Assembly: GCA_002352425.1 (NCBI GenBank)
Contig: DEIK01000074.1
Span: forward strand, 7,346 to 71,345
Length of the DNA stretch: 64,000 nucleotides
Direction of reading: 5' to 3'
Origin: Rhodobacteraceae bacterium UBA2776
GTDB lineage: Bacteria; Pseudomonadota; Alphaproteobacteria; Rhodobacterales; Rhodobacteraceae
Shown: piece by piece, positions 1 to 64,000 of the stretch
Layout of the letters: each line of letters opens with the position of its first letter
Numbering within the stretch: position 1 is the stretch's first letter
Notes under the pieces: generated by a model
What the model was told of the DNA's origin: nothing
Seen by the model: the letters and a program-made list of their open reading frames with translations, nothing else
Database searches by the model: none
Made by a program: the position numbers and the translations under genes

Positions 1-357
1 CAGGAACGGCTGGATCGCGTTTAAGTCACCGCGCTCGAACCCCATCAGGATCATTTCGTAAGCGCCGCGCGCACCCTGCAAAAACTCGCCCACGCCAAAA
101 CTTGGCTCGGCGGCTTTCATCGCTGCCAATGCTTTGGCGGCAGGGCTGCCCTCTTTGACATGGTCCGTGATATCACGATCTGGCCCGCCTTCAATCACCT
201 CAAAAGCTTGGCGTTTTTCCGAGGCCTTGTCAGGTTGCGGTGCTGACGAGGGCGGTTTTTCAAAACCTTCACGGGTGCCCAATACGCTTTTCAGCTTTAG
301 GATCAGAAAGACTGCGATGCCTGCCAAAACAAGCAGCTGGATCATTGGGGTGTTCAT
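1..357 (-). CDS. Tim44/TimA family adaptor protein (5' part; runs off window start)
   Basis: Not in ORF track; manual minus-strand translation from ATG at 357 gives MNTPMIQLLVLAGIAVFLILKLKSVLGTREGFEKP..., the typical TimA N-terminal anchor; divergent from fxsA-secB as in other alphaproteobacteria. Confidence 0.8.
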   Translation of the reverse strand, partial: MNTPMIQLLVLAGIAVFLILKLKSVLGTREGFEKPPSSAPQPDKASEKRQAFEVIEGGPDRDITDHVKEGSPAAKALAAMKAAEPSFGVGEFLQGARGAYEMILMGFERGDLNAIQPFL

Positions 358-466
358 CAAAACCTCATTTCAAAGACTAAATCATGGTAACAGTGGTCGT
401 TCGCACATATGTAAGGGCTGGACATAAGCAAGTCCACCATACGCATAACGTCTATATGAGGGTTCT

Positions 467-946
467 ATGTGGTTATTTCTACTGTTTGTCGCGGTTCCAC
501 TGATCGAAATCGCGCTTTTCATCGAAGTCGGGGGCTTTTTGGGTCTGCCGACCACACTTGCGATCGTGATAGTGACCGCATTTTTGGGCACATGGTTGGT
601 CCGCGCCCAAGGGGCCGCCGCCTTGAACCAAGTGCGCGGATCGTTTTCCAATATGCAAGACCCGTCCGAGCCACTGGCGAACGGCGCGATGATCTTGTTT
701 GCGGGCGCCTTGCTGCTGACACCAGGGTTTTTCACGGACGCTGTTGGGTTTTTACTTCTGTTCCCACCGTTTCGCGCGGCTGCTTTTAGATACGTCAAAA
801 GCCGCGTCACCGTGCAGACGTTTTCAACCGGTACACCACCGCATCAGCGTCAAAGCCCGCCTGAAAATGTGATTGACGGCGAATATACCGAAGTTTCACC
901 CGATAAACCGCCCTCAAAGGGCAACTCTGGCTGGACCAAGGATTGA
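467..946 (+). CDS. fxsA: FxsA family membrane protein
   Basis: PLIEIALFIEVG, GALLLTPGFFTD motifs; upstream of secB. Confidence 0.9.
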   Translation: MWLFLLFVAVPLIEIALFIEVGGFLGLPTTLAIVIVTAFLGTWLVRAQGAAALNQVRGSFSNMQDPSEPLANGAMILFAGALLLTPGFFTDAVGFLLLFPPFRAAAFRYVKSRVTVQTFSTGTPPHQRQSPPENVIDGEYTEVSPDKPPSKGNSGWTKD

Positions 947-1003
947 GGCCCGTGACGGGACCTGCTAACGATTGCGCAAATTAATTCCTTCAGGAGAACG
1001 ACT

Positions 1004-1492
1004 ATGGCCGAAAACGGTGCCGAAGCCCCACAAATCAAGATGCAAGTTCTTGCACAGTTCATCAAAGATCTGTCGTTTGAAAACGCTGTTGCCCAAAAAG
1101 GTATTTCTGGCGACGTTCAGCCGGACATTCAGGTGCAGGTCAATCTAGACGCTAAAAAGCGCCCGGATGATCACCAGTTTGAGGTTGTGACCAAGTTCAA
1201 CATCACCTCAAAAAACAAAGGTGGCGATGAGCCATTGTTTCTGCTTGAGTTGGAATATGGCGGAATTTTCCACGTTGAAAACGTACCAGAAGACCAGCTG
1301 CACCCGTTTTTGCTGATCGAATGCCCACGGATGCTGTTTCCTTACGTGCGGCGCATCGTTGGTGATGTGACCCGTGATGGTGGCTTCCCGCCGCTGAACC
1401 TGGAAACTATTGATTTCCTTGCGCTATATCGCTCTGAATTGGCGCGCCGCGCCGAGTCAGAAGGCGAAGCTGCAAAGCCAGCCGACGCCTAA
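1004..1492 (+). CDS. secB: Protein-export chaperone SecB
   Basis: QFIKDLSFEN, CPRMLFPYVR, GGFPPLNL motifs. Confidence 0.97.
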   Translation: MAENGAEAPQIKMQVLAQFIKDLSFENAVAQKGISGDVQPDIQVQVNLDAKKRPDDHQFEVVTKFNITSKNKGGDEPLFLLELEYGGIFHVENVPEDQLHPFLLIECPRMLFPYVRRIVGDVTRDGGFPPLNLETIDFLALYRSELARRAESEGEAAKPADA

Positions 1493-1499
1493 ACGCTGG

Positions 1500-2183
1500 C
1501 TATTTTGACCAAATCGAGCCGTCGCCCATGTCCTTAACAAAGGTCTCGTGGGCGGCGGCTTCTTCGTTTGTAAGTTTTGATGCAAGCGGTGTGGGCCGTG
1601 GGCGCGGACGCCATGCATCACCAGTTCCCACGTCCTGTGATGACGCCTCGGCCGCCAAAGCAAATCCAGATTGGCGACCGCCCAGCAGTTCCAGATAAAC
1701 CTCGGCCAAAATTTCGGAATCGAGCAACGCGCCGTGCAATGTCCGCGAGGAATTGTCGATGCCAAAGCGGCGGCACAACCCGTCGAGCGACGCATTCGCA
1801 CCTGGGAATTTTTTACGGGCAATGGCCAATGTATCCAAGGCTTGGCTCATAGGCAGTTCAGGGCGGCCTACTTTTTGCAATTCAAAGTTCAGGAATTTCA
1901 TATCGAATGAAGCGTTATGAATGACCATTATTGAGTCACCGACAAAATCGACGAACGCCTGTGCAATGTCCTTGAACAGTGGTTTGTCAGCAAGAAATTC
2001 ATCACCCAATCCGTGGACTTCAAACGCTGATTTGGGCATAGCGCGTTGCGGGCAGATATATTGGTGATAGGTCTTGCCCGTTGGCATGTGGTTCAGCAAT
2101 TCAACCGCGCCGATTTCAACAATGCGGTCGCCTTGGCTAGGCTCGAACCCAGTGGTTTCTGTATCCAATACGATTTCACGCAT
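1500..2183 (-). CDS. dnaQ: DNA polymerase III epsilon subunit
   Basis: LDTETTG ExoI, HNASFD, HGALLDSEIL ExoIII motifs. Confidence 0.97.
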   Translation of the reverse strand: MREIVLDTETTGFEPSQGDRIVEIGAVELLNHMPTGKTYHQYICPQRAMPKSAFEVHGLGDEFLADKPLFKDIAQAFVDFVGDSIMVIHNASFDMKFLNFELQKVGRPELPMSQALDTLAIARKKFPGANASLDGLCRRFGIDNSSRTLHGALLDSEILAEVYLELLGGRQSGFALAAEASSQDVGTGDAWRPRPRPTPLASKLTNEEAAAHETFVKDMGDGSIWSK

Positions 2184-2775
2184 CTATTTGCCCTTTGATT
2201 TGCGCCAGAACCATCTGTACTTGAGATTTTGCATCCTCAAGGGTGGTTGTTTCAATCACATAATCGGCACGCTGGCGTTTTTGCGCGTCCGGCAGTTGTT
2301 TGGAAAGGATGATTTCGAACTGCGCTGGTGTCATCGCGGCACGTTCCAGAACCCGGGTGCGTTGAATTTCAGCAGGGGCAGTGACAACGACCACGGCATC
2401 CATCTGGTGATCTGATCCGGTTTCAAACAAAAGCGGTATGTCCAGCAGAACGATGTCCGATTGTGCATCTGCGATAAAAGCGGCCCGATCAGCGGCCACC
2501 AAAGGGTGTACGATCTGCTCGATTTGACCAAGCGCGGTGGCGTTGTCAGCAATCCATGCTTTCAGCACATCACGGCTAACTGCACCATCAACCACGGCAT
2601 CCGGATACAATGCTTGCAAAGGCGCAACCGCCGCGCCACCAACACCATAAAGACGATGAACAGCGTTATCCGCATCCCAAACCGGCAGGCCAAGATCAGC
2701 AAACATTTGGGCGGTTGTGGATTTTCCCATCCCGATAGAACCCGTCAATCCGATAAGAAAAGGCTGTTTTTTCAT
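2176..2775 (-). CDS. coaE: Dephospho-CoA kinase
   Basis: GLTGSIGMGKST P-loop, DIPLLFE motif. Confidence 0.97.
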   Translation of the reverse strand: MKKQPFLIGLTGSIGMGKSTTAQMFADLGLPVWDADNAVHRLYGVGGAAVAPLQALYPDAVVDGAVSRDVLKAWIADNATALGQIEQIVHPLVAADRAAFIADAQSDIVLLDIPLLFETGSDHQMDAVVVVTAPAEIQRTRVLERAAMTPAQFEIILSKQLPDAQKRQRADYVIETTTLEDAKSQVQMVLAQIKGQIDA

Positions 2776-3620
2776 GCGGATAGGACTGCGTTACGCAGGG
2801 CATCATCCACCACGGGGCGAGTGCCGAACCAGCGTTCGAATGCGGGCACGGCTTGATAAAGTAGCATACCCAAGCCATCGACGGTCGTGCAGCCGATTTC
2901 ACGGGCTTTCATCAAAAAGGGTGTGTCGAGCGGGGTGTAAACCAGATCAGAGACTGTGGCATTGGGTGATAGGCCATCCAACGGGATGCGAAATTCAGGC
3001 TTGCCAACCATACCTAGGGATGTGGTGTTCACCACGGTTGTGGCCCCATCCATCATGTTGCCGGCTTTGACCCAGTCATAGACCTTAACTTTGGCGCCAA
3101 ATTCAGTATGTAGAACGTCAGCGCGGTTGCGTGATCTATTGGACAGGCGGATTTCCGGCACACCGACCTCGATCAATGAGGCGATCACGGCCCGCGATGC
3201 GCCCCCTGCCCCGAACACAACGGCGGGACCGGATTTTGGCTGCCAGTTCGGCGCCCCGTGACGCAAGTTTTCAATGAAACCGTAACCATCTGTGTTGTCC
3301 GCGTGAATGATGCCATCTTTGCGGAAAATCAATGTATTGGCCGCGCCAATCAACGCTGCGCGATCTGTAACAAGATCCGCAAGTTCCAGCACTGCTTCTT
3401 TATGCGGGATCGTGATGTTGACGCCGACAAAGCCCATTTGTGGCAAGGTGCGGATCACATCGGGCAGGTTTTCGGCACTGACATCCATCGGTACGTAAAA
3501 ACCCTTGAGGTCGTTCGTTTGTAGCCAATGGCGATGCAAGGCCGGTGATCTGCTGTGCGCAATGGGGGAACCGATAACACCCGCCAACGGGATTTTATGT
3601 GGTGTTTGTTGTTCGGTCAT
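2772..3620 (-). CDS. aroE: Shikimate dehydrogenase
   Basis: HSRSP, NITIPHK, NTDGYG, GAGGA, DGLGMLLYQA motifs. Confidence 0.96.
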   Translation of the reverse strand: MTEQQTPHKIPLAGVIGSPIAHSRSPALHRHWLQTNDLKGFYVPMDVSAENLPDVIRTLPQMGFVGVNITIPHKEAVLELADLVTDRAALIGAANTLIFRKDGIIHADNTDGYGFIENLRHGAPNWQPKSGPAVVFGAGGASRAVIASLIEVGVPEIRLSNRSRNRADVLHTEFGAKVKVYDWVKAGNMMDGATTVVNTTSLGMVGKPEFRIPLDGLSPNATVSDLVYTPLDTPFLMKAREIGCTTVDGLGMLLYQAVPAFERWFGTRPVVDDALRNAVLSA

Positions 3621-4216
3621 GAATCCAAAAGTCCGCGCTTTGACAAATATGTTAACATCTCTAGCAGAGGAAGGCCCAGAACCACAAAGTAATCTCCGCT
3701 AATCCGTGAAAACAGCCGCGCGCCTTCTTCTTCTAACTTGTAGGCTCCGACGGAATGACGAATGCTTTCCCAGTTTCGGTTGACATAGGATTTCAGGTAA
3801 GTATCTGAAAATTCGTGCATTTCCAGTTGTGATTTACCGATGTGACGCCAAATTGGCTGCCCATTCTCATAGATCACTGCGGCCGAGTATAGAGTGTGCT
3901 GTTTGCCCCGCATGGCCTGCAATTGGGCTTGGGCTTGATCCTTTGACTTAGGTTTGGACAGGACCTTGCCGTCAAAATCCAAGGTTTGATCGCACCCGAT
4001 CACCAGAGAATCAGAGTGTTTCATAGCCACCTTTTTGGCTTTGAACTCAGCCAAGGCATCGGCAATATCGCGGGGCGTTGCCAAGTCAGCTTCGAGCGAT
4101 TGGCGAATGGCGTCTTCATCGATTTTTGCGACGGTGATATCGAATTCCACACCGGCATTTTGTAATAGCTCCTGACGAGTTTTTGAGCCTGAGGCCAAAA
4201 TGATGCGGTTGGTCAT
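3617..4216 (-). CDS. maf: Maf family nucleoside triphosphate pyrophosphatase
   Basis: IILASGSKTR, IGCDQ motifs; start moved to ATG 4216 because the 80-codon upstream extension of the ORF lies in the putative origin. Confidence 0.92.
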   Translation of the reverse strand: MTNRIILASGSKTRQELLQNAGVEFDITVAKIDEDAIRQSLEADLATPRDIADALAEFKAKKVAMKHSDSLVIGCDQTLDFDGKVLSKPKSKDQAQAQLQAMRGKQHTLYSAAVIYENGQPIWRHIGKSQLEMHEFSDTYLKSYVNRNWESIRHSVGAYKLEEEGARLFSRISGDYFVVLGLPLLEMLTYLSKRGLLDS

Positions 4217-4402
4217 GCGCGTATTCCTGTGGACAAATGGGCTGATTAAAGGTGGGCGAAGCCACGGATAACCGCCGATCTGCGCGTGGCGTGGATAAGT
4301 TAGGTTGTTATCAACGTATTCAGCACAGTTACCCACGGTGGAAAAGGATAATTTTTGGATGTGGGTAATTTTGCAATCTGTCGTTTGCACACAATAGCAA
4401 AG

Positions 4403-4431
4403 TTTTCTATCAGGCGCATTTTGATAGAAAA
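4403..4431. repeat. Perfect 10-bp inverted repeat TTTTCTATCA-N9-TGATAGAAAA
   Basis: Read directly: arms 4403-4412 and 4422-4431. Confidence 0.9.
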
Positions 4432-4551
4432 TGCTAAGATTCAGAAGATTGCCCACCGTTTTATCAACAGGTTTTCCAACTTGGGATAAAGTCGGGGAAA
4501 AAATTTAATCCCCAGAAAAGACGCTGACTACTTAATCATCATCTTTTCTTT

Positions 4552-4564
4552 TATATATATATAT
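4552..4564. repeat. (TA)6T dinucleotide run within AT-rich element
   Basis: TATATATATATAT read directly. Confidence 0.9.
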
Positions 4565-4599
4565 TATTAGAAAGGGGGACCGAGATGTGAGGAAAACCC

Positions 4600-5061
4600 A
4601 TGTGGGACGCGATTACAGATTTATTGTCCAATTATTACCTTTTGATTAAATCGTTACATATTATTTCGGTGATCAGCTGGATGGCCGGTATTTTTTACCT
4701 TCCTCGTTTGTTTGTCCATCACACAGAATCCGTGGAATTGGGATCAGACGCGGACAAGCTGTTTCAAATGATGGAACGCAAGTTACTGAAGGTGATTATG
4801 ACCCCGGCGATGGTTGCGACTTGGATCTTTGGAATTTTTATGGTGTTAATCCCGGGGGTCGTGGATTGGTCTTATGTCTGGCCATGGACCAAGGCACTGT
4901 CGGTTATTTTGATGACATGGTTTCATTATTGGTTGGCAGCGCGTCATGTTGAGATCGTGGCCGGAAAAAATATCCGCAGTGGCAAACAATACCGCGTTAT
5001 GAACGAAGTTCCGACAGTTTTGATGTTTATCATCGTGTTTTCCGTCGTGTTGAAGTTCTAG
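4600..5061 (+). CDS. hemJ: Protoporphyrinogen oxidase HemJ (CopD/TIGR00701 family)
   Basis: KSLHIISVISWMAGIFYLPRLFVHH, MERKL, NEVPT motifs. Confidence 0.93.
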   Translation: MWDAITDLLSNYYLLIKSLHIISVISWMAGIFYLPRLFVHHTESVELGSDADKLFQMMERKLLKVIMTPAMVATWIFGIFMVLIPGVVDWSYVWPWTKALSVILMTWFHYWLAARHVEIVAGKNIRSGKQYRVMNEVPTVLMFIIVFSVVLKF

Positions 5062-5066
5062 GAAAT

Positions 5067-5095
5067 CTTGACTCCTATAGCGTGCATCCCTATTT
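5067..5095 (+). promoter_or_regulatory. Sigma70-type promoter for rho
   Basis: CTTGAC-N17-CTATTT against the alphaproteobacterial RpoD consensus CTTGAC-N17-CTATAT. Confidence 0.65.
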
Positions 5096-5181
5096 AGCGC
5101 GTAATCCCGCCGTCCGGTGGGTGGTTTTTCACATTGTAAACTATGATAGTACACCCATTGGTGTGCCAAGGATCTGTATTC

Positions 5182-6468
5182 ATGACCGACGAAACTCTCG
5201 TTCAAGAAACCCTCGCGCTGGCTGATCTTAAAGTCAAAACACCAAAAGACTTGCTGGAATATGCTGAAGAGCTGGAAATCGAAAACGCATCGACCATGCG
5301 CAAGGGCGAGATTATGTTCTCGGTTTTGAAGGAGCGGGCCGAAGATGGTTGGGAAATTTCCGGTGATGGTGTGCTTGAAGTGCTTCAGGACGGGTTTGGA
5401 TTTTTGCGCTCGACTGAAGCGAACTACCTGCCAGGACCTGATGATATCTATGTTTCGCCAGAAATGATCCGTGCATTATCGTTGCGCACAGGTGACACCA
5501 TTTCCGGTGTGATCCGTGCACCTGATGACAATGAGCGTTATTTTGCGATGACAAAAATCACGCAGATCAATTTTGAAGAGCCTGAGAAAAACAAGCACAA
5601 GATCAATTTTGATAATCTGACGCCGTTGTATCCTGATGAGCGATTTAATCTGGAAATTAAAGATCCGACCCATAAAGATAAATCTGCGCGTATCATTGAT
5701 TTGGTTGCGCCGATTGGGAAAGGTCAGCGTTGCTTGATCGTGGCGCCACCGCGCACGGGTAAAACGGTGTTGTTGCAAAACATCGCTACGTCGATCGCGG
5801 CCAACCACCCTGAATGCTATTTGATTGTTTTGCTAATTGACGAGCGTCCAGAAGAGGTGACCGACATGCAGCGCAGCGTTAAGGGCGAAGTTGTGTCCTC
5901 AACATTTGATGAACCTGCGTCGCGCCACGTTGCAGTTGCCGAAATGGTTATCGAAAAAGCCAAACGTCTGGTCGAACATAAGCGCGACGTTGTGATCCTG
6001 CTGGATTCTATCACACGTTTGGGTCGGGCCTTTAACACGGTTGTACCATCCTCGGGCAAGGTCCTGACAGGCGGTGTGGACGCAAACGCCCTACAGCGCC
6101 CTAAACGCTTTTTCGGCGCTGCACGGAACATCGAGGAAGGTGGTTCACTTAGTATCATTTCAACGGCCTTGATTGATACAGGTAGCCGCATGGACGAAGT
6201 AATCTTTGAAGAGTTCAAAGGCACCGGCAACTCCGAGATTGTTTTGGATCGTAAGGTGGCAGATAAGCGCGTCTTCCCGGCGATGGATATTTTGAAATCC
6301 GGCACGCGTAAGGAAGAACTGTTGGTCGATGCAAAAGACTTGCAGAAAACCTATGTGTTACGCCGTATTTTGAACCCGATGGGAACCACAGATGCCATCG
6401 AATTCCTGATGTCCAAATTGAAGCAAACCAAATCGAACGAAGAGTTCTTTGATTCAATGAACACGTAA
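5182..6468 (+). CDS. rho: Transcription termination factor Rho
   Basis: [31 protein letters not shown] motifs; start set at ATG 5182 (MTDETL). Confidence 0.98.
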
Positions 6469-6501
6469 CTTATTGTTTAGTTACAATTGGTTAGATGAAA
6501 T

Positions 6502-7791
6502 ATGAGCACAATATTTGCCTTAGCGACGGCGCTTGGAAAATCAGGCGTGGCCGTCATTCGGTTGTCGGGGCCAATGGCCTTTTCGGCAGCCAAAAGGCTT
6601 GCTGGCACATTACCTAAGTATCGAGTTTCTGGCCTGCGCTCACTACATGATCTGGACGGTGTTTTGTTGGATCAAGCGTTGGTTTTGACGTTTGAACACG
6701 GGCACAGTTTTACCGGTGAAGACGTGGTCGAATTGCACCTGCACGGTGGTCCAGCGACGATTAAGGCTGTGCTGGAAACGCTTGGGAATATTGATGGTTT
6801 ACGGCTTGCTGAACCTGGCGAGTTTACGCGGCGCGCTCTTGAAAATGGATGTCTGGACTTGGCTCAGATTGAAGGGCTGAGTGACCTGCTCGAGTCCGAA
6901 ACAGAGGCTCAGCGCAAGCAGGCGTTACGGGTGTTTTCTGGTGCTTTGGGCGACAAGGCCGAGGCGTGGCGCAAAGATTTGATTCGTGCTGCTGCGCTTT
7001 TGGGGGCGACTATTGATTTTGTTGACGAAGACGTACCGGTTGATGTGACCCCCGAGGTGAACACATTGCTTGACGGGGTGATGTCTGCATTGGCGGTTGA
7101 GGCTGTTGGTGCTCGTATTTCGGAGCGCATCCGTGAAGGATTTGAGGTTGCTATTGTTGGCGCGCCCAACGTTGGCAAGTCGTCTCTGCTGAACCGGCTG
7201 GCAGGGCGGGATGCGGCGATCACGTCCGAGGTCGCTGGTACCACACGGGATGTCATAGAGGTGCGGATGGACCTGAACGGGTTGCCAGTGACTATTTTGG
7301 ACACCGCCGGCTTACGCGACACCGATGATATGGTTGAAGAGATTGGTATAGAACGGGCGATTTCACGGGCTAAACTCGCTGACTTGCGCGTCTTTCTTTA
7401 TGATCAAGAGCCGCTAGACCTTCCACTTGAGCCCGAGCAAAACGATATTGTTGTGCGCAGCAAGGCAGATATCTATGACGGGGATGCGTTTTCGGTGTCT
7501 GGTTTGACGGGTGTAGGCGTTGATTCTTTAACATCGCGGATATCCTCGGTGGTTGAAAACAAAGCACAGGGTGCTGGGGTTGCTATCCGCGAGCGTCACC
7601 GGTTGGCAATTTTAAGCGCTATAAGGGCTTTGGAAACCGCCAAAACTGAATTAGGGTACGGAATCGAACGCTCTGAGTTGGCGGCGGAGGAGCTGCATAC
7701 AGCCATCCGAGCCCTTGATAGTTTGGTCGGGCGTGTAGATGTAGAGCATATTCTGGATGAGATTTTCTCCAGCTTTTGTTTGGGAAAGTAA
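6502..7791 (+). CDS. mnmE: tRNA modification GTPase MnmE (TrmE)
   Basis: [36 protein letters not shown]-terminal FCLGK. Confidence 0.97.
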
Positions 7792-7795
7792 GGAT

Positions 7796-7811
7796 TGTTT
7801 CACGTGAAACA
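7796..7811. promoter_or_regulatory. parS centromere-like site 1
   Basis: Perfect palindrome TGTTTCACGTGAAACA. Confidence 0.93.
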
Positions 7812-9675
7812 TCAAAATTTTTTTGACGTTGTTGTTGTCGGCGGTGGTCATGCCGGCACTGAGGCTGCTCATGCTTCGGCCCGTATGGGCGCGAAAACGG
7901 CTTTGATCACCCTAACGAAATCCGGCATTGGTGTTATGTCCTGCAACCCAGCGATTGGCGGGTTGGGCAAAGGCCACCTTGTACGTGAAATTGACGCGTT
8001 GGATGGCGTTATGGGCCGCGTTGCTGATGTTGCAGGCATCCAGTTCCGATTGTTAAACCGTCGGAAAGGGCCTGCTGTGCAAGGACCACGCGCGCAGGCA
8101 GATCGAAAAATCTATCGCACGGCTATGCAAAATGAGATTTCCATTTGCGAAAATCTGACGGTGATTGAAGGAGAAGTCACTGACCTCATTATGAAAAATG
8201 ACGAGGTTTCTGGCGTTACGCTTGAAGATGGCACTGAAGTATTCTCGCCGTCGGTAGTGCTGACAACCGGCACGTTTTTGCGCGGCGTCATTCATATTGG
8301 TGATGTATCAAAGCCAGGTGGACGAATGGGCGACAAGCCTTCGGTCAAATTGGCCGAACGCCTGGATAGCTTTGATTTGGCGCTTAAACGCTTAAAAACG
8401 GGAACGCCGCCGCGATTAGACGGGCGCACGATCAATTGGGACATTCTTGAGTCCCAGCCCGGTGATGATGAACCGGTGATGTTTTCATTTCTGTCGAAAG
8501 CGCCAACAGCACGGCAGGTTTCTTGCGGAATCACCCACACGAACCAGGCCACACATGACATTATCCGCGAAAACCTAGAGCGTTCAGCGATGTATGGTGG
8601 CCATATTGATGGCGTTGGGCCGCGGTATTGCCCGTCGATCGAAGACAAAATCGTTCGTTTTGCTGATAAAGCTTCGCATCAGGTCTTTTTGGAGCCAGAA
8701 GGGTTGGATGATCATACGATTTACCCCAATGGCATTTCCACTTCGTTGCCAGAAGCTGTTCAGGTTGACTATGTGAACTCGATTGTCGGGCTTGAAAACG
8801 CGAAGATCCTGCAACCTGGTTATGCGATTGAGTATGATTACGTCGATCCGCGTGCTTTGACCGCGACGTTGGAGGTGAAAAACATTGCTGGATTGTTTCT
8901 TGCGGGGCAAATCAATGGAACAACTGGCTATGAAGAAGCCGCCGCCCAGGGGCTTGTGGCTGGTTTGAATGCCGCGCGCCGTGCCACCGATGGTGAGAAA
9001 ATCCAATTTAGCAGAGCGGAATCCTATATTGGTGTAATGATTGACGATCTTGTAACGCGCGGTGTGTCGGAACCATATCGCATGTTCACGTCTCGTGCCG
9101 AGTTCCGTCTGTCTTTGCGCGCGGACAATGCGGATCAACGGCTTACGGCAATTGGGGTTGCGGCGGGCTGTGTGAGCGAGAAAAGACAATTATCGTTTGA
9201 AAACAAAATGGAAGCTATGAGTGTAGCGCTGTCTGCTCTTCAAGGCACGACCCTCACACCAAAGGAAGTTTCCGCTCAAGGCATTAAGATAAACCAAGAC
9301 GGCAAGCGCCGGGATGGTTTTGATCTGTTGTCGTTTCAGGATGTCCATTTCAGTGATATCATCGCGATGCGACCAGAAATGGCCGATGTCGATCTTGAAA
9401 TTCAAAGGCAAATTGAGCGCGATGCGTTGTACGCCAACTATGTTCGCCGGCAACAAAGAGACGTTGAAGCGATGAAGCGGGATGAGTTGCAGAAGATACC
9501 TGAAGCATTTGATTACTCAGTGATCAGCGGGCTTTCGAATGAATTACGGTCGAAATTGCAAACTGTGCGGCCCATGACTCTGGGGCAGGCTGGGCGGATA
9601 GATGGTATGACACCTGCCGCGCTCACGCTGGTTTTGGCCAAGATTAGGCAGCATTCTAGAAAGAAACGTGCTTGA
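7804..9675 (+). CDS. mnmG: tRNA uridine-5-carboxymethylaminomethyl(34) synthesis enzyme MnmG (GidA)
   Basis: [40 protein letters not shown] motifs; GTG 7804 preferred over TTG 7795 because the AAGGA SD lies at 7790-7794. Confidence 0.97.
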
Positions 9676-10304
9676 TGGGTGTGGATTACCGACAGGAGTT
9701 TCAAAACGCTTTTGATGTTTCACGTGAAACAATGGAGCGTCTGGATCACTATGCGGGTTTGCTAGAAAAGTGGAATCCGGCGATCAATTTGGTTTCAAAA
9801 TCGACGATAGCAACGCTTTGGCAACGCCATTTCCACGATTCTGCGCAAATTTATCAATTTCAAGCAGGAGAAGCTCGTAAGTGGGTGGATTTGGGGAGTG
9901 GTGGTGGGTTCCCTGCCCTCGTATTGGCAATTTTGGCGCTGGAGCTGAATCCAGACGACGATTTCACGCTTGTTGAAAGCGATCTGCGCAAGGTTGCCTT
10001 TTTGCAGACTGTTATCCGTGATCTAGGGCTGAACGCGATTACAATAGCAGAAAGAATTGAAAAGGTGGCGCCTCAAAACGCTGACATCTTGACCGCGCGG
10101 GCGTTGTCTTCGTTGGATAAATTGCTTGAATTTGCGGAGATTCACCTATGCCCACAAGGAGTAGCCGTTTTTCCCAAAGGGGAGACCTACAAAAAAGAAA
10201 TAGAAGATGCTGTTGGGCAATGGAAGTTTGAGTTAGAAGAAACTACAAGCAAAACAAACCCAAATGGCGCAATTCTAAAAATTGGAGGCATCAAGCGTGT
10301 CTGA
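9675..10304 (+). CDS. rsmG: 16S rRNA m7G527 methyltransferase RsmG (GidB)
   Basis: VSRET, WNPAINLVS, RHFHDSAQ, DLGSGGGFPAL motifs; TGATG overlap with mnmG. Confidence 0.96.
   Translation: MGVDYRQEFQNAFDVSRETMERLDHYAGLLEKWNPAINLVSKSTIATLWQRHFHDSAQIYQFQAGEARKWVDLGSGGGFPALVLAILALELNPDDDFTLVESDLRKVAFLQTVIRDLGLNAITIAERIEKVAPQNADILTARALSSLDKLLEFAEIHLCPQGVAVFPKGETYKKEIEDAVGQWKFELEETTSKTNPNGAILKIGGIKRV
9716..9731. promoter_or_regulatory. parS centromere-like site 2 (inside rsmG)
   Basis: Perfect palindrome TGTTTCACGTGAAACA, encoding (D)VSRET. Confidence 0.93.
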
Positions 10305-11118
10305 TCCGACTCGGCCCAAAGGGCCACGAATTATTGCTGTCGCGAACCAAAAAGGTGGTGTTGGAAAAACAACGACGACTATTAACTTGGGTGCTGCGTT
10401 GGCTGCCGATGGGTTTAAGGTGCTTCTTATTGATCTGGACCCCCAGGGGAATGCGTCTACCGGATTGGGGATCGAAGCTTCGCAACGCCAGTTAAACACC
10501 TATGATCTGTTGTTGGGCGATGTGCCGCTTGAGGACATTGTGCAAGAGTCCGACGTCGAAAGAGTGTTGATCGTACCTGCCACCACGGGTCTTAGTTCAG
10601 CTGATATCGAATTGATCTCAAACGAAAAACGTAGCTATCTGCTCTACGACGCACTGCGCCAGCCTGCGATTGATCAATATGATCTTGATGTTATTCTTAT
10701 TGATTGCCCCCCGTCCCTGAACCTGTTGACCGTCAACGCGATGGTGTCGGCGAATTCAGTTCTTGTTCCGTTGCAAAGTGAATTTTTTGCGCTTGAAGGG
10801 TTGTCACAACTGATGTTGACGGTTCGAGAGGTTCGGGAAACCATCAATTCAAAGCTGCGCATCGAGGGGATTGTTTTAACCATGTACGACAGCCGGAATA
10901 GGCTTTCGCAGCAAGTTGAAGCAGATGCGCGGGAAAACTTGGGTGAATTGGTTTTCAAAACGATTATTCCTCGAAATGTACGGGTAAGCGAAGCGCCCTC
11001 CTTTGCTATGCCAGTGACCGAGTATGATCCGAGCTCAAAAGGTGCAAAAGCGTATCGGCAGTTGGCGCGCGAGTTGGCGTCAAATAATTCAATGACAATA
11101 ACCGCAAAAGGAAGTTGA
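10297..11118 (+). CDS. parA: Chromosome partitioning ATPase ParA
   Basis: NQKGGVGKTTT deviant Walker A, DLDPQGNAS, DCPPSL, IPRNVRVSEAPS; GTG start with GGAGG SD at 10284-10288. Confidence 0.97.
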   Translation: MSDPTRPKGPRIIAVANQKGGVGKTTTTINLGAALAADGFKVLLIDLDPQGNASTGLGIEASQRQLNTYDLLLGDVPLEDIVQESDVERVLIVPATTGLSSADIELISNEKRSYLLYDALRQPAIDQYDLDVILIDCPPSLNLLTVNAMVSANSVLVPLQSEFFALEGLSQLMLTVREVRETINSKLRIEGIVLTMYDSRNRLSQQVEADARENLGELVFKTIIPRNVRVSEAPSFAMPVTEYDPSSKGAKAYRQLARELASNNSMTITAKGS

Positions 11119-11119
11119 A

Positions 11120-12031
11120 ATGACCAGTAAAAAACACGAACGACGTGGTTTGGGGCGCGGGCTTTCTGCGCTTATGTCAGATGTTGCGGTGGACAGCGCG
11201 CCGAAAGAAGAAAGTGCGGTTCGAGCATCAAACGAGCAGTCAATTCCTGTTGAAAAAATCAATCCGAACCCGGAACAGCCGAGGCGCGATTTTCCGAAAG
11301 AGGATCTGGATGATCTTGCCGCATCTATTCGGGAAAAAGGTGTAATTCAACCACTAATTTTGCGTAAAAAAGATGGAAAAACAACAAGTTACGAGATTGT
11401 CGCGGGGGAGCGTCGCTGGCGTGCCGCGCAGTTGGCGCAATTGCATGAAGTGCCAGCGATTGTTCGCGACTACACGGATACAGAAGTTTTAGAAATTGCG
11501 ATCATCGAGAATATTCAGCGCGCTGATCTTAACCCTGTTGAGGAAGCTGCGGGTTATCAACAATTGATGGAACGTTTTGGCCATACACAGGAAAAACTGG
11601 CCACTGCCTTGGGTAAAAGTCGCAGCCACATTGCCAATTTGATGCGGCTGTTGCAGTTGCCAGCAGAGGTATTGGCGATGCTTCGGGATGGGAAGCTAAC
11701 ATCAGGTCATGCGCGAGCGTTGATCACGACTGAGAATCCGATCGAATTGGCCCGTATTGTAGTAAAAAAAGGCTTATCCGTTCGTGAAACCGAGCGCCTG
11801 GCTAAGGCGCCGAAGATCAAGCCAGGTAAAGTAGCGCTAAGGCCCAGCGAGAAGGACGCGGATACGCGTGCGCTTGAAGGGGATTTGGCAGCCAACTTGG
11901 GGATGAAGGTTTCAGTTAATCATACGGCTGGCAAGGAAAGTGGCAAATTAACTATTAATTATAAAGACTTAGATCAATTGGATGATTTATGCCGTATTCT
12001 AACAGCTATGCCTCAGGACGGCTCCAAATAA
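11120..12031 (+). CDS. parB: Chromosome partitioning protein ParB
   Basis: GLGRGLSAL, QPRR, GERRWRAA, ENIQRADL, KSRSHIANLMRLL HTH. Confidence 0.97.
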   Translation: MTSKKHERRGLGRGLSALMSDVAVDSAPKEESAVRASNEQSIPVEKINPNPEQPRRDFPKEDLDDLAASIREKGVIQPLILRKKDGKTTSYEIVAGERRWRAAQLAQLHEVPAIVRDYTDTEVLEIAIIENIQRADLNPVEEAAGYQQLMERFGHTQEKLATALGKSRSHIANLMRLLQLPAEVLAMLRDGKLTSGHARALITTENPIELARIVVKKGLSVRETERLAKAPKIKPGKVALRPSEKDADTRALEGDLAANLGMKVSVNHTAGKESGKLTINYKDLDQLDDLCRILTAMPQDGSK

Positions 12032-12359
12032 AGATCAACACAGCTATCAAAATGGTCGCCTGCAGGAGTAATAGCCAAATTTTGAGCCCTAATGCCAATG
12101 AAATGCCGTAAGCAGCAAAAATTGAAACTGTTGCATAGCCTTTTACACGACGATTGATTGCGCCGTTTCTTTGCCAATCTTCAATTGAAGGGCCGAATTT
12201 TGGGTGTGTTATTAACCAATTGTGCAGGCGTTCAGATGATTTGGAAAAACAGAACGCGGATAACAGCATAAAGGGAACTGTTGGCAAAATTGGTAAAACC
12301 ACACCGATGGCGCCAAGCGCAAAGGATGCTAATCCTAACAAGAGCCAAATAAGACGCAT
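12006..12359 (-). CDS. YbaN (DUF454) family inner membrane protein
   Basis: GVVLPILPTVPFMLLSAFCFSKSS, HPKFG motifs; ATG 12359. Confidence 0.88.
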   Translation of the reverse strand: MRLIWLLLGLASFALGAIGVVLPILPTVPFMLLSAFCFSKSSERLHNWLITHPKFGPSIEDWQRNGAINRRVKGYATVSIFAAYGISLALGLKIWLLLLQATILIAVLIFIWSRPEA

Positions 12360-12362
12360 CAA

Positions 12363-13520
12363 TTACTCCGTTAACAGCTCGCGAATAATGGCATTCAGCA
12401 CGGGACGACCGCGTGGTGTGGTCATAAGTCGATTTTCAGAGACTTCTACCATGCCGATGTCGCCCAATTGAGCGATCATGTTGCTGTTTAAGGCAGAATG
12501 CGAAATGTTTCCATAACGAGTTAGATCTATCCCATCCGTAACCCGTAGACCCATCATGAGATATTCATCAGCATGTTCAGCAGCAGATTGTGCTTGTCTG
12601 GGCAGTTCACCGTTACCTGCGGCCACGGACGCCAACCATGTTTGAGGATCTTTCGGGGATTCGGTGGCATAGCGTATCCCATTCAAAGTCAGTCTGCCGT
12701 GGGCTCCCGGGCCTATTCCAACGTAATCGCCGCATTGCCAGTAAATCAGGTTATGACGCGATTCAGAGCCACTTTTGGCATGATTAGAGACTTCATAGGC
12801 GGTTAAACCTGTCGAAGTGCAGAGTCCTTGAGTGAGTTGATACATGTCAGCCGAAAGGTCTTCTTTTGGCAAACCGAGCAACCCACCAGCGGCCATTCTG
12901 TCGCCAAAGGCTGTGCCATCCTCGATTGTCAGTTGGTATAACGAAAGGTGATCGCCCGCCATGGCCAGCGCCTCGGTCAATTCAGATTCCCATTGGCTGA
13001 GCGTCTGATCCTGACGTGCGTAGATCAGATCAAAACTTATGCGTTCAAACAGGTTGGCAGCAGTGTCAAAGGCAGCTTTGGCCTCGGCCACTGTATGTAA
13101 GCGGCCCAAGCGACGCAGATCGTCGTCGTTCAGCGCCTGAATTCCGATCGAAACGCGATTTATGCCGGCGTCTTTGAACCCAGCAAAGCGGCCGGATTCA
13201 ACCGAAGTTGGGTTGGCTTCGAGAGTGATTTCGATGTCATTACTAAGGGGCCATGTTTCGCGCACTTTGCGCAGTATTATCGCGACGGTATCGGGGTCCA
13301 TCAAGCTGGGTGTGCCGCCACCGAAAAAAATTGACCGCAAGGGACGTTCGCCGGTTTCGATACCCAACCGGTCAATTTCGTTGCAATAGGCCAGTGCCCA
13401 AGCGGACTGATCAATGGATTTCGAAACATGTGAGTTAAAGTCACAATAGGGGCATTTGGACTGACAAAACGGCCAATGAATATAGAGCCCGAAGCCGCCG
13501 TATTGCCAATCTTCAGGCAA
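12363..13520 (-). CDS. hemW: Radical SAM heme chaperone HemW
   Basis: YIHWPFCQSKCPYCDFNS, FFGGGTPS, EITLEANP, YEVSN, HNLIYW; TTG start 13520. Confidence 0.93.
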   Translation of the reverse strand: MPEDWQYGGFGLYIHWPFCQSKCPYCDFNSHVSKSIDQSAWALAYCNEIDRLGIETGERPLRSIFFGGGTPSLMDPDTVAIILRKVRETWPLSNDIEITLEANPTSVESGRFAGFKDAGINRVSIGIQALNDDDLRRLGRLHTVAEAKAAFDTAANLFERISFDLIYARQDQTLSQWESELTEALAMAGDHLSLYQLTIEDGTAFGDRMAAGGLLGLPKEDLSADMYQLTQGLCTSTGLTAYEVSNHAKSGSESRHNLIYWQCGDYVGIGPGAHGRLTLNGIRYATESPKDPQTWLASVAAGNGELPRQAQSAAEHADEYLMMGLRVTDGIDLTRYGNISHSALNSNMIAQLGDIGMVEVSENRLMTTPRGRPVLNAIIRELLTE

Positions 13521-14121
13521 AACAACCAGCGACCAGTTTAACAAAAGCATCAGCGCGGTGGCTGATGTCTTTTTTGCGGGCGGGATCCATTTCGCCGAAT
13601 GTCAGTGCTTCGCCATTGGGTAAAAACATGGGGTCGAACCCAAAGCCATTTTCGCCACGCATAGGCCAAACAAGACGGCCGTCCACGCGACCCTCAAAGA
13701 CTTCGTCGTGTCCATCGGGCCATGCCAGGCACAGCGTGCAATTGAATGCTGCGGTTCGAGGTTCGGGGGACTGTTTTTCTTCTAGCAAGGTCCAGACCTT
13801 AGTCATCGCCATGGGAAAATCACGTCCCGTCGGCGTTTCTGCCCAATCTGCGGTGTAAACACCCGGTGCGCCGTTCAGTCCGTCGACGGTAATGCCGCTG
13901 TCGTCCGACAATGCAGGCATGCCGCTGGCTTTGGCTGCGAAATGTGCCTTGATCCGTGCGTTGGCTATGAATGTGTCTTGGTCCTCTACTGGTTCTTGCA
14001 GTCCAAGTTCGCCAGCCGAAGTGACTGTGGTGCCGAAAGGCTTCAGCAGCTCGGCGATCTCGACCAGTTTACCGGCGTTGTGGGTGGCGATGACCAACTT
14101 TTCTTCGGTAAAGCGACGCAT
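13513..14121 (-). CDS. rdgB: Non-canonical purine NTP pyrophosphatase RdgB (HAM1)
   Basis: ATHNAGK, DDSG, GFGFDP, ISHRA motifs. Confidence 0.96.
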   Translation of the reverse strand: MRRFTEEKLVIATHNAGKLVEIAELLKPFGTTVTSAGELGLQEPVEDQDTFIANARIKAHFAAKASGMPALSDDSGITVDGLNGAPGVYTADWAETPTGRDFPMAMTKVWTLLEEKQSPEPRTAAFNCTLCLAWPDGHDEVFEGRVDGRLVWPMRGENGFGFDPMFLPNGEALTFGEMDPARKKDISHRADAFVKLVAGCFA

Positions 14122-14831
14122 TAGGCTGTTGCTGCCTTTTGTGCGGCCATCAGTTCGCCAACGCCTTTTTCGGCCAAATCAAGTAGGCCGTTCATTTGAT
14201 CACGCGAATAGGTGGAACCTTCTGCAGACATTTGGACTTCGATCATCTGACCATTGCCTAATAGAACGAAATTGCCGTCGACACCTGCTTCGGAATCTTC
14301 TGGATAATCCAGATCAAGTACGTTTTGACCAGCGTAAACGCCGCAGCTGACAGCGGCGACAGGATCAACCAAAGGATCGGAAATTACATCGCCCGCTTTC
14401 ATCAGTTTATTGACCGCAAGACGCAGCGCGACCCAACCGCCAGTGATTGACGCGCAACGCGTGCCGCCATCGGCCTGAATAACATCGCAATCCACCGTGA
14501 TTTGACGCTCGCCCAAAGCAACACGGTCAACACCCGCGCGCAATGAGCGGCCGATTAGGCGCTGGATTTCCTGGGTGCGACCGGATTGGCCATTTTTGGC
14601 CTCGCGGCGCATCCGCGTGTTGGTGGCGCGGGGCAACATGCCATATTCGGCGGTGACCCAACCCAACCCGGACCCCTTCAAAAACCGCGGCACACCTGGG
14701 TCGATTGTAGCGGTACACAGCACATGCGTATCGCCGCATTTGATCAGGCAAGAGCCCTCGGCGTGCTTGGTAATGCCGGTCTCGATTGAAACTGGCCGCA
14801 TTTCGTCTACATTTCTACCTGAGGGGCGCAT
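14121..14831 (-). CDS. rph: Ribonuclease PH
   Basis: [45 protein letters not shown]. Confidence 0.98.
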
Positions 14832-14904
14832 GGTGTGTCCTTTGTTTATGGGTTAAGTACGAGATACCTGCGCCAATGTGCCAATAGCAACCTGAAAGTG
14901 CCTG

Positions 14905-15969
14905 ATGAGTGACGGTAGCGAAATATTCAACGACATGAACAGCCGCAGCCGCGAGGTGTTTCGGCTGGTGGTGAAAAGCTATCTGGAAACCGGTGGACCA
15001 ATTGGGTCGCGCACTTTGACCCGCGCGATGGACGAAAAGGTGAGTGCTGCGACAATCCGCAATGTGATGCAGGATCTAGAGCATTTGGGGTTGCTGGATT
15101 CGCCGCATATTTCGGCGGGGCGTATTCCGACGCAGCAAGGGTTGCGATTGTTTGTGGACGGATTGTTGGAGGTTGGTGATCCACAAATTGGCGATCGCCA
15201 AAAAATTGATGCTACTATGAAAGACGATCAAAGCGATGTCGCCACCATGCTTGACCGTGTTGGCTCGGCTTTGTCGGGCATGACGCATGGCGCGAGCCTT
15301 GTTTTGACGCCAAAACATGAGGCGCCGATAAAACATGTTGAATTTGTAAGCCTTGCCCCGGATCGCGCACTTGTTGTGTTGGTCTTTGCCGACGGTCATG
15401 TTGAAAACCGCGTTTTCACGCCGGCCAAAGGCCAAACGCCATCATCCATGCGCGAGGCGGCGAATTTTCTGAATGCCTTGGCCGAAGGGCGAACCTTGAC
15501 TGAGCTGCGGCACAGCATTGGTCACGACATTAAATCAAGACGTCAGGAAATCGATTCTTTGGCCCGTGAGTTGGTCGAGAGCGGATTTGCGCTCTGGGAT
15601 GATGAAAGCGCGAATTATGAGCGGTTGATTGTACGCGGCCGTGCGAATCTACTGAATCAAGATGCCGAGGAGGCGGACCTTAATCGCATCCGCAGCCTGT
15701 TTGATGACCTAGAACGCAAGCGCGACATCGCCGAATTCCTTGAATTGACCGAGGAAGGCGAAGGTGTACGCATTTTTATTGGCTCTGAGAACAAATTATT
15801 TTCACTTTCGGGTAGCTCTTTGGTGGTTTCTCCTTATATGAACTCTGATCGCAAGATTATTGGCGCGGTCGGGGTCATTGGCCCCACCCGTCTGAATTAT
15901 GGACGTATCGTGCCGATTGTGGATTACACGGCGCAACTGGTTGGAAAGCTGATTTCGGATCAGGGCTAA
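14905..15969 (+). CDS. hrcA: Heat-inducible transcription repressor HrcA
   Basis: SAATIRNVMQDLE, PHISAGRIPT, GVIGPTRLNY. Confidence 0.97.
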   Translation: MSDGSEIFNDMNSRSREVFRLVVKSYLETGGPIGSRTLTRAMDEKVSAATIRNVMQDLEHLGLLDSPHISAGRIPTQQGLRLFVDGLLEVGDPQIGDRQKIDATMKDDQSDVATMLDRVGSALSGMTHGASLVLTPKHEAPIKHVEFVSLAPDRALVVLVFADGHVENRVFTPAKGQTPSSMREAANFLNALAEGRTLTELRHSIGHDIKSRRQEIDSLARELVESGFALWDDESANYERLIVRGRANLLNQDAEEADLNRIRSLFDDLERKRDIAEFLELTEEGEGVRIFIGSENKLFSLSGSSLVVSPYMNSDRKIIGAVGVIGPTRLNYGRIVPIVDYTAQLVGKLISDQG

Positions 15970-15980
15970 GGAAAAGAAAA

Positions 15981-16544
15981 ATGGCAGACGCAAACAAAGA
16001 AGACTTTTTGGATGACATTGAATCGCTTGAGGCAGAACTGGACCGCATCGAAGAAGACGATGATGCGCTTGAGGTGGATGAGCTTGAGCAGCTGCGCGGT
16101 GAGCGTGACGAATTCAAAGACCGTTTTATGCGTGCCTTGGCGGATGCCGAAAATTCCCGCAAGCGCAGCGATCGTGATCGCCGTGAGGCGGAACAATATG
16201 GTGGCTCCAAATTGGCGCGCGACATGCTGCCAGTTTACGACAATATGAAGCGCGCACTTGAGGCGGCAACTGAGGAACAACGTTCTGTGTCCGCCGGTTT
16301 GATTGAGGGCATCGAGTTAACCATGCGTGAATTGCTGAATGTGTTTTCCAAACACGGCGTAACAATTATTGCCCCCGAAGTTGGCGAGCGATTTGATCCC
16401 AACATTCATGAATCCATGTTCGAAGCGCCGCTACCAGGTACCAAATCAGGTGACATCATTCAGGTGGCAGCCGAAGGATTTATGTTGCACGATCGTTTGC
16501 TGCGCCCTGCGCAGGTTGGCGTTTCGTCGATGCCAAAGGCCTAG
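15981..16544 (+). CDS. grpE: Nucleotide exchange factor GrpE
   Basis: RALADAENSRKR, FDPNIHESM, RLLRPAQVGVS. Confidence 0.97.
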   Translation: MADANKEDFLDDIESLEAELDRIEEDDDALEVDELEQLRGERDEFKDRFMRALADAENSRKRSDRDRREAEQYGGSKLARDMLPVYDNMKRALEAATEEQRSVSAGLIEGIELTMRELLNVFSKHGVTIIAPEVGERFDPNIHESMFEAPLPGTKSGDIIQVAAEGFMLHDRLLRPAQVGVSSMPKA

Positions 16545-19189
16545 GATTCCAGGGTTTTCAACTCGTACAACAAGGCCAACGCGTCTTTGGGTGTTAGATC
16601 ATCTGGCATGATGGCGCGCAGCCTGGTTTCGATCTTGGAGTCTTTGATTTGGACAGGGGCTGGTGCCGGGGTGGTTGAAAACAACGGTAAATCGTCGATC
16701 AACGCCTTTTGGCCAACCTTGCCTTCGCGTTCGCCTTTTTCCAGCATTTCCAACACGATACGTGCGCGTTCGACCACGCTTTCGGGCAGGCCAGCCAATC
16801 GGGCAACCTGCACACCGTAGGATCGGTCAGCAGCACCTTTTTTGACCTCGTGTAGGAAAATCACCTCACCTTCCCATTCCTTCACCGTAACGGTCGCGTT
16901 TTCGACGCCGCCCAGTTTGTCCGAAAGGGCGGTCATTTCATGGTAGTGGGTGGCGAACAATGCGCGGCATTGGTTTGCGTCGTGCAAATGCTCTAACGTC
17001 GCCCATGCGATGGACAGCCCGTCATAAGTCGCAGTCCCGCGGCCAATTTCATCCAGAATGACCAAAGCGCGATCGTCTGCTTGATTCAAAATCGCAGCGG
17101 TTTCGACCATCTCCACCATGAATGTTGAACGTCCGCGAGCCAGATCATCAGACGCTCCAACGCGGCTAAATAATTGTGACACCAACCCGATATGGGCGCG
17201 ATTTGCAGGGACATATGATCCAATTTGCCCCAACAATGCGATTAAGGCGTTTTGCCGTAGGAACGTGGATTTACCGGCCATGTTTGGACCCGTTAGCAGC
17301 CAGATATCGGCGCCCGCGCTGCCGTTAGCCAGAATGCAGTCGTTCGCAATGAATGGCGCGCCACCTTGTTTGCGCAGGGCCTGTTCAACAACGGGATGAC
17401 GGCCACCTTCAATTTCAAAGGCGCGACTGTCGTCGATGGTTGGTTTGCACCAGCTTTCCCCCGCCGCCAGATCAGCAAAGGCACAGGACAAATCAATTTC
17501 CGAGAGCGCTTTGGCAGCCAGCCCAATCGGGCCTGATTGTTCCAAAATGGCGGCATTTATGCTAGAATAGAGCCGCTTTTCGATCTCAAGCGCTCTGTTG
17601 CCGGCGTTCAGGATTTTGGTTTCCATTTCGGACAGAGGCACTGTGGTGAACCGCACAGCGTTGGCTGTGGTTTGTCGGTGGATAAATGTTTCTGACAGCG
17701 GCGCGGACAGCATTTTTTCGGCATGAGTGGCCGTGGTTTCAATGAAGTATCCCAAAACATTGTTGTGCTTGATTTTAAGCGCAGAAATGCCGGTTTGTTC
17801 GACAAATTCGCGCTGCATTCCGGCAATGACGCTGCGCCCCTCATCGCGTAAGGTGCGGGCCTCGTCTAACTCGGCATCATACCCAGGCGCAATAAATCCG
17901 CCGTCACGCATCAAGATGGGTGGATCAGCGACCAATGATTGATCAAGCAGTTCGAGCAAAGCTTCGTGTCCGGCGAGAGATTTGGCAGCATCCGCCAATG
18001 TGGCTGCGATCTCTAGCCCGCCAATGCGCTCTGCAATAGCCTGTGCTTGTGCCAACCCGTCCCGAATGGCTGTCAAATCCCGTGGTCCACCGCGATCCAG
18101 TCCAAGACGTGAAATTGCGCGGTCCATGTCGGGGCATTTACGGAGATCGTCGCGCAAATCAGTCCTCAAGGCGGCTTGAGTCAGCATCGAGGTAACAGCA
18201 TCTTGCCGCGCATGGATCTCGCTTAGGTTTCTAGAGGGGCTGGACACGCGCCGTTCTAGCAATCGACCACCGCCTGCTGTGATTGTGCGGTCGATTACCG
18301 CGAGCAGCGAGCCATCTCGCCCACCGGACATGCTCCGCGTCAATTCCAGATTGCGCCGCGTTGCTGCATCAATTTGCATCGCGCCTTCTGAGGATTCCCG
18401 AATGGGTGTGCGCAGCAAAGGCAGTTGGCCTTTTTGGGTGATATCAAGCCAGTCAACAATCGCACCCATCGCCGAGTTTTCAGCACGGTTGAATTGCCCA
18501 AAGGATTCAAGTGTGCTGACTTTGAACAGTTCCATCAAGCGCTTTTCGGCGGCCGTGCTGTCAAAGCTGGCGCTAGAGAGCGCGGTTAAAGAAATACCCA
18601 ATTCAGTCACTAACTCGGCCAAATCGGCCTCATTTTGCTGCGTTACGACCAGTTCACGAGGCGTCAGGCGCGCCAACTCGGGGCCTAGACGGACACGCGG
18701 ACAGGGCATGACGTGAAAGACGCCTGTTGAAATATCAACCCAAGCCAATGCGCCCTGATCACGAACCTCGGAATAGGCCGCCAGATAGTTGTGCCGCCGA
18801 GCATCCAGCAGAGAATCTTCTGTCAAAGTACCAGGCGTGACCAATCTTACGACTTCACGGTGCACGACGGATTTGGCACCGCGTTTTTTCGCTTCGGCGG
18901 GGTCTTCCATCTGCTCACAAACGGCGACCCGAAACCCTTTGCGGATCAGCGTCAGGAAGTAGCCCTCAGCGGCCCGTACGGGAACGCCGCACATGGGAAT
19001 ATCTTCGCCCATATGTTTGCCACGTTTGGTCAGTGCGATATCAAGTGCGGTCGCAGCCGCGACAGCATCGTCGAAAAACATCTCATAGAAGTCACCCATC
19101 CGGTAGAACAATAGCGCGTCTTGATAGTCGGCCTTGATCTCCAGAAATTGGGCCATCATTGGTGTGACGGATGCCTTGGCGATATTCAT
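16541..19189 (-). CDS. mutS: DNA mismatch repair protein MutS
   Basis: TPMMAQFLEIK, FYRMGDFYEMF, GPNMAGKST, DEIGRGT motifs. Confidence 0.98.
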   Translation of the reverse strand: MNIAKASVTPMMAQFLEIKADYQDALLFYRMGDFYEMFFDDAVAAATALDIALTKRGKHMGEDIPMCGVPVRAAEGYFLTLIRKGFRVAVCEQMEDPAEAKKRGAKSVVHREVVRLVTPGTLTEDSLLDARRHNYLAAYSEVRDQGALAWVDISTGVFHVMPCPRVRLGPELARLTPRELVVTQQNEADLAELVTELGISLTALSSASFDSTAAEKRLMELFKVSTLESFGQFNRAENSAMGAIVDWLDITQKGQLPLLRTPIRESSEGAMQIDAATRRNLELTRSMSGGRDGSLLAVIDRTITAGGGRLLERRVSSPSRNLSEIHARQDAVTSMLTQAALRTDLRDDLRKCPDMDRAISRLGLDRGGPRDLTAIRDGLAQAQAIAERIGGLEIAATLADAAKSLAGHEALLELLDQSLVADPPILMRDGGFIAPGYDAELDEARTLRDEGRSVIAGMQREFVEQTGISALKIKHNNVLGYFIETTATHAEKMLSAPLSETFIHRQTTANAVRFTTVPLSEMETKILNAGNRALEIEKRLYSSINAAILEQSGPIGLAAKALSEIDLSCAFADLAAGESWCKPTIDDSRAFEIEGGRHPVVEQALRKQGGAPFIANDCILANGSAGADIWLLTGPNMAGKSTFLRQNALIALLGQIGSYVPANRAHIGLVSQLFSRVGASDDLARGRSTFMVEMVETAAILNQADDRALVILDEIGRGTATYDGLSIAWATLEHLHDANQCRALFATHYHEMTALSDKLGGVENATVTVKEWEGEVIFLHEVKKGAADRSYGVQVARLAGLPESVVERARIVLEMLEKGEREGKVGQKALIDDLPLFSTTPAPAPVQIKDSKIETRLRAIMPDDLTPKDALALLYELKTLES

Positions 19190-19318
19190 GTAACCCCCCG
19201 GTTTTTACACGGGTGATCATACGTATTGCCCCGCCATTGTGAAACCCTTGATACGCAGGATGTTGTTACGGGCGGCAATCAGCGGTATTGAGGTATAAAT
19301 ACAATTGGGATCCAGATT

Positions 19319-21577
19319 ATGTCGAAAAATTCAAAAGTCACCGCAGAAGAGGCGCTCGCCTATCATCTTGAGCCGAAGCCCGGCAAATTTGAGATTAAGG
19401 CGAGCAAGCCGATGACAACGCAACGCGATTTGTCACTGGCCTATAGCCCCGGTGTGGCCGTTCCCGTGGAAGCAATCGCAGAGAACCCTGAAACGGCATA
19501 TGATTATACGAATAAGGGAAATTTGGTTGCGGTTGTCACCAATGGTACTGCCATTTTGGGCATGGGTAATCTAGGCGCGTTGGCGTCAAAACCTGTAATG
19601 GAAGGCAAGGCTGTTTTGTTCAAACGCTTTGCCGACGTTAATTCGATCGACATCGAATTGGACACCGAAGACCCTGATGAATTCATCAATGCGGTGCGCC
19701 TTATGGGGCCGACATTTGGCGGGATTAACCTTGAGGATATCAAGGCACCGGAATGTTTTATCATAGAGCAGCGTTTAAAAGAAGAAATGGACATTCCTGT
19801 TTTCCACGATGATCAACATGGAACGGCTGTGATTTGTGCTGCTGGATTGATGAATGCGCTGCACCTGTCAGGAAAGAAAATTGAAGATTGTCGTATTGTT
19901 GTGAATGGTGCCGGCGCTGCTGGGATCGCTTGTATTGAGTTGATCAAGTCGATGGGCGCGCTACATGACAACTGCATTTTGTGTGACACAAAAGGGGTGA
20001 TTTTTCAGGGTCGTGAAGAGGGTATGAACCAGTGGAAATCTGCTCATGCTGCCAATACCGAATTGCGTACTTTAGACGAGGCAATGGTGAACGCTGACGT
20101 GTTTCTTGGGGTTTCTGTTAAGGGGGCCGTGACGCCAGAAATGGTCTCTAACATGGCGCATGACCCTGTTATTTTTGCCATGGCCAACCCAGATCCCGAG
20201 ATTACCCCAGAAGAGGCACATGCCGTTCGCGAGGACGCCATCGTTGCGACGGGACGTTCAGATTACCCAAATCAGGTGAATAACGTGCTGGGTTTTCCCT
20301 ACTTGTTTCGGGGTGCGTTGGATATCAACGCGCGCGCTATCAACGATGAAATGAAGATCGCCTGTGCCCGCGCGCTGGCCGATTTGGCACGCGAAGATGT
20401 GCCGGATGAGGTGGCGATGGCCTATGGGCGCAATCTGACGTTTGGGCGGGATTATATCATCCCTGCCCCGTTTGATCCGCGTTTGATTTATCGCATTCCG
20501 CCAGCTGTGGCCAAAGCTGGCATGGACACGGGCGTCGCACGTCGCCCGATTGTCGACATTCATGGCTATGAGGAATCGCTTAAAGCGCGACTTGACCCGA
20601 CCGCTTCGATCCTGCGGGGCATTCACGCCCGCGCCAAGGCGGCGCAGCGAAGGATGATCTTTGCCGAAGGTGACGATGTGCGTGTTTTGCGCGCAGCGGT
20701 TGCCTATCAGCGCGCCGGTTTGGGTCAGGCGCTGGTTGTTGGTCGCGAACCTGATGTGAAGGCCAAATTGGAGGCTGCCGGTATGGCGGATGCAGTGAGT
20801 GAACTTGAAGTGGTGAACGCCGCGAATTCCAAACACCTGCCCGCTTACAAGGCGTTTCTTTATGAGCGGCTTCAACGCAAAGGGCATGACAGGGCGGATA
20901 TTCACAGACTCGCGGCCCGTGATCGCCATGTGTTTTCGGCACTGATGTTGGCACATGGCCATGGCGATGGGTTGGTGACGGGCGCGACCCGTAAATCTGC
21001 CTACGTGTTGGAGCTGATCAACCATGTCTTTGATGCCTCGGCAAAAGATGGGGCTGTTGGGGTAACGGCTGTGCTAAAAGGCGGCAAAATCGTGCTGATT
21101 TCAGACACCTTGGTACATGAATGGCCCGATACAGAAGATTTGGCAACGATTGCCGAGCGCGGCGCAGATGTGGCCAGATCCTTAGGATTAGAGCCGCGTG
21201 TAGCTTTTGTCAGCTTCTCTACGTTTGGCTATCCGGTGTCGGAACGGGCAGAAAAAATGCACCTTGCGCCAGATGTTTTAGCCAAGCGTGGGGTTACCTT
21301 TGAATATGAAGGTGAGATGACGGTTGATGTGGCGCTGAACGCGCAAGCGATGGCGCAATATCCGTTTAGTCGCTTGACGGGTCCAGCCAATGTTTTGGTG
21401 GTTCCGGCGCGGCATTCGGCGTCGATCTCGGTCAAATTGATGCAGGAAATGGCGGGAGCGACGGTGATTGGGCCTATCCTGACGGGCATTGATGCGTCGA
21501 TCCAGATCTGCTCGACTGTTTCGACATCGAACGACATTTTGAACATGGCCGTTTTGGCCGCCTGTAAGGTAGGTTAG
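19319..21577 (+). CDS. maeB: NADP-dependent malic enzyme with C-terminal phosphotransacetylase-like domain
   Basis: SLAYSPGVA, SKPVMEGK, FHDDQHGT, GRSDYPNQVNN; 752 aa. Confidence 0.95.
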   Translation: MSKNSKVTAEEALAYHLEPKPGKFEIKASKPMTTQRDLSLAYSPGVAVPVEAIAENPETAYDYTNKGNLVAVVTNGTAILGMGNLGALASKPVMEGKAVLFKRFADVNSIDIELDTEDPDEFINAVRLMGPTFGGINLEDIKAPECFIIEQRLKEEMDIPVFHDDQHGTAVICAAGLMNALHLSGKKIEDCRIVVNGAGAAGIACIELIKSMGALHDNCILCDTKGVIFQGREEGMNQWKSAHAANTELRTLDEAMVNADVFLGVSVKGAVTPEMVSNMAHDPVIFAMANPDPEITPEEAHAVREDAIVATGRSDYPNQVNNVLGFPYLFRGALDINARAINDEMKIACARALADLAREDVPDEVAMAYGRNLTFGRDYIIPAPFDPRLIYRIPPAVAKAGMDTGVARRPIVDIHGYEESLKARLDPTASILRGIHARAKAAQRRMIFAEGDDVRVLRAAVAYQRAGLGQALVVGREPDVKAKLEAAGMADAVSELEVVNAANSKHLPAYKAFLYERLQRKGHDRADIHRLAARDRHVFSALMLAHGHGDGLVTGATRKSAYVLELINHVFDASAKDGAVGVTAVLKGGKIVLISDTLVHEWPDTEDLATIAERGADVARSLGLEPRVAFVSFSTFGYPVSERAEKMHLAPDVLAKRGVTFEYEGEMTVDVALNAQAMAQYPFSRLTGPANVLVVPARHSASISVKLMQEMAGATVIGPILTGIDASIQICSTVSTSNDILNMAVLAACKVG

Positions 21578-22462
21578 ATGACAATTTTTAACCTTGGATC
21601 GATCAATGCAGATCATATCTACAGGGTTGAGCATTTACCGAATCCGGGGGAAACGCTGTCGGCCAGCAGTTTCGTAACGGGGTTGGGTGGCAAGGGCATT
21701 AATCAATCGGTGGCGGCATCTTTGGCAGGGTCGGATGTTGTCCACATCGGTGCCGTGGGTCTTGATGGGGCTTGGGCGGTTGATCAGATTTCCGGCTACG
21801 GGATTGATACGCGATTTATCGACCGGATTGAGACACCAACAGGTCATGCCATCGTGAATGTTGATCAAGGTGGTGAAAATGCGATTGTCATTTTTTCCGG
21901 CGCAAACAATTGCCAGAGCATTGAGCAAATTCAAGCGGCGCTGGGCGGCGCTAAGGCCGGTGACATTTTGTTGTTGCAGAATGAAACTGACCTTCAGGCT
22001 GAAGCAGCGCGTATTGCGCGAGGGCTTGGGATGAAGGTGATCTACTCTGCTGCTCCATTTTCCGTTGAGGCGGTGAAAGGTGTGTTGGATAACGTATCTG
22101 TTTTGATGATGAACAAAGTAGAATCAGAGCAGCTTTGCGCAAGGTTAGAGACTGTTTTGTTTGATTTACCCGTATCTGACATCGTTGTAACCAAGGGATC
22201 TGATGGCGCTGATTGGTTGTGCCCTGCAACGGGTAAGACCCTTAACGTCGCTTCGTTTCCAGTCACGGCGATTGACACCACGGCAGCGGGTGACACGTTT
22301 GCAGGGTATTTTGCTGCGGGCCTTGACCAAGGGCAAAGCATTCAGGACGCGATGATGCTGGGGTCAGCGGCAGCGGCCATAAAAGTGACACGCAAAGGCA
22401 CCGCTGATGCGATCCCAATGCGAGCCGAGATTGATGCCTTTTTGAAAGAAAACCGTTCCTAG
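21578..22462 (+). CDS. rbsK: Ribokinase / PfkB family carbohydrate kinase
   Basis: [20 protein letters not shown] motifs; substrate not certain; ATG directly follows maeB TAG. Confidence 0.85.
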
Positions 22463-23127
22463 TGCGAATTTGCGAATGGTGCTGCTTTGCCCCATAGTTT
22501 GCGAACCTTAGCGTCACGACCACAGGCTTTGCGATAAGCTTTGTACGCGGAGGATTGGCGTTTGGGCCCGAACCGCGTCACAACCAGCTTGGTCCCTTTG
22601 TAGTAGTTCTGATGATAAGCTTCGGCATCATAGAACTGCTTGGCGGTCAAAACCGGCGTTGCGATTTTTTGACCAAGGTCTTTGGCTGCTTGGGCAATGG
22701 CGGCGGTAGCCGTTGATTTTTGGCCTTCATTAGAGACGAATATGGCTGTTTTATAGGGGCTACCACGGTCGCAGAATTGGCCACCAGCGTCGGTGGGATC
22801 AATTGACCTTAGAAACAAGTTCAGCAAAGTTGCATAGCTGACTTTGCCGGAGTCGTAGGTGATTTTTACCGCTTCAAAATGCCCTGTGCCGCCGCGACCG
22901 ACCTGTTTGTAAGTTGGGTTTTTGGTGGTGCCGCCTGTGTAGCCGGACACGGCCTCAATCACGCCAGGGACGCCTTCGAAATCGGATTCAACGCACCAAA
23001 AACACCCACCAGCCACCACCATGGTTTCAGTTTTGCCCGCATGGGCCTGTGTGCAATTTAGTGACAGGCCTATGACGATCGCGATAAGTAGGGCCAATGG
23101 TTTCATTTGGTTGATTGATAAATGCAT
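22459..23127 (-). CDS. msrA: Peptide-methionine (S)-S-oxide reductase MsrA with N-terminal signal peptide
   Basis: [30 protein letters not shown]; hydrophobic leader ending AHA; ATG 23127 has a GGGAG SD. Confidence 0.93.
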
Positions 23128-23256
23128 GAGGTTGCTCCCTTTTGGGGGCAACATTCATTAGAACCAAGAACCAAACAACGACAAAACCGCGTTATCACGT
23201 AGCGGTGATTGAAATTTACCGCTTGGCGCATTGATGCGGGATGGCTACTGCTTTGA

Positions 23257-23525
23257 GTGTCAGCAGGAAACAGGAACTTCAAAAATAAAAATTGCGATAT
23301 GGTCTGGGCCGAGCTGTTTTATGTGCCCTACCTGACAGCAACAGGGCTAAAGCATCCAATGCGCAACGAAATCATCGCGGCGGGTGAGCCGGATCCGGAT
23401 AAGGTTGCGGCACAGTTGGTTGGGGCCGAGGCAGAGCTGCCCCAGCTGACCGATGATTATGCTACCTGACGGAAGAGGCGCTGCCATACTATGAAAAGCT
23501 GGCAGCGGCCAAGATTAGTCCTTGA
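23257..23525 (+). pseudogene. Remnant of a sulfotransferase-like (Sulfotransfer_5-type) gene with internal deletion and frameshift
   Basis: VWAELFYVPYLTATGLKHPMRNEIIAAGEPDP resembles the family N-terminus; joined directly to ELPQLTDDY; then [20 protein letters not shown] in a shifted frame resembles the family C-terminus. Confidence 0.65.
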
Positions 23526-24741
23526 GGCGTCTGTCGCGGGCGGCCAACAATTTCAAACGCAGGGCGTTGATTTTGATAAACCCAGCGGCGTCAGCCTGAT
23601 CGTAGGCCCCCGCATCATCCTCGAAGGTCACATGCTCTTCGGAATAGAGCGAGTGGTCTGACCAGCGGCCAACCGTTTGAACCATACCTTTGTACAGTTT
23701 CAGGCGGACGGTTCCGGTGACGTGTTCTTGGGATTGATCAATCAAGGCCTGCAGCATGTCGCGTTCGGGCGAGAACCAGAAACCGTTGTAAATCAGCTCG
23801 GCATATTTTGGCATCAGCTCGTCTTTTAGATGCGCCGCGCCACGGTCCAGGGTGATGCTCTCGATGCCGCGGTGGGCCTCGAGCATAATGGTGCCGCCGG
23901 GTGTTTCATAAATTCCGCGGGATTTCATGCCGACAAAGCGCCCTTCAACCAGATCAAGACGGCCAATGCCGTGTTTGCCGCCCAGTTCGTTCAGGGCCGT
24001 GAGCATTTCGGCGGGCGACAATGGCTTGCCATCAATCGCAACGGGATCGCCGCGCTCATATGTGATTTCGACAAATTCTGGTGTGTCAGGCGCATCTTCG
24101 GGGTTAACGGTGCGTTGGTAAACGTAATCGGGTGCCTCAATGGCTGGGTCTTCCAGCACTTTGCCCTCAGACGAGGTGTGCAATAGGTTCGCGTCGACCG
24201 AAAATGGGGCCTCGCCGCGCTTGTCTTTGGCGATTGGGATTTGGTGCTGTTCAGCGAATTCCAGCAACCGTGTGCGGCTGGATAGGTCCCATTCGCGCCA
24301 AGGTGCGATGACCTTGATTTCGGGGTTCAACGCATAGGCGGCCAGTTCGAACCGAACCTGATCGTTGCCCTTGCCTGTCGCACCGTGGGACACGGCATCG
24401 GCACCTGATTCAGCGGCGATCTCGACCAAGCGTTTTGAGATCAGCGGGCGTGCGATGGAGGTGCCAAGCAGATACAGCCCCTCATATTGGGCATTGGCGC
24501 GGAACATTGGGAACACAAAGTCACGCACGAATTCTTCGCGCAGATCTTCGATATGGATGTTCTCTGGTTTAACGCCTAACAGCTCGGCTTTTTTGCGGGC
24601 GGGCTCCAGCTCTTCACCCTGCCCCAAATCGGCGGTGAATGTCACGACTTCACAGCCATATTCGATTTCAAGCCATTTCAAAATGATCGAGGTATCAAGG
24701 CCGCCAGAGTAGGCCAGAACAACTTTTTTAGGCGCAGACAT
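23515..24741 (-). CDS. argG: Argininosuccinate synthase
   Basis: [36 protein letters not shown]. Confidence 0.98.
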
Positions 24742-24874
24742 GTGTTTCTCCAACATCTGTTAGGTTTGGGTCGCGATTACGCCTATTTTGACCAAAGGGC
24801 AAGGCGTGTGCAGTTGACCCGCTGCCTTTGTGGTGCGTATCAACACGAAACAGGTTTTATACAATGGGTGTCAG

Positions 24875-25669
24875 ATGCAAGGCTGGAAAATTTTTATTCA
24901 TTCGGTGCGGATGGTTTTTAGGAATTTGGGCCCTGCGTTGCGCATTTCCGGGGTGTTGTATGTGATTTACATTATTGTAAACCTCTATTTCACATTGAAC
25001 TTCAATGACGATCTGGTTCAACTTCAAATCAGCATGTCGAAAGGTGAAGTTCCGACGGAACTGCCAAGTGGCTTGATCTCAACGATGATATTGAATATTT
25101 TTGTCAGCCTGTTGAGCAGCCTTTGGATTTCGGTGCTTTGGCACAGATATGTTTTGCTTGAGCAAATTCCTGAAACGGTAGTCCCGCCGCTCTATTTGGA
25201 CAAGATTTTGAGGTATTTGGGGAAGACCATCCAGTTATCGCTTTTTCTTGGTGTTGTCGTTGTTGCGATGGGTTTGTTGCTGGGGTTCGCGCTTGAACTG
25301 TTTTTGGGGGTCTTTGCCGCGATGGCCATCCCGCTAATTTTGTTGGGCGTGATGCTATATCTATCATACCGGCTTGCGCTTGTTTTTCCGGCCGTGGCAT
25401 TGGGCGAGTCGATGAGCTTCAAAACCTCATGGGAGAAAACGACAGCGGCATCGGGGGCGATCGCGCAATTGGCTGTGATCGCAGTTGTTTTTGTGATTCT
25501 TATTCAAGTGCCGAGCAATATGAATCCTGATACGACATCTGTCATTAATTTGACCTATGCTTATGTGGTGGGATGGATTGTGATGATGGTTGGCATCAGT
25601 GTTTTGACCACGCTTTACGGAATTTATGTTGAGGGACGAGAGCACGATAATGCCGAAATTTTCCGATAG
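24875..25669 (+). CDS. Hypothetical multi-pass membrane protein
   Basis: About six hydrophobic segments, WHRYVLL motif; upstream of and overlapping ilvA; start uncertain (24830 or 24875). Confidence 0.75.
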   Translation: MQGWKIFIHSVRMVFRNLGPALRISGVLYVIYIIVNLYFTLNFNDDLVQLQISMSKGEVPTELPSGLISTMILNIFVSLLSSLWISVLWHRYVLLEQIPETVVPPLYLDKILRYLGKTIQLSLFLGVVVVAMGLLLGFALELFLGVFAAMAIPLILLGVMLYLSYRLALVFPAVALGESMSFKTSWEKTTAASGAIAQLAVIAVVFVILIQVPSNMNPDTTSVINLTYAYVVGWIVMMVGISVLTTLYGIYVEGREHDNAEIFR

Positions 25670-26888
25670 AGCCCATGCTGCGACCAAAGCCATGCGGGCG
25701 CTGTTCGCGCCAACGCCGTTGCAGCGTAACGATCATTTGTCAGCGCGCTTTGAGGCTGATATCTGGCTAAAACGCGAGGACCTGTCGCCAGTTCGATCCT
25801 ATAAAATTCGCGGTGCGCTGAATGCAATGCGCAAAGTGGTCGATGAGCAGGACGTGTTTGTTTGTGCCAGTGCTGGAAATCACGCGCAGGGTGTGGCATT
25901 TGTTTGTCGTCATTTCGGGGTTCTAGGTGTTGTTTTCATGCCTGTTACGACGCCGCAACAAAAGGTCAACAAGACCCGTATTTTTGGCGGCGACAACATC
26001 GAAATCCGTTTGATCGGGGACTATTTTGATGACACATTGGCCAGCGCCAAAACCTACTGTGATGAGGTTGGCGCGCATTTTCTATCGCCCTTTGATGATG
26101 CGGATGTGATTGAGGGGCAGGCCTCGGTCGCGGTGGAAGTTCTTGAACAGATGGGGCGCGCACCTGACATGATGGTCCTGCCTGTTGGTGGCGGGGGGCT
26201 GTCGTCCGGGATTAAATCATATCTGTCGGTTTGCGCTCCGGAAGCTGACCTTCGATATGTTGAACCCAGCGGTGGGCCTAGCCTGACGATGGCCGTCGCC
26301 AATGGTGCGCCAATGACCTTGGACAGAGTTGACAGTTTTGTTGACGGCGCTGCGGTTGCGCGCATCGGTGATCAAAATTTCGCTGTGCTTAAAAATGTGC
26401 CCACGGAGGACATCCTGTTGGCCCCTGAGGATAGGATTTGCACAACGATTGTTGAGATGTTGAATGTCGAAGGCGTGGTACTGGAACCTGCGGGTGCGCT
26501 GTCGATTGATGCTCTGCCGGATTTGGCAGAGCAGATTAAAGGTAAAACTGTGGTTTGTGTGACATCCGGCGGAAACTTTGATTTTGAACGGTTGCCAGAA
26601 GTTAAAGAGCGGGCGCAGCGGTATCTGGGGCTAAAAAAGTATTTCATCCTACGCCTGCCGCAGCGGCCTGGCGCGCTCAAGGATTTTTTGGCAATTTTGG
26701 GACCAGATGACAACATTGCACGCTTCGAGTATTTAAAGAAATCTGCTCGAAACTTTGGATCGGTTTTGATTGGTATTGAAACCAGTGATGCCAAAAACTT
26801 TGATGTATTGGTTCAGAAAATTGATGATGCAGGTTTTACATTTAGCGATATTACAACTGATGAGGCTGTCGCAGAGTTTATCATCTAG
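25650..26888 (+). CDS. ilvA: Threonine ammonia-lyase (biosynthetic, short form)
   Basis: KREDLSPVRSYKIRGA, CASAGNHAQG, SGGNFD, RPGALKDFL regulatory domain. Confidence 0.96.
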   Translation: MPKFSDRAHAATKAMRALFAPTPLQRNDHLSARFEADIWLKREDLSPVRSYKIRGALNAMRKVVDEQDVFVCASAGNHAQGVAFVCRHFGVLGVVFMPVTTPQQKVNKTRIFGGDNIEIRLIGDYFDDTLASAKTYCDEVGAHFLSPFDDADVIEGQASVAVEVLEQMGRAPDMMVLPVGGGGLSSGIKSYLSVCAPEADLRYVEPSGGPSLTMAVANGAPMTLDRVDSFVDGAAVARIGDQNFAVLKNVPTEDILLAPEDRICTTIVEMLNVEGVVLEPAGALSIDALPDLAEQIKGKTVVCVTSGGNFDFERLPEVKERAQRYLGLKKYFILRLPQRPGALKDFLAILGPDDNIARFEYLKKSARNFGSVLIGIETSDAKNFDVLVQKIDDAGFTFSDITTDEAVAEFII

Positions 26889-27217
26889 GCGGCCATCGTC
26901 CTACTTAAATGTTCTTGGAAAACAGCTTTGGATTGGGCATAGGAATCATAGATGTCGTTCAGGCAAATCGTTTCAGACTGCCCGTTTCCAGCTGCAGTTT
27001 CGCCAGCCTGACAAAGGCGGCTGAAATCCGCAAACCCAAGGTTAAGCGCGCTACCTTTGAGAAAATGCATGTCTTCTTCCAGTGTCGACAGATCCGGTGT
27101 CGCGATCATACGCACCATAGTACCCTCGACTTCCTCCAGGAACATGGCGCTCACTTCACAAAAATCTTCGACTCCGACTTCATCTCGTAACTCATTTACG
27201 CGATCCCAATTGATCAT
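26885..27217 (-). CDS. Stand-alone Hpt (histidine phosphotransfer) domain protein
   Basis: HFLKGSALNLG Hpt motif; 110 aa. Confidence 0.9.
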   Translation of the reverse strand: MINWDRVNELRDEVGVEDFCEVSAMFLEEVEGTMVRMIATPDLSTLEEDMHFLKGSALNLGFADFSRLCQAGETAAGNGQSETICLNDIYDSYAQSKAVFQEHLSRTMAA

Positions 27218-27323
27218 TTTCCCACTCCTTACATTCGTTTAATCGTCCCACACCGGTCTCTTGTAATAGGGCGCCATTAACAAAAAGTGATGTAGTCAAT
27301 GTATAATCATTCAATTTTTATCA

Positions 27324-27338
27324 TTCACCCTGTCTTAA
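27324..27338 (+). promoter_or_regulatory. Candidate CtrA box
   Basis: TTCA-N7-TTAA, one mismatch to TTAA-N7-TTAA, 50 bp upstream of the receiver-PP2C gene. Confidence 0.4.
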
Positions 27339-27388
27339 ATGGTTGCTGGCAAAAAGGATTCTAACTGGGGCAAACGTCCCGTTTTCAG

Positions 27389-28687
27389 GTGAAAATAATG
27401 GCGCAAAATGCTGTCCAACCGGGCGCAGAAATCTCGGATGCTGAACATGGCGAGATCGACGCAACCAAACGTGTTTTGGTTGTTGACGACAGCCGTGCGC
27501 AACGACACCTTCTATGCTCGATGCTCAAGCGCTGGGGGTATGAGGTGCTTGAGGCTGACTCTGGTCATTCTGCGCTGGAAATCTGTCAGCAAGAGCCGCT
27601 TGATTTGATCCTAAGTGATTGGATGATGCCGGGTATGGATGGGCTGGAGTTTTGCAAAGAGTTTCGCAAACTTGAACGTGATAACTATGGCTATTTTATC
27701 CTGCTGACCTCTAAAAGTGAAAAAGATGAGGTTGCGCATGGATTGGATATTGGTGCCGATGACTTTTTGGCTAAACCGGTAAACGCCAGTGAATTGCGCG
27801 CCCGTATGCGCGCCGGCGAACGCATTCAGCAAATGGAGCGCGAGCTGACCGAAAAGAACCGCACAGTCACCGATGCGCTGGCGGAAATTCAGTGCCTTTA
27901 TGACATTATTGACCGTGACCTGATCGAGGCTAAGAAACTGCAGCAATCATTGGTCAAAGAGCGGTATCGCGATTTTGGTGCAGCTGAAGTGTCGCTGTTG
28001 TTGCGCCCTAGTGGTCACGTTGGCGGGGATTTGGTTGGTTTCTTTCCGATCAACAGCACACAAATCGGGCTGTTTTCGATTGATGTCTCGGGGCACGGTA
28101 TCACATCGGCTTTAATGACCGCACGATTGGCTGGTTTTTTATCAGGGTCGAACCCTGATCAGAATCTGGCGCTGGAGCATTGTGAAGGGGGTGGATACGC
28201 TGCTCGTAGTCCAGCAGTTGTAACTGAAAACCTCAATCGCATTGTGCTGGAGGAAATGGAGACTGAGCATTATTTTACTTTGCTTCTCGCACATTTCGAC
28301 CTTTCCACGGGTGTTGTCGTCTTCACACAGGCTGGCCATCCGCACCCGGCGCTTCAACGGACGGATGGAGCGGTTGAGTACTGTGGCCAGGGCGGCTTAC
28401 CTGTTGGGTTGTTGCCTGGCGCGACCTATGAGGATTGTGACATCAGGCTATATGCGGGCGATCGGCTGTTTTTGATGTCGGACGGCATTACCGAATGCCC
28501 TGACAAAGATGGTGAAATGCTGGACGAAGAAGGTGTGGCAAAGATGCTTGATCGCAACATTTTGACCCGTGGTGAACAATTCCTAGAGGCGGTTATGTGG
28601 GATCTGAATGAATACTCTGGTGGTCAGGATTTTCCGGACGACATTTCAGCTATTTTGCTTGAATACAACGGGTCGGAAAAATCCTAG
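27389..28687 (+). CDS. Response regulator receiver fused to PP2C/SpoIIE phosphatase (RsbU/RbaY-like)
   Basis: VVDD...SDWMMP...KP receiver; VGGD, DVSGHG, AGHP, SDG, DDIS PP2C motifs. Confidence 0.92.
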   Translation: MKIMAQNAVQPGAEISDAEHGEIDATKRVLVVDDSRAQRHLLCSMLKRWGYEVLEADSGHSALEICQQEPLDLILSDWMMPGMDGLEFCKEFRKLERDNYGYFILLTSKSEKDEVAHGLDIGADDFLAKPVNASELRARMRAGERIQQMERELTEKNRTVTDALAEIQCLYDIIDRDLIEAKKLQQSLVKERYRDFGAAEVSLLLRPSGHVGGDLVGFFPINSTQIGLFSIDVSGHGITSALMTARLAGFLSGSNPDQNLALEHCEGGGYAARSPAVVTENLNRIVLEEMETEHYFTLLLAHFDLSTGVVVFTQAGHPHPALQRTDGAVEYCGQGGLPVGLLPGATYEDCDIRLYAGDRLFLMSDGITECPDKDGEMLDEEGVAKMLDRNILTRGEQFLEAVMWDLNEYSGGQDFPDDISAILLEYNGSEKS

Positions 28688-28694
28688 TTTTGGC

Positions 28695-29132
28695 CTAGTC
28701 AAACAATTGCCTGATAAAGTGACGATCACCTTCATTGGCCAACTGATGCTCGGCGTCATGCGCATCCATCCAAACGGCCAAATGCCCTGCTTCTGTCGGC
28801 TCCCCTAGCGCACGAACCGGACGGGCCACGTATATGTGACACAGTTTCTCTGCCCATAAATCATATTCTGGCATATAGGTGAAACGGCGAAACGCACCCA
28901 GTTTGCGGGGGGCTGAAACCTTCCAGCCAGTTTCTTCTATCACCTCGCGATATAGCGCCTGCAATGGTGATTCACCTGCATCAATCCCGCCACCCGGCAG
29001 TTGATATTCCGGTGTGGGTTGTGCTTGGTGTGTGACCAGAACATCATTGCCAAGCGGCAAAATGGCATAGGCACCGGCCCGCATTATATATCGCTTTCCA
29101 GCCACTGTAGGTTCGCCAAATCGCCGGATCAT
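28695..29132 (-). CDS. NUDIX hydrolase
   Basis: GGGIDAGESPLQALYREVIEETG Nudix box. Confidence 0.9.
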   Translation of the reverse strand: MIRRFGEPTVAGKRYIMRAGAYAILPLGNDVLVTHQAQPTPEYQLPGGGIDAGESPLQALYREVIEETGWKVSAPRKLGAFRRFTYMPEYDLWAEKLCHIYVARPVRALGEPTEAGHLAVWMDAHDAEHQLANEGDRHFIRQLFD

Positions 29133-29258
29133 CTTTTCTTTCTCCAATCAGTACCCATCTGTTGTGAATTCGCGGGGCTGCGGAATCAACTACATTCGTT
29201 AGGTTGCCCTGCTCAAACAGTCGCGCTATGCCAGAATGAACGCGCAAAGGAAGATCAG

Positions 29259-30236
29259 ATGACACAAACAGCAGAAATCACATGGGACGACACAGTGCTT
29301 CCCTTTCAGCTTGATCGCGCCAATGTCCGCGGCCGCGTGGCCCGTTTGGATGGTGTGCTTGAGCAGGTTTTGGAACAGCACAATTACCCGCCCCAGATAG
29401 AAGCCCTGATTGCAGAGGTCGCGTTGCTGACTGCCTTGATTGGCCAAACGATCAAGTTACGCTGGAAGCTGTCTATTCAAGTGCGCGGTGATGGCCCTGC
29501 CCGCATTTTGGCAGCCGATTTCTATGCCCCAGAATCCGAGGGCGCTCCTGCCCGTATCCGCGCTTACGCCAGTTTTGATCCCGAACGGCTTGATGCAACC
29601 CAAACCCCGTTTTCGCAGATTGGCAAAGGATACTTTGCGATTTTGATTGATCAAGGTGAAGGAAATGAGCCGTATCAAGGCATCACGCCGCTGGACAAAG
29701 ATTCCCTGAGCGCCTGTGCCGAGACATATTTTGATCAGTCCGAGCAAATCCCGACACGTTTTGAGTTGGCTTTTGGTCAATCCCAAATGGCAGGTGAATC
29801 GTCGAGTTGGCGGGCGGGCGGGATGATGTTGCAACATATGCCAAACGCATCCCCCTTGATGGGTGGAGTCGACGCGCCAATTGTTATGCATGACACCGAC
29901 GAGGACGAAAATTGGTCGCGGGCAAATATCCTGCTCGATACAGTTGATCAGTTGGAGCTGATTGGCCCAACTGTTGCACCGACAGATCTGTTGCTACGCT
30001 TGTTTCACGAGGAAAAGCCGCGTGTGTTTGATGTGCAGTCCGTGGGGTTTGGTTGTACCTGTTCCGCTAATCGTGTGCGTCAAAGCTTGTCGATCTATTC
30101 AGCCAAAGATATCGCGCACATGACAACTGACGCGGGGGTCGTGACGGCTGATTGTCAATTCTGTAGTGCACATTATGAGTTCGATCCGAAAACACTGGGA
30201 TTCGAGGCAACCGAGCCAGCCGATGATGAAGGGTGA
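29259..30236 (+). CDS. hslO: Hsp33 family redox-regulated chaperone
   Basis: YFDQSEQIPT, CTCS...CQFC zinc motif; ATG 29259. Confidence 0.93.
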   Translation: MTQTAEITWDDTVLPFQLDRANVRGRVARLDGVLEQVLEQHNYPPQIEALIAEVALLTALIGQTIKLRWKLSIQVRGDGPARILAADFYAPESEGAPARIRAYASFDPERLDATQTPFSQIGKGYFAILIDQGEGNEPYQGITPLDKDSLSACAETYFDQSEQIPTRFELAFGQSQMAGESSSWRAGGMMLQHMPNASPLMGGVDAPIVMHDTDEDENWSRANILLDTVDQLELIGPTVAPTDLLLRLFHEEKPRVFDVQSVGFGCTCSANRVRQSLSIYSAKDIAHMTTDAGVVTADCQFCSAHYEFDPKTLGFEATEPADDEG

Positions 30237-30828
30237 TGGTCTTTCAAACCGTTTGATTGGCGCGATGGGCCGGGTGCATCGCGCCTCGTCAGATTTTGAC
30301 CTAAACCCCGATGTTGCCCAGACCAAGGGGCAAGTGCTTCGACCTGCAGCCGTTTTGATTGCGATCGAAGCCAGCACGACTGAGCCACGCGTCATCCTGA
30401 CCCAGCGCGCCTCGACACTTAGGCATCATGCAGGTCAGATCGCCTTTCCTGGTGGCAAGCGGGATAAAACGGATGCCAATCTTGAAGAAACCGCCCTACG
30501 AGAGGCCGACGAAGAAATCGGCCTGCCGCCAGAAAATGTAGAAATACTGGGCCGACTACCTGTTCATGAAACGGTAACTGGGTTTGTTGTAACCCCCATT
30601 TTAGGGTTGGTTAGAGACACATTCGTACCCGAAGTAGACCAAAATGAGGTGGCCGAAGTGTTTTCTACCCCCTTGCATCATGTCACAGACATCACGCGGT
30701 TTTCTGTGCAAGGGCGTCGGTGGCGTGGTCAGCAACGGCGCTACTATACGGTGCCTTTTGGCCCTTACTATATTTGGGGGGCCACGGCGCGGATATTGCG
30801 CGCGCTGGCCGAGGGTCTAGAGACATGA
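30226..30828 (+). CDS. CoA pyrophosphatase (NudL family)
   Basis: RPAAVL, LTQRASTLRHHAGQIAFPGG, ALREADEEIG, IWGATA. Confidence 0.92.
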   Translation: MKGDGLSNRLIGAMGRVHRASSDFDLNPDVAQTKGQVLRPAAVLIAIEASTTEPRVILTQRASTLRHHAGQIAFPGGKRDKTDANLEETALREADEEIGLPPENVEILGRLPVHETVTGFVVTPILGLVRDTFVPEVDQNEVAEVFSTPLHHVTDITRFSVQGRRWRGQQRRYYTVPFGPYYIWGATARILRALAEGLET

Positions 30829-31970
30829 AGCGGATCACTGCAAACTGGATCACAAATAGTGATACGCAAAGGGTCTGCCATATGCTGAGCGATGCAGGTT
30901 TTGAGTGCTATTTCGTAGGCGGATGTGTCCGCAATGCGCTGTTGGACTCACCAGTAAATGACATCGACATTTCAACCAACGCCCTGCCCGACCGTGTAAT
31001 GGCATTGGCCGAGGCCGCGGGTTTGAATGTGGTACCAACAGGTATAGACCACGGAACGGTGACAGTCATTTCATCCGGTACGCCGTTTGAGATCACAACC
31101 TTTCGTCGCGACGTTGAAACAGATGGCCGACGGGCAGTCGTCGCCTTTGCGGACAGCATTGAAGAGGACGCGCGCCGCCGTGATTTCACAATGAATGCGC
31201 TCTATGCTGATCAGAATGGCGTGATCAGTGACCCGCTTGATGGTTTGGACGATCTTTGGGCGCGCCGCGTCAGATTTATCGAAGACGCTGATCTCCGGAT
31301 CAAAGAAGATTATCTGCGCATCCTTCGATTCTTTCGGTTTCATGCATGGTATGGTGACGAAAGCGCTGGGCTGGATGTTGATGGTCTGGCGGCTATTTCA
31401 TCAAATTTAGGCGGGTTAGAGAGTATTTCAAAGGAGCGTGTCAGCTCAGAGATCATAAAGCTGCTGAGCGCCCCCAATCCGGCGCCGAGCGTTGCATCTA
31501 TGGCTGCGAGTGGCGTTTTGAATGCTATTTTGCCTGGTGGTGATGCGAAATACTTAGCTGTTTTGGTTCACTTTGAAGAGGCCACAAAGCCGGATCCGAT
31601 CCGCAGGCTCGCAGCGTTGGGCGGCATTGATGTTGAGAAATACCTGCGTCTTAGCAAGGCCCAATCACGGCATCTGCAAAAACTGAGAGACGACATTGGT
31701 AGTGCCCATGGCCCTGCGGAATTGGGGTATATGTTGGGGCGTGAAGTGGCTCGTGATGTTATTTTTCTGCGGTCCGCTCTGTTGGAGACGCCTCTTGATC
31801 CAGAGGTATCGCTACAGATTGAAGTCGGTGCCGCCGCCATCTACCCCATTGTGGCGGCTGACCTGATGCCGCGGTTTAAAGGTGCAGGCCTTGGCAAAGC
31901 GCTTGCCGACCGAGAGACGAGATGGATCAAATCCGGCTTTTCTCTGACCAAAGAACAGTTACTTGATTGA
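30825..31970 (+). CDS. cca: CCA tRNA nucleotidyltransferase
   Basis: GGCVRNALL, DIDIST, RRDFTMNAL, EDYLRILRFFRF. Confidence 0.93.
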   Translation: MKRITANWITNSDTQRVCHMLSDAGFECYFVGGCVRNALLDSPVNDIDISTNALPDRVMALAEAAGLNVVPTGIDHGTVTVISSGTPFEITTFRRDVETDGRRAVVAFADSIEEDARRRDFTMNALYADQNGVISDPLDGLDDLWARRVRFIEDADLRIKEDYLRILRFFRFHAWYGDESAGLDVDGLAAISSNLGGLESISKERVSSEIIKLLSAPNPAPSVASMAASGVLNAILPGGDAKYLAVLVHFEEATKPDPIRRLAALGGIDVEKYLRLSKAQSRHLQKLRDDIGSAHGPAELGYMLGREVARDVIFLRSALLETPLDPEVSLQIEVGAAAIYPIVAADLMPRFKGAGLGKALADRETRWIKSGFSLTKEQLLD

Positions 31971-32544
31971 CCCTTTATACGCCTTTGTGTTCGCCGGAAT
32001 GTTCACGCCCGGGCCGAATGTCATTATGCTCACGGCCTCGGGCGCACAATTCGGATTTCGCCGCACATTGCCTCATTTGTTAGGCGTCGTTCTGGGCGTT
32101 GGCGTTATTGGCGGATTTTCGGGACTTGGTGTTGGCGCCCTATTGGCAGCCTATCCGCAACTTAAATTCAGCCTACAAGTCATCGCATCTGTGTGGATCT
32201 TGTGGATGGCCTGGCAGCTTTGGCGAACGACCTATGGGGCAACGTCGGGGCAACGAGAAAAGCCATTTTCATTCATACAAGCCGTTTTTTTTCAATGGGT
32301 TAATCCGAAAATTTGGGCTATCGCTTTGACAGCATCATCAGGCTATAGCGTGGGCTTGCCCCCCATCCAGGAAGCATTTCGTCTTGCCAGCACGTTCTCG
32401 AGCATGAACTTGTTTGTTTGTCTGTTTTGGACATCGACCGGAACCTTGTTAGCCTATTTGTTAACGCGTCCGGTGGCCTGGCGCATGTTTATCCGCGCGA
32501 TGGCGCTGGCGCTGGCCGCCACAGCCGTTATGGTGTTCATCTGA
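31963..32544 (+). CDS. LysE family translocator
   Basis: TPGPNVIML, FQWVNPKIW motifs; TTG start. Confidence 0.9.
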   Translation: MIDPLYAFVFAGMFTPGPNVIMLTASGAQFGFRRTLPHLLGVVLGVGVIGGFSGLGVGALLAAYPQLKFSLQVIASVWILWMAWQLWRTTYGATSGQREKPFSFIQAVFFQWVNPKIWAIALTASSGYSVGLPPIQEAFRLASTFSSMNLFVCLFWTSTGTLLAYLLTRPVAWRMFIRAMALALAATAVMVFI

Positions 32545-32563
32545 TCACTACGGGCGACGAAAT

Positions 32564-34393
32564 GTGAAACCATCAACATGGATAGACGGCTTTCAGCCAG
32601 CCGATGGACCTCCGCCGCAAACATTGTGGCGATTTATACGGTGGTGTCTAAAGGGTGCGTTTTCTATACTGACGCTTTCGGCGCTGGCTGCAGCCACATC
32701 CGGGGTGCTGGAAGTCGTAACGGCGCTGCTTTTGGGCGTGGTGATTGACGGCGCGCTTGCTAGCGGGCCAAGCTTTCTGACCGACCAAAGCACAATGTTG
32801 CTAATGGTCGTTGGGTTTTTCTTAATCTTGCGACCTGCGGTGATCGGAACCTCGGTTGGGCTGCAATCCGTGGTGATTGGTCCCAATGTGATGCCGTTGG
32901 TTTTGTCACGGCTAAACCGATATACGTTGGGCCATTCGGTACAATTCTTTGATGATGATTTTGCTGGGCGGATTGCACAAAAGCAAATGCAGACGTCGCG
33001 TGCGATTACAGAAGTTGTGATCGAGGTTGTGAATGTGGTGGCATTTGCGTTGGCGTCTTTGGTTGGGTCAGTGGTTTTGCTGTCCACTGTTGATTGGCGC
33101 ATCGGCCTGTTACTGGTGGGTTGGTTGGTGTTGTATTTGTCTCTAATCCGCTGGTTTTTGCCCAAAGTGCGTGGACGGGCAAGCGAACGAGCTGCAGCAA
33201 GGGCTGTTTTGACGGGGCAAATTGTCGATACCGTAACCAATATCAAAACTGTTAAGTTGTTTGCCCACCACAGGCATGAAGATGCGGCTGCCTTAACCGC
33301 GATGCGCAATTTGCGAACCGTTTCTTTGCGGTTTGGTCGGCTTGCGACAGTGTTCAGGTTTTCGTTGATGACGGTCGCTGGCTTGGTGCCAGTGATCCTC
33401 GTTGGGGGTACACTATGGTTGTGGTCGCTTGGCGAGATATCCGCGGGCAATATTGCAACGACGGGGGCGATTTCGTTGCGGATCGCGCAGATGACCGGCT
33501 GGGTCAGCTTTGCGATGATGGGCATCTATGCGTCGGTGGGTGAAGTTGAAGATGGTATGAAAACCCTGACGCCCGTGCATGGGTTGACCGATGCCGAGGG
33601 TGCGCATGAATTGCAGGTTTCAAATGCCGAAGTGACCTTTCGGAACGTCAGTTTTACCTATGGGCGCGAGGCCGGTGGGGTATCCGACATAAATCTGACC
33701 ATCCATTCCGGTGAGAAGCTGGGGATTGTCGGTGCATCGGGTGCAGGCAAGTCGACAATGGTGGCGTTGTTGATGCGGCTTTACGATCCGGAATCGGGTG
33801 ATGTTTCGATTGATGGGCAGCCGTTGGCGAATGTTACACAGGAAAGCCTGCGCCGCCAGATTGGTATGGTGACACAGGAAACAGCGATGTTTAACCGGTC
33901 GGCGCGGGATAACATTTTATATGGGCGCCCTGATGCAAGCGAAGATCAGGTGGTGGATGCGGCGAAGCGGGCGGAGGCCGATACGTTTGTTCATGAGTTG
34001 CAGGACCATGCCGGTCGATTGGGGTATGAAGCCTATTTGGGTGAACGTGGGGTCAAGCTATCGGGTGGTCAACGTCAACGGATTGCGCTGGCGCGGGCCA
34101 TTTTGAAAGATGCACCGATCTTGGTTCTAGATGAGGCGACAAGTGCGCTTGATAGCGAGGTTGAGGCTGCCATTCAAACGGCGCTGTCTCGAGTCATGGA
34201 AGGTAAGACGGTACTGGCGATTGCACATCGTCTTTCGACGATTGCGCGTATGGACCGCATCATTGTGCTGGATCAGGGTCGAATTATAGAAGAAGGCACC
34301 CATGAGGTGCTGCTGGCCAAGGGTGGGCAATACGCGCGCTATTGGGAGCGTCAATCAGGCGGGTTTATCGGAATAGAGGAAGAAAAGCAGTGA
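32564..34393 (+). CDS. ABC exporter, fused permease/ATPase
   Basis: N-terminal TM domain; GASGAGKST, LSGGQRQR, LDEATSALD, IAHRLST. Confidence 0.94.
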   Translation: MKPSTWIDGFQPADGPPPQTLWRFIRWCLKGAFSILTLSALAAATSGVLEVVTALLLGVVIDGALASGPSFLTDQSTMLLMVVGFFLILRPAVIGTSVGLQSVVIGPNVMPLVLSRLNRYTLGHSVQFFDDDFAGRIAQKQMQTSRAITEVVIEVVNVVAFALASLVGSVVLLSTVDWRIGLLLVGWLVLYLSLIRWFLPKVRGRASERAAARAVLTGQIVDTVTNIKTVKLFAHHRHEDAAALTAMRNLRTVSLRFGRLATVFRFSLMTVAGLVPVILVGGTLWLWSLGEISAGNIATTGAISLRIAQMTGWVSFAMMGIYASVGEVEDGMKTLTPVHGLTDAEGAHELQVSNAEVTFRNVSFTYGREAGGVSDINLTIHSGEKLGIVGASGAGKSTMVALLMRLYDPESGDVSIDGQPLANVTQESLRRQIGMVTQETAMFNRSARDNILYGRPDASEDQVVDAAKRAEADTFVHELQDHAGRLGYEAYLGERGVKLSGGQRQRIALARAILKDAPILVLDEATSALDSEVEAAIQTALSRVMEGKTVLAIAHRLSTIARMDRIIVLDQGRIIEEGTHEVLLAKGGQYARYWERQSGGFIGIEEEKQ

Positions 34394-35604
34394 CTTTTAC
34401 AGTTTTACGATTGGGTTATCAAGGCGATGGAATTGCCGAGGGGCCGATCTTTGCCCCCCGAACGTTGCCAGGAGAAGTGATTGAAGGTGAGGTTACAGGC
34501 AATCGCATTGAAGCTCCGAAAATTATCACACCGTCAACCAGTCGGGTTGCGGCACCGTGTCGACATTATAAATCCTGTGGTGGGTGTTCGTTGCAGCATG
34601 CCGCGGATGGGTTTGTGGCGGATTGGAAGCAGGATGTTGTGCGCACAGCATTGGCGGCGCAACACATTGAAGCCGATATTCGTACAATACAAACATCTGC
34701 ACCGCGTAGCCGTCGGCGGGCGGTGTTGACGGGTCGGCGCACCAAAAAGGACGCGCTGGTTGGATTTCATGCCCGTGGCACCGATACAATTACCGAGGTG
34801 CCCGATTGCCATCTATTGCATCCCGATCTGTTAGCTGTTGTCCCGGCGTTGCGGGCGCTGACGGTCTATGGAACGACGCGCAAAGGTGAAGTGCGGTTTA
34901 CAATCACCCAATCGGAGGCAGGGATCGACGTTGCTGTGACGGGTGGCAAGCCCTTGGATGGCCAAATGTTGATGACATTGGCGGCGATGGCTGGGGAACA
35001 AGGGTTGGCGCGGTTGACCTGGGACGGTGAACCGATTGTTGACATTGCATCCCCGTTTCAGATGTTCGGATCCGCACGGGTTGTACCACCTGCGGGGGCC
35101 TTTCTTCAGGCCACTAAAGAGGGCGAAAATGCACTGATTTCCTCTGTGTTAGAGACTGTTTCTGGCGCAAAGTCGGTGTTGGATCTTTTTGCGGGATCCG
35201 GCACATTTGCATTGCCGATCTCGATAAATGCAGAAGTTCATGCCGTTGAGGGTGATGCTGCGATGTTAAAGGCTTTGGATCAGGGTTGGCGTCAGGCCAC
35301 GGGGTTAAAGCGGGTCACAACCGAGGCGCGAGACCTGTTCCGGCGTCCGTTGTTACCAGATGAAATCAAACGGTTTGACGCTGTGGTGATTGATCCGCCG
35401 CGGGCCGGTGCTGTGCATCAAGTCAAAGAGTTGGCCGAGGCCAAGCCGCATAAAATTGCGACGGTCTCTTGTAATCCAGTCACATTTGCCCAGGATGCGA
35501 AAACGCTGATTGAGGCGGGGTATGAGCTGGGACCAATTGATGTAATTGACCAGTTTCGCTGGTCAACGCATGTAGAATTGGCGGCATCCTTCACCTTAAA
35601 GTGA
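34390..35604 (+). CDS. RlmD/RumA-family RNA (uracil-5)-methyltransferase
   Basis: CRHYKSCGGC Fe-S motif, DLFAGSG, DPPRAG, VSCNP; GTG start overlapping the ABC stop. Confidence 0.9.
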   Translation: MTFTVLRLGYQGDGIAEGPIFAPRTLPGEVIEGEVTGNRIEAPKIITPSTSRVAAPCRHYKSCGGCSLQHAADGFVADWKQDVVRTALAAQHIEADIRTIQTSAPRSRRRAVLTGRRTKKDALVGFHARGTDTITEVPDCHLLHPDLLAVVPALRALTVYGTTRKGEVRFTITQSEAGIDVAVTGGKPLDGQMLMTLAAMAGEQGLARLTWDGEPIVDIASPFQMFGSARVVPPAGAFLQATKEGENALISSVLETVSGAKSVLDLFAGSGTFALPISINAEVHAVEGDAAMLKALDQGWRQATGLKRVTTEARDLFRRPLLPDEIKRFDAVVIDPPRAGAVHQVKELAEAKPHKIATVSCNPVTFAQDAKTLIEAGYELGPIDVIDQFRWSTHVELAASFTLK

Positions 35605-35689
35605 GGCAAGGCTGCGTCGAATACATTCTTCCCAGATCGTCAAACATGCTATATGGCAGGTCAAATAGGGCAGGAAAACGGGCATAATT

Positions 35690-36184
35690 ATGAGTATTTT
35701 TAGAGCAATATTACTGTTGGCTGTGATGGGATTCATCGGTGGCTGCGCGAGTAAATTTAAACCCTATAATGGCCCCGAAGTTACACGCGTTATTGTCTAC
35801 AAAGAGCGTCACAAGATGTATCTTATGCACAACGACAAAGTGCTAAAACGATATGATATCGAGTTGGGTTTTGCACCTACAGGTCACAAAGCGGTTGAGG
35901 GAGACGGCAAAACACCCGAGGGTGAATACATCATCGACCGCCGCAATCCAAACAGCACGTTTTATCTGTCGATCGGCATATCTTACCCGAATGCCGCGGA
36001 TGTCGCCAAGGCAAAGGCGTTGGGCAAATCGCCAGGGGGTGATATCTTTATCCACGGTGGCCGTCGGAAAATTGATTCACCCGAGCCAGACTGGACAGCC
36101 GGATGCATATCCGTTTCAAACCGTCAAATGCGAGATATCTATGCAATGGTTCGAAATGGCACACCGATTACGATCAATCCATAA
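35690..36184 (+). CDS. L,D-transpeptidase family lipoprotein (YafK/DpaA-like)
   Basis: Lipobox IGGC; GDGKTPEG, IFIHGG, WTAGCI. Confidence 0.88.
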   Translation: MSIFRAILLLAVMGFIGGCASKFKPYNGPEVTRVIVYKERHKMYLMHNDKVLKRYDIELGFAPTGHKAVEGDGKTPEGEYIIDRRNPNSTFYLSIGISYPNAADVAKAKALGKSPGGDIFIHGGRRKIDSPEPDWTAGCISVSNRQMRDIYAMVRNGTPITINP

Positions 36185-36197
36185 TCGGTGCTAAGTT

Positions 36198-36719
36198 TTA
36201 TCCGCCAGTAACCAGCGTCCACCAGATTTTGCCATTGGCATCCTGATGCCAAGAAAAGCCCATATCTGTGGATTTTGGATCCAAGATAACACTGCGTGTC
36301 CCGGGTTTGTCCATCCAGGCGCTGAGTGTTTCGACTTCGGTTTCGTAAGTTTCAGAGATGTTTTCACCCCTCATAGTGCCCGCATAACCAGTGCGTTTGA
36401 CCCGATCTAGCGGCGATGAAGCGTCAGAGCCGAAATGCCAAGCGCGATTTTGCACGGACATATCGCGCGAATGGGTCGCGGCGGCAGCGGTGAGTTGTGA
36501 ATTCAGAGAAAGTGGCGTTGCACCGGCAGCCCCACGAAGCGCATTGATAGAGTCTTTCATGCGTAATTGGATTTTACCGGTATTCCCTGACGAGATTCGA
36601 TAAACACGTGGCAACGGTTTGCCATCAGGGCCAAGCGTCGGGGCAGCTGTTTCACAGGCACTGAGGGCAAAAAGAGCGGCAAAAGCAATAATAAGTAGTC
36701 TAGACATGAAAAAAGCCAT
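36198..36719 (-). CDS. CAP (SCP-like) domain lipoprotein
   Basis: Lipobox LSAC; AAATHSRDM, HFGSDASSPLDR, GENI; start 36719 or 36707. Confidence 0.88.
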   Translation of the reverse strand: MAFFMSRLLIIAFAALFALSACETAAPTLGPDGKPLPRVYRISSGNTGKIQLRMKDSINALRGAAGATPLSLNSQLTAAAATHSRDMSVQNRAWHFGSDASSPLDRVKRTGYAGTMRGENISETYETEVETLSAWMDKPGTRSVILDPKSTDMGFSWHQDANGKIWWTLVTGG

Positions 36720-36794
36720 CTGTTGTTGGTTGTTCCTAACCCGTCTATAGACATCATCGTTGCGGATCAAACCCACATTTCGCGGATTTGGCGT

Positions 36795-36810
36795 GTTAAC
36801 GCTTGTTTGA
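36795..36810 (-). promoter_or_regulatory. Candidate CtrA box
   Basis: Minus strand reads TCAA-N7-TTAAC, one mismatch to TTAA-N7-TTAAC, in the CAP/LDT divergent gap. Confidence 0.45.
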
Positions 36811-36880
36811 TTTGCGACTGCGTCTTTCTCGCCATATATAGGCAGTAACAAAGCAGTATTTTTTAACTGGAGCGAAACAG

Positions 36881-37480
36881 ATGAGTAACGATGTAAGAAA
36901 TAAGATGAACCGGCGGCTGTTTTTAAGCACAACCGCAGCAACAATGGGCGCACTTGCGGCCCCGGCGTTGGCGCAAACCGGAACGACCGAAATTGAGGAA
37001 GATATTTCAAATGCCACACGCCGGAATATTTCCAGTTTTAGGTCCTTGGAATGGCGGCCCTATTTCAACAATCTAAATGGCGGTGCGATTTTGGTCGATA
37101 CGACGTCGCGCGCCTTGCATTATTGGAATTCAGACGAGACAATTTACAAGCTGTATCCAACAAGTGTACCGATGACTGATGACCTAACGCGTCGTGGTCG
37201 TACCAAGATTGTTCAAAAAGTGGACGGTCCCAGCTGGCGCCCGACGTCTTCGATGCTGAAACGGAACCCAGAATTGCCCGCTTATATTGCGCCGGGCCCT
37301 GATAATCCGCTTGGAACCCATGCTTTGTACCTGTCGTGGACCTATTATCGCATCCACGGCACCCATGATACACGTAAAATTGGCCGTAGATCGTCCAGTG
37401 GGTGTATTGGTTTGTACAATGAACACATCGCTGAGCTGTTCACGATGGCCACTGTCGGCACGCAAGTGTTGCTTATTTGA
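36881..37480 (+). CDS. L,D-transpeptidase (ErfK/YbiS/YnhG family), Tat-exported
   Basis: NRRLFL twin-arginine leader; PGPDNPLG, YRIHGT, SSGCIGL. Confidence 0.92.
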   Translation: MSNDVRNKMNRRLFLSTTAATMGALAAPALAQTGTTEIEEDISNATRRNISSFRSLEWRPYFNNLNGGAILVDTTSRALHYWNSDETIYKLYPTSVPMTDDLTRRGRTKIVQKVDGPSWRPTSSMLKRNPELPAYIAPGPDNPLGTHALYLSWTYYRIHGTHDTRKIGRRSSSGCIGLYNEHIAELFTMATVGTQVLLI

Positions 37481-37632
37481 CGTTGTATCCTCAATATTGA
37501 GCGATACAAGGCCCTAGGCTTGAAATTTGCAACCTTTTGAGGTTATTGAATCGATACGCGCTTAATTATTTTGGGTGAATCGCACTGCTAATCGCAGAAG
37601 ATTTTCTGCTATACGAACAAAGGATGATAAAA

Positions 37633-37812
37633 ATGAAAAAGATCGCACTTGCTGCTGCATTGTCAGTTGCCGCCACTACAGCATTCGCTGGTAACCCACT
37701 TCCACCAGTAATGGACGACACTGTAATGGTTGACGAAACAACATCTTCTTCCGGTGGTGGTATCGTTGTTCCATTGCTGCTGCTTTTGGTTATTGCAGCT
37801 GCATCTAACTAA
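37633..37812 (+). CDS. Small secreted/membrane-anchored hypothetical protein (59 aa)
   Basis: MKKIALAAALSVAATTAFA signal peptide, acidic linker, C-terminal hydrophobic VVPLLLLLVIAAA; followed by a terminator. Confidence 0.8.
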   Translation: MKKIALAAALSVAATTAFAGNPLPPVMDDTVMVDETTSSSGGGIVVPLLLLLVIAAASN

Positions 37813-37834
37813 TTCAGAAATCTTATAGATTTCG

Positions 37835-37868
37835 AAAATGGCGGTGGATTTTTCACCGCCATTTTTTT
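37835..37868. terminator. Bidirectional intrinsic terminator between small protein gene and hemH
   Basis: AAAATGGCGGTG-GATTTTT-CACCGCCATTTT plus T-run. Confidence 0.85.
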
Positions 37869-37877
37869 GTCTCGTGC

Positions 37878-38915
37878 TTAGATCCAGCCACCCAGGTTGT
37901 TGTTGATCAGGTTGACCAGCGCAGCAATATGCGCGTCATCATCATTAAGGCAGGGGATATAGGTAAAACCCGTACCGCCGGCCTCTTCAAAGCTTTCAAA
38001 AATCTCTTCGTTGATTTCCTCAAGCGTTTCGATGCAATCAGCGGCAAAAGCTGGGGCAATTACGGCGATGTTCTTTTTGCCGTCTTTGGCCAGCCGCGCG
38101 ACTTCGTCAACGGTGGCGGGCAGTAACCATTCTTCTGGGCCGAATTTTGATTGGAACGTGGTGATTAGATGCCCGTCATCCAAGCTCAATTTGTCCTGTA
38201 GCAAACGGGATGTTTTTTGGCATTGGCAATGATAGGGATCGCCTTCGGTCAAGTATCGCGTTGGCATACCGTGATAAGAAACGATCAAATGATCGGGTTT
38301 TTGGTCCATTTTGGAATAGGCAGTTTCCACTGATTTGGCCAAGGCCGCAATGTAGCCTGGATCATCAAAATAGGCCGACACGGTGCGCACGGCCGGTTGC
38401 CATTTTTCCGAGGCAAGAGCTTTGAAAAATGCCTCATTCGCGGTGGCGGTGGTTGCGCCAGCGTATTGTGGATATAGCGGAAAAAACAGAATTTTGTCGC
38501 AACCTGCAGCAACCATTTCGCGGGTTTTAGATTTGGTTGATGGATTGCCATACCGCATGCAAAAATCAACCATAACATTGTCGCCATACAGTGCAGTCAA
38601 AGATTTTTTCAACTTGGCGGTTTGCTGTTTGGTGATGGTCATCAGGGGGCTTTCGTCCTCGGCTTCGTTCCAAATTGACTTATAGGCAGCGCCAGAGCTG
38701 AAAGGGCGTTTTGTCAGGATTATCAATTGCAACAAGGGTTGCCATTTCCAAGCTGGGTAATCAATGACGCGGCGATCCGACAAAAACTCGCCCAAATAGC
38801 GGCGCATTGACCAATAATCATACCCATCCGGTGTGCCCAGATTGGCAATTAGAACGCCAACTTTTTTCGTAGGCAGTTTCGGGTGGTCGCTGGGTAGGTT
38901 GGAAAAAGTGTTCAT
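37878..38915 (-). CDS. hemH: Ferrochelatase
   Basis: NLGTPD, PLYPQY, SYHG, FQSKFGPEEWL, DCIETLEEI. Confidence 0.97.
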   Translation of the reverse strand: MNTFSNLPSDHPKLPTKKVGVLIANLGTPDGYDYWSMRRYLGEFLSDRRVIDYPAWKWQPLLQLIILTKRPFSSGAAYKSIWNEAEDESPLMTITKQQTAKLKKSLTALYGDNVMVDFCMRYGNPSTKSKTREMVAAGCDKILFFPLYPQYAGATTATANEAFFKALASEKWQPAVRTVSAYFDDPGYIAALAKSVETAYSKMDQKPDHLIVSYHGMPTRYLTEGDPYHCQCQKTSRLLQDKLSLDDGHLITTFQSKFGPEEWLLPATVDEVARLAKDGKKNIAVIAPAFAADCIETLEEINEEIFESFEEAGGTGFTYIPCLNDDDAHIAALVNLINNNLGGWI

Positions 38916-38966
38916 TTAGGGGTTCCTGAGATCTAGGGCCCGGAAATAGTGGGCTATTGGGGCAGG

Positions 38967-39815
38967 CTAATTGTGCTTGTTTGGCGCGGGGTCGGGTAGG
39001 GGTGTTTCAAGTGTGTTTAGCACATCCGCTAACCGTGCGCTGGCTGACCCCGGTCGAAGGGGTTTTGGTTGGCTTTCGTCAGGGGCCCAACCCGTTAGAA
39101 AAATAATTTCAAATGTCGCGGCAATGCGCCCCTCTTCGGCTTGAAAGGCGTCTGCATATATTCGGCTCGCGGTTTCGAACAAGGCGCGCGGGGCAAAAGA
39201 TTTGCGCCGTTGGCTTTGCGCATTGCTTTCCCCCATTAGGCGTAAATCAGTCACTAATCCGGACAAATTCGCATATGTTACGGTTTTGATCGCTGTGTCT
39301 GCGACGGGCATGGCAAACTCGGCCCTCTGTAACAATGCGCCCAAATCGCGGATCTCGCCCATTGGCGCAATACGCGGTGACAACCCGCCCGAAATGGCGA
39401 CCTCGGCTTCGGCCAAGGCCACGCGCAATTCAGTTAGGGTTTCACCACCAAAACAGGCCCCCAGAAACAACCCATCAGGTTTTAGGGCGCGACGGCATTG
39501 AATCAACTGGCCGACAAAATCATTGGCCCAATGCAATGACATTGAATGGATGACCAAATCATAGGCTTCAGCTTTTAGGTTGAGCAGCTCGTCATCAGAT
39601 ATAATTTCCGCGTTTGGCAGATATTTTCGCCACAAATCAGCAAATGGGGTCACAATTGCGACTGATGTAAACGTTCTATTAACCTCGTTCAGTCTTTCAT
39701 TGATCTCAAGAACAGCCTCTTCTTGCAGGAACAATGCAGGATTACCGGAACGCAGGGCACGTGCCCGAAAACGCTCAAGTGCGTTGCGGTCGGTCAACTG
39801 AGGGTTTTTTTGCAT
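38967..39815 (-). CDS. SAM-dependent methyltransferase (BioC/NDUFAF5-like)
   Basis: LHWAND, LKPDGLF, GGETLTELR, GGLSPRIAP, LLQRAEFAMPVAD, GWAP motifs; divergent from comF. Confidence 0.85.
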   Translation of the reverse strand: MQKNPQLTDRNALERFRARALRSGNPALFLQEEAVLEINERLNEVNRTFTSVAIVTPFADLWRKYLPNAEIISDDELLNLKAEAYDLVIHSMSLHWANDFVGQLIQCRRALKPDGLFLGACFGGETLTELRVALAEAEVAISGGLSPRIAPMGEIRDLGALLQRAEFAMPVADTAIKTVTYANLSGLVTDLRLMGESNAQSQRRKSFAPRALFETASRIYADAFQAEEGRIAATFEIIFLTGWAPDESQPKPLRPGSASARLADVLNTLETPLPDPAPNKHN

Positions 39816-39860
39816 CACGCGGTCCTTTGGCTGCGGGCAATCTAGAAGGAACGGCACAAA

Positions 39861-40577
39861 ATGCAATCGGCACTTCATCTGATTTATCCGTCGCAATGTA
39901 TTTCATGTCGTGATCTGGTCGAGGGTGATAATGCTCTGTGCGGTAAATGTTGGCGTGATACGCCGTTCATTTCTGGACTGACTTGCGACAAATGCGGCAC
40001 TCCACTGCCTGGCGAAGAAACAGGCGAACATATTTTATGCGACGATTGCATGATCGTTGCGCGTCCTTGGAAGAGGGGCCGCGCTGCGCTGCTTTATCAG
40101 GGCAATGGTCGCAAGATGATTTTGGCGTTCAAACACGGGGATCGGTTGGATCTGGCGCATCCAGCGGGTCAATGGTTGGCACGGGTCGCAGCGCCGCTGA
40201 TCGACGAAAATACGCTGGTTGCACCGGTGCCGTTACATTGGATGCGGCTGATGAAACGGCGCTACAATCAATCAGCATTACTGGCCAGCAGTCTTGCCAA
40301 AGCGGCGGATCAATCGGTTTGTCTGGATTTGCTGACGCGTACAAAACGTACTCGTTCCTTGGATGGCATGGGGCGGGAGGCACGGTTTGCAATGTTGGCA
40401 GATTCGATAAAGGTGAATCAAAAGCGGCGGCACCGCCTGGTCGGGCGCAATGTGTTGTTGGTCGACGATGTTATGACCTCTGGCGCGACTTTGGCGGCTT
40501 GCACCGAGGCTTGTTTGACCGCTGGTGCTGCGAATGTGAACACCGTGACATTGGCACGCGTTGCGAAGGACGCATAA
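39861..40577 (+). CDS. comF: ComF family protein (zinc ribbon plus phosphoribosyltransferase domain)
   Basis: CxxC pairs, RRYNQS, LVDDVMTSGATL. Confidence 0.9.
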   Translation: MQSALHLIYPSQCISCRDLVEGDNALCGKCWRDTPFISGLTCDKCGTPLPGEETGEHILCDDCMIVARPWKRGRAALLYQGNGRKMILAFKHGDRLDLAHPAGQWLARVAAPLIDENTLVAPVPLHWMRLMKRRYNQSALLASSLAKAADQSVCLDLLTRTKRTRSLDGMGREARFAMLADSIKVNQKRRHRLVGRNVLLVDDVMTSGATLAACTEACLTAGAANVNTVTLARVAKDA

Positions 40578-40613
40578 ATCCCTATAGTTCAGCGAAACGA
40601 TAGGGAAATTGAG

Positions 40614-40871
40614 ATGCAAACTGTTGAAATTTACACGTCGAACTTTTGCGGGTTTTGTGTAGCGGCCAAGCGGCTGCTAAAAAGCAAAGGTGTAGAGTTT
40701 ACCGAACATAATGTTGGCAGAGATGCCGCCAAACGTCAGGAAATGATGGCACGTGCCAATGGTGGGCACACGGTTCCACAGATATTTATTGGCGACAATC
40801 ATGTCGGCGGTTGTGACGAGTTGCACGCGTTGGAACGGGCAGGCAAACTTGAACCAATGCTGGCGGGCTAG
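40614..40871 (+). CDS. grxC: Glutaredoxin 3
   Basis: CGFC active site, TVPQIFI, GGCDEL. Confidence 0.93.
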   Translation: MQTVEIYTSNFCGFCVAAKRLLKSKGVEFTEHNVGRDAAKRQEMMARANGGHTVPQIFIGDNHVGGCDELHALERAGKLEPMLAG

Positions 40872-40874
40872 GGC

Positions 40875-41705
40875 ATGAAAGCGGCTCTAATCCAGCTGAA
40901 CTCATCAGATTTACCTGCGGAGAATCTTTCGCAGACCATCGAATTCATGCGCGAAGCCGCTGCGGGCGGGGCGGAGTTTTTGCTGACGCCCGAGGTGACG
41001 AATTGCGTTTCGGAAAGTCGTACGTATCAGCAGTCCGTGCTTTGTCATGAGGCCGAAGACCCGACGCTTGAGGCAATGTGTGCCGAGGCAAAAGCGCTGG
41101 GCGTATGGGTGTTGATCGGGTCATTGGCGTTGAAGACGGATGATGTAGATCGGCGATTCGCCAACCGTTCCTTTATGGTCTCGCCGCAGGGAAAGATCGT
41201 GGCGCGCTACGACAAAATTCACATGTTCGATGTCGAAATCAGCAAAACAGAAACCTACTGCGAATCCGCTGGGTATCGGCCTGGGGCACAGGCCGTGATT
41301 GCAGACACGGATTTCGCCAAAATCGGCATGACCATCTGTTATGACGTGCGTTTCCCTCATTTACATCGAGACCTGGCCCATGGTGGTGCCAAAATCTTGA
41401 CCGGCCCGGCCGCGTTTTCACCTGTATCGGGTGCTGCCCATTGGGAGACCCTGTTGCGGGCGCGCGCCATTGAGACTGGGTGCTATGTTTTCGCACCTGC
41501 CCAATGCGGTATACATCCCTCATCGACCGGCGGGGCGCGCAGCACTTATGGTCACTCCTTGGCGGTGTCGCCGTGGGGCGAGGTTTTGGCGGATGGTGGC
41601 AAAAAACCGGGTCTGACGCTGGTTGATTTTGATATTGCGGAGGTTGATAAAGCGCGGCGCAAAATTCCGTCTCTGTCGCATGACCGCGACTACGAGGGGC
41701 CGTAA
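40875..41705 (+). CDS. Carbon-nitrogen hydrolase (Nit1-like)
   Basis: PE, YDKIHMFD, ICYDVRFP triad; RARAIE. Confidence 0.92.
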   Translation: MKAALIQLNSSDLPAENLSQTIEFMREAAAGGAEFLLTPEVTNCVSESRTYQQSVLCHEAEDPTLEAMCAEAKALGVWVLIGSLALKTDDVDRRFANRSFMVSPQGKIVARYDKIHMFDVEISKTETYCESAGYRPGAQAVIADTDFAKIGMTICYDVRFPHLHRDLAHGGAKILTGPAAFSPVSGAAHWETLLRARAIETGCYVFAPAQCGIHPSSTGGARSTYGHSLAVSPWGEVLADGGKKPGLTLVDFDIAEVDKARRKIPSLSHDRDYEGP

Positions 41706-42148
41706 TGACCGACACAACAGACAATCTTGCCATCGCATTATTTGGCGAAATTTTCATGGGAGACCAGCTGGCGCGCAACCGACTGTCCAAAGCGCTGCCA
41801 AAAGGCATGGAGTTGTCGCATTTTTCGGTTTTGAATCATCTTACCACCGCGAATGCTGAACGATCTCCGGCCCAATTGGCAAAGGCGTTCCATGTAACCC
41901 GCGGGGCGATGACCAATACGCTGAACAAATTGGAATGGGCGGGGCATATTCATATTCGTCCAGATTGGGATGATGCGCGGCGCAAGCATGTCACAATCAG
42001 CCCTTCGGGCCGCGCCGCCCGCGATGTGGCGCTGAATGCAATTGCGCCGATTATTGCCAAAGTGGTCGAGGCTATCGGGACCGAAAAGGTGCGTGCCGCA
42101 TTGCCGGTATTGCGTGAATTCAGGGACCAGATGGGTGAAGAAAGCTAG
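41705..42148 (+). CDS. MarR family transcriptional regulator
   Basis: FSVLNHL, SPAQLA...[20 protein letters not shown]. Confidence 0.9.
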
Positions 42149-42888
42149 CGTTTGACACTGGCCGTTACATAATTCACCGACAGATCCCGATCCGACAAAG
42201 ACCAAGACCATGCAATCGGATTAAAGACGAATCCGCTGCGATTTGTAGGCTCTAATCCAGCGTTTTTGATCAAGTCGAACAATTCATCTGGCGTGATGAA
42301 CTTGTTCCATTCATGGGTCCCTTTGGGCAACCAGCGCATGATATGCTCGGCGCCGATAATTGCGACTGCATAGCTTTTTGGATTGCGGTTCAGGGTGGAG
42401 CAGATCATCAACCCGCCCGTTTTTAACAGCTGCTGACAAGCCGTCAGATAGGCCAGCGGATCGGCCACATGTTCGACCACTTCCATGTTTAAAACCACAT
42501 CGAATTGCTCGCCCGCGTCGGCCAGTGCTTCGGCGGTTGTGTAGCGGTAATCAATTTCAAGCCCTTGTTGGTCGGCGTGGACCTGCGCGACAGGGATGTT
42601 TCCTTGGGCTGCATCGGCGCCAACCACCGTCGCACCCAGCCGCGCCATTGGTTCAGACAACAACCCGCCGCCGCATCCGATGTCCAACAAGCGCAGGCCC
42701 TGGAACGGCAGTGTGCTGGTTAAATCACGGTCAAACATCGCTGCGATTTGGGCGGTGATATAGTCCAGCCGACACGGGTTGAGCATGTGAAGCGGTTTGA
42801 ATTTTCCGTTCACATCCCACCATTCAGCAGCCATCGCCTCGAATTTGGCAACTTCGGCTGGGTCAACTGTTGTCTGATTGGCTTGCAT
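42145..42888 (-). CDS. ubiG: Ubiquinone biosynthesis O-methyltransferase UbiG
   Basis: EVAKF...[28 protein letters not shown]. Confidence 0.96.
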
Positions 42889-42938
42889 TCTGATCTCCGT
42901 ATGGTCAATTTGGGCTCAGAAACTTGTATAGGTTATTT

Positions 42939-43931
42939 ATGGACAAGAACGCAGGGCAAAAGAGCGCATCCCAGCATCTATTTGCGCAAACCGCGCCGTT
43001 TAATACACGGATGTTGGATATGGGCGATGGCCACACGATCTATGTCGAGCAATGCGGTAACCCAGATGGGGTGCCGGTTGTGGTTTTGCATGGCGGACCG
43101 GGAGGTGGATGCAGCCCCGCGATGCGCCGCTTCTTTGACCCGACTGTTTATCGCATCATTTTGTTTGATCAACGCGGCTGCGGGCGGTCCAAGCCACATG
43201 CCAGTGTCGAGGCGAACACCACGTGGCATCTGGTGGCCGATATAGAGCGCATCCGGGCCGCACTCGACATTGACCGCTGGATTGTTTTTGGCGGCAGTTG
43301 GGGGGCGACACTGACGTTGATTTATGCTCTAACGCACCCCAATCACGTTGCGCATCTGGTTTTGCGCGGTGTGTTTTTGATGACGCAATCCGAGCTGGAT
43401 TGGTTCTATGGCGGCGGGGCTGGAAAGTTCTGGCCAGACCTTTGGGAAAATTTCGAAAACATGGTGCCGGTTGGTGAACGCGATGATTTGATCGCCGCCT
43501 ATCACAAGCGGTTGTTTTCCGGCGACCGTGATACCGAAGTGCGGTTTGCCCGCGCATGGTCGTCATGGGAAAATGCGCTGGCGTCGATTCATAGCAACGG
43601 CGCTGTAGGACAACCGCCCGCGGATTATGCATTGGCCTTTGCGCGACTTGAAAATCACTATTTTGCCAACGCCGGATTTTTGAAACACGACGATTGGATC
43701 ATAGAAAACCTGCCCAGCATTGCGCATATTCCTGCCAGCATTGTTCAAGGTCGATATGACATGATTTGTCCGCCGACCTCGGCGTGGCGGGTTGCCAAAG
43801 CGATGCCAAAGGCAAATTTGCAGATGGTGCAAATGTCTGGCCACGCCCTGTCAGAACCTGAAATTACAGCCGCTTTGGTGCAAATCATGAACAGATTGCG
43901 CCGCCAGGCCGACATTTTGGAGTGTCGTTGA
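42939..43931 (+). CDS. pip: Prolyl aminopeptidase
   Basis: LHGGPGGG, FDQRGCG, GGSWG, QGRYD, GH. Confidence 0.95.
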   Translation: MDKNAGQKSASQHLFAQTAPFNTRMLDMGDGHTIYVEQCGNPDGVPVVVLHGGPGGGCSPAMRRFFDPTVYRIILFDQRGCGRSKPHASVEANTTWHLVADIERIRAALDIDRWIVFGGSWGATLTLIYALTHPNHVAHLVLRGVFLMTQSELDWFYGGGAGKFWPDLWENFENMVPVGERDDLIAAYHKRLFSGDRDTEVRFARAWSSWENALASIHSNGAVGQPPADYALAFARLENHYFANAGFLKHDDWIIENLPSIAHIPASIVQGRYDMICPPTSAWRVAKAMPKANLQMVQMSGHALSEPEITAALVQIMNRLRRQADILECR

Positions 43932-44086
43932 GGGGTTGATTTAGGGCGTGGAATGGGGGAATTTTGAGTCCGATCAACCACATATGACATTAATCAACAA
44001 TGCAAACAGGGCTATGCGTTGACAATGTCTCTGGGCTACGACATTTCCTAAAGAAAAAAATATCAGGCAAGTTTCGGAGAGTAGTG

Positions 44087-45418
44087 ATGCGTATTGCGAT
44101 GATTGGCACAGGGTATGTCGGGCTTGTATCAGGTGTATGTTTTTCCGATTTCGGACATGATGTCATTTGTGTCGACAAAGACCCCGAAAAGATAGCGATG
44201 TTGGAGCGTGGCGAAGTTCCGATCTATGAGCCAGGCCTGGATGAGCTGATGGCCAAGAATGTCAAGAACGGCCGTCTTTCGTTTACGCAAGACCTAAAGA
44301 CAGCCGTTGCCGATGCCGATGCGGTTTTCATTGCTGTCGGTACGCCGACGCGTCGCGGGGATGGTCATGCCGACCTGACATTTGTTTACGCGGCCGCCGA
44401 AGAAATCGCCAATGCCATCACGGGTTACACCGTAGTTGTTACCAAATCGACCGTGCCGCTGGGTACCAATCGGCAGGTAAAACAGGTGATCCGCAAGGCC
44501 AATCCCAAGGCTGAATATGACGTTGCCTCCAACCCTGAATTCCTGCGCGAAGGGGCTGCGATTGATGATTTCATGCGGCCAGATCGTGTGGTTGTTGGCC
44601 TACAATCTGATCGTGCGCGTGATGTGATGGATGATATCTATCGGCCGCTTTCGCTCCGCGATTTTCCGGTGATCTATACGGATCTGGAATCCGCTGAAAT
44701 GATCAAATACGCTGCCAATGCATTTTTGGCGACAAAGATCACGTTCATTAACGAAATCGCGGGTCTGTGCGAGCGCACGGGTGCTGATGTGAAACAAGTG
44801 GCCAAGGGTATGGGCATGGATGGGCGCATAGGTGACAAATTCCTGCATGCCGGACCTGGCTACGGTGGATCATGCTTTCCCAAAGATACCAGCGCCTTGG
44901 CGCGGATGGGTCAGGAACATGCGGTTCCGATGCAAATCACTGAAACCGTGATCAAGGTCAACGACGAGATCAAGCGCCGGATGATCGATAAAGTCATGGA
45001 TTTGTGTGACGGCACAGTGAACGGCAAGGTTGTTGCCATTTTAGGTGTCACGTTTAAGCCCAATACCGATGATATGCGTGATGCGCCTGCTTTGACGATT
45101 GTGCCCGCACTTGTTGGTGGTGGTGCCAAGGTGCGCTTGGTTGATCCGCAGGGGCACCGCGAAGCTGAAGCGTTGCTGCCCGGCGTTCACTGGTTGGATG
45201 ACGCCTATAAGGCGGCGAATAATGCGGATGTGATTGTTTTGCTGACCGAGTGGAACGAATTCCGTGCGCTGGATCTGAAGCGTTTGGCCAAGAAAATGAC
45301 GGCACCACGGATGGCCGATCTTCGTAACATCTATAGCGCTAAAGATGCCAAAAGGGCCGGGTTCGAGGCTTATGTTTCGATCGGGCGCAAAGATATGTTC
45401 AATAATCCCGACGAATAG
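44087..45418 (+). CDS. ugd: UDP-glucose 6-dehydrogenase
   Basis: GTGYVG, AVGTP, KSTVP, NPEFLREG, GYGGSCFPKD; ATG 44087. Confidence 0.96.
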   Translation: MRIAMIGTGYVGLVSGVCFSDFGHDVICVDKDPEKIAMLERGEVPIYEPGLDELMAKNVKNGRLSFTQDLKTAVADADAVFIAVGTPTRRGDGHADLTFVYAAAEEIANAITGYTVVVTKSTVPLGTNRQVKQVIRKANPKAEYDVASNPEFLREGAAIDDFMRPDRVVVGLQSDRARDVMDDIYRPLSLRDFPVIYTDLESAEMIKYAANAFLATKITFINEIAGLCERTGADVKQVAKGMGMDGRIGDKFLHAGPGYGGSCFPKDTSALARMGQEHAVPMQITETVIKVNDEIKRRMIDKVMDLCDGTVNGKVVAILGVTFKPNTDDMRDAPALTIVPALVGGGAKVRLVDPQGHREAEALLPGVHWLDDAYKAANNADVIVLLTEWNEFRALDLKRLAKKMTAPRMADLRNIYSAKDAKRAGFEAYVSIGRKDMFNNPDE

Positions 45419-45433
45419 TCAAAAGGGCTGGTT

Positions 45434-46471
45434 TTGAAAACTCTTGCGATCACATCAATGCGTAACGAGGGCCCCCACTGTTTGGAGTGGATTGCCCATC
45501 ATTTGGCCGCGGGTGTTGACCACTTTTTAATCTACACGAATGATTGTGATGACGGCACTGATCTGATGCTTGATACATTAGAAAACGCTGGATTAGTGAC
45601 GCATATCCGGCAGGTTCCCAAAGGCAAACGCACGGTGCAATGGCAGGCGCTGAAACATGCCACGGATCATCCGTTGGTCGCACAGGCAGATTGGGTTTTG
45701 GTGACGGATTGTGATGAGTTTATCAACCTTCGCAGCCCTTATGGGACGCTGAAAGAAATGATCGAAGCCTTGCCTGACGAGGTGGATGCGATGGCGATGC
45801 CGTGGCGGTTGTTTGGCCATTCCGGCCAGATTGAAATGCGCGATGAGATGACGATTGAACGGTTTACCCGCGCAGCACCGATCGACATTCAACTGCCGCT
45901 GGCACATTTTTTTAAATCATTGTTTCGCCCCGCCGCGTTTCGTCAGTTTGGTGTGCATCGTCCAAAGCGCAAGCAGGACCGTTTGCCAAAATGGGTTGAC
46001 GGAGGTGGCAATGCATTGCCCGAGGGTTTTGCCAAACAGGACGGTCGCATCAACATGTTTGGCATCGAGGCCGGCACTGATTTGGTGCAGTTGAACCATT
46101 ATTCTCTACGCTCAGCGGAATCCTTTATGGTCAAACGGGCTCGTGGATTGCCCAATCATACGGAGCGCGAGATTGGTTTAGGCTATTGGGTCGAGCGTAA
46201 TTTCAACACGGTAGAGGACCCTAGCATTCAGCAAATGATGGGTGCGACAAAGGCCAAGTTGGATCAACTGAAGTTGATTAAAACAATCTCTAACCTGCAC
46301 AAAAACGCATGCCAGCGCCACAAAGACTGTTTTAACGAAATGATGACAAATCGCGCTGATATTCAATTGTTTTGGCACCTGACTTTAAGCGCCTCCAGTC
46401 AGCCACCCAGTGTAACTCTTGCGCGTACCCAGATTAACCGGATCATAAAGGCTGAAAACCAAGATGGCTAA
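45434..46471 (+). CDS. Glycosyltransferase, GT2-like (Glyco_tranf_2_4/GT92-type)
   Basis: MRNEG..LEW..HH, NDCDDGT, DCDEF (DxD), WRLFG, LNHY. Confidence 0.88.
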   Translation: MKTLAITSMRNEGPHCLEWIAHHLAAGVDHFLIYTNDCDDGTDLMLDTLENAGLVTHIRQVPKGKRTVQWQALKHATDHPLVAQADWVLVTDCDEFINLRSPYGTLKEMIEALPDEVDAMAMPWRLFGHSGQIEMRDEMTIERFTRAAPIDIQLPLAHFFKSLFRPAAFRQFGVHRPKRKQDRLPKWVDGGGNALPEGFAKQDGRINMFGIEAGTDLVQLNHYSLRSAESFMVKRARGLPNHTEREIGLGYWVERNFNTVEDPSIQQMMGATKAKLDQLKLIKTISNLHKNACQRHKDCFNEMMTNRADIQLFWHLTLSASSQPPSVTLARTQINRIIKAENQDG

Positions 46472-48734
46472 AGCCGCAAATAAGTCGAACTTCTTTTTGC
46501 AAACGACCCTGAATGTTCAGCAGGCGGGAGATGTGACTTTGCTTGATGCGATTTCGCATGCTGATGGCGATAATCGTAAAATGCAGTTGTTTTTTGCTGC
46601 GGGCACGCCGCCCGAGCAGTTTCGAGCGGGTAAAGGGCTGGAAATCATCGAAATGCGCAGCCTGGGCGAGGCGCCAATGCTGAATTGTATAGCCAAAGGT
46701 AAGTCTGGTCCTGTGTCGATTGATATTGGGAACCAGACCCTGAAAATTAAAGCCGAAGACCCTGAAACAGCCGTTTTCGCGGGTCTTAACGTGGGTTTTG
46801 CGATCCGCAACGGTGAATCGCTTGAAACCACGTTGGAATGGCTGAACTACCACGTCACGCATCATGGTATGAACGCTGCGCTTATTCTGGATCGGGCCAA
46901 ACCACAGGCCGATAAGGCCTACGCCAACCAGTTGAAAAACAAAGCCGCCAAGATCAAGGGACTGGAACGACTTGTACTGCTGAGAGCAAAAGTACCGCTT
47001 GGCAGAGCAGATTTGCCAGCGGAATCTCACCCTTTCAACGTGCCAGGTGCGCCGGGTAAGGATCGGATGGAAATTCCGAAAGGTGATGCGTGGAATTCGC
47101 CACTGGGTGAGTTGCAGATGTTTGAACTGCTGCGAGCGCGGTTTCTTGATCATGCCCGCGCTGTGATGAACATTGAGTTGTATGATCTGGTGGTGATTGG
47201 CAAAGGCAAAAATGTTTTTGACCGTGCGGTTGTGGCCAGCAATGGCTGTATTCAGATGGATGGCCATCAGATTTACCCGTGGCGCGTGCGCAATGGGGAT
47301 GAAGCCACATTTGGTGATCATATCTGCCGCCAGTTTGACGCCAAGGGTACGCGTAAACGGTGGTGTATTGCGCCTGCCACAGCCAAGGAAAATGTGGTTT
47401 GGCGTTTGATCCGTGTGGTTGGTGCGACCCCTGCACCGGAGGAGGCCGTGCCATATTTGCGTTGCATGGCTTTGCGTCATCCGACTGATACAGTGTCAAA
47501 AATTGTGCCTAAAACCAGCCTGATTGAAGATGAAAATCTGCTGGCCATGTCGCAGAATATTTTCAAACATAAACCGGTTCGCACACCTGAGGAAAATGCA
47601 GGGCTAAAGTGTCGTGATACCAACCGCACCGCCATCGTTACCACCATGAAAAACGAAGGGCCGTTTATCTTGGAATGGCTGGCGTACCACCGCGCCATCG
47701 GGGTTGATGATTTCTTGGTCTACACCAATGATTGCACGGATGGCACGGATACAATGCTGCAAATGTTGCAAGACAAAGGCATCGTCCAGCACCGTGAAAA
47801 TCCATTTAAAACCAGCGGCTTAAAGCCACAGCACGCAGCGCTTCAGGCGTCGGATGATGAGCCAATGATCCAGAATGCAGATTGGTTGATCTGTATGGAT
47901 GTCGATGAGTTTATAAACATCAAATGCGGCGCCGGGCGGCTTGATGATCTGTATGAGGCGATTGGCGACGCCAACATGATTTCGATCACTTGGCGGTTGT
48001 TTGGCAATAGTGATTTGCATGAATTCAAAGATGGCCTGATCATTGAGGATTATGATCTGTGCGCCCATGAATTGATCCGAAAACCACATCAAGCCTGGGG
48101 CTTTAAAACCCTGTTTCACAACATTGGTATTTTCAAAAAAATGGGGGTGCATCGCCCCAAGGGGTTAAAGCCGCAATTGTGGGAAGATATCAATTGGGTC
48201 AATGGATCAGGGGCGCAGATGCCCAGCGACATGTACCGTAACGGCTGGCGTTCCACGACCGAGACCTATGGTTATGATCTGGTGCAGTTGAACCATTATG
48301 CGGTGCGGTGCGCCGAGAGCTTTTTGGTCAAGCGGGATCGCGGGCGGGTTAACCACGTCGATCGGGACCAAGGCATGGCTTACTGGTTTCGGATGAACAA
48401 TAACGCGATGAAGGAGCATTCGATTCAGCGCATGGTGCCGGCCGTGCGTGCCGAGCTGGACGCGCTGATGGCTGACCCGGACATCGCCGCCGCACATGCG
48501 CATTCAGTTAAAATGCACAGCGAAAAAATTGTAGAGCTGAAGGCGGGTGAAAACTATGCCGCGTTCTATAAGGAATTGACCAGCCCGCGGTTAGAGGCCC
48601 TTTCGAAACTGCATGCGCATTTCGGGGCGAACGTGTTTCTGCTGGGACCAGAAGTTGTCCCTGACGAGGTTCTGGAGAAAGACCCCAATGAGGATTTCTT
48701 TTTCACTGTCGAAAAAGGCGAAACGACACATTAA
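46464..48734 (+). CDS. Large glycosyltransferase with C-terminal GT2-like domain and degenerate N-terminal GT-like domain
   Basis: C-half MKNEGPFILEW, DVDEF, GVHRPK, LNHY; N-half RNGESLETTLEWLNYH. Confidence 0.85.
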   Translation: MAKAANKSNFFLQTTLNVQQAGDVTLLDAISHADGDNRKMQLFFAAGTPPEQFRAGKGLEIIEMRSLGEAPMLNCIAKGKSGPVSIDIGNQTLKIKAEDPETAVFAGLNVGFAIRNGESLETTLEWLNYHVTHHGMNAALILDRAKPQADKAYANQLKNKAAKIKGLERLVLLRAKVPLGRADLPAESHPFNVPGAPGKDRMEIPKGDAWNSPLGELQMFELLRARFLDHARAVMNIELYDLVVIGKGKNVFDRAVVASNGCIQMDGHQIYPWRVRNGDEATFGDHICRQFDAKGTRKRWCIAPATAKENVVWRLIRVVGATPAPEEAVPYLRCMALRHPTDTVSKIVPKTSLIEDENLLAMSQNIFKHKPVRTPEENAGLKCRDTNRTAIVTTMKNEGPFILEWLAYHRAIGVDDFLVYTNDCTDGTDTMLQMLQDKGIVQHRENPFKTSGLKPQHAALQASDDEPMIQNADWLICMDVDEFINIKCGAGRLDDLYEAIGDANMISITWRLFGNSDLHEFKDGLIIEDYDLCAHELIRKPHQAWGFKTLFHNIGIFKKMGVHRPKGLKPQLWEDINWVNGSGAQMPSDMYRNGWRSTTETYGYDLVQLNHYAVRCAESFLVKRDRGRVNHVDRDQGMAYWFRMNNNAMKEHSIQRMVPAVRAELDALMADPDIAAAHAHSVKMHSEKIVELKAGENYAAFYKELTSPRLEALSKLHAHFGANVFLLGPEVVPDEVLEKDPNEDFFFTVEKGETTH

Positions 48735-48776
48735 CCACATGGCGGTAAAACAAAGCGGCTTATTGTTTCGGATTCG

Positions 48777-48805
48777 TTGACAAAGCGGGCTATTATCTAC
48801 ATATT
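48777..48805 (+). promoter_or_regulatory. Internal sigma70-type promoter of the glycan cluster
   Basis: TTGACA-N17-CATATT in the gap upstream of 48876. Confidence 0.5.
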
Positions 48806-48875
48806 TTAAGCGAAACAGGCACAATAAGCACTGCAAGTATAACAGGCCGAATGGCTGATAAAATTGAGGAATATC

Positions 48876-50420
48876 ATGGTACTCCCGACAATCGGAACAC
48901 TTTGGATTGGTCCTGAACTGAGCTGGCTGGAACAGCTGTGTTTGCAATCGTTTTTGGACCACGGGCACGAGGTGGTTTTATACACCTATGGCCAAGTTAA
49001 AGGTGTGCCAAAAGGCGTGAAGATCGCAGACGCAGATGATGTGTTGCCCAGCAAGAGCATCATCCGCCATGCGCGCACAGGTAGCCCTGCTTATCATGCC
49101 GATGTGTTTCGCCTGCATATGTTGAAACAGACGGACTATATATGGGCCGATACTGATGCGTTTTGCTGTCAGCCTTGGGACATTAAAAAGGGCAAGCATT
49201 TTCACGGATGGATTTCCGATAAGAAACCACAGGTGAACAACGGTGTTTTGCGTCTGCCAAAGTCTAGCAAAACGCTGGCGGCGATGATCAAATTCACCAG
49301 TGATGAATATCCGGTTCCGCCGTGGCTGTCCAAGAAGGACAAGGATGAGCTGCAGGCCTTGAAAGACAAGGGCGAGGGCATGCATGTGTCCTTGATGCCG
49401 TGGGGCGTTTGGGGGCCGGATGCGTTGACTTGGTTCCTGAATGACACGGGTGAAATCAAGTATACTCAAGACAAGCATGTGATCTATCCCGTGCCGTTTT
49501 CCATCGCAGGCGTCACCCTTAATCCCAATCGGCGTGACAAGGCCCGTGGGATGATTAAGGATGACACGCTTTCAATCCATTTCTGGGGGCGTCGTTTTAG
49601 AAACATTGCCGCCAAATATGGCGGTGTGCCGCCAAAAGGCAGCTATGTTGCCGAGCTGTGTAAACGTCACAAGATTAACCCCAGGAAAACAGCCCATATG
49701 ATGCAAAAGAAAAATATCGTAGCGCCGATCCAAGATGTGGATTTTTCCATGTTCGATGATGCTGATGTGGCTAACCTCATTTTGCAACGCTCCGAAGTGG
49801 GTGAGGTTGGGCAGGAAATCCGCGATTGGCTGGATGGCAACGACGCACCTTTGCAAAAATACGCTAAGGATAATCGCGATGCAATTTTGAACGAGGCCCT
49901 CGAAGTGGCGCGGCGGGAATGCGAGTTTTTTGTCGAAGCTACGGATGACCCAAAGCCAAAGAAAATTGCAGATATTGGATGTGGGTATGCTTTTGCCGAT
50001 CTGTTTTTGTACAACCGTTACAAATCCAATATTACCTTGATCGACATTGAGGAAAGCAAAGACCGCCATTTTGGCTTTGCAGAATCTGGTTCGGGCTATG
50101 CGAGTCTGGATAAGGCGCAGAAGTTTTTGACCAAAAATGGTGTGCCTAAGCAAAAGATCACGCTGATCAATCCGAATAAGAAAAAGGTTTCCAAGATCGG
50201 CGATTTTGATCTGGCGATTAGTCTGGCCTCTTGTGGGTTTCACTATCCGGTTTCCACCTATGATGGGTTTTTCAGCAGTCAGATAAACGACGGCGGTGCC
50301 GTGGTTTTGGATATCCGCAAAGGTTCGGGTGGGATTGGGGAAATGAAGTCATTTGGCACTGTTGATGTGCTGGCAAAGCACCCGAAATATTCAACGGTTT
50401 TGGCCCGCGCAGATGGTTGA
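48876..50420 (+). CDS. Fusion of DXD-motif glycosyltransferase (GT32-like) and class I SAM methyltransferase
   Basis: LWIG..LS.LEQLCLQSF, ADVFR, WADTD (49149-49157); IADIGCG (49971-49985), IDIE, FDLAIS. Confidence 0.8.
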   Translation: MVLPTIGTLWIGPELSWLEQLCLQSFLDHGHEVVLYTYGQVKGVPKGVKIADADDVLPSKSIIRHARTGSPAYHADVFRLHMLKQTDYIWADTDAFCCQPWDIKKGKHFHGWISDKKPQVNNGVLRLPKSSKTLAAMIKFTSDEYPVPPWLSKKDKDELQALKDKGEGMHVSLMPWGVWGPDALTWFLNDTGEIKYTQDKHVIYPVPFSIAGVTLNPNRRDKARGMIKDDTLSIHFWGRRFRNIAAKYGGVPPKGSYVAELCKRHKINPRKTAHMMQKKNIVAPIQDVDFSMFDDADVANLILQRSEVGEVGQEIRDWLDGNDAPLQKYAKDNRDAILNEALEVARRECEFFVEATDDPKPKKIADIGCGYAFADLFLYNRYKSNITLIDIEESKDRHFGFAESGSGYASLDKAQKFLTKNGVPKQKITLINPNKKKVSKIGDFDLAISLASCGFHYPVSTYDGFFSSQINDGGAVVLDIRKGSGGIGEMKSFGTVDVLAKHPKYSTVLARADG

Positions 50421-51774
50421 GACAAAGACGATTCTTCAGGCGCTTGATCTGGATGAGGTGGGGCGGATCGCTGATATCAATGGCGGCACACCTGATCTGG
50501 CGATTGCGCTACACAACCGATTTGGCAGCAAAATCGACGTGATCTGTTTGGACAGCGAAGGCGGGTATATTGAGCCGGATAAAGATATCCGTAAATATAC
50601 CAAAAAGCTGCAAAAAGCCGGTGTTGAAAAATCAGCTATTCGGTTTGTGACAAAGCAAAGGATGCTCAAATCCTATGACGTGGTCACCACGGTTGGAAAT
50701 TTCGGGTCGCGCTACAAGATCAAGCATATCAAACGTCTGTTTGATAAGGCACTGCACCCGTTATCACGGGTGGTAATTGATATCAAAAAGGGCAGTGGTA
50801 GCTATCCGTTTTTGAACGACTACGGCGGATGCAATACCCTATCAGCGCCAACGCGAGACAGCACAGGTATGGTGGTGATGTCGGTTGAACCCGTGTCCGA
50901 ACCGGCGGGCGAATGGTCTGCGATTGCCAAAAAACTGGCAGGCAAAAAGGGCTTTTTCACTGATTGTGGCGAGCATTCCTTTCTTTACATCCCGCGTGGC
51001 GACACATTGGTTGTGACCTTTGACAACCTTGATATAGCCATGACCAAACGTGATGATCGGCGTCCTTGGGGCTTTGCGTTTATTGAGTCTGAAAACTGGT
51101 CCATGCTGGGCGTTATGGCCAACGGCTGGACATGGTTTCGCGATGGGGCTGTGACGGATGAATTTAATCGTCTACGCGACAGTGGTTTCTTTGATCAATT
51201 CAAGCGCGTGGTGTTTTACGGGGCCTCGATGGGTGGGTACGGCGCTGCGGCTTATTCAGCGGCGGCCAAGGGATCAACTGTATTTGTGATCAGCCCACAA
51301 TCGACGTTGGATAAGGAAATCGTTCCGTGGGAAATGCGCTATAAAAAGGTCTGGGGCCGCGATTTTTCCGGCGAATATGGCGATGCTTCTATCAGCAGTC
51401 AATCGGCTGCCGACGTGCATTTGATGTATGACCCTTATGTTGCGCCCGATACGGGTCATGCCAAACGGTTCACGGGTGAAAATGTTACGCATTGGCGCTG
51501 TCCGTTGCTTGGCCACCGGCTAGGGTCATCCTTGCAGCAAATGGGAATTTTGCAGGAAATCGCGCGCAAATCCATTTTGGGCGAGTTAGACCAGCTGACG
51601 TTTTACAAATTGCTGCGCAAGCGCCACGAATTTCCGCGCTATCAGCGTGAACTGGCCAATCTGGCACTGGATCGAGGCCGCCCTGAATTGGCGCGCCGCG
51701 TTTGTCGCTTTGTATTGGCGCAGCGCAAAGACCGGTTTTTCCAAAAAATGCTGGCCCGTATCGCCAATGATTAG
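50413..51774 (+). CDS. Fusion of degenerate methyltransferase-like domain and alpha/beta hydrolase
   Basis: N-domain aligns by eye with the upstream MTase domain (IADINGG, VVIDIKKGSG); C-domain LVVTFDN and GASMGG nucleophile elbow (51220-51234). Confidence 0.75.
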   Translation: MVETKTILQALDLDEVGRIADINGGTPDLAIALHNRFGSKIDVICLDSEGGYIEPDKDIRKYTKKLQKAGVEKSAIRFVTKQRMLKSYDVVTTVGNFGSRYKIKHIKRLFDKALHPLSRVVIDIKKGSGSYPFLNDYGGCNTLSAPTRDSTGMVVMSVEPVSEPAGEWSAIAKKLAGKKGFFTDCGEHSFLYIPRGDTLVVTFDNLDIAMTKRDDRRPWGFAFIESENWSMLGVMANGWTWFRDGAVTDEFNRLRDSGFFDQFKRVVFYGASMGGYGAAAYSAAAKGSTVFVISPQSTLDKEIVPWEMRYKKVWGRDFSGEYGDASISSQSAADVHLMYDPYVAPDTGHAKRFTGENVTHWRCPLLGHRLGSSLQQMGILQEIARKSILGELDQLTFYKLLRKRHEFPRYQRELANLALDRGRPELARRVCRFVLAQRKDRFFQKMLARIAND

Positions 51775-51849
51775 CATCTGACTTGAGGCGACTTTGTTAA
51801 TCATGATAGGTTATGGACAATAAAGTAACGGATCGAGTAGCGGGATAAT

Positions 51850-52737
51850 ATGCGCACAGATATCAACATCGTTTATCATTTGGGTGCGCCCCACACAGAC
51901 AATGATCAAATTACATGGTCTTTGCGCAAAGACGCGGATTTGCTGGCCGAAAAAGGCGTTATGATGCGCCGCCCTGGGGAATATCGGCAAGTTCTAAAAG
52001 AAATGATCCTTGAATTGAAGGGAGAGGACCCGTCGGTCGTAGATCAGGAGAATCTGCTTTCCGCTATCATCAAAAACCAGCAGGTTGATCGTTTGATTAT
52101 GTCTGATCCCCGGTTTTTGGGAGTGCCTGCGTGGATGCTGTATGGCGGTTCGCTTTATCAAAATGCGGCGAAAAATACGGGGCGCATTCGGGATTTGTTT
52201 CCAGACAACCCCTGCGAGTTTCACCTTGGTATTTCGTGTCCTGCCACCTTTCTTCCAGCGGTTTTTAAGGCTCAAACCGACAAGACCTATGAGCAGTTTA
52301 TTGATGGTTGCGATTTGGCGACCCTTCGGTGGTCCAATGTCATTCGCGAAATCCAAGAGGAAAACCCAGATTGCCCGCTGAATGTGTGGTGCAACGAAGA
52401 TACGCCGATCATTTGGCCGACAATCCTGCGTGAGATCGCGGGACTAGATCCGCAAACACGTCTGGCTGGCGAGTTGGATGTCATTCAGCAAATCATGTCC
52501 GAGGATGGTGTTGCGCTATTGGTCAAATATCTGGACGAGCGGCCCAACCTGACCGAAATTCAACGCCGCCGTGTGCGGGGTATTTTCCTTGAGAAATTCT
52601 TTTTGGATGAGGCAGTTGAAGAAGAAATCGATCTGCCCGGATGGGCGGATGAAACCGTAGATGCGTTAACAGAAATCTACGAAGACGACATTGAACGGAT
52701 CGAGAGCTTGCCGGGTGTAAACTTTATCACGCCCTAA
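51850..52737 (+). CDS. Conserved hypothetical protein, sulfotransferase-like fold suspected
   Basis: IVYHLGAPHT resembles the xHxGxxKT PAPS-binding loop; acidic C-terminus. Confidence 0.6.
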   Translation: MRTDINIVYHLGAPHTDNDQITWSLRKDADLLAEKGVMMRRPGEYRQVLKEMILELKGEDPSVVDQENLLSAIIKNQQVDRLIMSDPRFLGVPAWMLYGGSLYQNAAKNTGRIRDLFPDNPCEFHLGISCPATFLPAVFKAQTDKTYEQFIDGCDLATLRWSNVIREIQEENPDCPLNVWCNEDTPIIWPTILREIAGLDPQTRLAGELDVIQQIMSEDGVALLVKYLDERPNLTEIQRRRVRGIFLEKFFLDEAVEEEIDLPGWADETVDALTEIYEDDIERIESLPGVNFITP

Positions 52738-52778
52738 TCATCACACAGCAGTAAAACTCAATCACAAGGCTTTCAAAC

Positions 52779-53795
52779 ATGCGCACCGCACTCGTTACCG
52801 GATCAGCTGGATTCATCGGATATTTCACCTGTAAACGCTTGCTGGAGGCTGGGTTTCGGGTGATTGGCGTCGATGCGATGACAGATTACTACGATGTGTC
52901 GCTGAAAGAGCGTCGCCATGCGATGTTGTTGCAAGGCCCGAATTTCTCGGCGATCAATGCGCGGATCGAAGAACCCGACATGCTGAAAAACCTGCTGCGC
53001 GATGAGCAGATTGACGTGGTGGTTCACCTCGCAGCGCAAGCTGGCGTGCGCTATTCGATTGAAGATCCGAAGTCCTATGTACAGGCCAATTTGCTGGGTG
53101 CGTATGAGTTGCTTGAGGCGGTGCGCGCCCATAAGCCGGGCCATGTTTTAATGGCATCCACATCATCGGTTTATGGGGCCAACACGCAAATGCCTTATAA
53201 AGAGACCGATAAGGTCGACACTCAAATGTCGTTCTATGCTGCCACCAAAAAAGCGAACGAGGCGATGGCGCATTCCTACGCGCATCTTTACGACATCCCG
53301 ACCACGATGTTCCGGTTTTTCACGGTTTATGGTCCTTGGGGCCGCCCTGATATGGCGCCGATCCGGTTCGCCAAGGCGATTTATGCGGATGAACCTATCG
53401 ATATTTATAACCACGGCAAAATGAAGCGTGATTTTACCTATGTCGAGGATTTGGTCGAGGGTATTTTGCGTCTGATTGATGCGGTGCCAGTGCGGCCTGC
53501 GTCTGAGGACGACATCGAGGAAGGCGACAGCCTGAGTGCGGTTGCACCGTTTCGGCAGGTGAATATCGGCAATGCCGAACCTGTTCCGTTGATGGAGTTC
53601 ATTGCGGCGATGGAATCCGCCATCGGGGTTGAGGCGAAAAAGAACTATATGGATATTCAACCAGGTGATGTGCCGGCCACATGGGCGGACACAGCATTGT
53701 TGAAGCGCTTGACGGGGTATGCCCCTTCGACCAGCGTTCAAACAGGGGCGGCCAAGTTTGTAGAATGGTACAAAGAGCATTATAATCAAGGGTGA
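52779..53795 (+). CDS. UDP-glucuronate 4-epimerase (NAD-dependent SDR)
   Basis: TGSAGFIG, HLAAQAGVRYS, ASTSSVYG, YAATKK, RFFTVYGPWGRPDMA. Confidence 0.88.
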   Translation: MRTALVTGSAGFIGYFTCKRLLEAGFRVIGVDAMTDYYDVSLKERRHAMLLQGPNFSAINARIEEPDMLKNLLRDEQIDVVVHLAAQAGVRYSIEDPKSYVQANLLGAYELLEAVRAHKPGHVLMASTSSVYGANTQMPYKETDKVDTQMSFYAATKKANEAMAHSYAHLYDIPTTMFRFFTVYGPWGRPDMAPIRFAKAIYADEPIDIYNHGKMKRDFTYVEDLVEGILRLIDAVPVRPASEDDIEEGDSLSAVAPFRQVNIGNAEPVPLMEFIAAMESAIGVEAKKNYMDIQPGDVPATWADTALLKRLTGYAPSTSVQTGAAKFVEWYKEHYNQG

Positions 53796-53806
53796 TTGAA
53801 TACCCC

Positions 53807-53835
53807 CTTGCAGACTCACCTATGTTCCCCTATAT
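53807..53835 (+). promoter_or_regulatory. Sigma70-type promoter for rimP-nusA-infB
   Basis: CTTGCA-N17-CTATAT. Confidence 0.7.
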
Positions 53836-53889
53836 CCCTTGACAACAGCGGCGCGCTGGCTTCCACACCCAGCGCCCACCGGAGATTTC

Positions 53890-53913
53890 AACGGGCCGCG
53901 CGCCCGTTTTTTT
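53890..53913 (+). terminator. Intrinsic terminator/attenuator in rimP leader
   Basis: AACGGGC-CGCGC-GCCCGTT followed by a T-run, between the promoter and rimP ATG. Confidence 0.7.
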
Positions 53914-53975
53914 GTGCTTTGAGAAAAGTTAAAAATGCCGGTTTCAAATGCTGCACAAGCTTAAGAAAAGAACAT

Positions 53976-54551
53976 ATGACTGACCTGATCGCCAAAGCCG
54001 CTATCGACCGTAAACTGGCCGAAATTATCCAACCCGTCATCGAGGGTTTGGGGTATGAGTTGGTGCGCGTGCGCATGCAGGGCGGCAAAACCAAATCGAT
54101 GCAAATCATGGCCGAACGCCCCGATGGTGGTATCGAGGTTGATGATTGTGCGAAAATCTCAACCGCTGTGTCGGCCATTTTAGATGTCGAAGACCCGTTT
54201 GAAGACCCTTATGCGCTAGAAGTGTCCAGCCCAGGTATTGATCGCCCGCTGACCCGTTTCAAAGATTTTGATATGTGGAACGGCTATGAGGCCAAGATCG
54301 AGACGGATGAATTGGTTGACGGCCGCCGCCGCTTTAAGGGTGTGTTGGCGGGTGTCAATGATGATGAGATTTTGATCACGATTGACGAGGGCACCATCGG
54401 GCTAAAGTTCGACTGGTTGTCTGATGCAAAGCTTGTTCTGACCGACGGGTTGATCAGCGAAATGTTGCGCCAACGCAAAGCGAGCGGCGACATTGACGAG
54501 AACGATTTTGACGATATTGAAACCACTGATACCGACACCAACGAGGGCTGA
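53976..54551 (+). CDS. rimP: Ribosome maturation factor RimP
   Basis: [20 protein letters not shown]; ATG 53976. Confidence 0.96.
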
Positions 54552-54552
54552 C

Positions 54553-56178
54553 ATGGCTATTACCAGTGCAAACCAACTAGAACTTTTGCAAACCGCCGAG
54601 GCGGTTGCGCGCGAGAAAATGATCGATCCCGAATTGGTGATCGAGGCGATGGAAGAGAGCCTCGCCCGTGCCGCGAAATCGCGTTACGGCATGGAAATGG
54701 ACATTCGTGTGTCTATTGACCGCAAGACAGGCCGCGCCACATTCAAGCGGTTCCGCACCGTGGTTGCCGAAGAAGATCTGGAAAATTACCAAGCCGAGTT
54801 CACAATCGTTCAAGCCGGCGAATATCTGGACAACCCCAGCGTTGGCGACACTTTTGAAGAAGAAGTGCCGCCAGTTGAGATGGGCCGGATCGCGGCGCAA
54901 TCGGCCAAGCAAGTGATCTTGCAAAAGGTGCGCGAAGCCGAGCGTGATCGTCAGTTCGAAGAGTTTCAAGACCGCGCGGGCACCATCATCAACGGTGTGG
55001 TCAAACGCGAAGAGTACGGCAATGTCATTGTTGATGTGGGCCGTGGCGAAGGCATCCTGCGCCGCAATGAGAAAATTGGCCGCGAAAGCTATCGCCCCAA
55101 TGATCGCATTCGTTGCTACATTAAAGATGTGCGTCGCGAAGTCCGCGGTCCGCAGATTTTCCTATCGCGCACCGATCCACAGTTCATGGCCGAACTGTTC
55201 AAAATGGAAGTGCCTGAAATCTACGATAACATCATTGAAATCAAGGCTGTTGCCCGTGACCCGGGCTCGCGCGCCAAAATTGCTGTGATCTCGTATGACG
55301 GCTCCATCGACCCTGTCGGTGCTTGCGTTGGTATGCGCGGTAGCCGTGTTCAGGCCGTCGTGAACGAGTTGCAGGGCGAAAAAATCGACATCATCCCATG
55401 GAATGAAGATGCGCCGACGTTCCTTGTGAACGCGTTGCAGCCTGCCGAAGTGACCAAGGTTGTTTTGGATGAGGAAGCCGAGCGTATTGAGGTTGTTGTT
55501 CCAGACGAACAACTTTCGCTGGCCATTGGCCGCCGTGGTCAAAATGTGCGTCTTGCCAGTCAGCTGACAGGGTTGGACATCGACATTCTGACCGAAGCCG
55601 AAGAATCTGAGCGTCGTCAAAAAGAATTCACCGAACGCACGAGCCTGTTTATGGCGGCGCTTGATGTTGACGAATTTTTCTCGCAACTTTTGGTTGCCGA
55701 AGGTTTCACGTCGCTTGAAGAAGTTGCTTACGTTGAGGTTGAAGAGCTGCTGGTCATCGACGGTGTTGATGAGGCCACAGCTGGTGAACTTCAGGCCCGT
55801 GCGCGGGACAATCTGGAAGCCGCCAACAAACGCGCAATGGATCACGCCCGCGAATTGGGTGTCGAGGATAGCCTTGTGGCATTTGAGGGCCTGACCCCAC
55901 AGATGTTGGAAGCGCTGGGCGAAGATGGCGTTAAAACACTGGAAGATTTCGCGACCTGCGCCGATTGGGAATTGTCTGGCGGCTGGACCACAGTGAATGG
56001 CGAGCGCATCAAAGACGAAGGCGTGCTGGAAAAATTCGATGTGTCACTAGAAGAAGCGCAAAACATGGTTATGACCGCGCGTATTTCACTGGGCTGGGTT
56101 GATCCCGCCGATTTGGTGTCCGAGGAAGACGCAGAGACAGACGAAGACGGCGAAACAACAGCGGAGACTGAGGTCTGA
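54553..56178 (+). CDS. nusA: Transcription termination/antitermination protein NusA
   Basis: GRIAAQSAKQV, ARDPGSRAK, AIGRRGQNVRLA; C-terminal acidic repeats. Confidence 0.98.
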   Translation: MAITSANQLELLQTAEAVAREKMIDPELVIEAMEESLARAAKSRYGMEMDIRVSIDRKTGRATFKRFRTVVAEEDLENYQAEFTIVQAGEYLDNPSVGDTFEEEVPPVEMGRIAAQSAKQVILQKVREAERDRQFEEFQDRAGTIINGVVKREEYGNVIVDVGRGEGILRRNEKIGRESYRPNDRIRCYIKDVRREVRGPQIFLSRTDPQFMAELFKMEVPEIYDNIIEIKAVARDPGSRAKIAVISYDGSIDPVGACVGMRGSRVQAVVNELQGEKIDIIPWNEDAPTFLVNALQPAEVTKVVLDEEAERIEVVVPDEQLSLAIGRRGQNVRLASQLTGLDIDILTEAEESERRQKEFTERTSLFMAALDVDEFFSQLLVAEGFTSLEEVAYVEVEELLVIDGVDEATAGELQARARDNLEAANKRAMDHARELGVEDSLVAFEGLTPQMLEALGEDGVKTLEDFATCADWELSGGWTTVNGERIKDEGVLEKFDVSLEEAQNMVMTARISLGWVDPADLVSEEDAETDEDGETTAETEV

Positions 56179-56201
56179 TCTCAGGCCTCAGGATTTGTTG
56201 A

Positions 56202-56840
56202 ATGACTCGCGGTGGTCAAAACAAAAAACAGGATGCGTCGGAGCGGCGCTGTATCGTCACGGGCGATACACAGCCTAAATCCGGGCTGATCCGGTTTGTT
56301 GTTGGTCCAGATGATCAGATCGTGCCGGACCTGTTGGAAAAACTTCCAGGTCGGGGGATTTGGGTCTCTGCGGATCGCAGTGTGTTGGAGCAAGCCATCA
56401 AAAAGGGGCTTTTTGCGCGCGGCGCAAAGCAGGCGGTAAATGTGCCGGATGGGTTGATTGATGCAGTTGAAGCTGGCCTAACGCGGCGGGTGATTGAATT
56501 GATTTCACTGACCCGCAAATCCAGTCGCGCAGTGATGGGGTATGAAAAGGTCAAAAGCTGGCTGGCGCAAGAACGCGCGCGGGTTTTGATCCAGGCGAGT
56601 GACGGTTCTATACGCGGCAAAACCAAGCTGCGTGCCCCCGAGGGCAACAACAGTTTTATCGGGGTTTTGACGGGGAGCGAATTGGGTTTGGCTTTTGGTC
56701 GGGAAAATGTGATACATGGCGCGCTTGCGGCTGGTGGACTCACAAAACGTGTTGTAGAGGAAGCAGCAAAGCTTAGCGGCTTGCGCAGAAATTCTGGTGG
56801 AAATGCCACCAAGAAGGGTTTGAGGACCACAGATGAGTGA
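56202..56840 (+). CDS. RNA-binding protein, YlxR (DUF448) plus L7Ae-like domain
   Basis: ERRCIVT, LIRFV, PGRGIW; between nusA and infB. Confidence 0.9.
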
Positions 56841-59334
56841 AAATGACGGCAAAAAGACATTGGGCGTCGGCGGCGCCCGCCCCGCGAATGTAAAGCAAAG
56901 CTTTAGTCACGGGCGTACAAAGAATGTCGTGGTGGAAACCAAGCGTAAGCGGGTTGTCGTGCCAAAGCCTGGCATGGCGAAACCGACTGTGGGCGGCACC
57001 AACAAGGTTGCGAAAAGCGATCCGGCCAAGCGCCCAGCGGGCATTTCCGATGCGGAAATGGAACGCCGGATGAAGGCGCTGAAGGTTGCCAAAGCCCGCG
57101 AAGTCGAGGACGCTGAAAAGCGCAAAGCCGAAGACGAAGCGCGCATAGCTGACCGTGAACGCCGCAAAGCCGAGGCCGAAGAAAAAGAGCGCGCTGAAAA
57201 AGAGCGTGAGGACCGTCTGAAAGCCAAGGCTGCAGATGAAGAGCGCAAGCGCGTTGAAGCTGCCGAAGCGGAAAGCCGTGCCAAGGCTGCTGAAAAACCC
57301 GTTGTTGCGGACGCTGGTGTTTCCAATGAAGCGCCTCGTGGTGCTGGGGCTGGCAAGCCCTCCTCGGCCCCTCGTAAGGCGGACCAAGAAGCCCGTGATC
57401 GTCAGAACAAAGGCGGCAAAGGCCGTGATGATGGTCGCCGCGCAGGCAAGCTGACGCTGAACCAAGCATTGTCCGGTGACCGTGGGCGTCAACGCTCAAT
57501 GGCTGCAATCAAACGCAAGCAAGAACGTGCACGTCTCAAGGCGCTGGGCGGCACAGTTGAGCATGAAAAAGTGATCCGTGACGTTCAGGTTCCAGAGGCG
57601 ATTGTTGTTTCGGAACTTGCCAACCGTATGGCTGAACGTGTGGCTGATGTTGTTAAATCGCTCATGAACATGGGTATGATGGTGACACAGAACCAATCTA
57701 TCGACGCTGATACCGCGGAATTGATTGTTGAAGAATTCGGTCACAAAATCATGCGGGTCTCTGACGCAGACGTTGAGGATGTGATCCACGCCGTTGAAGA
57801 CAAAGACGAAGATCTGCAAACGCGCCCACCGGTTATCACCGTTATGGGCCATGTTGACCACGGGAAAACCTCGTTGCTGGACGCAATCCGCAACGCCAAG
57901 GTTGTATCGGGCGAAGCGGGCGGTATCACGCAGCATATCGGTGCTTATCAGGTGAAAACTGATGACGATAAGAAGCTGACCTTCTTGGATACGCCTGGCC
58001 ACGCCGCGTTTACCTCCATGCGGTCACGCGGGGCCCAAGTGACGGACATCGTTATTTTGGTGGTGGCGGCGGATGACGCTGTAATGCCGCAAACGATCGA
58101 AGCCATCCACCACGCCAAAGCGGCGGGCGTGCCGATGATCGTTGCGATCAACAAAATTGACCGCCCTAACGCCAACCCTGACAAAGTGCGCGCAGATCTA
58201 TTGCAGCACGAAGTTATCGTTGAGAAAATGTCAGGCGAAGTGCTCGACGTCGAAGTTTCGGCGATCAACGGCACGGGCTTGGATGTGCTGTTGGAAAACA
58301 TCGGCTTGCAGGCTGAATTGCTTGATCTCAAGGCCAACCCCGATCGCGCCGCTTCTGGCGCTGTGATCGAGGCGCAGTTGGATGTGGGTCGTGGTCCTGT
58401 TGCAACCGTTCTGGTTCAAAACGGTACTTTGCGTCGCGGTGACATTTTTGTTGTTGGTGAGCAGTTCGGTCGCGTCCGCGCATTGATCAACGATCAAGGC
58501 GAGCGCATTGAAGAAGCTGGCCCATCTGTTCCGGTTGAAGTTTTGGGCCTGAACGGCACGCCAGAGGCTGGCGATGTTTTGAACGTTGTGGAAACCGAGG
58601 CACAGGCCCGCGAGATTGCTGAATTCCGTGCCCATGCCGCCAAGGAAAAACGTGCCGCTGTTGGGGCTGCCACCACGCTAGAACAGCTGATGGAGAACGC
58701 CAAAGCCAGCGAGAATATGGCCGAGATGCCAATCTTGGTGAAGGCTGACGTTCAGGGTTCTGCCGAAGCGATCACCCAAGCCATGGCTAAGATCGGCAAT
58801 GACGAGGTTCGCGTTCGTGTGCTGCACTCCGGTGTTGGCGCGATTACGGAATCCGACATTGGTTTGGCCGAAGCCTCGGGCGCACCTGTGTTTGGATTTA
58901 ACGTGCGGGCCAATGCCTCGGCACGGAATACGGCCAACCAAAAAGGCATCGAGATCCGCTATTACTCAGTGATCTACGATCTGGTGGACGACGTGAAGGC
59001 GGCCGCATCTGGCCTGCTAAGTGCCGAAATCCGCGAGAGCTTTATCGGCTACGCGAAAATCCAGGAAGTGTTCAAAGTTACCGGTGTTGGCAAAGTTGCT
59101 GGTTGTCTGGTGACCGAGGGTGTTGCGCGCCGTTCCGCGGGTGTTCGCCTGTTGCGCGATGACGTGGTGATCCATGAGGGCACGCTGAAAACGCTTAAGC
59201 GCTTCAAGGACGAAGTGGCCGAAGTACAGTCAGGTCAAGAATGCGGTATGGCATTTGAAAAATACGATGATATTCGCGCTGGCGATGTCATCGAGATTTT
59301 CGAGCGTCAAGAGATTGAACGCTCGCTCGAGTGA
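56833..59334 (+). CDS. infB: Translation initiation factor IF-2
   Basis: [35 protein letters not shown]. Confidence 0.98.
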
Positions 59335-59359
59335 TCAAAACGCCGATATGAATTGAATT

Positions 59360-59387
59360 GGGGGGTGCTGCGGCGCCCCCCTTTTTT
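59360..59387 (+). terminator. Intrinsic terminator after infB
   Basis: GGGGGGTGC-TGCG-GCGCCCCCC followed by TTTTTT. Confidence 0.88.
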
Positions 59388-60339
59388 ATTTCAGAGAGTT
59401 CAGCGTACGCTCCAGCCCGTCATGTAACGTGTAGGGCGCCTTGAACCCGTCCAATTCATGCTTGGCGGTGGCAAAGCTGGTGGAGGAGGTGAATTTTTGC
59501 ACCCGAATCCTGCTGATCGGCAACTTCTTTCCCGTCAGTTTGGTCACCACATCCGCAGTCCAACCCAATGCCAGTCCTAGCCATTTTGGCAAACGTAGCC
59601 CAACACCATTTTTCCCCAGCATGTTTTTGCGCACATCAGCGACCAGTGTGTTCATGTCATAATCAGGCGTGTCGACGTAGTTGAAAACGCCATAAGTGGT
59701 TTTGGTGGTCACACAGGTTAGTAAAAACGCGGCAATATTTTGCACGTAGGCCATGGATTTTTGATTGTTTCCATCGCCAACCATTAGGAAACGTCCGGAA
59801 GTGATTTGCTTGATCAGGTTATAGACGTTGCCGCGATTGCCTTCTCCAAACACCACGGTCGGGCGCACAACCAGCAGCGCCCGTTCCTCGGGATTTTCAC
59901 CGCGCCACTGTTCAAGTTGCTCTTCGGCCTGATATTTGGATTTCCCATAGGCGTTGAATGGATTGATCGCGCCGGTTTCGCCCGTTCCATTTTTGGCGAA
60001 GCCATAGACCGCCACCGAGCTGGCGAAAATGATCTTTTGGATCCCTTTATCGGCGCAAACTTCGGTCAAGGTTTTTGTACCAAATACGTTGGTCTGAAAA
60101 TATTCATTCGGATCGGAAACATCGTCGGTATGCACGGCGGCCAAGTTGACAACAACCTGTCCTGTGATGGTGCCCTGCAGGCTGTTTTTGTCGCGAATGT
60201 CGCCAATTTTGGTCTTGTCGGGAAACAGCGGGCTTGGGACTAAATCAATGATTTCAAATGGCATCTGGCGGTCGGCCAATATTTGACAAAGGACTGTTCC
60301 GATGAAGCCAGAACCACCTATGATTGTAATTTTATTCAT
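59386..60339 (-). CDS. NAD-dependent epimerase, Gnu-like (GlcNAc-PP-undecaprenol 4-epimerase family)
   Basis: GGSGFIG, AAVHTDDVS, SSVAVYG, PFNAYGKSK, RPTVVFGEGNRGNVYNL, KSMAYV closely resemble E. coli O157 Gnu as recalled. Confidence 0.8.
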   Translation of the reverse strand: MNKITIIGGSGFIGTVLCQILADRQMPFEIIDLVPSPLFPDKTKIGDIRDKNSLQGTITGQVVVNLAAVHTDDVSDPNEYFQTNVFGTKTLTEVCADKGIQKIIFASSVAVYGFAKNGTGETGAINPFNAYGKSKYQAEEQLEQWRGENPEERALLVVRPTVVFGEGNRGNVYNLIKQITSGRFLMVGDGNNQKSMAYVQNIAAFLLTCVTTKTTYGVFNYVDTPDYDMNTLVADVRKNMLGKNGVGLRLPKWLGLALGWTADVVTKLTGKKLPISRIRVQKFTSSTSFATAKHELDGFKAPYTLHDGLERTLNSLK

Positions 60340-60604
60340 ATTGCCTCGACTCTGAACCGCTATTTTCTACGAAAAAGGCCCGCGTTAGGGCATACGGCTT
60401 TTGGGCCTGTTTTGATTTTGTCATTCAGGGACTGGAATTGAAAGGGGTGTTCTGAGATGTAGAGGGCCGTAAATTCGGTTTGCACACGCAGAAAACCGCC
60501 GACCTCGATCGGTATCCCCATTTACTATTTTCCCTTTTTCAGGCATAAGTGGCGTTGCACACTGTATTTTTTGCCTGACGTGTGCATTCAACCTGGGGGC
60601 TGAA

Positions 60605-61258
60605 TTGACAGTATATGTATCCGATAGACAGATTGCAAAAGCGAGCAAAGTTGCTACTGCGATTGGTGGATCGCCCTTGTTTTGGGCCTCAAAGCGTTGT
60701 TTTGATATTGTAACGAGTCTGCTTTTGCTGCCCCTTTTGGCCCTGTTTGCTATTATCCTCCTAGTTGTGAATCCTTTTGCGAATCGTGGGCCGCTGTTTT
60801 TCGTCCAAATCCGTATGGGGCGGGATTGTCGTGCTTTCAAAGCCTATAAATTCCGTACAATGCATGGGGAAAAGATGGTTCGTAGAGGGCCAAATGACCC
60901 GATTGAGAGCTGTGGGATCACAAATTTTGGTAAATTCTTACGCAAAACCCGCATTGATGAACTGCCGCAAATTCTGAATGTTTTACAGGGAAAAATGAGC
61001 TTGATCGGGCCGCGTCCGGATTTCTTTACCCATGCTCGTGCATTTGTGCGCGCCATTCCGGAATACCGCGACCGTCATCGCATTCGCCCTGGTATTTCCG
61101 GTCTTGCACAGGTCGAGTTGGGCTATGCGGAAGGGTTCGCTGAAACCCGCACGAAGGCCCAGGCAGATCTATACTATATCAAAAACGCTGGCTTCCTTTT
61201 GGAGCTGCGTTTGATCGGCAAAACCATCACCACAATCCTGACCAAAGCCGGCGTTTAA
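60605..61258 (+). CDS. Sugar transferase (small monotopic phosphoglycosyl transferase, Bac_transf)
   Basis: KRCFDI, YKFRTM, LRKTRIDELPQ, MSLIGPRP, RPGISGLAQV; TTG start uncertain. Confidence 0.9.
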   Translation: MTVYVSDRQIAKASKVATAIGGSPLFWASKRCFDIVTSLLLLPLLALFAIILLVVNPFANRGPLFFVQIRMGRDCRAFKAYKFRTMHGEKMVRRGPNDPIESCGITNFGKFLRKTRIDELPQILNVLQGKMSLIGPRPDFFTHARAFVRAIPEYRDRHRIRPGISGLAQVELGYAEGFAETRTKAQADLYYIKNAGFLLELRLIGKTITTILTKAGV

Positions 61259-61263
61259 ACCCG

Positions 61264-61662
61264 CTACAGCCAATCGCGCAATACTGGAATAAGCGGCAGG
61301 TCTGCGGCCGGCATTGGGTAGTCGCGCAGGTTTTTGACATGCACCCATTTCAGGATTTGGCCCTCTTTGGGCTGCGGCGTGCCCTGCCATTTGCGACAGG
61401 CGAACAGCGGCATGATTAGATGAAAGTCATCGTAGCTGTGGCTGGCAAATGTCAGCGGGGCCAGACAACTGGCCCATGTGTCGATGCCCAATTCTTCCTG
61501 TAACTCGCGGATCAACGCGACCTCTGGGGTTTCGCCCTCTTCGACTTTGCCGCCTGGAAATTCCCACAGGCCGGCCATTGATTTGCCCGCAGGCCGTTGG
61601 GCTAACAAAATGCGCCCATCGCGATCAATCAGCGCAACGGCAGAGACCAGCAGCGATTTCAC
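61264..61662 (-). CDS. mutT: 8-oxo-dGTP diphosphatase MutT
   Basis: [13 protein letters not shown]...RELQEELG; GTG start overlaps the argJ stop. Confidence 0.93.
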
Positions 61663-62879
61663 GACCGGTAATCCGCGTTGATTTCGATATAGGCATGGGT
61701 CAGGTCGCAAGTCCAAACTGTTGATTTTCCTGTGCCGATGCCCAAATCAACGGCGATCAACAATTCATCGCCTTTCATGTGCTTTGCGGCGGAGGCCTCG
61801 TCATAATCCGGTGATACCCAGCCCTTGTCGGCGACAACGACATCGCCAAACCGTATCGACAAAAGATCGCGGTCAGCCTTGGCGCCGGATTTACCGACAG
61901 CCATCACCACGCGACCCCAGTTCGGATCTTCGCCCGCGATAGCAGTTTTGACCAGTGGTGAGTTGGCGATCGACATGCCAACCTTATGTGCATCGGCGTC
62001 CGTGTCGGCGCCCGTTACACAAACCTCTACGAATTTAGTAGCGCCTTCGCCGTCTTTGACAACCTGATGGGCCAGATTACGCATGACGCTGTGCAGTGCG
62101 TCGGTGAAGGGGCCGGTCAGTGTTGTGACTTCGGCGGATTTTCCGGTGGCGCAAAGCAACAGCGTGTCCGAAGTGGAAGTGTCGCTGTCCACGGTGATGC
62201 AGTTGAACGTCTTGTCCGTCAGCGATGATAGCATGTCTTGCAACAGCGGCTGTGCAATTTTGGCGTCGGTGAAAATATAAACCAACATGGTCGCCATGTC
62301 GGGCGCGATCATGCCGGACCCCTTGGCAATGCCCGCAATGTTGATCACGCCTGTGTCTGTTGTGACCTGGGCGGCTGCGCCTTTTTCAAAGGTGTCCGTC
62401 GTCATGATCGCTGCGGCGGCGTCTTGGATGCGGGCAGGGGACAGGCCCTCGGCCAGCTCGGCAACTTTGGCGGTGATGCGTTCAAAGGGCAGGGGCTCGC
62501 CAATCACGCCGGTCGACGAGGAAAACACGCGATCTTGCGGCACATCCAGCGTTTCCGCGACCATTTTGGTAACGGCTGTAACGGCCTCAATGCCTTTGCC
62601 GCCGGTAAAGGCGTTAGCATTGCCCGAATTGACAACAATCGCAGCGCCGCCGTCAGACGCGGACCCCAATTTGGCCTGACAGTCCAAAACAGGGGCGGCG
62701 CGGGTGGCCGATTTGGTGAACACACCGGCTACGGATGTACCCGCACAAAGATGCGCCAACATCACGTCTGAACGCCCGCGATACTTTACTCCAGCCTCAA
62801 CGGCGGCGAAAGTAACGCCGGAAATGACAGGAAGATCGGGAAAGCCGCCTTTGGGTGCCAAAGGTGATGTTTTCGCCAC
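61659..62879 (-). CDS. argJ: Bifunctional ornithine acetyltransferase / N-acetylglutamate synthase
   Basis: [43 protein letters not shown]. Confidence 0.97.
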
Positions 62880-62889
62880 GATATTGCTC

Positions 62890-63738
62890 CTAGTTTTCGA
62901 TCAAGCTGAGGTTGCTTAGGAACGATGGATCGAGGCTGTTTTCTTCAACCCGTGTGACTTCGGCGCTTTCGGTTAGCTCGGTGATGACGCCTTCGACGAC
63001 CTGCTGTTGTATCTCGGCTTCCAACTCGGCCTTGATTGACTCAAGGCTGGGCGTATCCTGCAAACGAGATTCATTCAGGATCAGAATGTGCCAGCCAAAT
63101 TGGGTTTGTACGGGGCCAGATATTTCGCCCGCCTTCATCGCGACAACAGCATCCTCAAACGGTTTCACCATCATGCCGGGCCCAAACCAACCCAGACTGC
63201 CACCATTGGCGCCCGATGGACCTGTCGATTTTTCCTTGGCCAGTTCGGCGAAATCAGCGCCTTCATTCAACTGCTTTTGAATGGCTTGGGCTTCGGCTTC
63301 GGTTTCAACCAGAATATGTGAGGCGTTGAATTCTGTGGTTGGGTCGGCATCTTTGAAACGGGCGTCATAGGCGGCCTGCAGGGCATCGTCCGTGATCGCG
63401 TTGGCGATTTTGGCGTCCAGAGCGTCTCCCGCTCGCAAACTGCGCAGCTCGTTTTCAACGGTCAGGGTGATTTGGCGCGATGGCTCGCCTTCTAGCGATT
63501 GCGACAGCACGGTTTGCTGGATCAATTGGGCCAAAATACCCTCAAACAGCACGTCATCAGGCAGGGATTTATACTGATCCGGCAGACCTGTTTTGGTGAC
63601 AATCATGTGGCCAATCGTGATGTCGACGCCATTCACTGTGGCAACAACAGTGTCTGCTGTGGTTTCCTGCGCAAAGGTTGGCAGTGCCAAACCAGCCGCC
63701 AAAACGGCCCCAAGCCAGAAATCATTACGTTTTAACAT
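62890..63738 (-). CDS. Periplasmic parvulin-type peptidyl-prolyl isomerase
   Basis: Signal peptide; ASHILV, FAELAKEKS, GGSLGWF, TQFGWHIL; ATG 63738. Confidence 0.92.
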   Translation of the reverse strand: MLKRNDFWLGAVLAAGLALPTFAQETTADTVVATVNGVDITIGHMIVTKTGLPDQYKSLPDDVLFEGILAQLIQQTVLSQSLEGEPSRQITLTVENELRSLRAGDALDAKIANAITDDALQAAYDARFKDADPTTEFNASHILVETEAEAQAIQKQLNEGADFAELAKEKSTGPSGANGGSLGWFGPGMMVKPFEDAVVAMKAGEISGPVQTQFGWHILILNESRLQDTPSLESIKAELEAEIQQQVVEGVITELTESAEVTRVEENSLDPSFLSNLSLIEN

Positions 63739-63778
63739 CTTTTTATCCTTAGATTGGGTCACGCGGGGGTGCGCAACA

Positions 63779-63807
63779 TTGACACTACGGTAACAGCTGA
63801 TTACATC
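63779..63807 (+). promoter_or_regulatory. Candidate secA promoter
   Basis: TTGACA-N17-TACATC upstream of secA. Confidence 0.4.
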
Positions 63808-63929
63808 GCCAAATGGATCTTGGCGAAGGCTTTGCTGTTTCTTCTGGGTTGTTTTAGGACGCACAGTTAGTCGGGGCAAGGGACAGTCGCACGAGAACAT
63901 TTTAAGTTGATCATTTAGGCGGAGAGAAC

Positions 63930-64000
63930 ATGCTAGGTATCGGAACACTGACCAAAAAAGTTTTTGGCACCCCGAATGATCGAAAAGTCAAAGCAACATT
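63930..64000 (+). CDS. secA: Preprotein translocase subunit SecA (5' end only)
   Basis: GGAGAG SD then [21 protein letters not shown]; divergent from PPIase-argJ-mutT as in other alphaproteobacteria. Confidence 0.85.

Follow-up and report, generated by a model that had tools for sequence, protein, structure and literature searches.

A variable seven-gene island at the pip–rimP junction of a Marinosulfonomonas-like Rhodobacteraceae bacterium and its possible role in glycan assembly and decoration

Genes for uronic acid supply, glycosyl transfer and glycan modification that stand together with no recognizable exporter raise the question of what they build and how the product would reach its destination. 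Such a group lies in the 64,000-nt stretch of DNA analyzed here (the window), in which seven co-oriented plus-strand open reading frames fill positions 44087–53795 between pip and rimP (Table 1). A sequence-only reading had described them as a cytoplasmic line that builds a uronic-acid-containing, O-methylated and possibly acylated or sulfated glycan on an acceptor made elsewhere.

Gene content and domain identities

The layout described in that reading was borne out. The pip flank matched TIGR01249 (397 bits, cut-off 260) and the other flank reads rimP, nusA, ylxR and infB. No Pfam match to an exporter, polymerase or priming transferase was found within 44087–53795, and a scan of all seven proteins in 19-mer hydrophobicity windows gave no sign of a signal peptide or transmembrane helix, consistent with the proposed cytoplasmic location. 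All seven genes are stop-free and conserved across many genomes and are therefore considered real. Neighboring genes overlap or lie close together (ugd/gtA, 15 nt; gtA/gtB, −8 nt; gtM/mtH, −8 nt; mtH/stl, 75 nt; stl/uge, 41 nt), except for a gtB–gtM gap of ~140 nt with a promoter-like site; the scan returned 13 consensus matches, a count not above that in shuffles, and the site is offered as a suggestion only. The ugd start was placed at the ATG at 44087; this frame is open from 44000, and the Rossmann domain begins at its residue 30, which is nt 44087. A terminator-like hairpin closes the island, with the rimP ATG beyond it at 53976.

Table 1. Features of the island and of the capsule export genes found elsewhere in the genome (C25, C100 and C42 are contigs).
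Feature	Position	Strand	Description	Evidence
ugd	44087–45418	+	UDP-glucose 6-dehydrogenase, 443 aa	three UDPG_MGDP_dh Pfam domains; TIGR03026
gtA	45434–46471	+	GT92-like GT-A glycosyltransferase, 345 aa; DXD is D-C-D in VTDCDEF	PF13704, PF01697
gtB N-half	46464–47618	+	orphan conserved domain, ~385 aa; APGKDRM, FGDHIC, RWCxAP, ALRHP, VPKTSL	
gtB C-half	47619–48734	+	second GT92-like GT-A domain; DXD is D-V-D in CMDVDEF	PF13704, PF01697
Promoter-like site	48777–48805	+	TTGACA-17-CATATT, in the gtB–gtM gap	best of 13 consensus matches, 10/12
gtM N-domain	48876–49730	+	GT32-like (Gly_transf_sug type) GT-A; ADVFR, WADTD	motifs, weak family matches
gtM C-domain	49920–50420	+	class I SAM methyltransferase; motif I DIGCGYA, acidic IDIEE	
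mtH N-domain	50413–50900	+	degenerate methyltransferase fold, paralogous to the gtM methyltransferase domain	
mtH C-domain	50901–51774	+	alpha/beta-hydrolase-fold Ser-Asp-His enzyme with helical tail; GASMGG elbow, D340, H368	
stl	51850–52737	+	orphan P-loop-like protein, sulfotransferase-like fold; N-terminal loop [YF]HxGxHxTDxD	
uge	52779–53795	+	UDP-glucuronate 4-epimerase, extended SDR; GSAGFIG, YAATK	PF01370 6.5e-53
Terminator-like hairpin	53890–53917	+	downstream of uge; 7-pair stem (5 GC), then T-run TTTTTTTGTG	
kpsS, Poly_export, kpsC	C25:34915–39433			
kpsM, kpsE, kpsT and only one GT2	C100:10974–14728			
second kpsT–kpsE pair	C42			

The two sugar-nucleotide enzymes were assigned with confidence. 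The three Pfam matches of ugd had E-values of 2e-68, 1e-38 and 5e-34, and TIGR03026 scored 457 bits (cut-off 190); uge matched 5u4q (3e-113), the 6zl6/6zla series of the B. cereus UDP-GlcA 4-epimerase (8e-46) and MoeE5 (6e-31) in the PDB. These matches confirm both labels and support the proposed supply of UDP-GlcA and UDP-GalA. Similarly, gtA is a glycosyltransferase as had been claimed (PF13704, 72.6 bits, cut-off 27.5; PF01697, 45.5 bits, cut-off 23), and its TTG start is supported by a conserved N-terminus among homologues. For gtB, whose whole product has 756 aa, the label “double-GT” held for the C-half, a paralogue of gtA (40% identity; hhalign E 4e-83) whose residues 396–513 gave 76.2 bits to PF13704 and 36.5 bits to PF01697. 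The N-half is well conserved (mean column identity 58%, with many invariant polar residues) and had no Pfam or PDB match, by profile or by single members; against GT92-like profiles only a segment comprising LEWLxYH and a beta-strand aligned (hhalign E 0.007 and 0.04), coinciding with a nucleotide repeat (D7). With this trace similarity, a second glycosyltransferase in the N-half was not demonstrable.

The N-domain of gtM has W94, D96, D98, D80, F82 and R83 invariant in 14 homologues, and its family members matched PF04488 (Gly_transf_sug-type, 8e-4), PF04572 (1e-5) and PF05704 (0.06). The matches of members to Gly_transf_sug, Gb3_synth and Methyltransf_25 were all weak, and the product from the window itself reached no Pfam threshold. 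The DXD motifs are intact in the GT-A domains of gtA, the gtB C-half and gtM. The C-domain of gtM, 89, 83 and 75% identical to its counterparts in three other genomes (G012, G002 and G001), keeps its motifs in all methyltransferase-bearing homologues; it gave weak Methyltransf_25/23 matches (best 2e-4 to 4e-4 among members) and aligned with HEN1-type 2'-O-methyltransferases in the PDB at 0.026. Judged by its motifs it is probably an active SAM methyltransferase, and the proposed glycosyltransferase-methyltransferase label is plausible, with conserved and consistent motifs, although Pfam support is statistically weak.

The N-domain of mtH is related to the gtM methyltransferase domain (25.6% identity over 160 aa, E 5e-7), and in an AF2 model of the protein (pLDDT 86) it matches class I methyltransferases. 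Its motif I reads ADI[N/G]G[G/Q/S]A, some members having F or A instead of G, and beta-2 has no conserved acidic residue at its end (13 of 23 members). In the C-domain, S272, D340 and H368 do not vary among 23 homologues. No PDB match was found for this domain at the sequence level. The top Foldseek match was the capsule O-acetyltransferase CsaC (6yuo; E 2e-6, TM 0.55 on target), with a score only marginally above ordinary esterases; the next were esterases, the Gap123 complex (6oyc_B) and Ag85C. Structure prediction and fold search confirm the earlier pseudo-methyltransferase-hydrolase label, and the model supports a predicted acyl-transfer/esterase-type domain.

The product of stl had no Pfam or NCBIfam match, and its profile had none in the PDB. 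An AF2 model (pLDDT 90.7) was closest to tyrosylprotein sulfotransferases (E 1e-5, TM only 0.38–0.47), followed by GPN/SRP GTPases. This is fold-level likeness only: the PAPS-binding K/R-S/T-G-T-T is missing from the loop and no sulfotransferase model matched, so a canonical PAPS-dependent sulfotransferase was rejected. The methylated and possibly acylated glycan envisaged earlier is compatible with the SAM methyltransferase and acyl-transfer/esterase-type domains, but its sulfation was not supported. We know of no bacterial GT92-like, GT32-like, mtH or stl homologue with known activity, product or phenotype.

Distribution and gene-content variants

The locus had also been put forward as an undescribed system. 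No matching locus for this domain set was found in the PDB, in Pfam and NCBIfam names or in the literature searched; the idea of a one-off locus, however, had to be abandoned, because the same families recur across Rhodobacteraceae. We found that the pip–rimP junction is ancestral. In other genera the two genes either have nothing between them (0.7–1 kb) or enclose different cargo such as a peptide ABC importer. Within the genus the site is fixed but the island there differs in gene content, with at least four variants. The minimal ones comprise gtA and stl, with or without ugd; a GT92-like enzyme accompanies stl in every case, and in other genera stl+gtA pairs occur by themselves (loci L012 and L015). 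The families recur, often pairwise fused, on chromosomes and polysaccharide plasmids. For example, GT32-methyltransferase, pseudo-methyltransferase-hydrolase and GT32-pseudo-methyltransferase-hydrolase (~735–760 aa) fusions were found, as well as a hydrolase-sulfotransferase fusion in Paracoccus and a GT92-like/mtH-hydrolase fusion adjoining a rhamnose operon (rfbABCD) on a Loktanella plasmid, where an ABC-2 permease and further polysaccharide genes are also found. In Leisingera the cassette adjoins recombinase genes. The island is one gene-content variant of this modular family set. Besides, a Sulfitobacter operon with a related module ends in a Sulfatase+HemolysinCabind protein, a Paracoccus plasmid with a related module carries T1SS genes, and the Loktanella plasmid encodes a calcium-binding protein.

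Possible function and route of export

Taken together, the island is probably a variable cytoplasmic unit for glycan assembly and decoration, and the reading we favor, at somewhat less than an even chance, is that of a “region-2-like” locus of variable content that serves an acidic capsule exported by an ABC transporter. Ugd would convert UDP-glucose to UDP-GlcA, part of which Uge would turn into UDP-GalA, both reactions being established chemistry of these families. The gtA product, the gtB C-half and the gtM N-domain would then extend an acidic glycan at the inner membrane face. UDP-GalA is most likely used by the gtM-type transferase, given that uge accompanies the gtM-type GT32/mtH module (or what remains of it) in 8 of 8 loci of the genus and is missing from all 4 loci without that module. 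The methyltransferase domain fused to the GT32-like domain could methylate the product, and mtH, with its dead methyltransferase fold and CsaC-like hydrolase domain, could O-acylate or de-esterify it; stl might contribute a further modification other than canonical PAPS-dependent sulfation, or act as a scaffold. The growing or finished chain would most likely pass to an unlinked Kps-type (ABC-transporter, group-2-like) capsule machinery, the island being a serotype-specific “region 2” set apart from the export genes.

Several observations favor a capsule. The fixed site, varying content, recombinase neighbors and plasmid occurrence are typical features of a surface-antigen locus, mtH is structurally closest to a capsule enzyme, and the fusions suggest functional coupling of the components. 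Seven soluble proteins without transmembrane or signal segments fit ABC-transporter-dependent assembly, which needs no Wzx/Wzy and, in group 2, no undecaprenyl-phosphate primer either. The claim that the island has no exporter of its own stood, and that of an acceptor made elsewhere can be refined: the genome contains a full Kps-type capsule export set scattered over three contigs, none of whose kps loci has a sizeable biosynthetic region of its own. An export route thus exists outside the island, and this set is a concrete candidate for the acceptor made elsewhere. Co-occurrence has no discriminating power, since kpsC/kpsS are present in 29 of 30 family genomes, island present or not. On the other side, none of the homologous cassettes in ~30 loci with 10-kb flanks across genera lies beside kps genes or another exporter (one is 8 kb from kps genes, with unrelated genes between), which argues against a capsule.

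Two further points against it suggest instead that the island decorates a non-capsular envelope glycoconjugate, adding a few uronic acids with methyl or acyl groups and no polymer, which we consider unlikely. The minimal variants and the lone stl+gtA pairs are of decoration-module size, too small for a whole repeat unit, suggesting decoration of an existing acceptor rather than polymerization, and a small (PglC-sized) Bac_transf priming transferase gene (60605–61258) lies 6.8 kb downstream, just past infB, together with an SDR epimerase gene. The acceptor could then be lipid A or the LPS core, a short oligosaccharide on undecaprenyl for which Bac_transf supplies the priming step, or periplasmic and other glycans; in Klebsiella and rhizobia, GalA from Uge-type epimerases enters the LPS core. 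However, the transferase-epimerase pair past infB is confined to this genome and the one closest to it and is missing there in three other island-bearing genomes (G001, G007 and G013), no WaaL/Wzy_C domain (O-antigen ligase) was detected in the 99%-complete genome, and three to four GT domains with two decorating enzymes exceed the needs of simple core decoration.

It appears improbable that the product is a methylated and acylated oligo- or polysaccharide that stays inside the cell and is never exported, or else a small molecule or lipid that carries sugars. It would suit seven soluble proteins with no exporter linked to the module in ~30 loci, and the set resembles mycobacterial methylglucose/methylmannose polysaccharide (MMP) clusters, which combine glycosyltransferases, methyltransferases and a hydrolase with no exporter; but MMP/MGLP enzymes were absent from the top 50 fold-search matches of mtH, uronic acids are typical of surface polymers, and surface structures under diversifying selection typically show such variation in content between species at a fixed site and such carriage on plasmids elsewhere. 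Least probable is glycosylation of a protein in the cytoplasm before secretion, such as an RTX-type type I substrate or adhesin, for which RTX, calcium-binding or T1SS genes near related modules (Sulfitobacter, the Paracoccus and Loktanella plasmids) and beside kpsMET in this genome, as well as weak alignment of the gtM N-domain with the DXD region of the protein-glucosylating Legionella effector SetA (E 0.011), could be cited, but no RTX or T1SS gene lies in or adjoins the island, methylation, acylation and uronic acid supply suit a polysaccharide better, and T1SS-secreted calcium-binding glycanases and lectins that act on polysaccharide commonly flank rhizobial EPS genes, which explains the linkage.

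Comparison with known systems

Plant pectin machinery (GT92 GALS beta-1,4-galactan synthases and GAE UDP-GlcA 4-epimerases, with galacturonan that receives methyl and acetyl groups) shares enzyme classes with the island: a transferase of GT92 type, a UDP-GlcA 4-epimerase, and SAM-dependent methylating and acyl enzymes that act on an acidic glycan. This is an analogy of parts only; nothing points to a shared origin of the pathway, and the plant enzymes are Golgi membrane proteins. Like WbdD-type chain-terminating methyltransferases of the ABC-dependent E. coli O8/O9a O-antigens, the island physically couples a SAM methyltransferase to a cytoplasmic, exporter-separated glycan-building pathway, but its methyltransferase has no kinase domain and is fused to a GT32-like domain, its methylation may be terminal or in-chain, and WaaL was not detected in its genome.

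The Vi antigen locus (dehydrogenase TviB, epimerase TviC, glycosyltransferase TviE and O-acetyltransferase TviD; Vex exporter) follows the same logic, in which a dehydrogenase and a 4-epimerase yield an activated galacturonic-type sugar, a soluble glycosyltransferase polymerizes, an O-acyl enzyme decorates, and ABC export follows. It differs in its substrate (UDP-GlcNAc, as against UDP-Glc/GlcA here), glycosyltransferase families and vex genes, and its models scored far below cut-off against the island (NF011729 TviB, 58 bits against 592; NF011728 TviC, 97 against 760).

Closer in phylogeny are the RepA-I “biofilm plasmids” of roseobacters, which carry a rhamnose operon and a KpsMT-type exporter; in roseobacters, attachment depends on plasmid polysaccharide genes together with such an exporter (Michael et al. 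2016, PMC5030684), a paper that gives no description of the island's particular families. These plasmids come from the same bacterial family and combine cytoplasmic glycosyltransferases, a KpsMT-type ABC exporter and variable accessory sets, and the Loktanella plasmid fusion beside rfbABCD provides a link. In contrast, the island is chromosomal and works with uronic acids instead of rhamnose, and no exporter lies near it.

The N. meningitidis serogroup A genes csaA–D (region 2/region A, group 2-like) differ in being flanked by export regions, which here sit on other contigs, and in using a hexose-phosphate polymerase instead of GT92-like and GT32-like transferases; the island adds a methyltransferase, a pseudo-methyltransferase and stl, and the mtH C-domain is only ~13% identical to CsaC. 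Nevertheless, in both, one or more nucleotide-sugar enzymes go together with soluble transferases of the cytoplasm and an O-acyl enzyme with an alpha/beta-hydrolase fold and a Ser-Asp-His triad, in the meningococcus the cytoplasmic CsaC of an ABC-exported capsule, and both are without Wzx/Wzy, with export through separate Kps/Ctr genes in the meningococcus and, presumably, in the island.

Gene content and domain assignments of the island

The + strand between positions 44000 and 53800 of the window was filled by seven ORFs, located between pip on one flank and rimP-nusA-ylxR-infB on the other. Gene junctions were overlapping or tight except for a gap of ~140 nt between gtB and gtM, which contained the region's top sigma-70-like match (about 48.8 kb). 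A terminator-like hairpin with a T-run was also found after uge, before the start of rimP. Because the scan gave no more sites than shuffled sequence, neither site is more than a suggestion. None of the seven proteins had a hydrophobic window compatible with a transmembrane helix or signal peptide, in line with the sequence-only reading, which had noticed no signal peptides. That reading had also placed no exporter or initiating transferase inside the island, and its gene content indeed included no primer, Wzy-type polymerase or exporter. The GC content (0.508 vs. 0.519 for the window) gave no compositional sign of recent transfer, and its surroundings revealed neither flanking direct repeats nor scars of tRNA-type integration. 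Internal repeats merely mirrored the gtA/gtB paralogy, and nucleotide identity in a scan against relatives was uniform over the island (74-92%). A long frame antisense to the gtA/gtB junction was taken as a chance open frame in conserved + strand genes. We conclude that the island is a genuine and uncharacterised glycan locus.

Coordinates of the island genes and of associated features (window positions unless a contig, C, or compared locus, L, is named; G000 is the window's own genome and other G numbers are relatives)
Feature	Position	Strand	Length	Remark
pip	42924-43931			prolyl aminopeptidase, TIGR01249 397 bits
ugd	44087-45418	+	443 aa	UDPG_MGDP_dh architecture
gtA	45434-46471	+	345 aa	GT92-like
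antisense ORF	46443-47480	-	345 aa	gtA/gtB junction
gtB	46464-48734	+	756 aa	N-half and GT92-like C-half
gtM	48876-50420	+	514 aa	GT32-like and methyltransferase
mtH	50413-51774	+	453 aa	pseudo-methyltransferase and hydrolase
stl	51850-52737	+	295 aa	sulfotransferase-like fold
uge	52779-53795	+	338 aa	UDP-glucuronate 4-epimerase
hairpin and T-run	53890-53917			terminator-like
rimP start	53976			
epimerase and Bac_transf pair	59386-61258	- (epimerase)	217 aa (Bac_transf)	between infB and argJ
kpsS, Poly_export lipoprotein, kpsC	C25:34915-39433			G000
kpsM/kpsE/kpsT region	C100:10974-23980			G000; single GT2, NKWYS/Sulfotransfer_2 and RTX proteins
second kpsT-kpsE pair	C42			G000
second Poly_export gene	C126:103 kb			G000
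stl2	C26:6408-7319			G000; lone stl paralogue
GT92-like gene	C41:3387-4388			G000; stand-alone
mtH hydrolase-domain paralogue	C50:9363-10328			G000; stand-alone
GT32 and mtH fragments	L096 (G007:C13) 9151-9891		~740 bp	between gtB and stl
peptide ABC importer	L105 (G066) 1536-8064			pip-rimP gap
peptide ABC importer	L113 (G084) 1635-7511			pip-rimP gap
GT32-like/GT92-fusion operon	L101 2480-11017			Sulfitobacter

Ugd had the complete three-domain architecture (PF03721, PF00984 and PF03720) and scored 457 bits against TIGR03026 (cut-off 190), falling below the cut-offs of the equivalog models TuaD and AglM. Uge was an extended SDR protein with the motifs GSAGFIG (GxxGxxG) and YAATK (YxxxK). Its PDB matches 5u4q (3e-113), the 6zl6/6zla epimerase series (8e-46), which we take to be the B. 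cereus UDP-GlcA 4-epimerase, and MoeE5 (6e-31) all ranked above GalE-type entries, and it reached 134 bits against the GalE model TIGR01179 (cut-off 262). The proposed pair of ugd and a UDP-glucuronate epimerase gene was thus upheld, with Uge nearest to characterised UDP-GlcA 4-epimerases rather than to GalE. On these matches both identities are secure, and the substrate of Uge is predicted.

The gtA protein and the C-terminal half of gtB matched PF13704 (72.6 and 76.2 bits, respectively) and PF01697 (45.5 and 36.5 bits) above thresholds, carried DCD and DVD as their DXD motifs, and were 40% identical to each other (hhalign E 4e-83). Judged by these alignments they are paralogous GT92-like GT-A domains; searching the PDB by sequence with the gtA sequence or profile gave no match. 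The earlier description of gtB as a double glycosyltransferase is unproven, as residues 1-385 showed no significant similarity to a GT-A domain using hhalign, Pfam or PDB. No match to this N-half was found in Pfam or PDB, its alignment to GT92-like profiles was confined to the LEWLxYH segment and the next strand (one-to-one hhalign E 0.007 over 58 columns and 0.04 over 35 columns), and N-I-[ED] was present where DXD would be. The ~385 residues were strongly conserved and included the invariant polar motifs APGKDRM, FGDHIC, RWCxAP, ALRHP and VPKTSL. Since this conservation argues for a working domain, the label "degenerate" is also unproven, and we classify the N-half, from its sequence, as an orphan domain.

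In gtM, a helical linker joined a putative GT32-like domain to a probable class I methyltransferase. ADVFR and WADTD of the former were invariant among homologues, DIGCGYA (motif I) and IDIEE of the latter were conserved in all methyltransferase-bearing homologues, and the methyltransferase domain was 89, 83 and 75% identical to those of relatives. Pfam matches were weaker. The window's gtM hit none of the GT32-type models at E<=10, and its homologues weakly matched PF04488 (Gly_transf_sug, 8e-4), PF04572 (Gb3_synth, 1e-5) and Caps_synth; for the methyltransferase, E-values were 0.15-0.23 for the window protein and 2e-4 to 4e-4 for relatives. The gtM profile also aligned with the DXD region of Legionella SetA (E 0.011). 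A glycosyltransferase-methyltransferase fusion is thus plausible from the conserved motifs.

The N-terminal domain of mtH was a paralogue of the gtM methyltransferase (25.6% identity over 160 aa, E 5e-7), with a glycine loop and beta-2 acidic residue that varied across the family. Sequence and profile searches of mtH against the PDB gave no match. Its AF2 model (pLDDT 86) combined a methyltransferase fold with an alpha/beta-hydrolase domain and had 410 PDB fold matches at E<=1e-3; among the top 50 listed, most were alpha/beta hydrolases, and class I methyltransferases aligned to the N-domain. The best match was CsaC, the O-acetyltransferase of the meningococcal serogroup A capsule (E 2e-6, TM 0.55 on the target, 13% identity), followed barely behind by feruloyl and HSL-type esterases, the streptococcal Gap123 glycosylation-associated complex and Ag85C. 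The Ser of GASMGG, Asp340 and His368 were invariant in 23 sequences. Model, fold search and catalytic-type residues all agreed with the pseudo-methyltransferase-hydrolase seen earlier. As modelled, the C-domain is an alpha/beta-hydrolase-fold serine enzyme whose activity is predicted, and the dead methyltransferase fold, beside its probably active paralogue, has a probable role in docking or in binding substrate. Besides, the genome had a stand-alone paralogue of the hydrolase domain (35% identical) adjoining pyrC, pyrE and dnaB. In Oceaniglobus this neighbourhood housed a whole module (a gene like the mtH hydrolase-domain family, an FkbM methyltransferase, a GT32-like gene, two GT92-like genes and unknowns), and the lone gene may be what is left of a cluster of this kind, or may work together with one.

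The sulfotransferase-like protein

No Pfam, NCBIfam or PDB-profile match was found for stl. Its confident AF2 model (pLDDT 90.7) loosely matched the tyrosylprotein sulfotransferases TPST1/2 (E 1e-5, TM 0.38-0.47) and then generic P-loop GTPases. Where the PAPS 5'-phosphosulfate loop (pattern P-K/R-S/T-G-T-T) would lie, stl reads HLGAPHTDND, and the family consensus, [YF]HxGxHxTDxD, has two acidic residues and no Lys/Arg-Ser-Gly. Given the missing loop and the lack of a match to any sulfotransferase family model, stl was not classed as a PAPS-dependent sulfotransferase. The name given to this gene from sequence thus remains apt for the fold, but not for the PAPS loop or family membership. The genome itself can make PAPS, as an APS kinase domain was present, and the stl profile had no similarity to the genome's own NKWYS/Sulfotransfer_2 protein.

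Approximately 1,770 representative clusters were related to stl at E<=1e-3, and the best 150 listed were all ~290 aa with the same loop. Relatives were found in 119 of the 150 family genera sampled (~80%), mostly as one lone paralogue among housekeeping genes. For example, stl2 of the own genome, 41% identical to stl, is divergent from a 561-aa BPD_transp_1 permease, an arrangement repeated in Aliiroseovarius; the stl2 type, an orphan protein spread through the family, had the same count of Rhodobacteraceae genera and was absent from all 16 genomes sampled beyond it. A GT92-like gene was adjacent in 16 of 19 stl-centred loci whose stl was >=48% identical to that of the window, compared with 7 of the 61 remaining loci. 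Of the island's components, stl and the methyltransferase/pseudo-methyltransferase pairing are the most unusual. We regard it as a doubtful possibility that stl and its obligate GT92-like partner define an undescribed, Rhodobacteraceae-specific glycan modification. In that case stl would be a new transferase with a non-PAPS donor, and the island a specialised version, made of paralogues, of a pathway found throughout the family, drawn from three or four protein families that have no Pfam model or studied member.

Variation at the pip-rimP junction and related modules

The mt0-pip/rimP-nusA neighbourhood was ancestral in the family, and the pip-rimP gap differed between genera, each represented by one genome: 0.7-1 kb (G047, G023, G129 and G109), 2-3 kb (G163 and G064) and ~6 kb with a peptide ABC importer inside (G066 and G084). 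The importer in two other genera shows the junction to be a general insertion hotspot. It consisted of a binding protein, two permeases and a fused ATPase, with no glycan genes. By the names of its hits, the own genome falls within or close to Marinosulfonomonas/Profundibacter (Rhodobacteraceae/Paracoccaceae). Within the own genus, a glycan island adjoined pip, and rimP where the contig reaches, in the genomes with a readable neighbourhood, and took four forms. All seven genes were present in the own genome, G012, G001 and G002. In G009, G011 and G013 the GT32 was fused directly to the pseudo-methyltransferase-hydrolase with no active methyltransferase, a form left as a deleted remnant in G007; this deletion derivative retained GT32 and mtH fragments and kept uge. 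G008 and G005 had ugd-gtA-gtB, a third GT92-like gene, a different GT32-only gene and stl, without mtH or uge, and G004 and G010 had (ugd)-gtA-stl only. We found uge in all 8 genus loci with the gtM-type GT32/mtH module or its remnant and in none of the 4 loci without it. This covariation assigns UDP-GalA use to the module as a lead and, the genomes being related, is no statistic.

Beyond the genus, a gtB-gtM-mtH-stl cassette without ugd or uge was found in Leisingera, Planktotalea and Roseobacter sp. EG26, adjoining recombinase or chemoreceptor/metG genes and with extra methyltransferases. A related set (two GT92-like genes, a GT32-like gene and unknowns) was located on Sulfitobacter, Cognatishimia and Oceaniglobus chromosomes and a Phaeobacter plasmid, and the Oceaniglobus and Phaeobacter versions added a hydrolase gene of the mtH type and an FkbM methyltransferase. 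The Sulfitobacter operon contained GT32-like and GT92-fusion (584 aa) genes, unknowns of 481 and 269 aa and, as its last gene, a 766-aa Sulfatase/Phosphodiest and HemolysinCabind protein; it was divergent from a gtA-like gene and adjoined katG, which also neighbours the Phaeobacter plasmid module. The families were joined by several fusions (GT32-MT, pseudoMT-hydrolase and GT32-pseudoMT-hydrolase). A GT92-hydrolase fusion adjoined rfbABCD on a Loktanella plasmid that also had an ABC-2 permease, YjbF/H, a sugar dehydrogenase and more glycosyltransferases, and a hydrolase-sulfotransferase fusion lay beside T1SS genes on a Paracoccus plasmid. In the own genome, a further GT92-like gene with 27% identity to gtA stood alone, with rpoC on one side and the rpsL-rpsG-fusA operon on the other; these neighbours were recognised by their N-terminal sequences.

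Export route and comparison with known systems

A complete KpsM/T/E/D/C/S-type set was present in the same genome, scattered over contigs, with KpsE-like matches below the equivalog cut-off (227 vs. 437 bits). The Kps genes were not near the island (C25, C100 and C42). In the C100 region, kpsM/kpsE/kpsT were flanked by a GT2, a 248-aa NKWYS/Sulfotransfer_2 protein and a 1173-aa protein with 31 RTX repeats, besides two or more smaller RTX paralogues; in Sulfitobacter, Loktanella and Paracoccus, related glycosyltransferase modules likewise have RTX or T1SS genes at their flanks. Of 30 genomes sampled across the family, 29 had the kpsS-X-kpsC unit. This makes the unit a trait of the family as a whole, with polymer-specific genes that must be located elsewhere, and the co-occurrence of kpsC/kpsS was rejected as non-discriminating for a Kps link. 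In one relative (L016) a KpsE homologue was found at a distance of 8 kb, with ABC importer, MscS and PGM genes in between, and its proximity to the island was judged coincidental. No Wzy_C/WaaL domain was found in the 99%-complete genome; when 14 reference genomes were searched as a control, 9 of them had it. The SDR epimerase and PglC-sized Bac_transf phosphoglycosyl transferase between infB and argJ were found only in the own genome and its closest relative, G012. In the other island carriers G001, G007 and G013 argJ directly followed infB, which makes the island independent of this pair in cis.

From the observed gene content, domain assignments, variability, distribution and Kps set, we infer substrates, step order and export route as follows. 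Ugd and Uge would provide UDP-GlcA and UDP-GalA on site. The GT92-like and GT32-like GT-A enzymes would lengthen an acidic glycan at the cytoplasmic face, and the GT32-fused methyltransferase would put methyl groups on it. The CsaC-like Ser-Asp-His domain of mtH may carry out O-acylation or de-esterification, and stl, whose GT92-like partner is always present, may add or organise a further step other than canonical PAPS sulfation. We favour export as a Kps-type capsule, at slightly less than an even chance, because all parts are soluble, no WaaL/Wzy was found, the Kps machinery is orphaned and mtH resembles CsaC. It has been reported that roseobacter attachment requires plasmid-borne polysaccharide genes and a KpsMT-type ABC exporter (PMC5030684).

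The module was unlinked to kps genes in every genome examined, and minimal variants of two or three genes exist. Both observations would also suit an island that decorates another envelope glycoconjugate, which we consider unlikely. They would likewise suit an intracellular methylated glycan, a quite improbable product, or glycosylation of protein by the island enzymes, the least probable of all.

Rhodobacteraceae (roseobacters) are dominant marine surface colonisers and algal partners. How they attach, how susceptible they are to phages and grazers, and how carbon is exported are governed by their surface polysaccharides; to our knowledge, almost no genes have been assigned to these polysaccharides. 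As the island shows, a major uncharacterised part of the Rhodobacteraceae glycan repertoire is a set of soluble enzymes that recurs in shuffled combinations: transferases of the GT92-like and GT32-like types, a methyltransferase, an acyl enzyme resembling CsaC, and an orphan P-loop protein. The island also offers assignments that can be tested: a GT32-like transferase that uses UDP-GalA, the pairing of a methyltransferase with a pseudo-methyltransferase, and an enzyme or scaffold of "sulfotransferase" fold that does not use PAPS. Such tests are practical because homologous cassettes occur in cultivable strains of Leisingera, Phaeobacter and Sulfitobacter.

No characterised counterpart was found in the literature on bacterial GT92 enzymes, Rhodobacteraceae kps genes, uronic or sulfated capsules and roseophage receptors, and we know of no characterised bacterial member of the GT92-like, mtH-type hydrolase, stl or gtB N-domain families. 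Unlike region 2 of a classical kps locus, the island does not lie beside or between the kpsFEDUCS and kpsMT regions. In logic, however, it is like region 2 of group-2 capsule loci (meningococcal csa and Vi antigen), where the enzymes are also cytoplasmic and without transmembrane segments, and like the polysaccharide gene sets of roseobacter biofilm plasmids.

Follow-up and report, generated by a model that had tools for sequence, protein, structure and literature searches.

The database label of a 514-aa protein from Rhodobacteraceae bacterium UBA2776 reads "class I SAM-dependent methyltransferase" and nothing more. The question that this locus raises is what the other half of the protein does, and whether a methyl group placed on a glycan by such an enzyme would end the growth of the chain or decorate it. 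The gene lies in a 64,000-nt stretch of contig DEIK01000074.1 (the window), and the initial annotation had read it as a DXD glycosyltransferase fused to a methyltransferase that adds a sugar and caps the chain. All motifs that were quoted then are present in the protein (LWIG at aa 9, ADVFR at aa 75, WADTD at aa 90, IADIGCG at aa 364, and IDIE at aa 389). Scans with the 514-aa protein itself yielded nothing usable. Neither domain matched Pfam, even at an E value of 0.1, no NCBIfam threshold was reached (the best hint was the sugar O-methyltransferase NanM, with an E value of 0.017), and a single-sequence search of the PDB gave marginal methyltransferase matches only. The domain identities therefore rest on family profiles and on AF2 modeling combined with Foldseek. 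The AF2 model of the full protein is confident, with a mean pLDDT of 90.6 and a pTM of 0.75, and it consists of two domains. The gene and the first of these domains are as follows.

48876..50420, forward strand: whole open reading frame (514 aa, reading frame open), a predicted GT32-like glycosyltransferase fused to a predicted class I SAM methyltransferase
48876..49715, forward strand: N-domain (aa 1-280), a predicted GT-A-fold DXD glycosyltransferase of the GT32 clan, from profile searches against the PDB, Foldseek, and the Pfam matches of relatives
49149..49157, forward strand: DXD motif D92-T93-D94, in which D92 and D94 are invariant in 64/64 relatives and which aligns with the DSD of SetA

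For most residues of the N-domain, the pLDDT is above 90. A family profile searched against the PDB found the glucosyltransferase domain of Legionella SetA (E values of 8.5e-5 and 1.1e-7 in two profile runs), and the alignment places the DTD of the N-domain over the DSD in the SetA structure. Foldseek with the N-domain returned SetA, YeGT, PaToxG, and glycogenin at E values of 1e-6 to 1e-7. Residues W10, F78, R79, D92, D94, and G180 are invariant among 64 diverse relatives of the N-domain, and D76 of the D76..R79 motif is invariant in 23 full-length orthologues. When the 64 relatives were compared with Pfam, 15 matched Gb3_synth (best E value, 3.4e-9), 6 matched Gly_transf_sug, and 4 matched Caps_synth, so that the N-domain itself appears, at the level of sequence, to belong to the GT32-clan models only transitively, through its relatives. 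Enzymes of the GT32 clan (Gly_transf_sug, PF04488; Gb3_synth, PF04572; Caps_synth, PF05704) and the SetA/GT44-like toxins share with the N-domain the GT-A fold as well as the (S/A)D..R, DXD, and downstream G-P motifs. Compared with the rest of the clan, the N-domain family is a distinct, Rhodobacterales-centered, and highly modular subfamily, often joined to GT2_4/GT92-like, methyltransferase, or hydrolase domains. With the modeled GT-A fold, the SetA profile match, the invariant DXD, and the GT32 Pfam matches of relatives, the earlier prediction of a GT32-like glycosyltransferase is supported.

The second half of the protein contains the following features.

49728..49946, forward strand: predicted helical cap at the N terminus of the methyltransferase module (aa 285-357), from the AF2 model and stand-alone relatives
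49947..50417, forward strand: predicted Rossmann-like class I SAM methyltransferase core (aa 358-514), from Foldseek and the Pfam matches of relatives
49965..49991, forward strand: SAM-binding motif I, IADIGCGYA (aa 364-372), a motif of the ADIGCGY[AG] type found in 50/50 C-type domains
50037..50051, forward strand: acidic post-I motif LIDIE (aa 388-392), where strand beta-2 ends, conserved in relatives
50229..50249, forward strand: family-specific motif SCGFHYP (aa 452-458) after strand beta-4, conserved in relatives

The order of strands and helices in the model of the C-domain is that of the seven-stranded Rossmann-like methyltransferase fold, and Foldseek returned RedM, SgvM, DnrK, RsmC, and other O- and C-methyltransferases at E values of about 1e-7. 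Relatives of the C-domain matched Methyltransf_23, _31, and _25 in Pfam, and among 12 stand-alone relatives 4 matched Methyltransf_23 (best E value, 9.7e-7). In a profile comparison with the PDB, motif I lines up with the DIGCGTG found in methyltransferases of solved structure. Residues D366, I367, G368, G370, L388, I389, D390, and E392 are invariant in the 12 stand-alone relatives, and the last four are invariant or at least 90% conserved in the 23 full-length orthologues. The same holds for the SCGFHYP motif, of which C453, G454, H456, and P458 are invariant in the stand-alone proteins; in the orthologues, G454 is invariant and the other three are at least 90% conserved. By inference, acceptor binding or catalysis may take place at this motif, and H456 could serve as a general base. 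The class I methyltransferase with an IADIGCG motif and an acidic IDIE that had been proposed is supported by intact motifs and, in the model, by the matched fold.

The helices between the two domains were originally taken for a linker, possibly a coiled one that acts as a ruler. Helices do exist at aa 295 to 357, but they are the methyltransferase module's own cap. In the AF2 model, aa 285 to 357 form five short helices of 5 to 17 residues each, and the same segment begins the stand-alone C-domain proteins, where DFSMF (D..S.F), LQRSE, and W..GD..PL are conserved. A coiled-coil ruler was rejected on account of the shortness of these helices and their conservation in stand-alone methyltransferases.

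Could the fusion be a sequencing artefact, or could one of the domains lack its predicted fold? Both had been named as grounds for giving up the idea. The 649 homologues include orthologues of the full length, which were found at about 45 loci in assemblies of Rhodobacterales; some of these come from isolates, of Leisingera, Palleronia, Rhodovulum, and Aliiroseovirius-type genera. As about 45 independent assemblies, isolates among them, carry the same fusion, an artefact is ruled out, and GT-A and methyltransferase folds are both matched by the models. The glycosyltransferase-methyltransferase fusion is real and conserved. The N-domain family as a whole was found in 139 of 301 genus-sampled genomes.

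Signals upstream of the gene are as follows.

48777..48805, forward strand: candidate sigma-70-type promoter TTGACA-17-CATATT, matching 10/12 consensus positions
48866..48869, forward strand: Shine-Dalgarno sequence GAGG, 6 nt 5' of the ATG and kept in the Marinosulfonomonas intergenic alignment

An alternative TTG start is present at 48864, and the ATG position is the start in all homologues. The candidate promoter lies within the 141-bp gap 3' of the upstream glycosyltransferase gene and is the top consensus match between 43800 and 54000, a 10-kb region in which the total number of promoter-like matches is no higher than expected by chance. Its GTTGACA -35 element is invariant in seven Marinosulfonomonas intergenic regions that are elsewhere 63% identical; a promoter candidate of the gene's own had been noted earlier.

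The gene is part of a Rhodobacterales-specific module that comprises a GT2_4/GT92-like protein (GTa), a two-domain glycosyltransferase (GTb), the GT32-like domain, an alpha/beta-hydrolase-like domain (H), and at times a sulfotransferase-like protein. The order of GTb, N-C, M2-H, and then a 295-aa gene is conserved, and Rosetta-stone fusions (N-M2-H, N-C-H, N-H, N-B-H, and N-N-N-B-H) tie the module together. For the 295-aa neighbor, a search of the PDB by sequence with its family profile found nothing; its fold is loosely sulfotransferase-like (TM, 0.36 to 0.40). The gene directly downstream is the following.

50413..51774, forward strand: M2-H partner gene, a degenerate methyltransferase paralogue (M2) joined to an alpha/beta-hydrolase-like domain (H), from sequence comparison

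It overlaps the N-C gene by 8 nt (ATGGTTGA) and is next to or fused with the N-domain gene at about 58 of 78 loci. M2 shares 26% identity with the C-domain (E value, 3e-11); it has ADING(Q/G)AP where the GxG motif would be, and SCGFHYP is absent from it. Relatives of H match Abhydrolase_6 and Esterase in Pfam.

Between the GT32-like domain and H, the number of methyltransferase modules varies from zero to three per orthologous locus (78 loci). Within Marinosulfonomonas alone there are three states, with two, one, or no predicted active methyltransferase modules, and in three sister Marinosulfonomonas MAGs the C-domain was secondarily lost while everything else was kept. In the tree, the N-M2-H clade is nested within the N-C clade. 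Shimia and related genera have orthologous modules without any methyltransferase; other natural variants are Leisingera, with N-C followed by M2-H, and carriers of an additional FkbM gene. Loci that lack a methyltransferase retain H, even as a direct fusion to N, so the role of H is independent of methylation. A "writer/eraser" pair formed by the C-domain methyltransferase and the M2-hydrolase was set aside, since H outlasts the loss of the methyltransferase.

The observed folds, motifs, motif conservation, fusion, and phyletic pattern are, we think, probably those of a soluble enzyme with two activities, transfer of a sugar and O-methylation of the glycan, the latter being a lineage-variable decoration. 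The protein would be a soluble, cytoplasmic glycan-tailoring enzyme within the Rhodobacterales glycan module. Its N-domain, of the GT32 clan, would catalyze sugar transfer in the metal-dependent manner of a GT-A enzyme; going by precedent in the family, it would be a retaining enzyme that uses a nucleotide sugar to add a hexose in alpha linkage, and it may put this hexose onto the glycan made by the neighboring glycosyltransferases. The C-domain, a predicted active class I SAM methyltransferase, would then most likely O-methylate the added sugar or an adjacent one, in the presumed order of adding first and methylating afterwards. Methylation would be a variable decoration and not an obligatory chain-length terminator.

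A group that is not a sugar hydroxyl, such as the carboxyl of a uronate, could also accept the methyl group. In this alternative, the C-domain would form a methyl ester on glucuronate or galacturonate, or methylate a protein or lipid, and M2-H would act on the same modification. We consider it unlikely. The fold matches of the methyltransferase do not single out sugar O-methyltransferases, and the partner gene joins a degenerate paralogue of the methyltransferase to a hydrolase/esterase-like domain, but this domain is kept, as described above, where no methyltransferase exists, and the weak NanM hint points to a sugar O-methyltransferase. The genes flanking the module in Marinosulfonomonas are ugd and one for an NAD-dependent epimerase/dehydratase (Pfam Epimerase), perhaps a UDP-glucuronate 4-epimerase; in Leisingera and others, these two genes lie outside the conserved module. 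That the flanking is confined to Marinosulfonomonas speaks against the polyanionic uronate substrate suggested earlier. That suggestion had also been based on a basic protein surface. The protein is indeed rich in lysine (9.5%, versus 2.4 to 7.1% in the neighboring genes) and has a pI of 8.66, but most orthologues have a pI of 5.4 to 6.8, so the high lysine content and basic pI are a local compositional trait that gives no support to a uronate-binding surface.

The add-and-cap enzyme of the initial annotation would add and methylate the last sugar, upon which polymerization would stop and export would be licensed, with the helices setting the chain length. The model for this is WbdD of E. coli O9a, a chain terminator composed of a kinase and a methyltransferase with a coiled-coil ruler. 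Terminal methylation caps are known in ABC-transporter-dependent glycans, and the glycosyltransferase-methyltransferase WsaE has been proposed to cap likewise (PMC2943079). A KpsM/KpsT-like ABC transporter is encoded elsewhere in the genome, on another contig; it is the sole ABC-2 locus, its ATPase is short (217 aa, KpsT-like), and no connection of this locus to the module was found. Nevertheless, we regard a terminator of this type as improbable. Pfam, NCBIfam, and fold results show no kinase domain, the partner domain being a glycosyltransferase, and the helices belong to the methyltransferase module, as in the stand-alone proteins. The Wzt_C cap-reading domain (PF14524) is absent from the protein's own 99%-complete genome. 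The variation in methyltransferase number, the absence of any methyltransferase from the modules of Shimia and related genera, and the deletion of the C-domain in the sister MAGs with the rest of the module retained argue against an obligatory terminator.

It is also conceivable, though we give it a low probability, that the module serves a pathway outside the envelope and makes a cytoplasmic polymethylated glycan or glycosylates and methylates a protein. This reading arises because the module is all soluble (no transmembrane segment in any of its five proteins), lacks an initiating phosphoglycosyl transferase, a polymerase, and an exporter in cis, and occurs in unrelated genomic contexts. The methylmannose and methylglucose polysaccharides of mycobacteria are cytoplasmic polymethylated glycans that follow an analogous logic. 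The version with a protein substrate stems from the Foldseek result that, of the solved GT-A structures, the nearest belong to enzymes that glycosylate proteins, protein glucosyltransferases among them, which may reflect a bias of the PDB. Very unlikely is a non-catalytic scaffold role for one domain, for example a methyltransferase domain that binds glycan or tethers the glycosyltransferase to partners: M2 is retained despite its lost SAM motif and the 514-aa protein has no Pfam match, but the conservation of motif I across the C-type domains, of the post-I acid, of SCGFHYP, and of the DXD across the N-domain relatives is the pattern of active sites.

The preferred reading, a tailoring enzyme that adds a sugar and methylates the glycan as a variable decoration, concerns a family that is widespread among marine Rhodobacterales. 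As its glycosyltransferase half is invisible to Pfam, recognizing that half sets right how hundreds of proteins are annotated. The series of zero to three methyltransferase modules across genera, and of two, one, or no predicted active ones in a single genus, offers a natural series with which genotype could be related to the O-methyl-sugar content of roseobacter surface glycans, and these glycans matter for interactions with phages, grazers, and hosts. Mechanistically, this is an expected type of enzyme and no new principle is involved. Literature searches for GT32 and methyltransferase in Rhodobacteraceae or Leisingera found no paper, and a search for GT32, DXD, and capsule gave one fungal paper only.

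How does the protein compare with known systems? With WbdD it shares a class I SAM methyltransferase in glycan biosynthesis, and in the comparison of the C-domain profile with the PDB WbdD was among the marginal matches only (E value, about 0.7). Unlike WbdD, the protein has no kinase and no coiled coil, its genome holds no carbohydrate-binding Wzt partner, and its methyltransferase is joined to a glycosyltransferase. The premise that capping methyltransferases are either paired with a kinase or stand alone is not supported, since WsaE (PMC2943079) and A64R (PMC4691112) are glycosyltransferase-methyltransferase fusions. WsaE, of the Geobacillus stearothermophilus S-layer glycan, is a soluble protein with a methyltransferase and two rhamnosyltransferase domains that methylates the type of sugar it adds (PMC2943079). 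It has a glycosyltransferase and an O-methyltransferase on one polypeptide, as predicted here, which places the two in a shared functional class, not a homology family. In WsaE the methyltransferase is N-terminal and followed by two glycosyltransferase domains, whereas here it is C-terminal and there is one glycosyltransferase domain. The wsaE gene lies beside wzm/wzt in an ABC-transporter-dependent cluster, with the methyl group as the proposed terminating cap (PMC2943079); the module described here differs in having no transporter in cis and in that methylation is dispensable in relatives. For A64R of chlorovirus PBCV-1, the proposal is that it transfers a terminal sugar, which it then methylates (PMC4691112), and its domain order, with the glycosyltransferase N-terminal and the methyltransferase C-terminal, is the same as here. 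A64R by name was not among the Foldseek matches listed. Three viral proteins, a Catovirus "Glycosyltransferase and methyltransferase domain protein," a Klosneuvirus glycosyltransferase, and a 605-aa phage "DXD sugar-binding motif" protein, were each aligned with the model by Foldseek over more than 530 columns across both domains, at 12 to 13% identity and with a different relative orientation of the domains (rmsd, 16 to 18 Å over the full alignment). The protein is an uncharacterized member of an already known glycosyltransferase-methyltransferase fusion type.

The fusion of a glycosyltransferase to a methyltransferase, described in the initial annotation of this stretch, is real. The target protein has 649 homologues, with full-length orthologues of 514 to 528 aa at 50 to 89% identity. 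With one genome scanned per species, the fusion recurs at about 45 loci, including those of isolates of Leisingera, Palleronia, Rhodovulum, Aliiroseovarius and Pseudogemmobacter, among others, which argues against a sequencing artefact. The nearest fused relative, in a Marinosulfonomonas MAG, shows 92% identity and identical synteny. The gene is single-copy in its own genome, and the family of its N-terminal domain is present in 139 of 301 genus-sampled Rhodobacteraceae genomes. Because these proteins are named only 'class I SAM-dependent methyltransferase' in the databases, their glycosyltransferase half is unannotated. The record of one locus (L013, JAHVJD010000004.1) bears the title Nocardioides marinus (Actinomycetota), yet the tree places this locus among Leisingera sequences; mislabelling or contamination of the assembly is probable.

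48777-48805 (+), promoter candidate TTGACA-17-CATATT, the top consensus match within 10 kb
48866-48869 (+), Shine-Dalgarno GAGG, read from the sequence
48876-50420 (+), open frame of the target gene, 514 aa

Translation probably starts at the ATG at 48876, since this codon follows the Shine-Dalgarno sequence and the start position is the same in all homologues. The gene does have a promoter candidate of its own, as was noticed earlier. Such consensus matches are no more numerous in this region than chance would give. GTTGACA, the -35 element of the candidate, does not vary among seven intergenic regions of Marinosulfonomonas whose alignment is elsewhere 63% identical, and can reasonably be read as a phylogenetic footprint. 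The protein is indeed lysine-rich (K 9.5%, pI 8.66). The proposal of a basic surface suited to a polyanionic uronate does not hold for the family, as most orthologues have a pI of 5.4 to 6.8.

Neither half of the protein was recognized in Pfam and NCBIfam scans, and we therefore turned to profiles and to structure prediction. The AF2 model, for which 23 orthologues were aligned, was confident (mean pLDDT, 90.6; pTM, 0.75). The five motifs quoted in the initial annotation are all present (LWIG at aa 9, ADVFR at 75, WADTD at 90, IADIGCG at 364, and IDIE at 389), and they are not chance matches, given the invariant positions in 64 N-domain relatives and 12 stand-alone C-domain relatives. In a Foldseek search of the PDB with the model, the N-terminal half matched GT-A glycosyltransferases, namely the glucosyltransferase domain of Legionella SetA, YeGT, PaToxG, and glycogenin. 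An orthologue profile matched the solved SetA domain (E 8.5e-5), with DTD aligned to the SetA DXD, and a deeper N-domain profile improved this match to 1.1e-7. W10, F78, R79, D92, D94, and G180 are invariant in all 64 diverse relatives, some of which match GT32 models of Pfam (Gb3_synth in 15, Gly_transf_sug in 6, and Caps_synth in 4). These results agree with the earlier assignment and indicate that the N-terminal half would be a divergent GT32-clan DXD glycosyltransferase.

Similarly, the C-terminal half matched RedM, SgvM, DnrK, and plant and bacterial O-methyltransferases in the PDB (Foldseek E about 1e-7), and, of its 12 stand-alone relatives, 4 matched Methyltransf_23 and others matched Methyltransf_31, _25, _11, and _12. 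None of the 12 departs from the D-I-G-x-G, L-I-D-x-E, S..CG.H.P, and D.R patterns, and ADIGCGY[AG] occurs in 50 of 50 C-type domains. The C-terminal half is therefore predicted to be a divergent class I methyltransferase with its SAM motifs intact, in agreement with the class I assignment made earlier. SCGFHYP, after strand 4, is family specific and invariant, and would occupy the usual place of acceptor and catalytic residues. The helices described as a linker exist, as five short helices at aa 285-357 of the model, but not in the role of linker or ruler. Stand-alone relatives of the methyltransferase start exactly there, with D.S.F, LQRSE, and W..GD..PL conserved, so that this region forms a helical cap at the N terminus of the methyltransferase module; a coiled-coil spacer was rejected on the same grounds.

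The gene order is ugd, GTa, GTb, target, M2-H, a gene for a 295-aa protein, NAD-dependent epimerase, and then rimP, nusA, and infB. GTa is GT2_4/GT92-like.

46464-48734, GTb, 756 aa, GT2_4/GT92-like domain in the C-terminal half only (aa 396-513)
50413-51774, M2-H, a methyltransferase-type domain (M2) fused to an alpha/beta-hydrolase-like domain (H)
51850-52737, 295-aa acidic protein (pI 4.45), conserved after M2-H at many loci

The N-terminal half of GTb (about 390 aa) has no family match, yet it is 55 to 93% identical in nearly every locus. The start of M2-H and the stop of the target share 8 nt (ATGGTTGA). M2 is a degenerate paralogue of the C-domain (26% identity, E 3e-11) with ADING(Q/G)AP in place of the GxG glycine loop and without RHFGF and SCGFHYP, and H carries GASMGG, YDP, and GH. 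The 295-aa protein has no sequence match in Pfam or PDB. Its model is confident (pLDDT, 91), and the nearest folds are tyrosylprotein and heparan sulfotransferases at a TM of only 0.36 to 0.40, so that it may loosely be called sulfotransferase-like; in its GAPHTD motif the usual PAPS-loop Lys is not evident.

Across the census the conserved core is GTb, N, and H (78 loci), and the methyltransferases that lie between the last two vary.

Domain architectures in the census (N, GT32-like; C, class I methyltransferase; B, GT2_4/GT92-like; hyphen, fused; plus sign, separate genes)
N-C + M2-H: majority of loci
N-C + FkbM + M2-H: 11 N-C loci (L002, L003, L004, L008, L014, L017, L018, L020, L025, L026, L030)
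N-M2-H, without C: L040:6452-8671, L043:7968-10217, L046:2810-5041
N + C-H and N-C-H: L050, L052, P0087
N + H, without methyltransferase: Shimia, Halocynthiibacter
N-H: L070, L071
Large fusions, e.g., N-N-N-B-H: L059

The extra FkbM-family gene (Methyltransf_21; 233 to 293 aa; L002 copy at 5706-6416) is absent from the window. Giant open frames (L059, 1549 aa; L057, 1386 aa; L021, 1077 aa; P0121, 1473 aa) join one to three GT32-like domains to a GT2_4/GT92-like and a hydrolase-like domain, and these Rosetta-stone links bind the entire module into one functional unit. The N-M2-H proteins (739 to 749 aa) come from sister Marinosulfonomonas MAGs and precisely miss the C-domain. In the N-domain tree the three (100/100) nest in the N-C Marinosulfonomonas clade (99/95), itself within a 51-row clade dominated by N-C, and thus the C module was lost secondarily in close relatives of this organism, N-M2-H being the derived form. 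The genus Marinosulfonomonas shows three states, with two predicted active methyltransferases (C and FkbM), one (the window), or none. This evolutionary result is the more interesting one: a slot for zero to three methyltransferase modules lies between a constant GT32-like domain and H, and their number changes even inside one genus.

The best-supported reading of the target protein is a soluble bifunctional tailoring enzyme. We infer that the GT32-like domain, for which family precedent points to a retaining mechanism, would add a hexose to a glycan assembled with GTa and GTb, and that the fused methyltransferase would then O-methylate the added residue or a neighboring one; donor, acceptor, and order of steps belong to this proposal. 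The phyletic pattern of the methyltransferase modules argues that methylation is a decoration which is optional and evolves fast, and argues against an obligatory terminator; antigenically variable surface glycans may typically behave in this way. Alternatively, an all-soluble, exporter-less, mobile module could make a cytoplasmic methylated glycan or modify a protein, which we consider unlikely. All five module proteins lack transmembrane segments, and in Leisingera the module lies among unrelated genes without an exporter; flanking by ugd and the epimerase is confined to Marinosulfonomonas and a small number of others. The genome has a single ABC-2 polysaccharide-type transporter locus, on contig C100 and thus away from the window contig (L081:7975-16183; GT2, KpsM-like permease, 403-aa protein without Pfam match, 217-aa KpsT-like ATPase, 1173-aa ORF, and NKWYS 'capsular polysaccharide synthesis' protein). 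This locus could export the product in trans; no link between it and the module was found. A WbdD-type obligatory terminator with a ruler fails, as the target has neither kinase nor coiled coil, no Wzt_C cap reader was found anywhere in the 99%-complete genome, and the module pattern is that of optional methylation. The initial observation is thus confirmed and its interpretation supported in part: the domain identities and the fusion stand, and the ruler, cap, and polyanion binding do not.

The target represents an uncharacterized, mis-annotated family of an enzyme kind that is already known. When predicted structures of viral proteins were searched by fold, more than 530 columns over both domains aligned to each of three proteins: a Catovirus 'Glycosyltransferase and methyltransferase domain protein', a Klosneuvirus glycosyltransferase, and a phage 'DXD sugar-binding motif' protein. 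WsaE of Geobacillus stearothermophilus has one methyltransferase and two rhamnosyltransferase domains, and its methyltransferase domain makes a 2-O-methyl cap (PMC2943079). The methyltransferase domain of chlorovirus A64R is C-terminal and has been suggested to methylate the terminal rhamnose added by A64R (PMC4691112). With these precedents, the premise that capping methyltransferases are only kinase paired or stand-alone is incomplete. Like WsaE and A64R, the target protein combines glycosyltransferase and methyltransferase domains.
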